This document shows, in pieces, positions 1 to 64,000 of a stretch of DNA of 64,000 nucleotides (positions are counted from its first letter, which is position 1; each line of letters begins with the position of its first letter). This DNA comes from Euglena gracilis. Lineage: Eukaryota. The notes under the pieces are model-generated. The model searched no databases and had not been told where the DNA came from. It was given only the letters and a program-made list of their open reading frames with translations. A program made the translations under genes and the position numbers. Where the stretch lies: contig CP154954.1 in NCBI GenBank assembly GCA_039621445.1, positions 25,804,954-25,868,953 on the forward strand, given 5' to 3'.

Positions 1-304
1 TCGGAAAACTTCGCACATTTTTTTGGAAAAGAAATGTTCAATTTTTTTTTGGAAAAAGAAATGTTCAAGCCCCTGAACGTTGGGGTAAACCCCACATATA
101 GACCACCACGGTATTATTTTCAGCAGTTTTTCAAAGAACCTCAGGGAGAGGGGGTTCCACATTTGGGGTGGGTTCAACATTAGACCATTAATTTCCCTTG
201 CTTTCGACCGTATGTGTGTGACGTGGATGTTTTCATTTGATCCAATTTGGAACCAGTGTAAAATATGTCAGGAACACCTTCTTTCCGAATTGTGTCAAAG
301 AAAC

Positions 305-307
<3 letters not shown>

Positions 308-338
<31 letters not shown>
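308..338. repeat. (TG)n microsatellite
   Basis: Directly visible. Confidence 0.95.
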
Positions 339-339
<1 letters not shown>

Positions 340-882
340 TAAATGGTCTCAACCTCAAAATCTGGTGCTGTTTTGGGTACCTTTCTGTAACTCCGATTTG
401 GAAAAGGACAATCGTTTGCAACCAGCAAACGATGCAATGCAATTTGTCTGAGCTGGGGTGTTATTTTGCGACCAAATATAGGACCCCCTTTGCATCGCTG
501 TCTCTGTTTCGGCTCCCGCCTCTGTTGGGATCCCTGTTGTTGGGGAGGAGTGCTTCATTAGGGGCTTGTGAAGGGAATGCAATGAAGGGAGCGTGCGAAT
601 GCAATGCTGGAGAATTGCTGGCAGCTGGCTGGAATCCCCAACTAGGCCCCTGTAGGTCCCTTGTGGACTTAGGCAGTGCGGCCGGGTCGGACTTACCCCG
701 GGTGCACCCAGCCCCGGGGGGCGGGGGATCCAGTGGGCCCAACCAATGGGGTTACCCAGGCGGTATTCACTCGGTGACCTCTGGGCCCCAACCCACCCCC
801 CGCTTTTTTCCAAGACCCACCACCAACCCACCCCCCTCCCTCCAGGGTCATCCTCCCCCCCACCCACCTCCACTCGCCGCAG

Positions 883-7180
<6,298 letters not shown>

Positions 7181-7366
7181 GTGTGGATGTGTGTGCTCGC
7201 GTGTGCGTGCGTACGTTTGTGCATGCCTTTCTCTGTGTGTGTTGTGGAGTGTATCCTACGAATTTTGTTTGTGTGTTTTGTGTGTGTGTTAGTTTTGTGT
7301 GTGGATATGCCTCATGTGTTGCATGTGTGTGTGCATTTGTCTGTCCTCTTTTGTTGTAACGTGTGT

Positions 7367-7399
<33 letters not shown>

Positions 7400-7633
7400 C
7401 GTGTGCGTGTGTGTTTGTGTGTTCATTAGCAGATCCCCTGAGTGACCTCACACCCCAAGGGGGATGGGTGGGTTTGTTTTTGAGAAGGAGCGCGTGCCCT
7501 CCCCCCCAGGGGTGGGGGTGACCACAGATCAGGCCAATATGGCCGACGGCCGCGTTAGCCATGAAAACGGTACAGTGCGTGGTCCCCGGCAGGAGAGGGT
7601 TGTGGGTGGGTGAGTTTTCGAAAAAAAATGGTA

Positions 7634-8041
7634 CCCCCCCCCCTATGTCCAACGACCCCCCTATGCCCAATGACCACCCCCCCGGTCAGAGGACACCTTT
7701 TCGGAGGTTTGACCAAATTTTTGGTCCCGGCGCAAAGCGCCGGGACGAAAAATTTTGCCCAAAAATTGGCCAAAAATTTGGCCAAAATGCCATTTTTGAC
7801 ACTTTTTGGACAAAAATTTGCCAAAATTGCCCAAAATTTTCGGCGCAAAGCGCCGGAAGGGAAAATTTGGGCATTTTTGGGTGGGTAGGGACCCGGGTAC
7901 CCACCAACTTTCTTTTGACCCCATGTCCAACGACCCCCCCCCCCGGTCAGAGGACACCTTTTTGGTCACTACCCTATGTCCAACGACCACCCCCCCCGGT
8001 CAGAGGACAGAGGTTACCGGTCATTGGACATAGGGGGGGGG
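7634..8041. mobile_element. MITE with TA TSD (Tc1/mariner-type signature)
   Basis: Ends read TA|CCCCCCCCCCTATGTCCAA ... TTGGACATAGGGGGGGGG|TA. Internal CCCGGTCAGAGGACA repeats are present. Confidence 0.75.
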
Positions 8042-9632
8042 TAGTGGGTTTTGGTTTGGGAAAGAGTGCCTCCTCCCCGGGTGGCTAAGTGAGTGAATGT
8101 AAGGTCTGGACCATTTGCAAGGATTTTAGCAAAAGGAAGGCGAGACATTTTTGAAACGTTCTGGATGTTGAATACTCTCTGGCCCATCTTTGGACAAGGA
8201 GATTCTTCCCATCCCTGGCCCCCCGCAAGCCTCAAGCAGAATTTTATCAGCCTTAGGCGGCGCGAATTGCCCAAATTTTATGCCATTTTTTAGGCGGTCC
8301 AGGTGTGCGGGTTTCCGTGTACGCCACCCACCCGAAACTAAACTGATATTTCTGATAGTTAATGCAACCCAGAAATTGTACGCGGGTTTCCGCCTGTTTC
8401 CACTGTTTTGACACGTGACCGATTTTGGAAATTAATGGTGAAAAAGGGGTGGTTTTGTGAAATACCCCCCAGAAACCTGGCCGAAAATGTGAAAACGGAG
8501 AAGGGGTGGGAGAACACCTGGCCGTCGAAGCCCCGGCCGTGTCACGACGGAGCCGGACCCCACCTCCGGGAGGGGGGTGACATTGCGGAACCTGCGACGG
8601 AGAGGCACCCGCGTAAGCAACCCGCGCACTTTCTGAGGACTGGTGAGTGCCAACGACCAGTGACGGGAGGTGGGAAACGAACACCCCTGCTGAATGTATT
8701 CCATAATTTTTGAAAGATGGTCTGTTGGGCGGGAAACCGCACAGAACAGATGAACCGTGTGTGAAGGGGCTAACACTACGAGAGGGGGCTGAATGACTAT
8801 GGCTGGATAAAAGTGAACTTGTGCGGTTATCCGTGTAAAAACGTGTGGGAAACTCATGGAGACGTTTGACTTGGAACTGGACGTGACATCCACTGGGGCA
8901 CCTAACCCAAGGCAGCCCTCCTCCCATGCCCCCTCCCCCTCACCGCCCGCCTGCCAGAGGGAGACTGCGATAGCACACGAAAGCGCAACGACAGAAAGAA
9001 GGGTGGGAGGGGGAGGGTGTGTGTGTGCGGATCACCGTCCTGGTCCTGGAGGGGTCCTTTGTCCCGGGGGGAAGAGAGCGAGACGAAGTCTCTGTGGGCG
9101 GTCCAGAGGGGACAAAGGGAGAGAGCACACGGAGGGGACGAACGGACAGCCGAATGGGTGGTCCAGGTCCAGGGCACACGAGATGTGGTCTCAGAGAGGG
9201 GTATGTGTCAGAGAGGGATTTACACACTCCGTACACAATCGCAAAAGGTCTGGTTGGGCGCATTGAATGGGAGACCAGAATGTGTGAGCCCTGGACCTCA
9301 CACGGCGGTTGGGGCGTCCGGTGGGTCCCAGGTGGAAAAAACAGTTTGATGGAGTGGTCCAGGGGTTGGGTTCCCGTCGAAAGGTGAAAGGCGTTTGGGC
9401 AGTCCCCGGGGCAGTGGGTGTGCGGTGAGGGTGTGTGACACACAAAAAACAAAAGCAGCGGGCGGTCCCAGGTTCAAAAGCCTCAGGCGGTCCACACAGG
9501 AGGGGGCAGAGAGAGCTGCTCCCGTCGGCCGCCCACGGCCGTCCACGGCCGTGCACACGTGGGGATGGCGGCTGCCTGCCGCCCCGCCGCGCCCGGCCCG
9601 CCCGCCCGGCCCGCCCAGCCCGCGCTGCTGGC

Positions 9633-12600
9633 TCACACGTTGAGCAGCTCCTCCAGCGCGCCGGCCGGCGTGGGCTTCTTCTTCGGCTGACCCTCCCCCC
9701 TTGGACTTGATGAATTGGAGGAGGGAGGGAGGGGTGTACGCGTGCACCGAATGAGTCAGCAAGCTGTGTGCGGTTTCCCGTGCAATTTGCAAGCAGAACA
9801 TCACTGACGGCGAGAGGGTCCTAGATCCGTCCAGAGTTTGTAAGGGCACAGGCAGTGTGCACGCAAAACCTCCTGAACCCAAAAAAAGAGTATTGGAGAT
9901 TATGTGCGGGTTTCCGTGCAGCGCAGAAGAAGACGCACGTGTGCGGTTTCCCGCGTGCCAAGCTGTGGCTGCAAAACTTAGGGGCTGAAGGAGCACATTG
10001 ATAGGACACACGCTGAAGGGGGGACCGTGTTGGGGGCGGTCGCGGGACGATCTCCTCAATCTCGTCCTCCGGTTCACCGGCGGCGGACTCGGCGGGCGGC
10101 GGGGTGCGGGCCGTGCGCTTGCGGCCCGTCACCGGGGTCTCTGGCCCCGGCGGCTCCTGCGCCGCTGCTGGCGGTTCGGCCGCGACCTTCCGCCGCCCGG
10201 AGGGGGGGGAGGCCCCCTTGCGGCCCGCGTCCTCCGGTCTCCTCCTCCGTTCCTACGTCTTCTGCTTGGCCGGCATCACCGGGGCCTCAGGCTCCTTCGC
10301 GGCAGGGGCCCTCTCCTTCCCCTTCTCCTTCCCCTTGGCGGCCGGTGGGGCCTTCTCCTTCTCCTTCTCCTTCCCCTTGGCGGGGGTCTCCTTCTTGCCC
10401 CGCCCCTTGGCTGGCGGCGGGGGCGAGGGCTCCCGGCCCTTCTTCTCCGGCTCTTTCTTCTTTGGCCGGGGGGGCATGTCCTCCTCTTCCTTCTCCCCCT
10501 TCTCCTCCTCCTCCTCCAGCCCGCCCCGGCCGGAGACGTCCAGGGGCTCGTGGTGGGTGATGCGGTGGTGGACGTTGATGGCCACAGGGACCACCACCCA
10601 GGTGGGGCGGGCTGGAAAACGAAGAAACCAGTCACAGCAACAGCCAAGCACACCGCTCCACGGGAATCCGCACGCGTGCACTGTGCACGGGAAACCGCGT
10701 GCACGCTGTGCGTCACGTTCCGATGCTGTACTGACGGCTCATGCACGCAGAGTCGATACGAGCAAACATTCCCCCCCCCCCCCTTCGTCTGACCCGCACT
10801 GGGGTGGCGCTCTGATCCCACAGGATGGCCGGCTTCCCGTCGGCCACTTTGATCTCGCGCTGCAGCTGGTCCACCCGCAGCTGCATCGCCTCGTCCGCCT
10901 CCTCGAGGAGGTCGGGGTCCCCCCAGATGACGCCGATGGGGACCTGCAGCCGGGTGGCGAGGTCCGCCGGGAGGGCGGCGTGGCGGGTGACCGCCAGCAC
11001 CCAGTCGTGGGCCTCCACGTGCAGCCGCGCCAGCAGCCACCACGCCACCTCCACCGGCAGGGTGGGCGGCCCCTCCCCCGCAGAGCTGTGTCTCAGCTTC
11101 AGGCGGGAGGGATGAGGAGTGCGAGTCGAAAAGGGAATTGGCCAAAGGAATTCACCCTGTGGAACTAAACGTCGTTCTTTCACCAGGAGAAATGGAATAA
11201 TCACGAGAAGTGCACGGAAAAGCGTCTAACCTGGACCTGGAATCATTTTGATGAACAGAACTGTACCAATACCTGTGAACTGACCAATGGTGTCATTGTG
11301 ATGTTGCTTTTTTTGTTTGTTCAGTGTAGACAAAGCCCTGACCCTGTCCCACGAGGGTGATCTGCCGCGGCACCTGTGGGGGCAGATGAAGGTGTGCCAA
11401 CACCTCACGGCAGTGGAACATTGATTTTCTGAGTCACAGCATAGATCTTAAGAAACGTTCGTGTGCACTGACATTATCCCCTGTGTGCACGGGTGTGTAC
11501 CTGTCCTGTGCGAATACCCTTACATTCCACATATTTGGGCGGATTACCGTGCCCCCCCCAAAAAAAGAGAACAGTCTATTGGTTGCTTAAAATAAAAACC
11601 GAAACGAAGGGTGTGCACACCCGAAAGTCCGTCTTGCTGCTGAAGAGGGCGGTGACGGTGGTGACGTTGAAGAGGTAGGTGCGGTCCACGTTGGACTTCA
11701 CCGGCCGGTGCAGGGTGACGTCCACACGACGCATCTCGTCGGGGACGTCCATGCCCTTCTGCAGGGTCTGCTGCAGGGCCCCGATGGCGAACGCCCGCCC
11801 CGTGGCCACGAACGGCACCCCGCGGCTCCACAGTCTCAGGAGCTCAGGGTGGACATCGGCGTCGCTCAGCCCGTCCGGGACCTCCACCACCACCGCGTCG
11901 ACGTTCAGCTCCATGATCTCCCGCGGCATCCCCGCGGTGGGGTGGAGGGGGACCACGTGCGCCAGGCGGGACGGCTCGGGACTCTCCCCACGCTCCGCCG
12001 CCTCCGCCCTTCTTCGCCCCCGGGTGGACCGGCTGCCCGCCCGCGGAGAGCCAGCCTCAAACAGCTCCCCCTCCCCAGACGTGGGCTGACTGGGGGACCC
12101 CTCCGCCTCCTCCCGGCTGCTGCCGGCCGCCGCTGTGGCCGCCCCGCGCCGACCGCCACCACCGCTGAGGTCCAGGGTGCAGAATCGGCCCCCGTACCGC
12201 ACCGTGGGCTCAGCGAGCGGCTGGGCCAGCCGCGCCCGCAGGGGGGCGTAGCGCTCAGTCCCCCACAGGGGGGAGCGGAGGACCGCCTCCCGCGGTGGCC
12301 GGCCTCAGGACCCCCCCGACCCTCAGACATCACAGGGAGAATCCTGAGCCAGGACATACAAAAATGAAACAGCTGCACTCCATGACATTCTGATGTGACT
12401 TGTGATGTTTCACGCGGGTTCCCGTGTACAAAAAAAAATCATGTGCAACTAACCAAAGATACAGGGAAAAAGTGCACACACGCGTCCTGGATAGTCCTGC
12501 GCACGGGTGCTGGGCCGACCAGCGCCAGTTGGTACCGGTGAGCGGCACCTTGATGTCCGCGCTGTCCATGCTCTGCTCCAGGCTGGGCACCATGGCCAGG

Positions 12601-14620
12601 GTACCTGAGCACGAGAACGGTGACATCAGCAAAGAATCCCCTCACTACACACGCTTCCATGTACAAGCGTCTTTCCACGGAAACCCGCATGAGAATGACA
12701 AAATGGAGATCTGCACGGAAATCCGCCTGAGAACCACAACCTTCAGCATAAACCGTGTGGTCACACAGTGCGGAAGACAGCGCAGAGTAGACATACGGCG
12801 GGTCGGGTGAACGTGGTGAAGGTCCGGGTGCATCAGCAGCCACGTCCACGTGCGGCGGCGGATCAGCGTCCCCACCACCGCCTTGACGGCGGAGTGCCAT
12901 TCCTCCCCCGTCACATTGCACCCCAGCGCGCATGGTGTGGTGTGCGGTTTACCGCGTACTGTCTCTGTATCAACTCGAACAGTAAAACTGGTTGAACTGT
13001 CCCCCGTATGGTCACAGTTTTCTTGTGTGCGTGCGCCTGTGTCTGGCTGTCTGTGTGAAAGTGCGGGCAGAGTCCCAACGGAGACAGACAGTGAAATGGA
13101 CATCCGAACCAGCCGCACCGTCGTCGCCTTCGCCGCCTCGTCCAGCATCTCCCTCGTCAGGGCGACGTAGTCCTGCGGGTCGTACAGCTGCTCGATCGCC
13201 TTGAACGCGTACGGGGACAGCGCCGCCGCCACCCCCGTCGTGGGACCAGCGCCCGCACCGCCTCCACCACCGGCCGCCCGCTGTGCAGCAGCCACTCCGC
13301 CAGCGGCTGCATGGACTTCACCCAGTTGTCCTGCACAGATGAGGTCAGGGAGAGTTGGGGGGGGGGGGAGTGATGTGTACGTGATAGCTGGAATATCAAA
13401 GGACAGGGTGCGCGCACTCACTCTCCCTCTGACAAGCAAAAAAAAAAGAAAGGAAGCCATCCGTGTCAGCGGGAATCCGTGCATTGCATCAAACGGATAA
13501 CAGCGCACACGGAAATCCGTGCACACACCATCTTGCCGTGGGACGCCTCCGTGCACCCCGTCTTCACGTACACCCGCTTCAGCAGCTCCGTCCGGTTCAC
13601 CGTCAGGCGGGCGGCGGTCCCCGCCTCGCCGTCCGGCACCGCCCCCGGCCGCTCCCGCTCCACCTCCCGCTCCAGCCACTCCACCCGCTGGCTGAGGGAC
13701 ATCTCCCTCACCGTCCCGTCCCGGGCTTGCATGCTCCCCGCCACGCGCTGCCTCTCCTCGAGGCTGGCCGACCCCAGCACCGTGTGGCAGTTGAACCACT
13801 CGGTCCACTGCGGCGCCGGCCGCGCGTCGGCCACCGCCGCGTCCGCCACCTGGGTGGCCGCCAGGAAGCGGTGCTGCCCGCTCAGGATGACGAACTTCCC
13901 CGTCGCTGTGAAAACAGGGAGGACGACAGTGCCACTGAGTTTTGTTCCGGTGCACGGATTCCCGCCTGGATCACCACCCCAACTCCAAAAAAAAAAACAA
14001 GAACAAACGGTGTATGTTACATTATTCCGTCACGTGGGAAGCATCCGCCGCCATTTACAACATCCATGGATACAGACAGGCTGGCCAACTATGCTCGCAG
14101 AAACAAAACACACCCTGCTCCGGCCACACCACGAAGCTCAGGGCCCCCACCGGCGGGTTCTCCGTGAACGCCTTGACGAGGCTGTCCACGTGGGCCTTTT
14201 CGACCCGCCGCACCTGCCCTCGCGTGAGGGTCTCGTCCAGCACCAACACGTCAAAGCGCGGAGGCTGTCTGGCTCTCCAGGGTTTCAACTGGTCTGTCTG
14301 CTGCACGCGCACGCAGAACACAAATCTGAGCAGTTTGCACGGAAACCCGCACAGCTGTAGAAACCAAAGGGCGTCAATGACACTGAAACAAACTGGGTGA
14401 GTGTCATCCAACAAACGGAGTGACTTCTCCTGTACTTTCGAAAACATCCCAGGAATGAGGAACCGTCAAACACCCTCAGACGATTGTACGGCCAAAAAAA
14501 AAGTACAGAACCACACCAGCCAGCTCCAGACCCCCTCCGGACACGGGCCAGCGGGGTCGGGGTCTTCGACACCAGCTCCGTCGCCGAGCGAGTGGGCGCC
14601 GTGGGCTTCCGGGCTGCCAT
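9633..14620 (-). CDS. Accessory transposon gene of about 11 exons: N-terminal ParB/Srx-like domain, possible degenerate MTase-like region, charged low-complexity tail. At least one apparent frameshift (about 13240)
   Basis: GC3-rich exons are separated by GT-AG introns. GQVRRVEKAHVDSLVKAFTENP (about 14150-14225) is followed by GKFVILSGQHRFLAATQV (about 13850-13902), the GxHR signature of ParB N-terminal/sulfiredoxin folds. The last exon reads PKKKPTPAGALEELLNV* (TGA at 9633-35). Confidence 0.65.
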
Positions 14621-14857
14621 CAGAGGTCTAAAAAAACGAGGCAGCGTGAAAACAGCCGAAATGAAGGAAATTCAGGTCAGAAACAGTCCCCACACGAACA
14701 CTTTTGTGAAAATAAATAAGCACAAAATCTGGGACATTCAGTTCTATCAAAAAAATAATTGTCATTAAAGGAAACACAGCAGTGACCACCCCGCAGAGCA
14801 CCCCCCTTCTGGCTGGGTGGAGAATGCTTTTGCACGGAAACCCGCCCGCCACCCCCT

Positions 14858-17800
14858 TTACATTCTGAAACAAACCCTCACCCTCGCTCTGAAGGCCTCC
14901 ATCTGACTCCCTGATATACAGAAAGGTTCAGGAGCACGTAGAAAGACCGGGGTCCGGTAGGGACACACCGCCGCCGGGGAGAGACTGAGGTCCTCATCTG
15001 AGGAGGAGGACCCCGATGACGTCGGGCGGCTGCTCAGCAGCTCCCCCAGACTGCTGAGGCCGTCTGAGGCCGCCGGGGAGACGTATCCCTCGGACAGCGT
15101 GCCCGGGGGCTCGTACAGCGACTCCGCTGTACTGGGCGGCTCGTACAGGCTCTCCGCCTCGGGCAGCTCCAGCGCCGGCCATGCCGGTTGCACCGCAGGC
15201 GCCTGCACCACCGCCGCCTCGGCCGCGGAGGAACTGGGCTCCTCCGGGGTGAACCGCACCCGGCCCTCCACCGGGGACTCCTCAGCAGGCCTCATACCCG
15301 GCGGTGCAGGTGCTGCTGCAGGTGCTGCTGCACGGGTTTCCGCACGGGCCGCCGCCTCTGCGCGGGTTTCCGCCTGCCCGCTGGTCGCCGGTTCGACGTC
15401 CCCCGGAGGCGTAGGGCTGCGGCGCCGCCGCTGCCGCTGGTGGAGGAAGTTGTCCATCGCCCGCTGGCGACGGGCGAACTCCTGGGGGTCCACCGGCCTG
15501 ACGTTCTCCCGCATCCAGACCAGGATGTCGGGGGTCAGGGCCCGGCCGCTCACCAACGTCAGGAGGGAGGTCCGCATCAGGGCCTCCAGCGCCCGGACGT
15601 CCACGATCTCCGGCAGGATGGGCGGGGACCCCCACCGGGGGAACTCCACCTCAGAGGCGTCCACCCAGGCGATCCGCGTGGCGTCCACCCGGCGGGGGAA
15701 GGGGCGGCCCTCGGGGTGGTCCGCCAGCTGGCGCACCCGGTGGGTCATCTCGGCGACCAGTCCCAGCCGCAGGGAACCCCGGCTGGCGTGCGGCGCCCCC
15801 GACGGCGGCGGCAGGCCGAGGAACAGCTGCAGGGTGCCCCGGAAGTCCGTGACGTACGGCGACCGACGGCAGGCACCTGACAGGCGCGACAGCATCGCCT
15901 CGCCGGCCTCCTCAACGAAGACGCACCCGGGCAGGCGGGACATCCACGGCTGCCAGGTCAGCAGGGCCAGGGAGATGGTCCGCATGTACTCCGAGGGGAG
16001 GCCATGCGGACTCATGGCCCGCTCGAGGTGGGCCTGCAGGACCAGGCAGCGCTCCAGCACCTGCCGCGCCGTCTCCCCCTTCACCTCGTCGTCGGGGCGT
16101 CCGCGCCAGGTGCACTGCCGCACCTTGAAGCCGAGGTGGAGGAGGGCCGGCAGGAAGAAGGTCAGGAGGCGGTGCAGCCCCAGGAGCAGCTGCGGGCCGT
16201 ACGCGTCGGCCGCAGTGGGGGCGGAGACGTGCACGCGCTGGCTCTCCTCCCGGAGAAGAATCTCCAGGTGACGTCAGAGTGACAGATGAGCTTTGGAAGT
16301 GTCTTCACCCAAAGTTGGCCTGCGTGACCTATCACCAGGGTCCTTTACGCGGGTTTCCGCACAAAGCGGACAGACTGTGACGGACAGAAGGGAGAGATGT
16401 GACACCAAGTGACCCACGACATGACTGTGCGGATAACCGCACGAACATTGGTCCGATGTACCAGGTGCAGCCTGAAAGCAGCCAGCTCGGGCAGTGGTCA
16501 CCCTGGCTGGGGCAGCACGTCGGCCCGGGTCAACAGGAGGCTGGCGAACAGCTTCTCCATGTACAGCACCTTCCGGTGCGACCGCAGGGACGTCGTGAGC
16601 TGCCGGCTGCCCCCGGCGCCAACCGGCACCTCCAGGTGAGCCAGCACCGGGAAGAACGCCCGGTACACCACCGTCACCGTGTGCTTGTAGGCATGCCAGA
16701 TGCCGTACAGCAGGGGGACGTTGGCGAGGTGCTCCCCCATCCGGAAGCGCAGCGCCGGGGCCGAGTACAGGAGGCGGAGGATGCGGTAGTGGATGTTCTC
16801 ATCCACCAGGAGGGGCAGCTGACGGCCCGACCGCGCCTGCAGCTGCAGCACGGTCTCCAGGAGCTGGAGGAGGTCCCGGTTCGAGCTGACCGTCTGCTCG
16901 GTCAGGGAAAAGGGCCTCCACCGCAGCGACCGCATCGCGTCCCGCTGCATGTCCAGCGGGACGCGGACGTTGTCCACCGAGAGCTCCGCCCGGTGGAGGC
17001 CGCGCACCGCCTGGTGCAGCTTCTTCGCCGACTGCAGGCACAGGTCGGCCGCCCAGCGGAGGTGCTGCACCACCGTCCCGAACTCCGGGTGACCCGTGGA
17101 CACGGGGAACGTCACGGACCGCGTCAAAGTGCCCTGACGAGTTCGCAGGGGGTCAATCTGCAGCAGTCACCGCACAGAGGGCCTGCTCACTGAGCCAACC
17201 AGGCACATACATGTACGCATACACAACCCTGAAGTGTGCGGGTTTCCGTACAAACCAACACTGATTACACGGAAACCCGTACAAACGCGTCTGACAACCA
17301 CCTTTGTACTGAACCCTGTACACACCTTGGGGGATGTTCAGCTCTGTTCTCACCAGTGTCGTCGTTCACCTGTCCCTTGTCACCAACTGTGTCACCCCAA
17401 CTCGAGGTGTTCTTGAGCAGTTCATTCATTCAGTGCATTTTACAAGACAGAACATTCCCAGGCGGAAAACTGCGCAAGTCTTGTCATGCACGGATGGTCA
17501 TCAGGTCAGGCCCACTTCGCCAACAGCAGAAGACAGAGTAGGCACCCTGAACCCAGGGCGGTGACGTTGCGACTGTAGCTGGGCTGGGTGGGGTCTGTGC
17601 CCCACCGCAGCCAGCAGAAGTTGTCCAGCCACAGCACGCACTGGTGGCCGTCCAACGCCCGCAGCACTGCGTCCCGGGCCCTTAGCGCCGCTCCGCACCA
17701 GCTCCTCCGTGGGGCCCACCAGACCGGCGGGCCGCAGCAGTCGACGGGTAGCGCGGGGCAGGTCCTGCAGCGTCTGCTGCGCCGGGGCGGGGGCCAGGGC

Positions 17801-18126
17801 GGCCGCCGGCGTGACCAGCTCGCCAAAGGGCACAGCCAGCCGTCGCAGCGTCCTCCACAGCGCCAGCAGCCCGTCGGTGAAGCGGGCCATCCAATCGGCC
17901 GCTCGGACGGGGGCCGGGTGTACTCCCGCCGCACCTCCCGCAGGCTGCGACGGGACCGGCGGTTGGCCCTGACGGCCAGGCCTGTCTCCACCAGGTTGAG
18001 GGCTCCCAGGTGGCCTCTTCGGAGGGCGTCGTCCAGGATCGCCCAACCATCCGCCGGGGGGGCGCCGGCAAGGTACCCCCGCAGCTGGTCCAGCTGCAAC
18101 ACCAGCGTCTCAGACGAGGCGGCCAT
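14858..18126 (-). pseudogene. Putative DDE transposase (Transib/RAG1-like or DUF6589-like RNase H fold), 3 exons, frameshifted
   Basis: ATG at 18126 (MAASSETL). Motifs in order: CVLWLDNF (D about 17624), WRPFSLTEQ, LPLLVDENI (D about 16802), LYGIWHAYK, and LPGCVFVEEAGEAMLSRL (about 15900; recalled Transib motif LPIGxLSEEAxEAxNK). The coding frame switches within exon 1, and stops lie near the exon 2/3 borders. Confidence 0.6.
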
Positions 18127-21100
18127 TTTTTTTTTTTGCACAGTCTGAGACAACGGAGAAGAGAGTGTGCGGATTACCGCGCAGCAGAGGGTGCGTGAGT
18201 GAGTCAGGGACACAATGTAGACACATCTGCTGTACATGCTGAACATTGTTTTCAGTGAATGGACAAAGATCACTCACGTATGTACAGTTTCAACCGTGTT
18301 GTCACCCGCGTGTGGGCAGTGAAGCAGTGTCGTATCGTCGTGCCGACAAGGGCTCAGTCCTTTACACGGGAATCCGCACAACACTGCGCTGTGTTTGATT
18401 CAAATCTGTCATCGTAGCACACTGTGTTGTACCACACACCGCAGCCATTGTAGACCGCTTCTACGCGGGTTTCCGCACAACTGGTGGGAACATCGCAATG
18501 ACCTGTTCTTCCTTCGCTATTACCTCCCTCACCGTTGAAATGTTTGCGCTTGATTCTGTGCTGTTGTGCGGGTTCCCGTGTAAAGCCATGGAAGGCTGCT
18601 GTTCAGGGTTTCTCAAATTTGAAGCCGGCGGGGGCAACAGTACCCGGATCGGTCCGTACGGCGCAATTCAGAGCGCGATTCCAGGTAAGACGGCCCTCCA
18701 AAACCGAAGGACCTGGGACCTTGTCGCGATTCAGGGTGTTTAGTGGTACAAGCGGATGTTGAAATTCTCGCGATTTGTACCCCCTCGCGAACGGGATGTG
18801 CCACTGCGACGTAACCCCTGGGAAAACACCGTGGTCTGGGGGCCGAAGTCGTTGTTTGTGCGGTTTCCCGCACAAACCGCAGCTCCACGTCGTAGAAGGT
18901 GGCCTGTTTTGGGTGATGTCAAGGGAGCAGCAGTTCACCCTACGGATGTGTCTCGCGAACGACACAGGAACCGTAAACCAGTCGTGTACCACCAACCACC
19001 CTCAGTCGCGAAAGAGTCCCAGGTAGTCGTGTCCGGGGGAGGTCTACAGCACGCAATCGTGCGGCCCAGTTGGGCGTGTGCACTGAGTCCCCTCAGTGGC
19101 CTAGACCAACCCCCCCGGGGGTATACCGAACTGCTGTCAGCTTCCGCTTCGTTCAGCCTCCCTCCTCCGCACCAACCACAGAAGAGAAGAAAAGAGACCC
19201 TACACACACAAAAGAGACACACGTCGTGTATACATACACGCAGCCCGAGCGGATACCCGTACACGGACTCGTCCGTAAGGAAAAAGTAGGCAAGTGACCG
19301 CACCGGCCGGGAACCAGTGGCGTTGCCCACTGGGGTGGGCGGTCCCAGGGAGCTCGGCCACAAGAGGCCGTTACAGCCACTTGCCCAACATCTCTCTCCA
19401 GAGATCGCACATGGACTGTATAACATTCGCGAAACCACTGTTGGTGGTCAAGCCGGCGGTTACACCAAATGAAGGCCTCACGATCCAGATCCAGAAGCGT
19501 AGGAGGGAGAAGGGGCGGACATCTGTGCAGTGCACTGGGCCTCACGCCTTACGCGCTGGTCCGTTCTTGTACGCGGAAACCCGCACACATCGTCGCCGTT
19601 GGCGTGTGACCACACCACACAGACTCTGTCACCCTCGCCAGACCTCCACGCACACAACTGACCGGTGGCCTACGCATTCCGATCGCGAGGAAAACCGGTC
19701 CCCTACGCAGTGGTGTACCACCAAACGTCCAAAACGTGAAACACAAACACCCAGGTTCCATTTTCCTACCCAGTCGGTCGGGGGAGTCCGGGACGGGCGT
19801 CGTCGCCCCAGCTGCGTTGGTCCGCAAACGCCGCAACCGCACCCCCGTTGGGGAGGTCTGGGCAACCTGCCCCGGCGGTGCGGAGAGGTCAAAGGACCAC
19901 CCGGGCTCCTCATTATTCTTTTTATACACTTGGAATGTGTTACACGGATTCCCGCACAAGACATCCCGTTGGCTTTTCCATACTTCATGGGCTGCTCTAC
20001 ATCTGTTTGGAAACCCTCACACCCCTCTACGGACGACCACACTGCGTCGAGTTTCGCAACCAGTCAGCACCGCAGTCGCGGAAACACCGGTGTTCCCACC
20101 GTTTACGTGCCGTTTCGTTCTTGTTCAGGCCGGGGAGTTACACAGGCAGGCTCGCCGGGGAGAGGACCGCCCCCTCTTACAGGGGGATGGGGCAGCCAAC
20201 TGTTGGCCCACCACCACACCCGGCGGACACACCACCGTCACCGGCCGCGGCTGGGCCACCGTCCCGGTGACGGTTAGGGCACACGGGATGTGTCGGGGTG
20301 TGGTGCGACAGACAGGACGCTGCCCCCCGGTCCCCCTGGCCTCCCCACCATTTTTCGTTTGCACTTCAAGTAAACGCATCTGTCCTCTCGCGTAGTCTGG
20401 CCCACACACCCACCTCAACGTTCTGCGGTGTTGTGCGGATTCCCGCCCAACACCAAATGCCTTCGTTCTGTCCTTCACAGGTTACACGGGTTACCGCCTG
20501 GACGTCATAAATACAACTACGCTCTCTTTACGCGGTAATCCGCCTAAACCACACATCACAGTTTTCTTTCACATCACACCAAACACACAACACCCCCCTG
20601 TATCACACATCGTTGTGTTTGTTGTGTGCGGTAATCCGCACACACTCGTGTTGTTCACCTCACCTCACACACTGTGTGACAACAGACGTACCACCAATAT
20701 ACACCCACATTGTACACGTGTTACAATACCGTGCTTTTCTGGTACCTGTAACAGGGGTCTCATCACCACTGTTTTTGCGTACCTCTGCATCGTGTACTGT
20801 ACGATGCGCGGAATACCGCACAAAACCACTTTCATAAAATCTTGGCCCAAAGCTGCCACGTAACCCTTGTAACTCAAAATTTTGTTCCTTTTTCGCTGTT
20901 TTTAAAACAGCCAAAAAACACCAAAAAACGCAAAAATGGCGTGGGCAATTCGCGCCGCCTAAGTCAAATCTCAACTTGAGACCCCCCATTCGTGAAATTC
21001 ATGCATTTTGGCATATTTTGTCCTCATATTCCGTTATTGTTCTTCCTGCAAGTGCCGGGGAAGACTGGTGCATCGAGCGAGAACACATGAGATTTTGAGA

Positions 21101-21449
21101 TGCATGTTTGTGGAACACTTGGCATTGCCCCCCCACTCATCACTCGCCGGATACCGCCAACCCGATCTTATAAAAAATGCACAACACAGTTACCACCAAC
21201 CAATTACCGAACTTTGAGCATCACTCTGTGGGATTCAACACACACATCGCGCTGCATTCAATGAGGATGGTATGTTTAAATAAAGATTCTGACAGAGTTT
21301 CAGATACATACACACACATTACAAACCATTTTCAATTATCACACAAATTTGTGTGTGCCTGGGTTGATTCGTACACGCACGCGCGCACCCAGCTGCCCCC
21401 GCCAATGCCCCCACCTCCTTCCCACTCCCCCCACCCAATCCCTCCGCAG

Positions 21450-30743
<9,294 letters not shown>

Positions 30744-33700
30744 CCCCCCCCCCCCGCCACAACGTTTGTGCAGACTCCCAGGTCCACTTCACAGCTGTGA
30801 ATTCCTTCGTCTATAATGAGGAAATTTCATTGTTGGATGTCAACGGCGCATTTTTCGGAGCTTGGAATTTGTGGATTGGGCGTTGGGCGTGTGGTGTTGT
30901 ATGTTTTTGTATGTGTGCTGTGGACGTGAGTGTGCAAGAATCCCCACAAATTCATGCCGCAAACAATCCCAAAGAGTCAGCACGAAATTGTAACTCTTAG
31001 AGATTATTGGAGAAATTAGATTCTCGTCCCATTGACTGGTCATTGGTGAGTGTGTTCCCCTGGACCAATATGGCGCGCGCGTGCGTGTGCGTGCGTCCGT
31101 GTGTGCGTGCGTGCGTCCTGTGTGAGGGGGGTGTGCGTGTGTGGGGGGGGGGGGGGGGCGTGTGGGTGGGGGGGGGGGGTGCGCGTGTGCGTGCATGCGT
31201 GTGTGCGGGTATGTTCGCATGTGTTTGCATTTGCAAAATTTGGGGGGGGGGCACCAACCGAGGGGTTTGGTTTTGCACCAAACCCCTCGGCTTAGTTAAA
31301 TGAAATTGTGCGGTTGCTGCCCAACGTCGCCAGGTGCAATGGGAAATCATGAACCTGATTGCCTTCTCATCGTCGCCGAGAGCTGCCGTTTGTTCTGGAC
31401 TCAAACTTTTCCGCAACTCCCCCCACATTGTGGGTCGGATGAGCAAAATGAGTGATCCGCAAATTATCTGCAGCGTGGATCTTTGGCCAATCTTGTCTTT
31501 CACATGAAGAGGCTTGAGAGAACAAAAGCAACCCTTGTGGCTCCTTTCCTGCTCAATGATGAACAAAACCCCCCGGATGGTTTTGCCCCTATAATTAATT
31601 AGTGGACCGATCTTTTTTGGCCCAAATCCTTGCATTGTTAATTGGGCAGAACAAATCCATTGAGGAACCGAATAACTATTTATCCAAAAGGTTATTTGCG
31701 TCAGGCACCTTGTGGCAATTTTTTGTTTTCATTTTTCACGCTGTTCCCCATAAAAAAATAGGGGGTGGGTGGCAAAGACCCCTCCGGCTCCGCATTGTTC
31801 CCTCATGAGGCCATACCTTGCTCGCCGGCGGTGTTGCTTGGATCGTTTTAGTGTGCTGGGTTAGGGGGTCCCGCTTTGTGCCTTTTTCGTACTCCCTCGA
31901 GGTGAACCGACAGGGGAGGAGGGGACACCGAGGGCGAAGCACAAAGACCTTGCGCGGCCATGCCTTCCTAGCCGGCGGTGTTGCTCGGATTGTTTTTGGT
32001 GCGTTTGGTTAGGAGACCTCGCTTGGTGCCTTTTTGGGCCGGAGTTGCCTGATTCTTACTTTGCCCTTCGACCCCAAGAAGAGAGGAACGCCAAGTGCCT
32101 TGTCCATTAGAAGAGCAGAAGTCAATCAATCATTTCGAATTATACGGAAAAAGGCGCTCTGCAGAACGCCAGAGCAGAAACTGCTGAAGCATCAGAAAAT
32201 TTTCCATGGCAGATGCTATTTGCAAGGCGAGAAGCGCGGGAGACCTTCAAGAGGAGCAGCAGCAGCAGCAGCTTGACAACCTGAAGGCATGGGTCGACTG
32301 TAGCGAACCGCGGCCGCCCCTTCACCAAATGAAAATTGCCCCAAAAAAACTTCCACAACCCAAACCCCCCAAAAGTGATGGCCACGGACCCTGGCAGACA
32401 GTGGTTAGGAGGCCCCGTAAGAGGCAGAACGGCCAGCAGCCCACTACGCCCATTGGGACCAGGGCCATGGGGGCCAACAATCCAAAGCACACATTCTGTG
32501 TGCTATGGCCGCCAAAACCGCACAGGCCATGAAGGAAACAAAGGCCATGACGGGACAACCGGCCATGAAGGCATCTACATCACCAAAAGTCGCCGGAACA
32601 AAGGCCAAGGTGGCCACCAGCACCAAGACTCCACAGGACATGGCAGGGGCAGAAAAGTTCAGAGACACCATCCCCATCCTTTCTCAATCACACCACCCCC
32701 AAGGGGTGAAGGGTGAGGCCGCAAGAATCCCTCAAGATTTCAAATGGGTATGACGACCCAGAACCCAATCAGGCCATTGGGGCCTTCAAGTGTTAGTGGC
32801 CTTGCTGCCCAGCAATTTTTGGCAAGCAAGCCTGTGGCATTACAACAATTGGCACTGCAGATTGGTGAATTAAGGATTTCCAGCAGAGAGGTTACTAATT
32901 CATCTTTTGGGTAGGGCAAATCTCACGACTTGTTTGCATGGCTCTGTCGACTGGAATTGACAAGGATTCTGGTGTATTTGCTTATACTGCGTGGCAACGG
33001 GAAGAAGAATTGGGAAAGTCCCCCCGGGATTGGGTGTTCCAAGTGCTTGGCGAATTAAAGGAGAAATTTATGCAAGAACTGCCGGGTATGCAAGTTCTGT
33101 ATTCTGAAGCTTGAGGAATGCCAGTGTTGCGGAAAGGTGTCATCTGCATGCCAGCAATTGCCATTGTGGCATGCTGCCCGGATCCTTCACAAACAAGTCA
33201 GTCCTGCCTGTACAAACAAGTTCTCTGCCCAAGATTCTCAGAAAGTGCATGATCTGGGCAGTCCTGCTGAAGATTTTAATGTCATATTTGGACATGGGAA
33301 TATTTGGGACAGAAGTGCCGAAGATAGTTCTGGAGACGAAAACAGAAAAATCAGACATGCAACCGAGATGTGCGGCAAGGGGGTGCAGACAGAAGGAAAA
33401 GCCGGAACAAGGGGGAGAAGGGAGAGAAGGAAGAAAATGAAGGGGAAGTAAAGGCGAGCTGGACAGATCGCATTCAAGGTAGTTGGTTGATGTTTGTGGC
33501 ATGCCGCGTGCTGTGTGTGTGGCTGTTTTTGGGGCGGTAAACCCAGTAATTTATCTATGTTTGTGGCAGGGCCGCTGGAGGCATGTGATAATGCCGCGGT
33601 GGGTGTTTTTTTACTGGGTGGAAATGTCATTCAAAGGCTCGGTAGTGGGGTGTGGCGAGCCGCGGTTTATCAAATTATCTTGCACTTATCTGCCCCAGTT

Positions 33701-34500
33701 TTCCCACTTCGACACCTGTTTGGGATCCCACCCACCCCTGGGCCATTTTGCGTGGAAGGACAGGTTTCCTCCCGTGATGGTCCACGGGGCATCTTTGGGG
33801 TGTCTTCCACTGAAAGAGAAGATGCCACCAAGGGAAGAGGCTCCAAGGGGCTGTGGGTGCCCTTCCTCTGCAGCCTGCCTGCTGGTTTGCTGTAGGAGCG
33901 TCCATTTAAGGGAGCTTTGAGTGTACGTCCTGCCCTCGCGTTTGCACTTATCCCTTTCTCCCGAAAGTCTTGAGTGGGGAGTAACAATGAAATTGCTTCC
34001 GTTTTCCCCTTTTGCTGCAAATCACAAAGGCAGGGAGGAAAGGTGGGACCGCAGTCCCTTCTTTGAAAGAATCCTCTGCTCGTTCGAACTTTGTCAAGAA
34101 ATAATTACCTTCTCTATTCAAAGGGACTTCGCCCACAATTTCTAAAAGAGAATTGCAAAGCACCAAACCCTATAAGCTTGAATTTGGAACCAGGTACTTT
34201 CGCTAAGCTTTCGCTATGGCCTCGAGATTCTCCCTTAGTCTTAAGGTTAACCATACTGTGTACAGGTACTGTACACGGCCCAGCCGTAGCCAGTTTGTAG
34301 GACGTAGCCTATTGTATCTGGTACACAGTGCCAAGGCAGAATGTCTGCCTGGTACACATCCCCCTCCCAGGGCTCTTCCCAATTTCCCTTTTGGAGCCAG
34401 GCACATTCCCAGGTTCAGAGATACAGTACCAGGATACCATGCTCTGCTTCCCAATTACGGTTAACGAGTTTGGGGGTGAAAGCGCAAAAGAATTCTGGCG

Positions 34501-35112
34501 CGAGTGCTGTGCTTTGTGCATATTCTTACTGACACCGTAGTGTCTTTGTAGACTTGACTCTTGGAGATCAACGTGTTATCGACCACCCTTAAGGGGATTC
34601 TGCCGCAGAGTCTTCAAAAGGAGTTAAAGGCGATGATTAAATGCGTATTCACGCTCGAGAACTCGCTCATTATGTGGGACGCCGCTCATTTCAGCCGTGG
34701 CTGAGTGTACACGGCAGGGAACCCTCAGCGTTTGCGGGTTTCCTTGAAGAACCTACCCATGTCTTGGTCTTGTATCAAGGTCACCTCCATTGAACAGAGG
34801 TCTGGGGTATATATCACGAGTGCTGTGCTTTGTGCGTATTCTTACTGACACCGTAGTGTCCTTGTAGTCTTGAATCTTCGAGATCAACTGTGTTATCGAC
34901 CACACTTAAGGTGATTCTGCCGCACATTCTTCAAAAGGAGTTGAAGGCGATGATTAAATGCGTATTGCTCATTATGTGGGACGCCGCTCATTTCAGCCGT
35001 GCCTGAGTGTACACGGCAGGGAACCCTCAGCGTTTGCGGGTTTCCTTGAAGTACCTACCCATGTCTGGGTCTTTTACCAAGGTCATCTCCATTGGACGCA
35101 GGTCTGGGGTAT
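34501..35112. repeat. Diverged tandem duplication of about 300 bp (34501-34810 and 34817-35112)
   Basis: Both copies start CGAGTGCTGTGCTTTGTGC and end GGTCTGGGGTAT. Confidence 0.9.
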
Positions 35113-38100
35113 TCTTATCAGGATCGTCCACGACGATCCCTGGGATAACCCAGCTTTTGACTTCTTGGATTTCCTTTGGTAGTTCAGTTTTTGAGTGTTT
35201 CAGCTTGCTTACGAAGGAAAATATGCTTATGAAGGAAAACATTTTCCACAAAACTCTCGGAAAAGTTGCAGGCCATATGTAGTAGTTCCACCTTGGATGG
35301 TTTGCTGGCACCTTTGGTGGCATCCCAGGCAGAACGTTGAAATCAACGTTGTGCGAGCGGGACGCATAGGCACAGCAGGTGACGTGTGGTTTCAGAATGG
35401 AGCCAACCCTTTCCAAAAAAATGTTCATAATCACATCGTTCTGGTGGGTAGTCAGGGAGTAACCAAGGTTGTGTTGTTGAGAGACCGTGTTCTCTTTTAT
35501 GAATAAAGGATAAATGACTGGTTTCCAGTAGTGGTCATTGAAGAGTAGGGGCAATCGCCCTTTTGTACATTCCACAGCAAGTCTGATTCCGCCGGAATCA
35601 GTTTGGAAGTCAAAGGCGATTCCGCCGCGCTCAAAGACTCAGCTTTCCTGAAGCTTTTGTGTAGTTACACCTCTCGTTTTGTATTGAAGTAATTCAGGAA
35701 ACCTTCTGGAAAGTCCTCGCTTCAGGGTGCGTCCTTGAGGTTTCTGCCACCTGCGGGCAACCATATGTCTGCCCTTAGGCAATTGACACAGAAAACCTCT
35801 TCCGACCACCGAAAGTTGTTCAACTGTCTCCAGGCAAGGAGACAGTCACCGCAGATGAATGCGGCTGTGCTTGGAACAAAAACGTTGTGGTGAAATATTT
35901 TACGTGTGGTGTTCGCTTAACGGACGTGCACAGCCAGCACGCTGTTACGGATGTTGTGACAACCTGTACAGAGTCAGAAAATTTGGCCATCCGTCCTATT
36001 GCCAAAAGGAATGTTTCCCCAAAGAATTGGGCAAACACCCTTGCCAAAATGGCATTGTAGAAACGCCAATATGGCGAACATAGTAGTTCCATCTCTGGTC
36101 GTTGAAGAACAGCAGCTCAATCCACTTGTTCAACAAAATTACGGCTTCGCGGGATGATTGTATCATAGCAACGCGTTCTTCGACGCTTGGCAGGACGCAC
36201 ATGATATCGTCCTGCCACAAGAGGGCATCCTCGTCAACCGTCACGTTATCCTCTTGCGAGGTTTTGAGAGGTTGTATCTTGTCGTGATCTACCACGGAGG
36301 GTAGTAGTGACACGGCTTTTCCGGTCATTTCAGCGTAAGTTGGTGCTGGTGTGGTACCGGCTGGGGTCCTCGCCCGCTTTCCTGGCTTGCTACCACTCCC
36401 AGTAGGAGGAGGAGGTTTTGGTTCATTGTGTCGTTCGGTAGGTTTGCACGGTTCTGCAGGTTGTGGTATAGCCTTAGGTTTACTTTTAGTTGTTGCGGAA
36501 GGGGGCGTCCCGCAGAAATCTTTTTTGGAGCAGGTTTGGCTATTGGTGTAGTGGGGAATGGTACGTCAGCAGCCGTCGGTACCACCAGTTCAGGTGTGTA
36601 GCCACTACGGGTATTGTGTCATGTGGTGGGGCTGTCTGACCGTAGTCGATTTGGTTGTTGTCACCAATTTGTGGGTTTCGACAGTAGTTTGTACAGCAGT
36701 AGGCGAGCTGGCCGCAGTCGAAGCCGGAGCTTCTTGTGTGGGTTGTCCACCAAGTCTCGTGTCACGGGGATTTCGCGTTGATGAAGAAGACCTCGACTTC
36801 ACCATTGCGATCATCGAGGCTACGCCACTTCGGACGCTTCCCAGGACGCGTTCTGCGGCGCGTCCCAACTTAGGATGGTGTAAGTATGAATTCGTCCGGG
36901 TCCGCAGGGAGGCCGTATATGGCTTCATGTTGTCGTCAGGCAGTCAGTTGGTGTAATACGATTACACCCCGTCGGTTGCTTCCGTGTCTCGTCCATTTTC
37001 TGCACGTGTGGAGGGTGGTGGGGCAGTATCCGTCAAAGGCACTGCAGCCATTGTAGGGTCTGCAGGCACTTCGGTCATCGTGAGTTCTGTAGGCGCGTCG
37101 GGTTCCGCATCTGGTAACGGTCTTTGTGGTCGTGCTGTAGCAGGCCACTTCGTCCCTTAAGGCATGTTGAGCGCTGTCCTCTCCGCGTTCAGACTTAGCA
37201 GACACGGAGTAGACTGTGCGTGTGGTCTGTTCGTTGTCCGTCATCTCTTCCATTTCGGAAGGCGAAACAGAATAAGAGTCCGACGAATGTACGGGGGTAT
37301 GTTCAACAGGCATTGTACGTGTAGGTGGCGGCGGTGCAAACGTTCTTCCGACGTTTGCTTGCAGACATCGCTGCTCTTTTGTTGTTGTTGTTGTTGCGGA
37401 TGACGCATCCGTTGTAGGTTCTCGTTCAGCTGCAGATTACGCTGCTTCAGACTCCGCACGCTTACGTTGAAGAAGTTTGGTACGGTATTGTAGACGGAGA
37501 TTTTGCCACCCGACAAATTTTTTTCCTCCTGAACCGCGAGGAAACCAGTCCAATATCGGGATGGCTCACCCATCCTTATTTGTACGTTTTCCCTTGAAAA
37601 ATGGGGCAAAGTCTTCCCTTCTGAGGGTTTCGCCGAACAGGCTCTTCAGGTCTTCGTCGCATTCAGGTCGAAGAGGGAGGTATTCTGGTTGCAGTGGTTC
37701 CCTTGGATTGAACAAATTATAAATTTCCAATCTCTCCATATTCATGCCCTCCATTGGAAGGTCTGCATATTCAGAAGCATTTGTCGGTGGTTTCGTCCGG
37801 TGTATCCGATTTCTCCAACTTCGAGGGGATTGTGGCAGATGCGTCTCAGTAGTTGTCGTTGTTGTTGGACCTCCGTCCATTCGCGTTGGTGGGGTTGCGC
37901 CCTTTGTGTGTTTGGGCGGTTGGCTGTCCGACCGTGCACTCCAATCCCTCAGAAGTCCACGGGGAACTTGTGCTGGCAGTGGATGTAACAAATCACGAAT
38001 TTTTGTTGGTAAGTCAGGTCGATTCCGACCACTTGAGAATGAGAACTGTGGTGTTCGTTGAAGAAACTTTGGTAGTTGTATCATTTCGTGTGTCACCAAC

Positions 38101-41100
38101 AACAATACATCATTTGGAAGTTTGAATACTTCCCATTGTATGCCTTGTGGTCCGCTTTCTCCGATGTTGTGGAACATTGTCTACAGCGTGTAAAGGGGTA
38201 ATAAATGCCTCTTTTCGAGAAACGGCAGCAACAACATCATCCACAATTCATGGATTTAGGCATGCCATCCTTCCCTTAATGTCGTCACTGAGACCAAAAG
38301 ACGCCACGACGATAGCGTTAAAAAAAATTCTCCTATTATCCAACCCCCTTTAGCGTTTGCTCAAAAGAATGGCGCTCACACTCGCAACAAAGAGTTCGTT
38401 GGAGGGGAAACTATCCGGGGACGAAAATGGATTGACTCCCTTTTCTGTGTTGTCATCATTCCGGATCAAGCACACTGATTTTAGTGTCTGAAAAGCAGCG
38501 AAATTCCCGAAAACTTGCATCAAAGATTGATGATATTCTGACGTGAATCCAGCACTTTACAACCAAAGCCAAAAGGTTTGTTTTTCATGCACGGGATCAC
38601 CCCCCCTCTATTCCAAGCCATCGTCGTCTTCAACAACTGCGTTTGGCAAGGTGGTCCCTCCCTCTGCAAGCCCAAGGCTACCTACCTCTGCCAGCAATGT
38701 CATATACCGGCTTGCCGGCGGGGCCCCTCAAGCCACGGTAAGCCATATATTCGGCACTTGCGACAGCGACCATTGCTCTGACCACCCCAAAGCGTAGGAT
38801 CAAGGATCATGGGACCCAACAAAAGGAGGACAGCAGGGACAGCAATTTGTTTCTTCTCGCCGTCGTTACTTGCCTATTTCCTTGCTGGTTTTCCTCAGTC
38901 GCCTTTTTCCTGCTTGTCCTGCTTTTTTTCTCGCTTGTCTTGGCTTTCATTGTCCTGCGGAGAATCCAGATTACGGCGCAGCATTCCTCTGCTTTAGGAA
39001 GATCATGATTCCCAAGAGGCTTTTTCATTCATCTTCCCCATGACATGTGACATTTCGCTTTTTAAACAAAATATCTAGAAACTGCTACCAAGCATGCCAC
39101 AAAATGTGGGAGATGATTCACTGAGTGGTCTCGGAAGAGTTTGAGGTGAAAAGCGGTATTCACATCATGTCTAAGCAGGGTGAAATAAGGGGAACCTCCT
39201 GGTAGGAACTGCGGTGTATTTGCGTGCTTTCGGCTGATCTTGCCCAACCTGGGACACGTAGTGTCACCCTCGCAACCAAGAAATCTACACACACAAAGCA
39301 TATTTGTCTGGTATACACACATATTTGGGCTTTCTGCGTGTTTTTTGGGGTACTCACCAACCACTTTTCCACACGCCTCTTTGACATGGGATATCCCCCG
39401 TTATAAAAACCCCAGATCCCATCCCCGTTCTGGCACGGAATTTACTTTCCCCCAATCACATGCGGACTCGCATGGTCCGAGCCTCTTTCTTGCTTTTTGA
39501 AACACAGAAAGCCGGGCCCCTATTGGTTAAAGGGCAGGTTGGTTCGTTCAAACCCGTATCCGTTTGAGGTGAAAAATTTCAACCTCCGTTACCACCCGGA
39601 AATGGTCTACAGAACATTCTAGGTGCTTCACACCATCTCAGATTTACCTTCCAAAGAATTATTCCACCGGGAACCGAAATATTCGATCCGCAAACGTCAC
39701 ACAAGGGACAGCCGGACCCCGACAATGCGGCCCCAGGAAATGGCACAGTCTCGAGGGGTCACCCCTTCCCTTTCCCTCCGGCAGGGTGGAGAAAATGTTT
39801 ATTTTGTTATGACCCCTTTTCTCCTGGTCGACTCGTTCCAGCAGGATTTGCGAGCACAATGCTGCACATGTGGAGTGACTTGCCATTTGTGCCTTCGGAC
39901 TCGTTGGGGAGCAAAAAATTGACAGAATTACTCAAGCCCAAAGGGTTGTGGCCCAGAAGTTTCCCACGATGAGTGGGCCTTTCGGGCATCTATAGAGTGG
40001 GGACGACATCCCCTGCCGTTTGGAGGGTAAAAAAGGCAGGCGGAATGGTTTTTTAAAAAATAAGGACCAGCCCGACACCTCGTGCCACGAACTTTGCCAT
40101 TCTGAGGCCATTGCTTGCTCGCCAGCGGTGCTGCTTGGATTGCATGGGGATATGAAGCGCGACGGGGCAAGCGTATGAAAACTGTACGGTGGAGATTCAA
40201 GGAAAAGATTTCAAAGCGTTCCTTAGGAAGGTTTGCGACAAGAAGGACACACATTCGATTAAATTGTTATCATTGGAGAGGAGGATATTTCGTAACATGC
40301 CAAGGGCAAGTTGCTTATCCCTCTATGAATTAGTTATTGGACGAATCGTGCTATTGGCCAGTCTTCTTCCTCCCATTCCTCTGGAAGCGAAAGAAGCGAC
40401 AAAATGTTGCAAAATAGTCTCCGTGTTGGGTCAAAAGGTGCTGAAAAATTAACCGGCACTCACTTGCAACGTTTTGAGGCTTTAAGCTCTCAAAGCGCCT
40501 AAAAAACAACTCTCTAATCTGGGCAAAAGGTTTGGTGTTTGCGTCCACTGACTTTGCAAGCAAGCTTGAATCTTCGTTGGTTGGGACCTTGTTCGGTTAA
40601 AACCTGCGTCTGCTGCAAGGTTCATACCAGATTAAGGTGACACCTGGTGTGCACATCACACAATGTAAAATACAGGTTGAAGACTAACTCTTTTGATACC
40701 GCTACCTTTCAATTTTTACCCAAGCCAAACCGAGAACATGGCACTACCCCCGGTGAGTGTGCACTGACAATGACAATTTCTTGTGGAACGGAAGGGTTGG
40801 GTTGATTATGATAACGCTTGGTAACCCAAAAACCCCACCTCCCTAATAGAAGCAAGGGTGCGCTTATAGCGGACTGAAGCCTCTTGCGGCGTGGGGTGCG
40901 CTTTTATTTGGACCCTTCCCCGATATTTGTTTATTTCCTTAGAAATACCATCAAAATGAGGGGTGCTCGTGTGGTGGACCTCCGCCTTGGACAGCGAGGG
41001 GTGCGATTTTATTTAGTCTCTGCGCTTGTGGCTGCAACGCGCTTCGAACCGGGAGGGGTGCGGGTTTATGGCGTTCTTTACATCGTTACGCCCGAGAACC

Positions 41101-43815
41101 ATCTGTTGCACCAAGGAGCTAAATTTCAAAACCGACCTCGTGGCTTATTCAGAAAAAGAATTCAGCAAGGTTTTGTTTGAGAAACCAAGGTTTTCTCCAT
41201 TTATCAGTGTGTATTGAGTTTCTCAAGGCGCCCAATTTTGAGGTGAATCGTTCCCCTGTTTGCGTGTTTCTTTTCTTTTCAATCTTTTGGTTTTTGATAT
41301 CCGTCTGCAGGGGGTACAGTTCGAGAAACAGGCGAGTGCGTTCAGCAAAAGGTTCGGGTGGTTACACGAAGACTTTGAATGGAGGGAGAAAAAGTTGTGC
41401 AACAAAATAAAACGGTAAACCACAAAAGTATGAGAAAATACAGCAAAAGATTACATATTTTCTCATTGCTACATTAATCAGGGAAGGCAGCACATTTAAA
41501 AGAACAAGCACAACCCCCCCCCCCTGGTGTACACGCAAAGCGACCTTGCATTTGCATTTGCAAGCTGACAAACGACCCGGTAGTGCCCACGAGAAAGATG
41601 AAAATTTTAGAAGATGACAAGGTGGCCATCATTCTTCAGGGTTATTGATGACATTACAAGTAAACTTCGGGGTGCTGAGCGGCGACGCACGTACTTCAAG
41701 AACTTCCAGGTAAAGAATCGAGATGATACGGGAGGTTATGTATCAGGCGTATGCTCTCTGCCCTTCCAATGAGGAAGTAGGCATGAGAGCGGATCCTATT
41801 AGGATCTTCTCACTCTCTCCTTCTGTCTCCACAGGTGGTATTCTTTTATACTCCGCATTTTGCCCTTCTTCCTCGGACTTATTACAGTCCATTATCCTTT
41901 CCCCCTCTTCTCTGTGTGCTTTGCTTCTCGGGGAAGTTGGGAAAAGGGTTTTTCTGTTACTAATATTTTCAGTTTCCTAAGTAGGTGCAACAAGGCGAAA
42001 GCGAAGGCGTTTCGGCAATTGGGAATTTGGAATAAGACGTACACTTGGTAGCAGATTAGCCGACGATCATACACGTACAGCAGGTACAGAAAGAAAGGCT
42101 ATCAAGTATTACACTTGGTAGCGCATTGGATCGATCCTACGCTGAATGGCAGCGAAGGGCCCCTGCACCGTTATTACACAGTTGCAGCGTCAGCTCCCGG
42201 CTTCTAGTCAACGTCTAACCAGACGAGCAGGCCCCGGAAGTCTCTGTACGGTATTGCCCGTTACAGCCCTCTGGTGCCAGCACAACTGTTTATTTTTGTC
42301 GGTTTTTGCTGTTTTTGCCATCGAAAAGACGCAAAGCACAGGCCTCAACACTCCATTCAACTATGATTTACTACAAGCATAATTGCAATCAATTCACCAA
42401 GAAACAGGGGATTGGAAGATATTATGTGAAAGTGCTTCTCGTTCCCACGCCGACGAGACACAATTGGTTCAATTGTCAAGATTGCAAACAATTGTGCTCA
42501 TTGACAGTGGTCCGCGATGAGCCCTCCACATCACTGGCATCAGCGGCCAATGCGGCCTCTTCCGCACTCACCTTGCCACAACGGGGGTGTTCGCCTCTGT
42601 CTGCGACAATGGTGCAGCTGCTCACACACACAGGAGAGACACGTGGTGATTCCTCCACGGGGCTTCTCTGGTGATGGTGGGCTGGAAACCCTGTGTTTTT
42701 TTTCAACCACCACCCGCTGTTCCACCGGCAAACCCTTACAGAGCTTATCCACCAACACCCGAGCATGGGTGTTATCCCGCACTACCTTGGCATCCGGAGA
42801 TCGCCTAGTGGTACCGGAATTCTCTGGTGCATCCCAAACCATGGATGGCCAGGGCAAGGGCACTGGGCGCTGAGGATGTGCAGGATATCGTTGCTCGGCT
42901 TCCAGGGGATCACCCCCTTGTGAGGCAGTTCAACCAAGTGCAACAACGTGTTGCAGATTGTGCAACCGCACTGAACAAAAGTGCTCCAGTTTAATAAGGA
43001 CAACCAGAAACACGTCTTTACCAGCTGGAATACTGCTGGAATTACTTTCAGGAAGTTGGCATATGCTGTCAGCAGATTTTCGAAAGTGCAGGTATTGACC
43101 TTGCAAACTTTCGGGAAACTTCTGACGAAATGTGTCAACAACTCCCGCAAAACTTCCAGCAAATTAGTGAATGCATGCATGAAGCGGAAACGCGGAATGA
43201 CTCACGTTTCTGCACTTGCACGACACACTACAGCAATTATCGTGACAAATGCAATCCTGTTCATCCATGTTGTTGCATTTGCAACAACAGCGGCATACAC
43301 GAGATTCCTCGTCTGTAACAACCAGCATTGGTGGATTTGTGCCTATTGACCATTTCACTAATCCGGGAACGCAGACCTGCAGGCATGGACTGCATTTCCG
43401 TTACTTTGGTGGACACCGAGGCATACCAGGTCCGGAGTTCCGCAATAGCTGTTTGAATACAGCTAATGTCCGGAACTCGTGGGTAAGTGCAGAATAGCTT
43501 TGTTGCAAGCCAACAATGACCAAATTATTCCTGCCAATGTCGAATTGTAACTGTAATTGCAGGGAATCCTGTCATTGTGCTACGACCGCTACTTTTGAAC
43601 TCAGAAAATAAATATTCCAACCCGATTCGCGTCACAATAGCAGGTTTTCTGCTCCACACAGGAACGTCGCCCCACCGACTGCCGCACATACGTGTGGGGA
43701 GCAAAATTCTCGTTGGCGTATGACTGGAATTGCCGAAAATTTCCCTTTGTTCGCACAACTGCATAATGCGGTGTTGCGATTCATGGAAAGTCAGAGTGTT
43801 TTATGACAAAATGCT

Positions 43816-46248
43816 TTGAAAACCTTTCAAGGTTTCTGCAACACCCTATTACGACTTCAGGAATCGGTGAATCGGAATGCTGGATCCACGCAAGGTGAGA
43901 TTACCAGGTTTGATGACCAAACTTACGAGCTGTCGGATAAACCACGACTGGAAAAGTTTCCCGTGGGTACCACAACCGCGTTTCCTGATAACCCTGCACC
44001 GATTGCACCAGACCAGCCAAGGTAACACCACCTCTGCAGATTCTCTCAAACGCTGTAAAATCATTAACGGGACAACTCCAAATATTGGATGAGTCTCAGG
44101 GAAACTTGTACAAGATGTCACCGGAATTTCCGAAAGGATTCAGCATTTGGAAGATTTCTCCCGTTACCGCAGGCGTATTCACGCTTTGGAGCAAGAGACT
44201 GACCGTATTTGCGGCCACCTCCAGCCTGTTGAGCATTTGAAACAAAGTGTGCATGACTTGTCTGTGAGTGTGGACAATTTGTCCAACCAACAGCGGGTTT
44301 CACACCGCATTCCGGCAGTATACTTTGCCAAATATGTGCCAAATGTATCAGAGTGGCGTTACCAAAACCCGACTCCAGGTGAACATGCACAACCACCACC
44401 AGCGTCAGTGTGTCGCAATCCGCGATTACGCGAATTGTGCAACCGTTGTCCTTGCCCACACCACAATCCCAGTTTTCGGGTAACTTTACCATGACGGGAA
44501 CAAAATTCTCGGAAAACACGGCGATTCCGACGAGTCTCCAGCAAGAAATACAACATTTCATGCTTGTGCGTGGAATGAGCCAAACCCATCCGCTGGGACT
44601 GGGTCACATGTCGCCTGCGCGACATACCCCCACACCGGAGAGTCCCCGTACTACTGGTGACCAACAGGGTTTGCGACCGGATCTCAGGTACCATGAATCA
44701 CCTTCACCAGAAATTTCGCCACTCCGACAAGAATCCGGGAGAGATACGTTCGGTGTTCGAGCGTATCCGGGACCAAACCACTGAATACAACCGAGGGTCA
44801 ACGGGTTCCTCAGAAAGACATCAAGGGCACCATCGCAATCGCGAACAAGGTGAAACCCCAATGGGACGGAGATCCACCCATATGGAGACAGTTTTTCCGG
44901 GACTGGGAGTATTACTGGGCATTGAAAGGACCAACCCAGGACACAAACCCGGAGGTGATCAAGATGAAATTCATCGATTGCCTCCTAAGCGATGAGAAGG
45001 AGCGCGCACGACAACTTGTCATTCGCAACCGCAGTTCCTTTGACGACCTGGAGGAGCAATACGCTTCCAACAGTTCAAGTTTGGTCGCTAAGATTCCCCT
45101 AGAGACCAAGTGGCGGCAATGCGCCGCACCCGATCGCAAATGGAAGTCAATTGACCTCTGGTATGCCAAATTGTTAGGACTTACCGCTGAAGTGGACGAA
45201 CTGAGTGAAAAGCAAATGCGCGAACAGTTTAACGCTGTTCTAATGCATTTCACGCCCAGCCTCACAAAGGATATCCACCGTGAGGAGTTGGCGGGTCTTG
45301 CAATGAGCCTTGACCAACGCTGGAACTAAGTATCCAAAAAGTTGAAGGTATCACAGCTTCTTTTTCAGATTCAAATCGCGTTTAACGCACATCCGACCGC
45401 TGGATTACCGGCTGGTTTGGTGAAAGAATTGCAGAAATCACCCGTTTCACCCACTTCACCAACCACTGGAGCGAAAACGCGATATCCGCGTTCTTCTGAC
45501 CAAGCCACGGAAAAAGTTTGCTTTTTGTGCAATAAATCGGGACTTACGTCTCGGGAATGCCCTAATCCGGATGCGCGAAAGCGTGTTCAGTGTCTGCGGG
45601 GCTCGGCCTTGTCACGGGGTTCGGGTTCCTCCGCATTTTCAAGCCAAATGGGCAATTCACGGTCATTGGGTCCCAGTTCTGGCGGTGTAGCCCCCTGTTC
45701 TCGTTCCGCGATGAGCGCAGCCACGGTACCCCTCGATGTTGGTACCCCGGTGCCCCAGCCAAGAAGCGGGATTCCTATTGCGAGACATCGCGATCGCGTT
45801 CGCGAAGCAGATCACCCTCTTCGCGATCCTCATCAGGAAAATCCCATACACCCGTGATGGTCGACGGGATACCCGCTCACCACGACGGTTTGAAGGGAAA
45901 TGGGGAAACTGATCCCCCCGTTGCACAGAATCGCAACACAAATCCCTGCGTTCGCTTTGATGATCGAGTGATCACCACTCATCCTAGTGTCCAAGATCTC
46001 GTTCTCCCCGCCCTGGCCAACATCATCGCGGTATGAATCGCGGTGACAAGTGTCACTCCTCCAACCGCCATAAAGTTGGTTTCAAGACATCTTGTTTGGA
46101 GGATGACACCCCGGCTTGGGGCAGGGAGGAGGATGTAACCAGGGATACGGATTTCGACGAAGCCCTGATGGCGGTGTGCACGTTGAAATCCGTCTATACC
46201 TCCAAAAAGCCCATAGCTGGCAACTCGGCCGTTTCGGACCGGGAGTAG
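43816..46248 (+). pseudogene. Decayed retrotransposon gag-like region
   Basis: Contains KPQWDGDPPIWRQFFRDWEYYW (from 44850) and a degenerate zinc knuckle CFLCNKSGLTSREC (about 45520-45560). There are several stops and frameshifts. Confidence 0.7.
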
Positions 46249-46249
46249 G

Positions 46250-47000
46250 GGAACCCGAGGTCCAAGGCACGGAACTCTGGGCTGATGAACAGACGGAGGT
46301 AGGACTGGAACCCTCAACAAAAAGCACATACTTTTTGAACGCGGATAATACCGTCCGCACATCGCGATAATGCACGTCCAGGATATCCTTGCCCGATTTC
46401 GCAGATGGCGGTTGGTTTCCCGCCAGTACACAATCGATGTACACCAGAGCAAACGGTAAATCGCGCAAAACCCACTGGATCATGCGTTGAAACATGGCTG
46501 GGCCATTCTGAACACCCATGGGGAGTTAAGTCCATTGGTACACACCCTTGGATGTCACGAATGCAGTTTTCGGTTGTGAATCAGGATGCAAATGCATCTG
46601 ATGAAAACCGTCTTCCAGAACAAAGATCGACTACAATCCGTTATCCTATTTTCTGGTTATCAACTCTTCGATCAGAGGAAACGGGAAGGGTTCATCCTTA
46701 AATTATGAGTTCAGGTACCGGTAATCCAGAACCTGCCTCCACTTCTTCTGACCAGACTGTTGAGGGGTTTGGGCACCACAAAAGCCTGTGATGTCACTCG
46801 CTCTTGGAAGGGTCGCGATTTTCGTGGTGTACTGGATAACCCAGTTTACGCCTGCGAACATCGACCCCGCGATTCGCGGTCCCTTCGGTGTTTTCAAAAT
46901 TGAGCTCAAGGATGGTGCTAAGCCCATGCACCGGAAACTGTTCAGTTTTTCAGGTGAACGCAAACAAGCTCTCAACCAGATGCTTGAGAAGCTCATATGT
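46250..47000 (-). pseudogene. Ty3/Gypsy-like reverse transcriptase fragments, rearranged
   Basis: Minus strand: KKWRQVLDYRYLNS (46705-46750) and PMGVQNGPAMFQRMIQWVLRDLPFALVYIDC (degenerate YxDD). The RT N-terminal piece FKIELKDGAKPMHRK is on the plus strand (about 46830-47000). Confidence 0.8.
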
Positions 47001-47118
47001 GGCCTTGGGGTGTTGACCAGCACTCTCAATGACTGCAGAAATTTGTGTTGAGGGTTTGGTTGTATCCCCATTGGTACCAAGGGATCTTGGCACACGCAAA
47101 TCGGACATTCGGAATGTG

Positions 47119-47500
47119 TCAAAGAAACAAACACAAAAAAATTTTTTCTTTAATGGGTGGTAATAATATGTCACAAAAATCAGCAGGTAAATCCCACCAA
47201 CGAAAACACACATAGGACAAATTTGGAAGCCAATCCGTATTCGGATTGACGGGTATGAGGAGAGCTCCTCGCGCTTCATCGCGGAAATTTTTCCCCAATA
47301 CAACCAGGATGAGTTTTGGGGGAGGGTGCATCCAAAGCACCCTAACGCCCCAAAATTTAATAAATGCGTTGGTGTGTCGGGGCAATATAGCGAGAAGCGC
47401 ACATGCGCTTTTGATGAAAACGCATCAATTTCCAACGACAAATCGAAAAAATCTAATCCGAGTTTTTGGAGAACCATTCCTCAAAAAAAAACGGTATTAA
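47119..47500 (-). pseudogene. Dam-like N6-adenine methyltransferase domain of retroelement (DIRS-MT) type, frameshifted
   Basis: EIDAFSSK..F..Y / NAFIKFW....LWMHPPPKLILVVLGK..RDEARGALLIP.....WLPNL follows the recalled pattern DxFAS...DAF...W...xPP..LI..VL.K....P.W...W.P.L. Confidence 0.65.
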
Positions 47501-48250
47501 CCAAAATGTAATTTGTTCCATACGTACATTACGTATGTGTCGACCTGGTTCGCGGGCTGAAGAGCGATAACACAATTCAGGGATCCGCAAACATAGGTCA
47601 AGGTTGTGTCATCCACACTGCAAAGGGGAAATCCCAAGGGTTGATGGGTTGTCTGAGTGCCTTCCCGGTCCACATTGTGCCAGATGGAGGTGGGGGAGGT
47701 GTGTGACATGGATTTCGCGCTCCCAAACAGCAATGCAATACCTCGTTGCTGTAGCACTTGATGTAACGTCGCGCATTGCGAGGCGCAATCAAGTGTGTGG
47801 GTGGGCGAAAACATGACTAGTGTTGGTGTTTGGAATAAAGATTAGAATTAATAAATTCTTCGACACACTAGAAGGATTAATTAATTTTAATATTAAGAAA
47901 AATTAATTATTCGACACATTAGAAGGAAGTGTCGGAGTAGTGGTCCGGGTCGCGCATGTTGGTCTGGTGGGGGTGTGTGTAAAAGTTGGGACGCGCTTCT
48001 GTAGCTGCTGGGGGGTGTAAAGATGTATCTGAAAGCGACACATCTGGTGGAAAACTGTTTACGTTGGTTGTCACCACCCGCCGTTGGACGGCCACGGGGC
48101 AGCTCATACTACTTGCCGTGGCTCGTCCTCAGGCAGGGAACTGCGCACATGGTCCGGCCAACCAGTGTCTCGTCCATTTGCGCAATTGCGCGCGCCGAAC
48201 GATCCCCGCGGTATGCCCTCTGCCCGTAGGGATCCTTCAGGACTCACACG

Positions 48251-48322
48251 GCGGGACCTGGGTCTCGAACCCACGACCTCCCGCGTGTGAGCCCAGCACC
48301 TTACCGAATAAGCTACTCGAGC
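48251..48322 (-). other. tRNA-derived segment within the LTR (not a functional tRNA)
   Basis: The minus strand reads GCTCGAG TAGCTTATTCGGTAAGG TGCTGGG CTCACAC GCGGGAGGTC GTGGGTTCGAGACCCAG. It shows an A box/D-loop, a CAC anticodon-like loop and a B box/T-arm. The acceptor and anticodon stems pair poorly. Confidence 0.7.
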
Positions 48323-48940
48323 GATACTCGGCTTGGTACTACGCGCCGGCTACCAACCTCCGTAGGATCTCCCGTCTGCCGCACACACTCCCCTCCCAAG
48401 AGCCTTACTACACTAGCCCACTGCGTCACTATGGCCGTTGCCCCTGCAGCTCGGGTTATGCCTCACACGGCCCTAGTTGGCTGAGTGCTTCTCACGAGTA
48501 CTGCGTCACCAGGCTGCCGACCCCTGCAGCTCGGGTTTGCTATTGCCGGCAGTTTACGTGTTGTCGACTTCAACGGGCTCTGCCGCCTTGGAGCGTCCCC
48601 CTTTGCATCGGCTTGAGACTTTGGAACGGTGTAGGAGTTTCAGTCGCCCTAGACTCGGCGCGTCCGCCTCCGCCTTCCGGGCGCCGTGGGGTCAGGCTCT
48701 GATTTACCGGTTCGTGTTGCATTAGACGGGTTCCCCTGCTACGATGTTTACGTTGGTTGTCACCACCCGCCGTTGGACGGCCACGGGGCAGCTCATATTA
48801 CTTGCCGTGGCTCGTCCTCAGGCGGGGAACTGCGCACATGGTCCGGCCAACCAGTGTCTCGTCCATTTGCGCAATTGCGCGCGCCGAACGATCCCCGCGG
48901 TATGCCCTCTGCCTGTACGGGATCGTTCAGGACTCACACG

Positions 48941-49012
48941 GCAGGACCTGGGTCTCGAACCCACGACCTCCCGCGTGTGAGCCCAGCACCTTACCGAATA
49001 AGCTACTCGAGC
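48941..49012 (-). other. tRNA-derived segment within the second LTR
   Basis: Copy of 48251-48322. Confidence 0.7.
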
Positions 49013-50460
49013 GATACTCGGCTTGGTACTACGCGCCGGCTACCAACCTCCGTAGGATCTCCCGTCTGCCGCGCACAAAAACCTGGTATTGGTGCTGCTG
49101 GGCGACTACGCGACACCGTACCTACTTCAGGCCTTCGGGATTTCGACTTGAAACCCAGTGGAACGAGGGGGACACCGCTGCTCGCTTACCCTGCCTCATG
49201 GGGTACGGTAGTTGGTGTAACAATGGGCATGGGGGTAACTTTCTCGGTCCACCGGGTGTAGAAAACGTTTGTAGGTATAGTTGGTAACGGGGAAAATCTT
49301 TTTGGAAAACGGTATAGAAACGGTATGGTCGTCGCGGTTGACGCCACAGGTGATGAGAGTTTGTGGGGCAACGAACAGAATGGTGATGTGCGCAACCCAT
49401 GGGAGTGCCAATCCACTACCAGCCGGTGCTGACATAAAAGGGGTATCCCAGAATTACTTCAGAACCATGGATTCCGGATTTATATCCCCATGTATCTGGA
49501 AAAATTTGCGGGTGGGGGGGCGTGTGTGGTGCTTTGGGAGGAGGGATAGGAAAAAATGTTTGAGCAGAGTGGGATAAAACGGAGGAGGAAAGAAATGTGA
49601 AAATGAATTAAATTGAAAAGGTCCATATTTTACGCAATGAGATTATGTGAATAAACAACAACAAAAATGGCAATGTCACACCTGTCCTGCCAAAACGGAC
49701 ACCTCACAAAACGTAAAACCTGCAGAAAATTCATCGGGAAATCAAAATGTTTTTCGAATGTGAACAGGACTGAGCGAGAAGTTTTTTTTTAACCATTGAA
49801 ACACTGTGTTTGTCTTTTTACTGCCAAGCCTTGATCTTGTGGGGCAATAAAGACAGGAAATGAACATCTTTGACAACAAAGGACGCGTTTTGGAGGATGC
49901 AGATTCCATGATTTACAAAGGAATGTAATAAAACAGGCACTGTGCTGTTTTTAAATTGCAATGCGAACCCAGAAAAGGGTCATAGTCGGTTTAGTTGTGG
50001 ATGCTGATGGCAATGGCAGTACAATATGAGTGACTACAATTTCTTGGGCTCTGGGTTTGGGTTTGTATCTGGGGTCCTTCAAATTTCGGTGCTGCTTCCT
50101 TGTGTATTCCATTGCACGTACTGGGACGGTGGTGGATAAAGGGCAGCGGAGACATTCATTTCTGCGCTTCATTGCGCTCCCTGGGTGGGGATGGAGGGAC
50201 AAAGACCCAAGCGCACCCTCACCCGCTCATTTGCGACCCACTCCCGCCGCACCGTTTGCCCGACGCCATTCGCTGACTGCAGCCAATGGCCGTCCGCCAA
50301 CCCCTCCCCAGTGAGGTCTGCCGGCGTCCGTTGCAACACAACCGTCAGGGCGGGGTTTGATTGTCGGGCTTTCCATCCAGTACAGGCCACGCGCCACCCG
50401 AACTGTTCCTTGGGCCGCACTACTGGCCGCGGGATGTGTCTCGAAGAAAATCCCCCCGGC

Positions 50461-50863
50461 CAGGCTTTTGCTTAAGGGATTGCAGTGCCCCCCCTGGGGG
50501 GGGGGGGCTGGATTGCAGCTAGTCCAAAATTTGGCTAGTGGGGTTTCTAGGAGAGGGAGGGGGATTTCCCGGGGGAGGGTCTGCTAGCAGGGCTAGCTAG
50601 TGGGAAATTTTTTTCCAGTGACCGGCGCGAATCCCCGAAGTTTTTTTGGGACCCCCAAAAATGGCCAAAAATGCCCGTTTTTGGCTATTTTTGGGAATTT
50701 TTGGAACAAAATCAGCCAAAAACCTATTAAAAACCTCATTTTTAAGACCTAGCTAGACCCCCCTCCCCCCCGGGGGGGGGAGGGGGGTCTAGCTAGTCCA
50801 CTTTTTCCAGTGTCTAGCCGATTGGCTAGCCAGTACCCCCCGGGGTCCTTAAGCAAAAGCCTG
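50461..50863. mobile_element. hAT-type MITE
   Basis: Perfect 17-bp TIR CAGGCTTTTGCTTAAGG and perfect 8-bp TSD CCCCCGGC (50453-60 and 50864-71). GCTAG subterminal motifs are present. Confidence 0.9.
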
Positions 50864-50942
50864 CCCCCGGCGAACAATGAACAGTGAATAGTCGCGGGGT
50901 CGTGTTTGGTGAGTGTTGCTGTAGCACAGCCTGTCATGAGCA

Positions 50943-51395
50943 GGTAAAACCCCCGCAAAAAATAACCCCCCCCAAAAATAAGACCCCCCCAAAATAAGAC
51001 TCCCCCTGGGCCGATCGAGCAAAAATCCAAAAATAAGACCCCCCCATAAATAAGACCCCCCCCCGACGGCGCGAAGCGCCGGGGACGGTGAAAATTTTCC
51101 TTAAAGTTTACCAAAAACCCCAATTTCATACACAAAAACGATGAAATTTCAAAATTTTCAGATTTTTGAAGTGCAAAAAGCATGCTAAATGTCAATTTAC
51201 ACCAATTTACACATGCCGCGGAGCTCCGAACAAAAAATTATAGTGCTCTTGGGAGCCTGAAAAATGGTGCTTTTTTCGGGCCCGGGTCAGTCAAGAAAAA
51301 TCCAAAAATAAGCCCCCCCCCAATAATATGACCCCCCCCTGGAAGCCAACGGACCCAAAAATAAGACCCGGGTCTTATTTTTGGGGGGAATTACC
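50943..51395. mobile_element. MITE-like element with AAAATAAGACCC subrepeats
   Basis: Imperfect TIR GGTAA..CCCCC..AAAAATAA. Related motifs occur at about 1464-1795. Confidence 0.5.
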
Positions 51396-52407
51396 CCTGG
51401 CACCCCCGGAGCAGATTTTAAAAAAGGCACGCGCGGCACTCGAGGTTGTCCTTGCCAGTGTCAAACCCCATCCCCGACCCCGGCGGCGTTTTCTTTTTGT
51501 CCCTTGCTGCGCCTGTGCCACACAGACGATTGTCCGTGGACCGGGGCATCACGGCACACGAGCAGGCACTCGTCGCACTTCTTCGCGGTAATTCCTCCGT
51601 CCCCTCTTGGGACGCCTTCGGCAATCACGCAGTCTCCTCATTCAGGCCTCAGATCTGTAAAAAATCTCTCCCGACATAAAATCTTTGAAAGTGAGCAGCT
51701 GATCGGGTTGGTGAGACCCTGAAAAAGCACCCTAAGAAAGAATGAAGTCGAAGAAATTTGGGATGGGCGATGGGCACTGTCCAAAAGCATTCTGCCGGAC
51801 CTGATTACACGTGGTGGCATTGCAACCCTTGGCGTGGCGAGACAGGGTTCGAAATAAGGAAAGTGGACAGGATTCAGTTTGGGCCCACCCCTCCCCCCAA
51901 ACCGGAGGGGGGGGTCTACACCAACCTGGGGAGAAGGACCCCCCAAAAGGTCAAATTTTTCCTTCTTTTACCCCAATTTTATTTACTTTTTGGCATTTTT
52001 GAAAAATGTTTTTTGGCAAAAATGCAATTTAATGCATTTTTTCCAAAGAAATGCCCGAAAATGGCATTTTCTGGCCGAATTGAATTGAATTGGGAGGCAA
52101 AAAAATTAGCCAGTCCAAAATCGGTCAGCCAAACCGCCAATGCCCCCCCTGGACAGGGGGTCAACCCACCCTCTGTCCTGCGCTTATATTGAACCCTGGA
52201 TGCAGGCCAATGTACCTGACCCCCACCCACCCCCACGCCTGTCTTGACACCGCCATTCCGGTGGATGGCTCTGGTGCTCGTCGCGTGGTCCCAATCGGTC
52301 TTGTGCTGCCACCATCTGGGGTCACATTTTATGGGCAGGCTTGATTGATTTCCGAAATGGTCTCGGTGACCACAACATCAGATTTCATTCACATTGCAGA
52401 ACCGGTT

Positions 52408-52723
<316 letters not shown>

Positions 52724-55700
52724 TACAATGCAGGGATTGGTGCTTCCTGAAATGGATAGCTACAGATAATTGCGGATCAGCCCAAAAATCCAAGGGTGAT
52801 AATTATAGATAATTATAGATTCTTATGGATAAGCCAAAAGTTTTGATCCCTGAGGATGGGCAATGACTGCATGAAGCTCATTTATTTTAAAAAGGCCATT
52901 TTCGCCCACTTTAGGTCATTTCTGGCTGCCTTGACTGATCCTGGCTGCTTTTCCGGCCTCCACTTTTGGTCACTTTAGACTACTTCTGGCTGCTTTTGGC
53001 CACTTTTATTTTTACTGCTGTTTGGCCACTTTTGGCTATTTCGTGGTGCGTCTGGTTGCTTCTGGCGTCCTTTGTTGTTTTTTATGGCATTTGCCTAGTT
53101 TTAGGCATTTTTAGGCGATATTGTGATTCGGTTTCATGCGTTTTCTGGATGGATATTCCCAGTAAGGAAGGGATTTTTTGGAATTGTGGATTTTTACAGA
53201 TAACTGCGGAGCACACCAATCCTTGTATAATTCTTTGGGTTGGGGTTTCCCAGTTGTATGTTCAAATCGGTCAATTTTGGGGTTTTGTCAGGAAAGTTTG
53301 TATTTTGGTGGGGGGTTTTTTGCGACGTTTGATTTCCACTCATCAAAATACTCATTGATCAAACCGGTGGAGTGTCTGTGTCTGTGTCTGTGGCTGGGTG
53401 GAATTGGGACATATCCATGAGGACAGTTTCCGCCTGGGAAAACTTTTTGGCCAGCTCGAAAAGCAAGTCTGTTTAAACAATGTGCACAGTCAAAGCGCTG
53501 CACGTTATAACAGGAGGTTTCGATTGTGTCCCATATTTGTTTCTCTTTTTTCCTGTTCGCAGGATTGTTCGTGATTTTTCGTGTCATCTGATTGCATGTG
53601 ATTTGCATGATTTTTTTGCGGATCTCAGAACAATATTCCCAGGGTTAATATCAGTTGTATGTTACATTTCTGGAATGATTGTCAAGATTGCAGTCAAAAT
53701 TTGCAGACGACCTGCAACGTTTGCGATCATGATTGCTGTCTCCGAGATCAAAACAAAATGATTCAAAAATAGTAACCCCCCAAAAAATAATACCCCTTGG
53801 GGTATTATTTTTTCGCCCGAAGTCCCGGCCCAAGGGGGGGTATTACTTGGGGGGAAGGTAATAGCTCCACAAGGTTTTCAAAAATTTTCGAAGCTCCATA
53901 GAACCCAGAATAGCACCCAAAACCCCCCATTTATTGCATTTTCGCATGAAATTTAGCATTTTTGGAGGCCTCGTGATCAATATCAGGTCAATATCTGGGT
54001 CGTCGGCCTGAAATTTGGGGGAGGGTATTAACTCGGTCGCCTCCCGGCCCAGGGGGGGGGGGGTATAACTTGGGAGAGGATCTAGTCAAAAATTTCCATA
54101 CCCCTATGTTTTGTGTGTGAAAATCTGAGACCAGCCGTTGAGAGCAAAAAAATTTGCGATTTGATGCCCCATTCCCACACTGTACGTGTTTGTGTTGCTT
54201 GCACCACACTTATGATGATGATCAGCACACGCTCCATATGCTCCAGCTACAAGTTTTGGTATCTCCCAATCCACAGAAGTTGCCATATGCTGTGAAAATG
54301 ACTTTTTTTGAATCAAGCGGTGCAAACCGCCTCCGTTTTCTAGCACCCCCTCCCCCCCCCCCCGGGCAGGGCTGTACGGGAAGGCCTGGTGGGGGGGGTC
54401 GGACCCCCCCCCCAAGGGGAGGGGGGCGGGGGAGGGGGGGGGTGGGGTCGACCCCCACCACCCACCAGGGCACCCGCTCAAAAAAAAATTATTTTGGCTG
54501 CCCTGTGTGGTCCAAAGTGTGCCGGCCATGTTCTGGCAGCAACAGCCCCCTCCCTGCACTGACAGCACAGGCCCCCCGCCCCATCAAGCCGACTCAGTAG
54601 CTCGGGGCCCTCCATCACACCGGTGGCCCCGGCCAACACCCCACGCCTCAGGCGGTCGCCTGAGAAGAACCGGCATTCCGACAAGCCCTTTCCTTTTGTT
54701 GTGACGGGGCGCTTCTCCGGTTTTCGAGACCAGAAACACCCCTCTTCCCCTGGGGTCGGTTATTTTTACCTATTCTCTGGTTTGACCCTAACCGCATCTT
54801 TACCCTTAACACGCTGATGCCCAACATGTTCTGCATACATTTTGGGACAGTCTCTAGGGAGGAGACCCCGCATCGACGCAGGCAAGCACCTCCAGCGACA
54901 AATCCCGACAAATCTGACAAATTCAACAATTATGGAAATTTAGCATGTGCCTCTAGTAATATACCCAGTTCATTTTTGCTTTATTTTTTGGGGACGAGAT
55001 TTGGGGGTTTGCTTTGCTCGTAGGTTGTCATAACCCAAATTCACGCTCCACGTCATCAATGACGCTTTTGGTTTGTATGTGTACCGCGAAAGGAGTTCCT
55101 ATGCCATAGAAAGTCTGATAAGGGAAGATCACCATCCCATAGAGAAACCATATGGTGGGCCACACCTTATTTGGCTTTGAAAAGAAGTCACTGACTGGTT
55201 TTTGGAAGAGTGTAAATTAAACCGAATTCCCAGAACAACAATTGACAAAGAAACAAAAGGCAAAGAATATCTACGGCTTCTGCTTCTGGAGGGTTCATGA
55301 GAGTACCCCCCCCCTCCGGGGTACACAGGGAAAACGAAGGCAGAGCATTCTTCGATTGGGCTGCTTCAACGGGAGGGGATACATCTTTCCACAGGGTTCT
55401 GAAGGCACACATTTGGAATGCAATTTTTGAGTTTCATTGAGCTTCCGCATTCTGCAGAGGCTTTTGAGGGGAACGAAACGGGATCGCAGTTGTCACCTTC
55501 CGCCCCCTTGGCTCCACAAATATGCTCAGGGTTTGGCATCCCCCGTTGTACGTATGATTCCACACAATTGGCCCCTTGGGGGGGGGTCATTTCCGTTTGG
55601 GTAATTTGGCCCGTTTTCCTGTGCTGTCCACCGGGGTGACAACCGGCGTCGATCACCTGTTCTGACGTCCAGTTGGGGGGAGGGGACGATGCAAGCAGAA

Positions 55701-57390
55701 TAGAAACCATGTTTCTGATCCCTGTGAGGAGGCGTTGAGCCGGTGGCCAAGTGACAGTGTTGCTGGATGTGCAACGGCTTGGGCCCATCACCAAATGCTG
55801 GGGCTTCCCTCTTTGATGGCACCATATATATATATCCGGCTCCCGCCCCCTGCCCGCCCACCCGCCTGCCTGCCCCCCCCCTGCCTGTCGACCTGACTTG
55901 CACGTGTGTCGATTCACTCCCGCACAGACAATTGCCCACTCCCGCACAGGCCCTCGCCGACTGCTGGCCCCCTCATCACCCTGCCATTTCCAAAGCCAGT
56001 CTCTGTCCGGGCTTTTTTTAAGGAAGGTCGCACCCCCCAGGGAAATGCAATGGGCAGGGGGTTTGGCATTTCAGTCCCCCCCCCTGAGTGGTTTGAAGTG
56101 GGTACTGCTATGGTAGTTTTTTTTTGGGTTTTTTTTGCTCTTTCGACGCCTCACCGGAATTTGAGGCACCACAAGGGTGGAGACAGCGAAGCCTGCTCTG
56201 ACTGACTGTCTGACCCAACCCACTCCCGCGAAAAGCTCCCCAGCCTCGACTTCTGACCATCCTGCACAGCTCCTCGCCCCACCCCAGACACCACAGCTTT
56301 CCGTCTGGTTCTGCAGTCTTCAGCACCCCAGCCGATGCCTGATACCGGCACAGAACGTTGACTCTTAGTGCTTTCAGATCCTGTTTCACGGTATGTGTTC
56401 GAAGAGTGCCGAGAACGCAACTGGGGATTTAGGCGGGCATCAACAAAGTCTTGCTCGTTCTTGCTGTCTTTTTTCTCTCCATTGTGCAGGTGCACCAGTG
56501 CACCCCCTAAAGGAATCCTTTCTGGAGTAGGCAGATGGGGAGTGGTGAATCAAAGGTGAAGGGTCTAATCGAACATTTCTGGTTTTCACCCATATTTTGT
56601 TTTGGGGGTGCCTGGGGAACCGCCCCTTCCTCCTCCTCCTCCTCCTCCTCCTCCTCCTCTTCTTCAAGGAACATTTTCCCTCCAAGCAGGGTGAAGTCCC
56701 TGGGTCCGAGGGGGTATTACCGGGTCTGGCCGACCTTTTTCCCCATAGAGAAATGCCCACACAGCATAGCTTTAACGAGTTTGACATGGAAGAGTTAGCC
56801 CGAGGAACATGTGATGGGCCATTTATCAAAAATACACAATGTGGTGTCCCGGTGTCCCTTAAACCACAAGGAGGAGAAGAAGAAGAAGAAGAAGAGGCGG
56901 AGGAGGGGGAAGAGGAAGAGGTGGTGGTGGCGGAGGAGGAGGAGGAGGAAGAGGAAGGAACACTGCACTTTGCCCACCTATTTGTCCAACCGTTGCCATC
57001 ACCCTCTCCTCCTTCTCCCCGCAGCCCCTCCACTCGGCCGGGCGATGGACAACCTTCTCCAGGCCAACACCCCCGTCCAGCGCGAGGGCGCCCAGCCCAC
57101 GCCCAGCTTTCCCCCCGGCCAGGGCTGTCCGGGAAGCCCCGAGACCTTGACAGGGGTCAACCCCCCCACCAAGCCTTCCCGTACCGCCCTGCCTCCGGCA
57201 GCCTGCCCTCCTCCCCGCAGGTCAGCTTCCTCACCGCCCTGGGGCAGGCAGGCAAAGGGTTGGGTGGCCAACCCCCCCCCCCCCGCGGGCGCGTGGAAAC
57301 TGTTTCGCCGGCATGCTTGGAGGAGTGATTCCGCAAAGTGGAGCCTCCCACAGTACCCCACATTTAAGGGTGGGGGCTCCATTTTATGCC

Positions 57391-57730
57391 ATGTATGTAT
57401 ATATACATGTATATGTATATATGTACATATATACATATACATGTATATATACACGTACATATATGTATGTGTATCTGTATGTGTGTAATATATACGTATA
57501 TGACACACATATGTGTATACACACGTATGTATATGTATATGCACGTGTGTGTATATGTATGTATGTATGTATGTATGCATGTATGTATGTATGTATGTAT
57601 GTATGTATGTATGTATGTATGTATGTATGTATGTATGTATGTATGTATGTATGTATGTATGTATGTATGTATGTATGTATGTATGTATGTATATGTATAC
57701 ATATGATAATATATGTATGCATATGTATGT
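57391..57730. repeat. (TATG)n/(TA)n compound microsatellite
   Basis: Directly visible. Confidence 0.95.
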
Positions 57731-59120
57731 GGGCTGGCCCTTGGGCTTGGGCCAGGTCGGGGCGGGACGCGCGCATCAGGTCCCCTCCTCCTCCCCACGG
57801 CGGCCCCCCTGCCAACCCAGCCCCCGCCCCGTGCCAGCCGCCCGCCCCCCTCGCCATGGTGCTGACCAACTCCCCGCCCCCGCCCCGCCAAGCCACCTCC
57901 CCCACCCTGGGCCGGACTGGGGGGGTGGAGGGGGGCGGACGGCATTATGTTTCAGGCAAGTGCTTTTTTCAATTTTGGGGGTATTTTAAGGCTTTTTGAG
58001 GCATTTATTTTCCAAGGCACAGTCCGGACATCAAACCAACGTCGGTCCGATTCAAAAGCCAAAAAAAAGTCGAAAAACTCATTTAGGTGGATGGCAGTTT
58101 TCCAGCGATGCCAAAAAATCATTTTTTCCCGGGTTAGCTTGTTTTGCCAATATTTTTCTTCATTATTTATTGCTAGGTCAGAGAAAATTCTGCCAAAATG
58201 ACTGATGTTGACTGACTGGTGTTTTGAGGCATTTTAAGGCGCATCGTGTTGTTTCAGGTTTTTTAAGTTGCGGTATTGCCTAGGTGGGTGAGGGGTGTGG
58301 TTTGGTGGCCAATGGGGGGGGGACCGCAAACAGGGGATCGGGGCACCCCACACACCCATAAATTAATGGAATTTAATTGATTTATTTTTTTAATTAATCA
58401 ACTAAAAGCGTGTCCCAAACGCCATTCTTGTTCTGACGCATCATCACATTTGAAAGGGTCGGCATTGCAAATCGGTGCGCGTCGGACAAGCGGCCGGCAG
58501 CCCCGCCCGGCGCCCAAGCTGGGGGCGCGGTCCCCCTGGAAGGGCCGGCTAGGCAGCAGCCGCATGTCCAAGACCGAGTCCCTCGCCAACAAGCAAGGCT
58601 CCATGGCCGCGGCCGGCTCGAGCGTTGGTTGAGACACACGTTCAAGAGGCAAATACCCCCTCTGTTGTAAGGCAGGGTGCGCTGTGGCCAACGAGGGTTG
58701 CTGGGGGTGGTGGCGTCGGGCTACGCGTCCAAACAGTGTACAGTTGTAGTGATCTTTTCGAAGGGGTTGCATATTTTTTCCTCATCAACCAGGGTTTCGC
58801 CGGCCAAAAAAAAAACAGAACAGACAGTTCAGAGTGTGTCTCTGAGGTGGGAAATATCCAAGAAAGTTGTTTTTTTGAGGCATTTGCATTTGCATCTTAA
58901 ATTGTTGAATGGCTGGCCATTCCTTTGTTTGGTTAGCCTGGGGGGGGAGAGGTGCTCAAGGACAGACTTGCTCACTCCGTCGGCTAGGGCTCCTCTGCTT
59001 GCACCCTGTATTTGGAAGGGTAAATCTGATCGCCCCTGCCTGCCAGAAAGGTTCGCTGCTCAATGTACTCCACACAGGGGCAGTTAAACCAGCTTTGCGT
59101 GCAGGTCCTGCCCCAACAAT

Positions 59121-59265
59121 AAAGATGAGTGTTGAACCAACATGAAAGGGAGGTCCTCCAAAGGACTCCTCAAAGAGAGGTTCTCCAAAAGTTAAAGATG
59201 AGTTGAAACCAACATGAAAGGGAGGTCCTCCAAAGGACTCCTCAAAGAGAGGTTCTCCAAAAGTT
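59121..59265. repeat. Tandem duplication of about 72 bp
   Basis: AAAGATGAGT...CCAACATGAAAGGGAGGTCCTCCAAAGGACTCCTCAAAGAGAGGTTCTCCAAAAGTT occurs twice. Confidence 0.9.
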
Positions 59266-59549
59266 CGTCGGAAATTTTCCATTACTTTGTCTCCGATTAT
59301 GGTCCAAAACAGGTGTTTCCAAATCAGAAGCAGAGATTCTGCAGTGCCCTTTTTGACGCATACTGAGTACAAAAATGAGAACCACAAACGCTTTACATTT
59401 TCAGCGTTTTCTTTCAGTCTCGATTCCGTCAACTTTTTTCAGTCTCCATTAAAAAGCAATCTTTCAATTATAATTGGTTTCCCAAAATGCTTGAGGTTTT
59501 TCCACACATTTTTTTTTAGAGGTTTGGAAATCAAGATATATATATATAA

Positions 59550-60056
59550 GGTAGCAAGAGTTACTCGGCCCACGGGCAGAGTAAAGTCTACAGGGGGAGG
59601 GGGGTCCGTGTAGCATCCCCCACGCCCAAGCTTCGGGAAAATTCGGGGCTATTTCTCGGGATAGGGTTAGGGTTCCGACCGGATTCCGGGACGGCGCCCC
59701 ATTTGGAATTTAGGTAGAGGTTCGGCCGCATTGCCGACAGTTTCCGACCGAATTAGGGTCGAATTGCGGTAAAATTACGACGAAAGGGCGACCCAAAAAT
59801 CTTCAAAACGGCGACCTAACTTCCGGCCTAACTTTATCCCTAAAACGTGCCAATTTTCTGTGCGCCGATTCTAACCCTAACCTTATTCCTCTGATAATAA
59901 GTGCGGTCTCGCCCCGGATCCGACGGAGTTGGCCCGGATCCGGCGCTGTTCCGGGGCCCCGCGGGGCCGAATCGGCTGGACCGGGGGACTGGTGGGATTC
60001 TACACGTGCCCCCCCCTGGAGGTTTTACTCTAAAGTCTTGCTAAAGTCTTGCTGCC
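59550..60056. mobile_element. MITE-like element inserted in a (TA)n tract
   Basis: GGTAGCAAGAGTT...AGAGTAAA..CAGGGG on the left mirrors CCCCTG..TTTACTCT...AAGTCTTGCTGCC on the right. TA runs lie on both sides. Confidence 0.65.
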
Positions 60057-60211
60057 ATATATAAATATAATATATGTTATATACTAATAGACGTGTATAT
60101 GTGCATATATATATATATATATATATCTGTATGTATAATAGATATAATTATAATATACAAAATAAACGAAACCGCTGAATTCTCCGTCACCGTGGAGCCA
60201 GCCCTCAAGAG

Positions 60212-63200
60212 GTGCCCAACGCTGGCGCCTCCGGCTTCGAGGGGGCCCCGGGGTCGATCCATGAGCCGCCGGAGCTGGACCTCGACGCGGACCTGGAGAA
60301 GGAGCTGTCCCTGGAGCCGGAGGTGGTGGAGGAGGTGCCCCACGTGTTCCGGATCGTCCTGACGGGAGGGCCCTGTGGGGGTGTGCCGTCCTTCCGGAAA
60401 TTCCTGCTCTTGCGGTGGACCATGCTCAATGATGATTTCGACTCCCCCTTTGGCGCTCTTCTTCCGTTGGGTTGTATAATAACGTTCTGTGTTCTTTGTC
60501 ATCCCCATCCCAGGCCTGAAACCCCATATGGGTGGTGGGTGGGGGCCCCCCCCACCAGGACGGATTTGAGGTGGGAGTTTTTTAAATTTTCTCTTCGGCT
60601 CCAAAGGAATTTCCGCTTGTGCGGTGCTGTGGTGGGGGTGGGGTTCGGCCCCCAGACCTTCCCGTGCAACCCCGCGCCGCCTCTTCGGTGCAGCACGGAG
60701 TCTGCCGCCACCCCCATCAGTCTGGAGCCACCCCCCACCCATGACGTCCCTCCCCGCCTGCCGGTTTCCCTCGCAGGTAAGACGACTGCGCTCTCCACCA
60801 TCGCGGACTACCTCCGGTCCCTGGGCACCCAGGTCCGTGTGCTCCCCAGCCCTGTGCCGCGCCTGCCAGCAGGCGGTGCGTGGTTGGCCCCGCCCTTGCA
60901 GCATTATCCGCTGGGGACGGCACCGTCTCTGCAACACGGCTGATGGCGCAGCACGTGCTGTGCAGCTTTTCGTTCGGCGGTAGAGCATAGGATGGCCCCC
61001 AAAGTGCGATGGGAATCGGGCAATTTCACGGGAACTGCAAGAAACCAGCAAGAAAACAGTGGCCCGGCTATCCACCCAGGCCACAAATTTTCCCCCTGAG
61101 ACCCCCCCCGCAGCATTTGCATACGTTCCGAAAGTCAGCCTTTCGTCCTTCGGCCCCCGCCCCCCACAGGTGTTCATGGTGCCGGAGAACGCCACCATCT
61201 TCGCCAACGGCGGGGCGGGCTTCCCGGTGCACTCCTCCAAGGCGCAGCAGATGTGCTGGGAGCAGGGCCATGCAGGAATCCCCACAACCTTATGGGGGGG
61301 GGGCGCCCCCCCCCCCCCATCCTGGTGGTCGGGGGGGGGGATCCCGACAACAGGGGGGGGGGAATGCGTTTCGCATTTTTTCGCATTTTTGCGCAGCGCA
61401 TGCGCACAAATTTTCCTGCGCACCCCCGCCCCGCAGCGCTGCTTTTTGACACATTTTTCGTGATTTTCTAAAATTTTCGCAGACCATTTTTGCAATTTTG
61501 CAAAAATTTGAAATTTTCGACGCTTAAACCCTCACTACATCAAGGTGCCAGCATGGGGGTAGCAGGGAGCATTTTTTCTGGATTTTGCACATTTTTGCGC
61601 ACACAAAAATGCGCAGCGCATTTTGCGCATTTTTGCGCACCGAGGGGGCGAGCGCACCCCCCCCCCCCTGCCGACAACCCCTCCCCACCAGGCTTTCCCG
61701 GTGCAGCCCTGGCCGGGAGAGCTCCCGCATCATGTGCCAGATGAAGATGGAGGGCCAGCGGCCCCTTGGCGCCACCCCCCCCCCCGGTCGGGACGCTATT
61801 GTTTGAAAAGAATGGAAGTGTTTTTTCTGCCGCTGCGGCCCATCCCCCTGGGCACTCTGGGCATTGGTGAGACGCCGCCAAAATTTCGGTATTTCGGCAT
61901 CGACCTATCCAAAATTTCGGTATTTCGGTATCGACCTCGCCAAAATTTTGATGTCGACCTCTGCTACCCTTCACATTCCCCGAAAAGAGGTGTCTCATCA
62001 TCGTCGCCGTTACTGAGTCAGGATTTGAATTCTTTTTTGATGTTTCCCAGGGCGTTTTGTGTCTCGCCGCCAAGTAACATAGGGGCCTTTGTTTTGCACA
62101 GGAGGATGGCAGGAGGTCGATGGCCCCGCTTCCGGTCTCGTTTCTGAGATGGATGCAGCCATACCCCGACGTACCCGGCTCAGCCTCCTCCACCTGGGAT
62201 TGCCATCCTGGAGGCATCAACAGAGTGCAAATTGCATTATTTCCTGGAACAGCAGAAAGTTGCCCACGTGTTGAAAACGTGGTGGTTTTTGGAAGGCCTG
62301 GAAGTGACAGGGAGACAACAAGAAGGCCAGCCAGTGCAAGATCATTCGAGGGCAAGTATTACCCCAACCCCGGGGGGGGGGGGGGCAGGAGAGTGGGCAA
62401 TGCACCGCTGCGGGGGACTGCTTCATCCAGATCGCGAAGTCGAGCGGCAAGCCCACCGTGGTGCTGTGCGACCGCGGGACGATGGACGCTGCAGCCTACA
62501 TGGACTCGCAGGTCTGACCCCACCCCACCTTTGAAGAGTACTGGCTGGGGCTCAAATGATCCGTCGAATGAAGCCCGATGTGTAGAGACCAGGTCAAGCG
62601 CATTGGCTGGAAATTTCGAGTTTGCTGAAAAAGGCTCCAGGCTAACTCCCATCCCCTGGGTTGGGGTCCCAATGCTGGGAGCAGACCAGCGCTCGCACCC
62701 AACGTAGGAAACATGGAGGTGGAGATGTGAAAGCAAAAAGAGCAAGGCATTTTTTGATTTTGAAGTTCCATACAAAACGTTGCATACAAAATTGATCAGG
62801 AAAAAAATTGGTTGGGCAAAAATCGCCCAAATATTTCCTCAGCATTTTAAGGATTCCGCCCAATTTTTTCACCGACTGTGCACTTGAAGCATCTCCAGAA
62901 AAAGATATACCAAATGGTTGTTTTCTGGATGAATTCTGGTTTTTGTTCCTTTTTTCTGAACTCAATCTAATGAATTCTGGATAAAAGGAAGGGACATATG
63001 CCAAGGGGCTAAGGGCTGATAACTCGGTGGCCGAGAGTTCAGCGCCGGACCGAGGGGTCGTGCATTGATTGTCATTCAGCATCATGTTTTCTAGAAGGAG
63101 AACCACCACTCACTTATTTCCAGACCAATTACCATAGTTTGGGTGCCCAAATATGTGCCCAATTTTTCCGCAATCAATTTTTCCTGAACTAATTTATACA

Positions 63201-63982
63201 GGACCAATTTTTGACCCCTCCCCCAGTATTTTTCAACCCGATTTTGGCCTAATTTAGGAATCCATTTCAAAATGCAACGGCGTTATTGTCCACGACGATT
63301 AAATCAGGAGTAAGGCCGAGGCTGGAAATAGGCTAGCTGGCTGACCTCCCCAGCAGCTTCACCAATAAAGGGATTCAGGAGGTTTTCGCATCATATCAGC
63401 AGTGCAGCATGGCAATTCTGCTTTTCTTTGAGTCTTCTTTTGCTTACAGGTTTATTCATGTTTTTCTAATACGTTTCACCTGCATTATTCCGATCGATTG
63501 TAGTGTGGTGGCATCTAGGCAGAGCAACATCTCATGGAGCGAAAAGGACCGTGCCAGGATGGGGGTTTGTGGCACCTCCGTGCAATGATTCCGCAGCGCT
63601 GGAACGAGCTAATGGAGCAGATGGGATGGCCAGGGATAGTCCGGCGCTGTGGCAGCAAAGCGCCCCCTCCCCCTGATGGGGTCTGTCCACGGACCCGGAG
63701 GATGGCGGCTGGCTTGGTCCTGGGTGGCCCCCGCACGCCTGGTTTCAGGCATGGCGACGCAGGAGTGGCCAACGTTGGCACTCCCACTGCCCCCCCCCCG
63801 GCCGGTCCCTGAGGGCCGGCAGACGGACATGCTGCGGGAGGAACGGTACGACGCGGTGATCCACCTGCACTCCACGGCCATCGGGGCGGAGGACTACTAC
63901 ACGCTGAGCAACAACCAGGCCCGGCGGGAGGGGCTGCAGCAGGCCGCGGAGCTGGATCAGAAGATCGCCGCGGTGTGGGCTG
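60212..63982 (+). CDS. Ttd14-like (AAA_28, NadR/Ttd14 family) P-loop NTPase, partial. Exons: to 60380, 60777-60832, 61170-61259, 61717-61752, 62416-62511, 63597-63627, 63818-~63982. The 5' exons probably extend to about 57045
   Basis: Spliced: VFRIVLTGGPCGGKTTALSTIADYLRSLGTQVFMVPENATIFANGGAGFP...CQMKMEDCFIQIAKSSGKPTVVLCDRGTMDAAAYMDSQRWNELMEQMGWQTDMLREERYDAVIHLHSTAIGAEDYYTLSNNQARREG. Walker A, CDRG and RYDAVIHL motifs are present. Confidence 0.85.
61260..61716 (+). other. Non-conventional intron, MITE-like
   Basis: Ends read gagCAGGGC...GCCCTGgccgg. Removal restores QMCW|ESSRIM. The 8-mers flanking the stem are GCTGGGAG and GCCGGGAG. Confidence 0.8.
61753..62415 (+). other. Non-conventional intron
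   Basis: Ends read ggcCAGcgg...ccgCTGcgggg. Removal restores MKME|DCFIQIAK. Confidence 0.8.
63628..63817 (+). other. Non-conventional intron
   Basis: ggcCAGGGA pairs with TCCCTG. Removal restores MGW-QTDMLREE. Confidence 0.6.
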
Positions 63983-64000
63983 GCGGGGGCCTGGGAGCGT

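Follow-up and report, generated by a model that had tools for sequence, protein, structure and literature searches.

Structure and borders of the element

The window (the whole 64-kb stretch of DNA that was analysed) contains an element with inverted repeats at its two ends, two genes on the same strand and an array of short palindromes along its length, the coordinates of which are collected in Table 1. The arms of the terminal inverted repeat (TIR) were complementary at 22 of 22 positions (100%), with 12,668 nt between them, and the likeness continued imperfectly to about 40 bp (to about 8292 in the left arm). When up to three mismatches were allowed, the 22-mer occurred at two sites in the 64-kb window, both of them ends of the element, and two matches were obtained in none of 100 shuffles. 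The inverted ends are real and not due to chance, as the first-pass annotation of this DNA had claimed.

Table 1. Coordinates of the element and its features in the window
Feature	Position	Strand	Description
Whole element	8252..20963	-	12,712 bp; contains two minus-strand genes; bounded by a perfect 22-bp inverted repeat
Left terminal inverted repeat	8252..8273	+	CTTAGGCGGCGCGAATTGCCCA
Right terminal inverted repeat	20942..20963	-	Exact reverse complement of the left repeat
Gene 1 exon 1	17554..18126	-	ATG at 18126; first conserved Asp (VLWLDNF block); 3' border approximate
Gene 1 exon 2	16519..17157	-	Invariant RVPLD..R, LLVDENIHYR and YGIWHAYK blocks
Gene 1 exon 3	14858..16261	-	Conserved LPGCVFVEEAGEAMLSR block, variable tail, acidic SLYEPP motif, stop at 14858-14860
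Gene 2	10253..14620	-	Putative function; third-position G+C and GT..AG borders read from the sequence
Gene 2 exon-like blocks 1-4	~14620-14525, 14300-14114, 13906-13531, 13331-13105		Frame change inside the last of these
Gene 2 exon-like blocks 5-8	~12632-12483, 12304-11640, 11114-10788, 10600-10256		
Gene 2 exon with ParB-like stretch	13531..13906	-	GKFVILSGQHRFLAA; phrog_723 match
Further open block	10252-10010	-	After the in-frame stop of gene 2
Reference palindrome copy	9903..9920	.	18-bp imperfect palindrome TGTGCGGGTTTCCGTGCA; repeat families D1-D4, D6, D9
Palindrome starts 1-20 (half-sites)	8308, 8383, 8730, 8824, 9028, 9771, 9907, 9944, 10070, 10661, 10688, 11540, 12678, 12716, 12945, 13470, 13510, 13593, 13955, 14340		
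Palindrome starts 21-40 (half-sites)	14835, 15333, 15363, 15840, 16350, 16430, 17239, 17270, 18170, 18367, 18466, 18861, 19250, 19574, 19945, 20436, 20487, 20533, 20629, 20809		

The ends of the element read CTTAGG..CCTAAG, with CTTAGGCGG..CCGCCTAAG as the terminal sequences. Contigs of paralogous flanks from public sequencing runs broke off exactly at 8251 or began exactly at 20964, and 306-nt contigs from runs X1 and X4 spanned positions 20938-21243 with zero differences. The G+C content was 0.58-0.66 in the interior of the element vs roughly 0.45-0.58 in the flanks, and a search of Rfam gave no match.

In the single copy read, the flanks were ..ATCAGC on the left and TCAAAT.. on the right, with no direct repeat common to both, and a target-site duplication was not confirmed. 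The 5-bp flanks (TCAGC vs TCAAA) were identical at 3 of 5 positions, and comparison over 4 bp (CAGC vs TCAA) or 8 bp gave no match. A TA duplication was readable only if the inverted repeat is taken as 18 bp; against this reading, the contigs of paralogous flanks stop at the borders given above and not four bases further in. No paralogous empty site was present within the 64-kb window. It had also been proposed that the element lies between host exons, antisense to a host gene, but the sole host-like signal was a weak NOV_C domain under the Pfam cut-off, split over two plus-strand frames at about 27.3 and 28.5 kb, and ten plus-strand frames (eight upstream of the element and two just downstream of it, at 21-25 kb) matched nothing.

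Abundance of the element and damage to the window copy

In run X4, read depth over the interior of the element was 9,365-93,736 vs 179.5 in the single-copy flank bin at 21423-21900, a ratio of 52-522x that does not equal copy number, and in run X1 it was 11,631-84,237 vs 201.5 in the unique flank bin. The stretch was present, in whole or in part, in 20 of the 24 public runs listed, from 19 studies, and contigs from these runs aligned to the element at 90-99% identity. The other copies are known from depth and from short contigs, none spanning both ends. An interior depth tens to hundreds of times that of single-copy flank points to many other copies and supports the earlier description of a TIR DNA transposon.

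The copy in the window is a real but damaged, defective element. The middle part of gene 1 exon 1 matched homologues only in a second frame, and the copies in public runs had one additional base each at positions 17893, 17692 and 17687, showing that exon 1 is disrupted by the loss of three single bases that other copies retain and that the frameshift suggested from the first reading is correct.

Joints such as 9785>14333, 15376>20525 and 8296>18565 were considered as palindrome-broken deletion derivatives and rejected; they are probably alignment artefacts, because their shorter sides span just 20-36 letters, about one palindrome.

Gene 1 belongs to a large protein family

When the 770-aa homologue P0001 was used as a tblastn query, three blocks of the element were aligned (18129-17554, 17166-16516 and 16204-15050), with identities to P0001 of 57% over 217 aa for exon 2 and 40% over 386 aa for exon 3. 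Aligning exon 2 with the family profile (hhalign) gave a probability of 100 and an E value of 3.7e-54, and third-position G+C was 0.95 in exon 2 and 0.89 in exon 3. The motifs WLDN, WRPF, LVDEN, YGIWHAY and LPG..VEEAGEA were present in the order reported earlier, in minus-strand frames and within the three blocks aligned to P0001. As read from the sequence, intron 2 (16262-16518) has GT..AG borders and phase 0, and for the 3' border of exon 1 no in-phase GT..AG pair was found that retains the conserved NVTAL block. The variable tail of exon 3 contains two in-frame palindrome copies. Ten further frames inside the element matched 0 families, and gene 1 was the only conserved long protein found in it.

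The runs listed as containing the stretch included no RNA run. A 729-nt contig from a run guessed as RNA was unspliced over positions 17425-18152; this contig may be DNA.

Using exon 2 as a phmmer query, we recovered 507 cluster representatives at E <= 0.001, 44 of them at E <= 1e-30. Family members have about 700-840 aa, the full-length ones 693-842 aa, on contigs of 2.3-6.6 kb. No relatives were found in viral contigs or in contigs of prokaryote genomes, and the dinoflagellate spliced-leader motif was absent from the window and from the relatives' loci, a result that is little informative. In an alignment of 46 members, numbered on P0001, the conserved positions included D164 (45/45), D259 (46/46), D309 (46/46), E387 (45/46), E517 (36/38) and E520 (35/37), together with H345 (46/46, in an invariant Trp-His pair) and the more variable H313 (29/46). 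Positions 516-520 form a conserved, Glu-rich, helix-like EE..E block, and the spacings are 95 residues from D164 to D259 and about 257 from D259 to E516.

Searches of Pfam and NCBIfam gave no sequence match to the family, and its 46-member profile retrieved 0 of all PDB chain sequences at E <= 10 (hmmsearch), in agreement with the earlier view of a transposase-like protein outside the named families. In the ESM Atlas, language-model features placed DUF6589 in 29 of the 30 nearest clusters (top score 0.94, 200 of 256 features common), with a recognition value of 1799, under the tool's mark of 2300. DUF6589 (PF20231) is uncharacterised and comes mostly from Basidiomycota; its link to gene 1 is a language-model lead only, and its Pfam model matched 0 of the 46 members at E <= 10. 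On its function we found nothing in print beyond one passing mention, and the literature searched on DUF6589/PF20231, new superfamilies and Lanisha held no account of the gene 1 family.

The gene 1 product (about 780 aa) would be the transposase of the element. From the layout of its motifs it is predicted to have an RNase H-like DDE/D active site, which would cut the 22-bp ends and paste the element elsewhere.

Gene 2 and its ParB-like stretch

The exon-like blocks of gene 2 had a third-position G+C of 0.83-0.95, and this composition supports a real gene. When the exon with the ParB-like stretch was compared with 38,880 PHROG families, the sole match was phrog_723, 'ParB-like partition protein', at a non-significant E value of 0.33 (11.7 bits, residues 3-44). 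Single exons of gene 2 gave blank results against Pfam, NCBIfam, PADLOC and PDB and in plasmid tblastn, searches in which a ParB domain would be split by an intron. No homologues were found with two exons as queries in a shared-word search of the 'longer' length class, which is weak evidence, and no methyltransferase motif was seen by eye.

The first-pass annotation had described two spliced minus-strand genes, one of them a ParB-like accessory gene. Gene 1 is established by the three blocks aligned to its homologue and gene 2 is suggested by its composition; the product of the latter may be a ParB-like DNA-binding accessory protein, a suggestion weakly supported by the one PHROG match.

Dispersed palindromes

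The palindrome occurred at 40 sites in the element vs two in the other 51.3 kb of the window, while 1.3 were expected in the element and the maximum in 200 resamplings was five. The sites lie in both non-coding ends, in the spacer between the genes and in nearly every intron, with a median spacing of 229 bp, and a palindrome was present in 8 of the 9 inter-exon gaps of at least 178 nt. Exons make up 41% of the element and contain 5 of the 40 sites, fewer than expected (binomial P 8e-5).

Distant relatives from three lineages, on four metagenome contigs, had recurrent palindromes of their own. Three copies were found in L003, four in L004 and five in L005 (each 0/200 shuffles); L001 had four copies of a G/T-only stem, which failed a stricter shuffle test, and L002 had no recurrent palindrome. 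Because L004 and L005 represent one lineage, the independent lineages are few. Palindromes within the relatives' reading frames lie in variable loops at about positions 418 and 707 of P0001, some of them in frame within the transposase gene, and these are the places of intron 2 and of the in-frame copies in the window gene.

We infer that the palindromes are putative sites at which a protein encoded by the element binds through a dimeric DNA-binding part. Of the proteins of the element, the transposase is the more probable candidate, because the relatives' contigs show only the transposase gene and yet have their own palindromes. With such an array, the protein would be able to recognise the long DNA of its own element, to coat it or to fold it, with the gene 2 product possibly taking a ParB-like DNA-binding accessory role.

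Other repeat arrays differ from this one. In En/Spm, Ac and Hermes, the subterminal arrays of transposase-binding motifs consist of short copies, in both orientations, near the ends, whereas here the palindromes extend over all 12.7 kb, into nearly every intron and, in relatives, in frame into the coding sequence. The palindromic elements of Rickettsia also lie in frame in variable loops of genes, but they are selfish bacterial insertions spread genome-wide, while each palindrome type described here is confined to one transposon lineage.

Classification of the element

Taken together, our results are best explained by a defective copy of an abundant class II TIR cut-and-paste transposon from a eukaryotic genome with GT-AG introns, in which gene 1 encodes the transposase of an unnamed family, a reading to which we assign a probability of about 0.6. 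By published signature motifs, gene 1 appears to be neither a typical member of the Transib/RAG1/EnSpm clade nor one of the hAT/MuDR/P group. Its superfamily would be either a new superfamily-level lineage, possibly corresponding to Pfam's DUF6589, or one without a public profile, such as Sola or Novosib, both compared here by description. For the hAT/MuDR/P/Kolobok/Dada group, PMC10045372 gives C/DxxH between the second Asp and the Glu as the group motif; in the gene 1 family, E310 and G342 stand three residues before H313 and H345, so the motif is absent, and the Pfam hAT, MULE and P models did not match.

If gene 1 falls within a described superfamily that lacks a public Pfam model, most plausibly Sola, with Novosib as the alternative, only the family would be new; we regard this as possible but rather doubtful. 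The three invariant Asp residues, beside which the conserved Glu block is also present, fit the DDD catalytic triad that Bao et al. reportedly described for Sola in 2009. Sola target-site duplications are 4 bp long, and none of that length was seen in the one copy. According to Muszewska 2017 (PMC5751038), the nuclease domains of Sola, Zator, Kolobok, Novosib, Academ and Dada have no Pfam match, and a blank Pfam result would therefore be expected for Sola or Novosib. PMC12477816 describes Sola1-1_Ec32 of Ectocarpus, a 21.5-kb element with a transposase gene and a ParB-like plus methyltransferase gene; like ours, it is an algal-type transposon of more than 10 kb in which the transposase is accompanied by a gene with a ParB-like stretch. 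This likeness is one of gene content, and on our side the ParB-like stretch is one weak PHROG match. In Ectocarpus, the ParB part is fused to a DNA methyltransferase and the gene lies on the strand opposite to the transposase, whereas visual inspection of gene 2 revealed no methyltransferase motif, and gene 2 shares the strand of gene 1. The same source, which refers to Iyer et al. 2011 and Petroll et al. 2025, also shows that the gene combination had been overstated as undescribed, as accessory genes with a ParB domain have already been published for algal DNA transposons.

The transposase had been called Transib/RAG1-like, and a distant branch of Transib/RAG1, or of the wider EnSpm-Mirage-Chapaev-Transib clade including ESTA of rust fungi, is an unlikely placement. 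What stands of it is the layout: the order D..D..[W-H]..EE..E is real, with the spacings given above, and H(3-4)H was present in 32 of 46 rows. However, only 2 of 46 rows had CxxC in the interval from the second Asp to the Glu block and no Cys pair was conserved, the termini read CTTAGG (or GGCGG) and not CA..TG, and the 5-bp duplication typical of Transib was not clearly present. Chains of RAG1 and Transib are in the PDB, and the family profile retrieved neither at the sequence level.

According to Kojima 2025 (PMC12730594), the CMCT clade comprises EnSpm/CACTA, Mirage, Chapaev, Transib, Plavaka, Lanisha and RAG1; ESTA transposases resemble RAG1 in HHpred, and ESTA duplicates TA. Our element shares with these the inverted ends, the D, D, E arrangement and, after the second Asp and before the Glu, a long stretch with conserved His. 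The likeness to ESTA, which was compared by description, may extend to the TA duplication readable with an 18-bp repeat and includes an indirect link, DUF6589 being named beside Tet-like oxygenases in rust fungi, where ESTA carries TET genes. It differs from the clade in the rarity of C(2)C, in its ends and in matching no solved RAG1/Transib-type chain, and from the rust-fungal ESTA in its G+C-rich coding sequence, many GT-AG introns and relatives from aquatic metagenomes, which point to a non-fungal origin.

A further reading, in which the 770-aa family is captured or passenger cargo and mobility is supplied in trans by an enzyme from another locus, is highly improbable. In its favour, PMC12477816 reports that passenger genes and broken transposases are frequent in giant algal transposons, and the nuclease role of gene 1 is predicted from sequence. 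Against it, gene 1 has no competing conserved long protein in the element, palindromes specific to each lineage also lie around and within its relatives on other contigs, the invariant acidic residues are compatible with a nuclease, and the family consists of hundreds of diverged clusters.

Significance

Within the preferred reading of gene 1 as the transposase of an unnamed family, we tentatively suggest that the element represents an undescribed superfamily-level lineage, widespread in aquatic microbial eukaryotes, in which each lineage keeps its own palindrome in dozens of copies over the full length of the element (at both ends, in almost all introns and in frame in variable loops of the transposase gene) and the array is a distributed parS-like recognition system, its reader being either the transposase or a partner protein of ParB type. 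If so, the array would allow a long element to be treated as one unit in recognition, condensation or protection. The published idea that ParB-type accessory proteins bind their own transposon, set out in PMC12477816, fits the palindrome array described here, and our results bear on the proposal made there that algal transposons carry ParB-type proteins acting on their own DNA.

A family of hundreds of diverged clusters with no Pfam, NCBIfam or PDB profile is a gap in transposon annotation, and its copies are likely annotated as host genes or 'unknown repeats' in the genomes of protists and algae. If it is a new superfamily, it would extend a list of roughly two dozen and might supply a function for DUF6589. 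The palindrome arrays, lineage-specific and tolerated in frame, offer a concrete putative system of protein-DNA recognition and could help to explain the handling of elements longer than 12 kb.

Borders and abundance of the element

Both arms of the terminal inverted repeat were recovered as the only two sites in 64 kb matching the 22-mer with up to three mismatches, a number reached in 0 of 100 dinucleotide-preserving shuffles. The ends read CTTAGG, their likeness continues beyond the perfect 22 bp to ~40 bp across a 7-base gap, and the G+C content is 0.58–0.66 inside the 12,712 bp as compared with ~0.45–0.58 outside. Contigs with paralogous flanks start exactly at 20964 (records 6, 22 and 29) and one stops exactly at 8251, followed by 124 unlike letters (record 25), so that the insertion is bounded by the outermost bases of the 22-bp repeat. 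The right junction of the window copy was found without any difference in runs X1 and X4 (306-nt contigs, 20938–21243). The left flank ends in ..ATCAGC, the right one starts with TCAAAT.., and no direct repeat adjoins the ends in this single copy; the best reading of a 5-bp duplication matches at three of five positions. With a true repeat length of 18 bp (GGCGGCG..), the one copy read could also be interpreted as carrying a TA duplication within a CTTAAG target.

All or part of the stretch was present in 20 of the 24 public runs listed, which come from 19 studies. When contigs of four runs were aligned onto 7300–21900, the summed depth of the interior bins (8761–20935) was 9,365–93,736 in X4 and 11,631–84,237 in X1, as compared with 179.5 and 201.5, respectively, in the single-copy bin 21423–21900. 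Summed depth is not copy number, as the tool itself cautions, so we state only that the element lies at tens to hundreds of times the depth of the single-copy flank. The aligned contigs were spread over every identity class, from 90% to at least 99%. The element is real and belongs to a family of very high abundance.

Surrounding sequence

To the left of the element lies a repeat of far higher abundance (summed depth 0.85–1.9 million in X4 and X1), in or beside which the transposon seems to have inserted. The first-pass annotation had placed the element antisense to a host gene, which we could not confirm: a weak, split plus-strand match to Pfam NOV_C was the sole signal, and ten further plus-strand frames were blank. 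The two NOV_C frames probably represent a host gene whose NO VEIN-type C-terminal domain is split. Several parts of the window give similar Gly/Pro/Trp-rich strings in many frames, pointing to a possible further G+C-rich family of dispersed repeats. Retroelement remains were also observed, and the near-identical string in adjacent frames at 47983–49284 indicates a tandem or nested duplicated repeat there.

Coordinates of features in and around the element
Feature	Position	Strand	Detail
Element termini	8252 / 20963		CTTAGGCGG..CCGCCTAAG
Terminal inverted repeat arms	8252–8273 / 20942–20963		22 nt, fully complementary, 12,668 nt apart
Gene 1 block	18129–17554	minus	38% identity to P0001 over 195 aa
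Gene 1 block	17166–16516	minus	57% identity to P0001 over 217 aa
Gene 1 block	16204–15050	minus	40% identity to P0001 over 386 aa
Gene 1 intron 2	16262–16518	minus	GT..AG borders, in phase
Acidic C-terminal motif	~15050–15170	minus	SLYEPP .. GYVSP .. D.L.S.GEL
Gene 2 exon-like blocks	14620 to ~10256	minus	third-position G+C 0.83–0.95
Palindrome, reference copy	9903–9920		18 bp, imperfect
Abundant left-flank repeat	7300–8273		extended runs of G or C; contains inverted repeats, e.g. 7635–7657 with 8019–8041
NOV_C halves	26934–27467; 28483–29268	plus	profile 1–41 and 42–76, each below cut-off
Gly/Pro/Trp-rich strings	~24140–24760, 28230–30380, 54100–54700, 60080–61530		GGGG..PPPP..WWGG
Retroelement remains	~44700–47500		weak RVT_1 match at 46085–46525, minus strand, E 0.0029, below cut-off
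Frame with a zinc-knuckle-like stretch, within the retroelement remains	45330–45854	plus	CxxC...H...C
Near-identical string	47983–49284	plus	60–70 residues (..WVSNPRPPACEPSTLPNKLLERYSAWYYAPATNLRRISRLP..) in two adjacent frames
Microsatellites	~2450–2600, 3830–4000, 23440–23680, 27170–27300, 52380–52780, 57400–57800		numerous, long, CA/TG and related, seen as THTH.. or CVCV.. frames

Condition of the two genes

Gene 1, which is transposase-like, was aligned with P0001, a 770-aa homologue of its product. For intron 1, our reading gave no in-phase GT..AG pair that preserves the conserved NVTAL block, and the middle part of exon 1 matched homologues in a second frame only. In other copies an extra base is present at 17893 (roughly half the depth of X4, X1 and X9), at 17692 (nearly all of the depth) and at 17687 (all of the depth), indicating that the window copy has three single-base losses, which jointly restore the frame. 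These losses are either decay or an assembly error in short G/C runs. With the frame change in exon 1 and three bases that other copies retain, the copy is damaged, as had been read initially from its frameshift.

Gene 2 showed a frame change within 13331–13105 and an in-frame stop at 10253–10255 dividing two open blocks rich in third-position G+C (10256–10600 and 10010–10252); the gene may truly end at this stop, or the stop may be another defect of this copy. The stretch GKFVILSGQHRFLAA and the preceding exon appear similar to the N-terminal ParB/Srx motif. A search of 38,880 PHROG families returned 'ParB-like partition protein' as the sole match (E 0.33, residues 3–44), a weak one that coincides with the expected ParB-like stretch. 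Single exons were blank in Pfam, NCBIfam, PADLOC, PDB and plasmid tblastn, word-based searches found no homologues, and no methyltransferase motif was seen in the gene. Support for the earlier ParB-like label is weak. Algal transposons with ParB-domain accessory genes are described in an already published study (PMC12477816).

Classification of the transposase family

When 1.84 billion representatives were searched by phmmer with exon 2 as the query, 507 proteins reached E≤0.001; of these, 278 passed E≤1e-10 and 44 passed E≤1e-30. Ten full-length members, from ENA, JGI and Logan assemblies (contigs of 2.3–6.6 kb), were annotated as nothing beyond 'hypothetical protein', and none reached a Pfam cut-off. 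No recurring Pfam family matched any of 46 aligned members even at E≤10, NCBIfam was blank for P0001, and the 46-member profile had no match at E≤10 among 177,635 distinct PDB sequences. A profile search of a 5.8-billion collection gave 46 proteins, all of which lacked Pfam domains.

In P0001 numbering, D164 was present in 45/45 members, R255, P257, D259, R262, D309, W344 and H345 each in 46/46, E387 in 45/46, and E516, E517 and E520 in 33/38, 36/38 and 35/37, respectively. A hydrophobic strand ends in Asp, the second Asp lies ~95 residues on and the third 50 further, followed by a long helical stretch with Trp-His and then a Glu-rich block. Judged from the alignment, this layout is as would be expected if the protein were a DDE/D transposase of the RNase H-like type that carries an insertion domain. 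Distant members share a short acidic motif in a C-terminal tail that varies elsewhere; the motif was located in P0001 and in the family members P0007 and P0043 and may serve in docking to a host factor.

The reading given the highest odds, about 0.35–0.4, is a new superfamily-level lineage, perhaps equal to DUF6589 (PF20231). That family made up 29 of the 30 nearest ESM Atlas clusters, mostly from Basidiomycota (top score 0.94, recognition value low), and its HMM matched none of the 46 members. In the literature searched, DUF6589 was named only in passing, alongside Tet-like oxygenases of rust fungi.

Membership of a known superfamily that has no public profile is somewhat unlikely. Sola has a DDD triad, and this, together with a giant Ectocarpus element bearing a ParB gene, singles it out among the candidates. 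Sola, Novosib, Zator, Academ and Dada are named as superfamilies without a Pfam model in PMC5751038, and the Ectocarpus element is assigned to Sola in PMC12477816. The C/DxxH signature, given for the hAT/MuDR/P/Kolobok/Dada group in PMC10045372, was absent at the conserved histidines of the family. A divergent branch like CMCT (EnSpm-Mirage-Chapaev-Transib-RAG1) or ESTA is quite improbable. Of the motif pair of that clade (Kojima 2025, PMC12730594), H(3-4)H occurred in 32/46 family rows, and CxxC in 2/46, no Cys pair being conserved. Together with the CTTAGG ends, which differ from the CA..TG termini of that clade, and the lack of any PDB match, this leaves the Transib/RAG1 label of the first-pass annotation unsupported by the available motif and sequence tests. 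Other readings share the remaining odds.

Palindromes in the element and in its relatives

The 18-bp palindrome is repeated in both orientations. Taking its two half-sites of 3 nt around a 4-nt spacer rich in A/T as one site, we found 40 in the element, as compared with 1.3 expected and a maximum of 5 in 200 resamplings; the remaining 51.3 kb of the window held two. The left non-coding end has eight of them, the right end together with the leader has 12 and the intergenic spacer has one; a further 14 fall into inter-exon gaps and five into exons, which make up 41% of the element and are thus depleted (binomial P 8e-5). At least one site was present in 8/9 inter-exon gaps of at least 178 nt, and the ninth has a copy with a G+C-richer spacer (12414). 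Two exonic copies are in frame within the variable tail of the transposase. Single-strand folding of eight tested copies gave z-scores of −0.6 to −5.5.

Distant relatives (27–30% identity) on metagenome contigs have one uninterrupted ORF and recurrent palindromes of their own. Contigs L003, L004 and L005 carry three, four and five copies, respectively, each count being reached in 0/200 shuffles; L004 and L005 are a single lineage. L001 has four copies of a G/T-only stem and three of another palindrome, and failed the stricter test; L002 has no recurrent palindrome. Copies within the ORFs of relatives map to P0001 positions ~418 and ~707. The first is the linker that intron 2, with two palindrome copies, interrupts in the window gene; the second is the tail that carries the in-frame copies of that gene. 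We read the palindromes as a family trait, namely distributed, co-evolving putative binding sites for a dimeric DNA-binding domain that the element would encode; the alternative is a selfish mini-palindrome spreading within the element. It is the unclassified transposase family, together with these palindrome arrays, that gives the element its interest.

Follow-up and report, generated by a model that had tools for sequence, protein, structure and literature searches.

A high-copy, Helenus-like TRIM with a candidate Pol III promoter in its LTRs

Introduction

Helenus elements are TRIMs with tRNA-derived sequence in their LTRs, reported from Pucciniales, some Agaricomycetes, six animal phyla and Selaginella (Kojima 2024, PMC10886601). 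Together with Ajax, a 5S-derived TRIM of two nemerteans, and Cassandra they form the proposed group TRIMp3, within which the use of Pol III has been validated for Cassandra only (PMC10886601). Helenus is proposed to have arisen several times, by insertion of a SINE (SINE2) into an LTR, and in fungi its 5-bp duplications and initiator-Met priming have been tied to Copia partners (PMC10886601).

Here, we describe an LTR-type insertion in a 64-kb window, the whole stretch of DNA that was analysed, in which both LTRs carry a tRNA-like segment with the two boxes of an internal Pol III promoter. As judged from its sequence, the element is a further example of the Helenus/TRIMp3 architecture described in 2024, and not a new architecture. 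The initial annotation of this DNA had placed tRNA-bearing TRIMs under the name Ajax and in oomycetes; this does not agree with the published description, in which Ajax is 5S-derived and nemertean and the tRNA-bearing elements are Helenus, and oomycetes are not mentioned in the passages of that paper on which we draw (PMC10886601).

Results

Structure of the insertion

The locus is a real LTR-type insertion with the anatomy of a TRIM, in the order LTR, primer-binding site (PBS), internal region, polypurine tract (PPT) and LTR. Read from the window sequence, the element spans 1022 bp at 48056-49077 with the minus strand as its sense strand, and comprises the following parts:

48051..48055, AAAAC on the plus strand: left copy of the target-site duplication (direct reading; a single copy stands in paralogous empty sites of DNA contigs)
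48056..48387, minus strand: 3' LTR in element sense, 332 bp, TG..CA on the plus strand, 97.9% identical to 48745-49077
48397 to 48388, minus strand: polypurine tract GGGAGGGGAG, 10 nt and all-purine, adjoining the 3' LTR (direct reading)
48388..48744, minus strand: internal region, non-coding, 357 bp
48744 to 48727, minus strand: PBS-like run TCGTAGCAGGGGAACCCG, adjoining the 5' LTR
48745..49077, minus strand: 5' LTR in element sense, 333 bp, TG..CA on the plus strand
49078..49082, AAAAC on the plus strand: right copy of the target-site duplication (direct reading)

Six substitutions and one single-base indel separate the two LTRs, and within the internal region the stretch 48420-48457 recurs imperfectly at 48500-48537 as a 38-nt direct repeat (84.6% across an alignment of 39 columns). 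Three stop-free frames of at least 110 aa overlap the element, none of which matches a Pfam family, and the same is true of all 247 such frames in the 64-kb window and of 13 frames from a prior Pfam search. Elsewhere in the window, the stretch 14861-16273 on the minus strand had 14 relatives in a homologue search, and a protein atlas returned no usable match. Every feature of a TRIM is present in the element: short direct LTRs with TG..CA ends, a PBS, a PPT, a target-site duplication and a body free of gag/pol coding sequence. Much of this had been read correctly in the initial annotation, which gave two LTRs of about 332 bp with few differences, TG...CA ends, a 5-bp duplication and a PPT.

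We aligned contigs on 47000-50100, drawn from two DNA runs (X1 and X5) and from two RNA-labelled runs that come from two studies (X17, which is RNA by guess only, and X19, a metatranscriptome). In 9 contigs of X1, 18 of X5 and one of X19, the left flank up to 48055 continues directly into non-LTR sequence, and this sequence agrees with the right flank at 49083-49112 in 26 of 30 positions (compared by eye). These contigs are sister copies of the repeat that hosts the insertion, with one AAAAC and no element, and they establish that both the element borders and the 5-bp duplication are real. The same observation bears on whether the locus is a transposon at all, the alternatives being a tandem or segmental duplication of local origin and an error of assembly. 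The window contains neither a second copy nor a solo LTR of the element, as a purely local event would have it. Set against this single occurrence are the TG..CA ends, the 5-bp duplication, a PBS and a PPT at the correct junctions, the paralogous sites that lack the element, and the independent contigs that number in the thousands across several runs, which together make a non-transposon origin extremely improbable.

The tRNA-like segment

Each LTR contains, in the sense orientation of the element, a segment that resembles a tRNA:

49012 to 48940, minus strand: tRNA-like segment of the 5' LTR, 73 nt, from LTR position 66 onward (Rfam tRNA 16.9 bits, E 0.27)
49005 to 48994 and 48961 to 48951, minus strand: box A and box B of the 5' LTR (box pattern match)
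48322 to 48250, minus strand: tRNA-like segment of the 3' LTR (Rfam tRNA 15.8 bits, E 0.54)
48315 to 48304 and 48271 to 48261, minus strand: box A and box B of the 3' LTR (box pattern match)

The initial annotation had named covariance-model likeness to tRNA as a check on its reading, and the outcome is divided. In 131-nt searches the tRNA family was the top Rfam family for both LTRs, and both alignments run over the whole model (positions 1-71 of 71), but the two scores fall below the gathering score of 29. At gathering scores Rfam has no match in the whole window, and a search of 1.5 kb around the element (47800-49300) at E<=1 lists nothing. A control stretch at 2180-2380, which holds a lone box-B-like motif, drew 21 Rfam matches of 10-17 bits from assorted families, none of them tRNA, so the tRNA score alone is not significant against the whole Rfam library. 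If only the tRNA family were searched, across the whole window and both strands, we calculate that E would be about 0.03 (0.27/4227 x 64000/131, our own arithmetic).

By manual count from the alignment to the tRNA model, 15 of the 21 stem pairs are formed (acceptor 4/7, D 4/4, anticodon 3/5, T 4/5), U33 and A37 are in place, the D-arm and T-arm sequence motifs can be recognised, and CAC stands at the anticodon. The boxes, TAGCT..CGG for A and GGTTCGAGACC for B, occur in both LTRs, and the 64-kb window has two matches to the combined pattern of box A, spacer and box B, one per LTR, with no match in any of 100 shuffles; box B alone has three matches against 0.67 expected. The presence of A and B boxes in the sense orientation, as first annotated, is thus borne out by the pattern search. 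The designation of the segment as tRNA(Val-CAC)-like has held up in part: the alignment to tRNA extends, at sub-threshold scores, over the full model in both LTRs, but the valine call is not robust, since ARAGORN at its relaxed setting -ps80 folds the same LTR stretch as Pro-AGG. ARAGORN otherwise predicts no tRNA in the window, nor does it find one within the element under default settings or with -ps or -ps90.

The minimum-energy fold of the 73-nt segment contains no cloverleaf. A longer stretch of 111 nt (49030 to 48920, with 18-20 nt extra on each side) folds into two strong hairpins at -58.5 kcal/mol, with a z-score of -6.37 and none of 200 shuffles as stable. These hairpins reach past the borders of the tRNA-like segment, and they suggest an alternative in which the tRNA likeness is due to chance or convergence and the LTR carries a structured two-hairpin module for packaging, dimerisation or small-RNA production. 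The covariance scores, being sub-threshold and equal to those of several miRNA-hairpin families, and the isotype, which is not reproducible, are in line with such an alternative. It would leave to coincidence an alignment that is global, with its arm motifs, U33 and a purine at 37, as well as a combined box pattern that is missing from all 100 shuffles and a layout that matches a documented, recurrent architecture (PMC10886601); we consider it quite unlikely. Taken by its sequence, the segment instead resembles a SINE-like decayed tRNA head, in which boxes and arm motifs have been retained while the stems have eroded.

Abundance of the family and retention of the segment

The element belongs to an abundant family. 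With identity of at least 90%, 3,883 contigs of X1 and 5,394 of X5 align on the 3.1-kb stretch. The internal region has a summed depth of 208,197-275,654 in X1 and 372,812-397,810 in X5; the corresponding values for the single-copy stretch at 49600-50100 are 78.1 and 153.9. This corresponds to about 2,400-3,500 single-copy equivalents, a figure to be read as an order of 10^3 only, since summed depth is not copy number. Contig depth likewise cannot rank the parts of a stretch, and we do not take it as a proxy for conservation. The flanks at 47000-49500 have a depth similar to that of the element, which indicates that it lies inside a second repeat that is abundant too.

Other copies of the family keep the tRNA-like segment, a check likewise named in the initial annotation. 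The complete segment, with LTR sequence on both sides, is found in three contig pieces among the 24 shown of more than 9,300, each from a different run: record 7 of X1 (16 mismatches in 160, about 90% identity), record 9 of X17 and record 12 of X19. At least three other contigs therefore carry it in the same LTR context. An exact 24-nt string from the segment had no matches in metagenome, viral and prokaryote-genome collections.

Family sequences also clarify the state of this particular copy, which the initial annotation had called intact and young. The PBS begins with TCG in place of the canonical TGG. On the plus strand, C at 48743 is the family majority (92,529.5 of 92,598.3 in depth in X1; 236,548.4 of 236,548.4 in X5), so the primer site of the family begins with the canonical TGG and this copy has mutated privately. 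The family majority departs from this copy at 48439, 48572, 48706, 48718 and 48914 as well. "Intact" is accordingly a fair description of the structure of the copy but not of its primer site, and "young" overstates the case for a copy with LTRs about 2% apart, a mutated PBS and further sites off the family majority. From the LTR divergence and the mutated primer site, we judge this copy to be an older insertion that is probably immobile or dead.

The primer site corresponds to the 3' end of a tRNA whose last letters are ...CTGCTACCA, which we take to be initiator-Met-like; U72/A73 is a mark of initiator tRNA. The 16-nt complement of the PBS occurs at no fewer than 115 loci in metagenome contigs, and among those listed 0 of 115 lie inside an ARAGORN-predicted tRNA, a result that is uninformative on the primer tRNA.

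Possible transcription of the family

The sense strand of the element contains no TTTT and no TTT, and this lack of T-runs makes read-through by Pol III possible. We considered T-run avoidance as evidence for Pol III and rejected it: in shuffles, the probability of finding no TTTT is 0.57-0.91 and that of finding no TTT is 0.31, so the T-poor composition predicts the absence, which is not significant.

Both RNA-labelled runs contain contigs of the family. The contig in X17 is 614 nt long; that in X19 is 661 nt long and runs in the order internal-LTR-internal, across a joint going back 690, which could reflect a tandem array, a circle or a cycle in the assembly graph. The flanking host repeat is found in X19 too, and DNA carry-over or read-through may therefore account for the RNA contigs. 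The contigs carry no information on transcript 5' ends or on the polymerase, and the stretches left uncovered in X17 and X19 support no conclusion.

These data bear on an alternative in which the TRIM is the same but its tRNA-like segment is inert, a relic of an old SINE or other tRNA-derived insertion into an ancestral LTR, with its RNA made either by Pol II starting in the LTR or through read-through that begins in neighbouring repeats. The segment is decayed, scoring below threshold and forming 15 of 21 pairs; composition accounts for the absence of T-runs; the host repeat appears in the X19 library just as the element does; and Pol II is the polymerase presumed for most TRIMs (the "TRIMp2" of Kojima, PMC10886601). 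An inert passenger sits less easily with the two boxes, which remain whole and at the proper spacing although the stems have decayed, the pattern expected if a promoter, and not a tRNA fold, is being maintained. The segment has also been retained in the diverged copy of X1 record 7, and X17 covers the TRIM only and not its flank, which is at least equally abundant. Weighing both sides, we regard an inert segment as a serious alternative but a rather unlikely one.

Discussion

TRIMs with a Pol III promoter borrowed from small-RNA genes link SINEs to LTR elements, a connection recognised only lately. The locus analysed here would add to them an abundant family, and we are highly confident of the identity of the element itself when the role of the promoter is left aside. 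The complete account, in which a high-copy non-autonomous TRIM bears a decayed tRNA head in its LTRs and this head would act as a Pol III promoter, is the one that we favour, though only by a modest measure of confidence.

We propose that the family replicates with borrowed proteins. LTR-type integration combined with a non-coding body implies dependence on the proteins of an autonomous element, whose reverse transcriptase and integrase would act in trans to copy it. This partner is probably Copia-like, as suggested by the 5-bp duplication together with a primer site that fits the 3' terminus of the tRNA described above. The template itself may come from Pol III, whose use by the element is plausible from the boxes it carries: the tRNA head would serve as an internal promoter, a step for which we see the balance as about even, and transcription would begin close to 49012 on the minus strand. 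Pol III would then pass through the T-run-free body into the 3' LTR and continue to a T-run that the target-site duplication creates just beyond it. An RNA of this kind would have LTR positions 66-333 at both of its ends, providing the terminal repeat for strand transfer.

A more ambitious reading extends this model to the origin of the family. It would place the family in a protist host outside fungi, animals and plants, possibly a euglenozoan, and would have some 10^3 copies of an independently born element driven by Pol III, with read-through from the tRNA-like start making nearly the whole LTR a terminal repeat. On this reading, the strong two-hairpin fold predicted around the tRNA head may bring a further role in processing or packaging. 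We regard the reading as a whole as doubtful. A literature search at the level of titles and the openings of abstracts found no protist Helenus. The paper on the Euglena gracilis assembly reports LTR elements and 4,882 predicted tRNAs; no TRIM element appears in the passages of it that were covered, where matches to "trim" include trimming software (PMC11252322).

An additional family of high abundance would offer an independent case, all the more so if its host were from a eukaryotic lineage new to such elements, for asking whether Pol III can supply the template for LTR-type reverse transcription. It would serve a second question as well, that of how the two ends of such an RNA come to match as terminal repeats when the LTR has no terminator. 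On a practical level, thousands of tRNA-like LTR copies can distort both the prediction of host tRNA genes and the annotation of repeats.

The element shares individual traits with several known systems. Like retrozymes, it combines a small size and LTRs of about 330-350 bp with a non-coding internal region and highly structured LTR RNA; the retrozyme trait of a hammerhead or other ribozyme had no match at E<=1 in 47800-49300. With SINE2 elements it has in common a head that resembles a decayed tRNA and keeps boxes A and B. In contrast to them, the head lies within LTRs, the element has a PBS and a PPT and an integrase-type 5-bp duplication, and a LINE-type tail or A-rich 3' end is lacking. 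Ajax has the same TRIM architecture and 5-bp duplication but carries partial 5S rRNA where this element has a tRNA-like segment.

The likeness to Cassandra, a plant TRIM, goes further. In both, a Pol III promoter-type segment of small-RNA-gene origin is found in the two LTRs, and the primer site begins TGGTA.CAG.. (TGGTATCAGAGC in Cassandra), as does the family-majority site here. Cassandra also forms tandem arrays of LTRs and internal regions, which the internal-LTR-internal contig of X19 would fit without proving one. The promoters are of different types, with 5S boxes A and C (type 1) in Cassandra and motifs of tRNA boxes A and B (type 2) here, and Cassandra has Pol III terminators whereas this element has none. 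A 5S rRNA, the trait of Cassandra and Ajax, had no match at E<=1 in 47800-49300.

The closest comparison is with Helenus itself. At the level of exact strings, the only level at which we looked, none of three element-specific motifs occurs in the Helenus supplement, and the element has in this respect no link to a published consensus. One short box-B string did occur there, and it is generic. Since Helenus is described as arising several times, a missing sequence link is no bar to the Helenus label on structural grounds. Two differences concern structure: the LTRs of 332/333 bp are slightly above the longest reported for Helenus (323 bp), and the PBS matches the 3' end of a tRNA, in contrast to the anticodon loop in most fungal Helenus (PMC10886601). 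Helenus, like this element, has two LTRs, a PBS and a PPT, no coding capacity, and a sense-oriented tRNA-like segment near the 5' end of the LTR, at position 66 here and at 35-45 in bivalve examples of the supplement. The tRNA is unlikely to be functional but retains box A (TRGCY..YGG) and box B (GGTTC), and the 5-bp duplication is that of fungal and plant Helenus (PMC10886601). At 1022 bp the element is slightly over the <1000-bp cut-off of Kojima's TRIM screen and inside the range that Kojima reports, which for Helenus is 311-1263 bp (PMC10886601). Finally, the copy number of the family falls within the range of the largest Helenus family reported, LTR-11_DR, with its 5,575 LTRs and 2,618 internal portions (PMC10886601).

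Gene and repeat content of the window

The window is gene-poor and repeat-rich. Pfam domains were matched by none of its 247 stop-free frames of at least 110 aa, and across the same 64,000 nt no RNA family reached its gathering score and no tRNA genes were found. The following features were recorded:

14861-16273, minus strand: stop-free frame of 471 aa, used in a homologue search
34501-34810 and 34817-35112: a pair of adjacent copies, each roughly 300-310 bp long (310 and 296 bp)
24730-25020 and 26661-26954: a pair of inverted repeats, each roughly 295 bp long, sharing 75% identity and separated by about 1.6 kb
3834-3981: long TG/CA dinucleotide microsatellite
23511-23649: long TG/CA dinucleotide microsatellite
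27196-27276: long TG/CA dinucleotide microsatellite
52408-52722: long TG/CA dinucleotide microsatellite

The adjacent copies are 88.7% identical over 311 aligned columns, the inverted pair may represent a terminal-inverted-repeat or foldback element, and the four microsatellites reach lengths of up to 160 units. Searching with the 471-aa frame recovered 14 relatives (E 1e-130 to 5e-41), some of them 720-810 aa long and one, on a JGI metagenome contig, 93% identical; no Pfam domain was found in this family. The frame is a member of a genuine, unnamed family of proteins, and its encoder may be a transposable element.

The TRIM and its host repeat

Contig depth reveals a second very high-copy repeat surrounding the TRIM, at 47000-48055 and 49083-49500. 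Summed contig depth, which is not equivalent to copy number, rises there to 632,704 in the DNA run X1, versus 78 for single-copy DNA, and to the right of the TRIM contig depth has fallen to the single-copy level by 49600. Because contig loose ends are numerous in this repeat (47064, 47285, 47383, 47447, 47532, 47914 and 49436), we suggest that the flanking region is a mosaic of repeats. Just upstream of the insertion, 47838-47927 is AT-rich and contains a 39-nt direct repeat, whose copies share 79% identity, as well as a 25-nt palindrome.

When 18-20 nt of sequence on either side are included, the tRNA-like segment of the 5' LTR (48920-49030, minus strand) is predicted to form two strong hairpins rather than a cloverleaf (-58.5 kcal/mol, z -6.37), a stability equalled in none of 200 shuffles. 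The two-hairpin fold is noted for the corresponding part of the other LTR as well.

In the leaf-litter metatranscriptome X19, a 661-nt contig aligning to 48238-48927 has the order internal-LTR-internal, and its joint jumps back 690 nt, the length of one LTR plus the internal region. This joint could be an assembly cycle, a circular form of the TRIM, or a tandem array like those of Cassandra, the plant TRIM with a 5S rRNA-derived LTR segment, or of LTR-11_DR, the largest Helenus family in Kojima 2024.

Follow-up and report, generated by a model that had tools for sequence, protein, structure and literature searches.

How the nonconventional introns of euglenids originate and are excised is the question raised by an intron that lies near one end of the 64,000-nucleotide stretch of Euglena gracilis DNA analyzed here (the window). 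Such introns follow the code N3-CDG...CH'G-N5-6|R, whose N3 and N5-6 parts were tested genetically (Nomura et al. 2025, PMC12501133), and the same paper reports that they make up 71.8% of the introns in E. agilis. A MITE-like source and "TSD-like" repeats at the junctions have already been proposed (PMC12501133; Milanowski et al. 2014, PMC3935182). The first-pass annotation of the window had claimed, in addition, that the 3 and 5 nt outside the terminal stem of the intron amount to one 8-bp target-site duplication, and that the splicing geometry exactly cancels the insertion of a hAT element. Our best explanation, which we hold with a probability of about 0.6, is that the focal nonconventional intron is a MITE insertion with an 8-bp duplication, removed as the element plus 8 nt.

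The splice junctions were taken from raw RNA runs labeled as the same species (X1, X2, X21, and X24), which covered positions 57750-64000. Ten joints were found in this region, and the eight backed by at least two runs comprised five of the non GT-AG and three of the GT..AG type. The focal joint connects 61257 and 61715, the last and first exon bases, and skips 457 nt with an ambiguity of 5 nt. It was present in three of the four runs, namely in X1 and X2 contigs and in 13 raw X21 reads with 13 distinct starts, and no X24 read crossed it. No back-splice joint of the focal intron, as a circular RNA would give, was among the joints listed from these few reads. The intron defined by RNA is 61258-61714 and may slide to the right by 0-5 nt.

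Within this range, the published register (Table 1) places CAG at +4 to +6 and CTG at -8 to -6 and satisfies the whole code, including the purine as the first exon base. This agrees with the geometry claimed earlier, a stem running from +4 to -6 with 3 + 5 = 8 nt outside it. A 6-bp Watson–Crick helix, CAGGGC/GCCCTG, is available at the intron ends, although the minimum-free-energy fold of 496 nt spanning the entire intron used the end-to-end helix GGGAGC/GCUCCC instead. The skipped ends are GG..CC and not GT/GC-AG, and no GT..AG register exists anywhere in the 5-nt slide. As the joint is incompatible with any such register, a spliceosomal introner element was ruled out as a candidate for the focal intron. 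A Pfam search of the 133 window ORFs gave weak AAA_28 matches, below the cut-off.

The helix offsets of the five RNA-verified non GT-AG introns sum to 8 in three cases and to 9 in one. Two of the five, 57901-58512 (leftmost register) and 58605-60255, were missing from the first-pass list, while the junctions that it gave for 61753-62415 and 63628-63817 agree with the RNA. For the latter intron, the six matches with a 1-nt shift were recovered, but they belong to offsets of 3+6 and not 3+5, the flanks matching at 6/9 in the 9-nt register only. The remaining flank values of that annotation were all reproduced: 7/8 for the 8-mers adjoining the focal helix (GCTGGGAG/GCCGGGAG), 5/8 for 61753-62415, and 6/8, 5/8, and 2/8 for the predicted introns at 3790-4640, 28628-30642, and 959-1872, respectively. 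The conventional GT-AG introns of the same gene also slide, by 3, 5, and 5 nt, so junction repeats are not specific to the nonconventional introns.

Table 1. Positions in the window of the introns, repeat elements, and flanking 8-mers discussed in the text.
Feature	Position	Strand	Details
Focal nonconventional intron, published register	61260-61716	+	N3 GAG, CAGGGC...GCCCTG, N5 GCCGG, exon G; RNA
Left 8-mer GCTGGGAG adjoining element F	61255-61262	+	5 exon nt + 3 intron nt
Right 8-mer GCCGGGAG adjoining element F	61712-61719	+	5 intron nt + 3 exon nt
Outer MITE-like element F	61263-61711	+	A-type end CAGGGCCATGCAGGAATCCCC; B-type end CAGGGCTGCACCGGGAAAGCCTGGTG, read inward
Second MITE, nested in the focal intron	61351-61670	+	CAGGGGGGGGGG...CCCCCCCCCCCCTG
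MITE M, 403 bp	50461-50863	.	terminal inverted repeat 17/17, CAGGCTTTTGCTTAAGG; 17/20 over 20 nt
Family member Z, 72 bp	57120-57191	+	inverted-repeat ends 16/20; flanks CCCCCGGC and CCTCCGGC, 7/8
Predicted nonconventional intron holding Z	57117-57196	+	sequence only
Family member Y	29232-30171	+	flanks 5/8; contains family member X
Family member X, inside Y	29295-29980	+	flanks 6/8
Solo B-type family end	54367-54502	-	CCCCCGGG precedes; no partner end found
Nonconventional intron	61753-62415	+	RNA-verified; helix CAGCGG/CCGCTG, 3+5; flanks 5/8
Nonconventional intron	63628-63817	+	RNA-verified; helix CAGGGAT/GTCCCTG, 3+6 (sum 9)
Nonconventional intron, 612 nt	57904-58515 (leftmost 57901-58512, slide 4)	+	RNA-verified; helix CTGGGC/GCCCGG, 3+5; flanks 5/8
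Non GT-AG intron of 1651 nt with a 1-nt slide	58605-60255	+	RNA-verified; without CAG/CTG-type terminal helix at 3/5

The ends of the focal intron belong to a dispersed family of inverted repeats, as had been claimed for its 3' end. The family repeat CAGGGCnnnnCSGGAA (CAGGGCNNNNCSGGAA) occurs at eight sites in the window, where 1.19 were expected, and none of 100 shuffles reached eight. A 19-mer version was found at five sites against 0.02 expected, and nhmmer detected nine family ends at E<0.01 in the window. The alignment of eight B-type ends showed homology over approximately 100 bp that stops exactly at ...CCCTG, the flanks diverging beyond. This terminus of the F family coincides with the C-G pair at the outer edge of the splicing helix, and splicing therefore takes out the element plus 8 nt. 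Family ends are also written as CAGGGCTGTACGGGAAG-type, CAGGGCTGTACGGGAAGGCCTGGTGG being an example of a label for such an intron-end family.

Members X and Y belong to a cluster of nested family copies at 28.7-30.2 kb, and copies or fragments of the family are also present within a conventional intron (60593-60674). Splicing of a family member was seen in RNA over 57750-64000 for the focal intron only. The frame test on the splicing of Z was not discriminating, since all three frames are open for 93-204 codons. A search for partners of the solo B-type ends gave one plausible candidate, 24667-25261, with flanks of 6/8, which was left out of the counts because it had been picked through its own flank match. 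A loose inverted-repeat scan was likewise excluded, as it was overrun by microsatellites. The B-end pattern had no loci in metagenome scans, which yielded no euglenid DNA.

Of the MITE claimed to lie free at the position of M, the CAGG...CCTG ends and the perfect 8-bp repeat proved real. Its ends match at 17/17, and CCCCCGGC stands on both sides (50453-50460 and 50864-50871), the identity being 8/8 and extending over exactly 8 bp. This is the sole exact 8-bp direct repeat in the window that adjoins a perfect inverted repeat of at least 8 bp. MITE M itself satisfies the nonconventional splicing code.

On either side of the second MITE, nested in the focal intron, stands the 7-bp direct repeat CCGACAA (61344-61350 and 61671-61677). 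The MITE is of high copy in RNA contigs: the bin 61303-61511 has a depth of 143-763, and X2, X21, and X24 show loose ends at 61351. The high copy number was seen in the RNA contigs only: self-BLAST at E<=1e-3 found no other copy of the interior of the focal intron in the window. In the metagenome scans, two loci matched a 20-mer from the nested MITE, both of them bacterial membrane-protein genes and chance matches.

The 8-mers adjoining the CAG...CTG ends are direct repeats with an identity of 8/8 at M and 7/8 at both Z and F. Random pairs of 8-mers in the window match on average at 2.03 of 8 positions, with a probability of approximately 0.0009 for at least 7 and of approximately 0.034 for at least 5 matches; the 5/8 values, taken singly, are unremarkable. 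The first-pass annotation had suggested scoring the 8-mers against other lengths. In the window, a scan of registers from 3 to 14 nt over nine elements did place register 8 at the top (49/72 = 0.68, the next being 0.54), but M and F had been chosen by that annotation for their 8-mers, the sample is approximately nine elements, and without these two the advantage of register 8 over register 7 narrows to 34/56 = 0.61 versus 27/49 = 0.55. Among the 64 terminal trinucleotides, CAG is the only one with an excess of flanks matching at 6/8 or better (5/122 pairs versus 0.75 in shifted registers). When the left and right flanks of eight elements were re-paired in the same orientation, the observed total was reached in 6 of 40320 permutations. 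With either orientation allowed, it was reached in 584 of 40320, and in 20 of 120 for the five elements defined by inverted repeats, which is not significant. The proposed age series gained no significant support, the Spearman correlation between inverted-repeat and flank identity being 0.49 (p 0.13, n 11).

M, Z, F, and Y are flanked by variants of a single motif, CCCCCGGC/GCCGGGGG, and the identity between these elements in the better orientation (6-8/8) equals that within them. Since one motif is common to four elements, the identity within a pair is not clean proof of duplication, and much of it could stem from target preference instead. The motif, C[CT][CT]CC[GA]G[CG], occurs at 116 sites in the 64 kb. 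When Z is compared with F/Y, the motif is reverse-complemented with respect to element and transcript, which fits a target at the DNA level and not a signal at the RNA level. We infer that the 8-mers arose by target-site duplication and that the preferred target is GC-rich and resembles CCCCCGGC. Of the claim that the geometry cancels a hAT insertion, the excision of the element plus 8 nt and the best score of register 8 stand; the shared flank motif tells against it, and the hAT identity is suggested by structure.

According to our best explanation, a short non-autonomous DNA transposon with CAGGG...CCCTG ends would have entered an exon of a euglenid gene with an AAA_28 domain and duplicated 8 bp of its target, and a second MITE would later have inserted within the first. 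Both transposon ends would pair in the RNA, and nonconventional splicing would cut 3 nt upstream of CAG and 5 nt downstream of CTG (N3-CDG...CH'G-N5-6|R). Because the element ends are the outermost pair of the helix, such a cut removes the element plus 8 nt; it would take one copy of the duplication with the element and restore the reading frame that existed before the insertion. The 7-bp repeat of the nested MITE, the 3+6 offsets of 63628-63817, and the missing helix of 58605-60255 count against this explanation. The published code, which tolerates N6 on the 3' side, counts against a strict 3+5=8 (PMC12501133).

It is somewhat unlikely, in our estimation, that the repeats are real while the matching 8-mers reflect either a common GC-rich context or the sequence that the cutting enzyme prefers at the two junctions, and that 3+5=8 is a coincidence. 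The equally high flank identity between M, Z, F, and Y, the abundance of the motif, and the sliding GT-AG introns of the same gene would all be expected on such grounds. They are joined by the report that 84.4% of all introns, conventional ones included, have direct repeats (PMC12501133) and by the pyrimidine|purine tendency at both junctions described in a review (PMC11282704). The permutations point both ways: the orientation-free result for eight elements gives way to a non-significant one for the five defined by inverted repeats, whereas re-pairing in the same orientation rarely reached the observed total. A common context would also have to account for flanks that are direct and not inverted repeats adjoining both ends of inverted-repeat elements, for a repeat at M that is exact over 8 bp and ends there, and for a motif whose orientation flips between Z and F/Y, which is not expected of an RNA-level signal. 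Moreover, the spacer sequences are weakly conserved (PMC12501133).

We regard as highly improbable a spread at the RNA level, in which an excised circular intron would be reinserted by reverse splicing or reverse transcription with its N3 and N5 spacers carried along. Nonconventional introns are indeed reported to be released as full-length circles (PMC11282704), and nearly the same 8 nt occur in several copies. However, reinsertion does not make the five upstream exon nucleotides resemble N5 or the three downstream ones resemble N3, and yet both halves match at M, Z, and F. The copies stop at ...CCCTG and not 5 nt beyond, the 8-mer is oriented differently with respect to the element at Z than at F/Y, and a conventional intron, too, contains copies or fragments.

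The inverted repeats of hAT elements start with the consensus YARNG, the target consensus of the Ac family is nTnnnnAn, and a CAGGG start matches the Ac/Ds ends. The window elements have short inverted repeats of this type with a YARNG-type start (CAGGGC..., 16/20 at Z and 17/20 at M), and Ds1-type elements presumably provide a further likeness to hAT MITEs. The features that suggest a hAT-like transposon are thus structural, the length of the duplication and the CAGGG start. The flanks CCCCCGGC, CCTCCGGC, GCTGGGAG, GCCGGGAG, and GCCGGGGG fit neither nTnnnnAn nor nnnTAnnn. The latter is the target consensus of the Buster family, and hAT elements have 8-bp TSDs and inverted repeats of 5-27 bp (PMC3517528). 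Like the hAT MITEs described there (Mar of Drosophila), the window elements are short and non-coding, with CAGGG inverted repeats of approximately 16-20 bp and 8-bp direct repeats (8/8, 7/8, and 7/8). Unlike them, they have a GC-rich flank motif resembling CCCCCGGC and one nested element with a 7-bp repeat, and no transposase was found in the window.

The MITEs may instead belong to a non-hAT superfamily with 8-bp duplications (Merlin, P, Mutator-like, or an undescribed group), which we consider unlikely. E. gracilis has two documented Merlin families with 8-bp TSDs (PMC8101967), the GC-rich target matches no hAT consensus, and the literature found to pair Euglena, hAT, and transposon describes no euglenid hAT. 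The Pfam search of the 133 window ORFs gave no transposase domain, of hAT or any other kind, and one weak PRIMA1 match on a proline-rich ORF. Against this stands the CAGGG start, which is that of a known hAT MITE inverted repeat, CAG(G/A)GGTAGGC (PMC3517528). Both E. gracilis Merlin families differ in their ends (GGTACTTGT...) and in their AT-rich duplications, and Merlin inverted repeats begin with 5'-GG (PMC8101967), whereas the window elements begin with 5'-CAGG. A Merlin-superfamily MITE, expected to have such 5'-GG ends and an 8-9-bp duplication, does not fit, because the ends begin with CAGG and the boundary is fixed by the eight aligned copies.

In comparison with the euglenid nonconventional introns described in the parts of PMC12501133 and PMC3935182 consulted, the focal intron is an ordinary member with no difference in kind: it shares the non GT-AG borders, CAG at +4..+6, CTG at -8..-6, complementary ends, the purine exon base, and slidable repeats. 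To these descriptions the window adds the intron's origin as one copy in a dispersed family, with the family terminus at the edge of the helix. A parallel is offered by the introners of Micromonas and Aureococcus (Huff et al. 2016, summarised in PMC11282704) and by the noncanonical introners of Amoebophrya, which have inverted repeats and 3-5-nt TSDs (PMC7789003). There, the insertion of a DNA transposon into an exon is silent, as both the element and one copy of its target duplication are taken out during RNA processing. In introners, however, the spliceosome uses a splice site from the element or the duplication, whereas the focal intron, of a non-spliceosomal type, is cut at a distance of 3 and 5 nt from the helix of its own ends. 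Neither a link between the spacer sum and the duplication length nor the name of a superfamily was found in the literature consulted, including the accessible parts of PMC12501133, PMC3935182, PMC11282704, PMC11170887, and PMC12621601.

The same logic may lie behind the 3+5 rule across the intron class. We propose tentatively, and with more doubt than confidence, that the 3-nt and 5-nt distances exist because splicing evolved to erase, in RNA, the insertions of one superfamily with CAG...CTG ends and 8-bp duplications. If this is true, each new insertion of such an element into an exon would be born as a precisely removable intron, and the large share that CAG-CTG type introns have among all introns in Euglena would be explained. 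The proposal would also predict that the flanks give a signal in register 8, most pronounced in young families, and that these ends belong to an autonomous hAT-like element as well. Should the link hold, it would give the nonconventional introns of euglenids a testable origin and explain the immediate tolerance of exon insertions, and the spacer rule would be a consequence of transposon biology and no longer arbitrary.

RNA from the same organism was mapped across 57750-64000 using two contig sets (X1 and X2) and two raw runs (X21 and X24). This gave ten joints, eight of which were backed by at least two runs. The eukaryotic DNA of the window is rich in GC and contains poly-G/C tracts and microsatellites, and its genes are split. 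The exon translations matched AAA_28 weakly, with E values of 0.0025 and 0.004 that fall short of the Pfam cut-off, and, together with the RNA joints, these matches indicate a gene of euglenid type in which conventional and nonconventional introns are mixed. A fraction of the X21 reads carried the exonic changes C>T at 61196, T>C at 62490 and G>C at 63867, which may reflect alleles, paralogues or differences between strains. Elsewhere, 9400-18300 holds long ORFs, mostly on the minus strand, with GC3 of 0.8-0.94 (e.g., 14861-16273, 16501-17166 and 11579-12304). These gave no Pfam match and are probably a large lineage-specific gene.

Introns and family elements (introns from RNA joints, non GT-AG ones in their leftmost registers)
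Feature	Position	Rightward slide (nt)
GT..AG intron	60380-60775	
GT..AG intron	60830-61166	
GT..AG intron	62507-63591	
Non GT-AG intron	57901-58512	4
Non GT-AG intron	58605-60255	1
Non GT-AG intron (focal)	61258-61714	5
Non GT-AG intron	61752-62414	2
Non GT-AG intron	63628-63817	3
Complete A...B element (72 bp)	57120-57191	
Complete A...B element (focal intron)	61263-61711	
Complete A...B element	29232-30171	
Additional family copy	29295-29980	
B-end, solo or diverged	2313	
B-end, solo or diverged	25261	
B-end, solo or diverged	29072	
B-end, solo or diverged	54367	
B-end, solo or diverged	60674	

The focal joint, 61257>61715, skips 457 nt and was carried by a 2351-nt X1 contig, an X2 contig and 13 X21 reads, each with its own start; the X24 raw run contained none. 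The register 61260-61716, inside the allowed slide, reads GAG-CAGGGC...GCCCTG-GCCGG|G, with CAG at +4..+6, CTG at -8..-6 and a purine opening the exon. The 8-mers adjoining its helix, GCTGGGAG and GCCGGGAG, are near-direct repeats identical at 7/8 positions. The flank identities counted for the remaining introns in the first-pass annotation were all reproduced, and its junctions 61753-62415 and 63628-63817 matched RNA joints. The proposed 3+5 offset held less widely: of the five non GT-AG introns that RNA verified, three had the sum 8, but 63628-63817 showed 3+6 (sum 9) and 58605-60255 had no such end helix.

The 3' end of the focal intron had been assigned to a dispersed family, and this was borne out. 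The motif CAGGGCNNNNCSGGAA occurs at 8 window sites versus 1.19 expected, a count reached by 0/100 shuffles, and its 19-mer version at 5 sites versus 0.02. A profile search of the window with the ends returned nine family ends at E<0.01. These CAGGGC inverted-repeat termini are of two kinds, A-type extending as ...GGAAnCCCCnAnAC and B-type as ...GGAAGGCCTGGTGGGGGGGGTCGACC. In an alignment of eight B-ends, the homology of about 100 bp stopped exactly at ...CCCTG and the flanks differed beyond it; therefore, the final base of the mobile unit lies in the outermost pair of the splicing helix. The nucleotides cut out by splicing outside the unit are thus 3+5 = 8. One B-end fragment (60593-60674) sits within a conventional GT-AG intron, so the family is not limited to nonconventional introns.

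The region 28700-30200 contains at least four family copies, nested or adjacent (ends 28785, 29072, 29232, 29295, 29980 and 30171), within a span previously taken for a single 2-kb intron; at one left end TAGGGC replaces CAGGGC. The coding exon about 40 nt 5' of the focal intron holds GGCTTCCCGGTGCA (61218-61233), one indel apart from the B-end core GGCTTTCCCGGTGCA (61691-61706), and the focal B-end is closer to this stretch than to the family consensus ..CCCGTACA... This likeness could come from chance, from conversion or from the remnant of an older element.

A second element of 320 bp, CAGGGGGGGGGG...CCCCCCCCCCCCTG (61351-61670), is nested in the focal intron and bordered by the 7-bp direct repeats CCGACAA (span 61344-61677). 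RNA contig depth over it was 143-763 versus 43-146 on the adjacent exons, its first ~45 nt being very abundant, and reads of other copies stopped at 61351 in three runs, indicating a high-copy element. Knock-ins have established the code N3-CDG...CH'G-N5-6|R for nonconventional introns, which tolerates +1 in the 3' spacer and no one-nt change of the 5' spacer (PMC12501133). The MITE at 50461-50863 (the 50461 MITE), present once in the window, had the described ends, namely an inverted repeat matching at 17/17 with CCCCCGGC on either side over exactly 8 bp; it may not be free as described, because it itself fits this code (GGC-CAG...CTG-CCCCC|G). So does the 72-bp miniature family member, as the predicted intron 57117-57196 (GGC-CAG...CTG-CCTCC|G). 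It likely lies toward the 5' part of the focal intron's gene, and the predicted intron may be among the shortest nonconventional introns.

Flank identity was then compared with chance. Random 8-mer pairs in the window agree at a mean of 2.03/8 positions, with P(>=7) ~0.0009. Among 1530 CAGNNN...NNNCTG pairs, flanks reached at least 7/8 in 3, versus 0-2 (mean 0.75) over eight shifted registers. When the ends matched at 12/16 or more, CAG alone among the 64 terminal trinucleotides had excess flank identity (5/122 pairs at >=6/8 versus 0.75); one of these five is a cross-pair and one probably chance. Across nine elements the 8-nt register scored highest (49/72 = 0.68; next 0.54). Individually, register 8 was the peak for the 50461 MITE, the 72-bp element and the focal element, whereas the peak fell at 7 for the nested MITE and at 9 for 63628-63817. 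Leaving out the 50461 MITE and the focal element, both chosen beforehand, register 8 kept a weak lead over register 7 (34/56 = 0.61 versus 0.55). When left and right flanks of eight elements were re-paired, the observed 46/64 was reached in 6/40320 permutations. The age series that had been read across the elements found no statistical support.

One motif underlies the flanks of the 50461 MITE, the 72-bp element, the focal element and 29232-30171: CCCCCGGC and CCTCCGGC as they stand, and GCCGGGAG, GCTGGGAG and GCCGGGGG when reverse-complemented. Identity across these different elements, in the better orientation, is 6-8 of 8, equal to that within elements, and the motif is frequent (116 sites in 64 kb). 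Re-pairing in either orientation weakens the permutation result to 584/40320 for the eight elements and 20/120 for the five defined by inverted repeats. Since the motif is common across elements, identity within a pair alone does not prove duplication in this window. We read the shared motif as a strong target preference, because the repeats are direct and adjoin inverted-repeat ends, the 50461 MITE matches exactly over 8 bp and not beyond, and the motif flips between the 72-bp element and the other two family elements relative to both element and transcript. Such a flip is unexpected for an RNA-level signal or element-borne sequence. The 8-mer CCCCCGGC or a one-off variant adjoins CAG ends at 50453-50460, 54359-54366, 57112-57119 and 29224-29231 (reverse complement). 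Four elements from two inverted-repeat families carry such an 8-mer, suggesting that the insertion target is GC-rich and unusually strict.

The 8-bp length, short inverted repeats and CAG start agree with the proposed assignment to hAT, but the flanks match neither published hAT target consensus. The ends of hAT elements follow YARNG, and those of Ac/Ds begin CAGGG or TAGGG. No transposase domain was found in the window, and we know of no autonomous partner for these elements. An 8-bp duplication with short inverted repeats fits the description of hAT, whose known MITE ends include CAG(G/A)GGTAGGC (PMC3517528). Merlin, also with 8-bp duplications, is recorded in E. gracilis; both families have GGTACTTGT... 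ends and AT-rich duplications (PMC8101967 and its S3 Appendix), and the window elements are unlike MITEs of these families.

A MITE-like origin of euglenid nonconventional introns was put forward in 2013 (PMC3935182) and suggested again in a study that counted direct repeats at 84.4% of introns, all types taken together (PMC12501133). In the accessible text of a 2024 review, CAG/CTG at +4..6/-8..-6 are terminal inverted repeats and the junction repeats are 'TSD-like', given without length or superfamily, and the word hAT is absent (PMC11282704). Our search, which left many subscription papers outside its scope, found no published statement equating 3+5 with the duplication length or linking it to hAT. 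From the earlier proposal that these introns are hAT MITEs, it stands that the focal intron represents a copy of a transposon, spliced out together with 8 nt, and that nearby elements carry intact 8-bp flanking repeats. From about nine elements sharing a flank motif we infer the rest: a target duplication as the source of the 8 nt, hAT as the superfamily, and this origin as a general account of the spacer rule. The logic is analogous to that of spliceosomal introners, for which removal of the element together with one copy of the duplication is established (PMC11282704).
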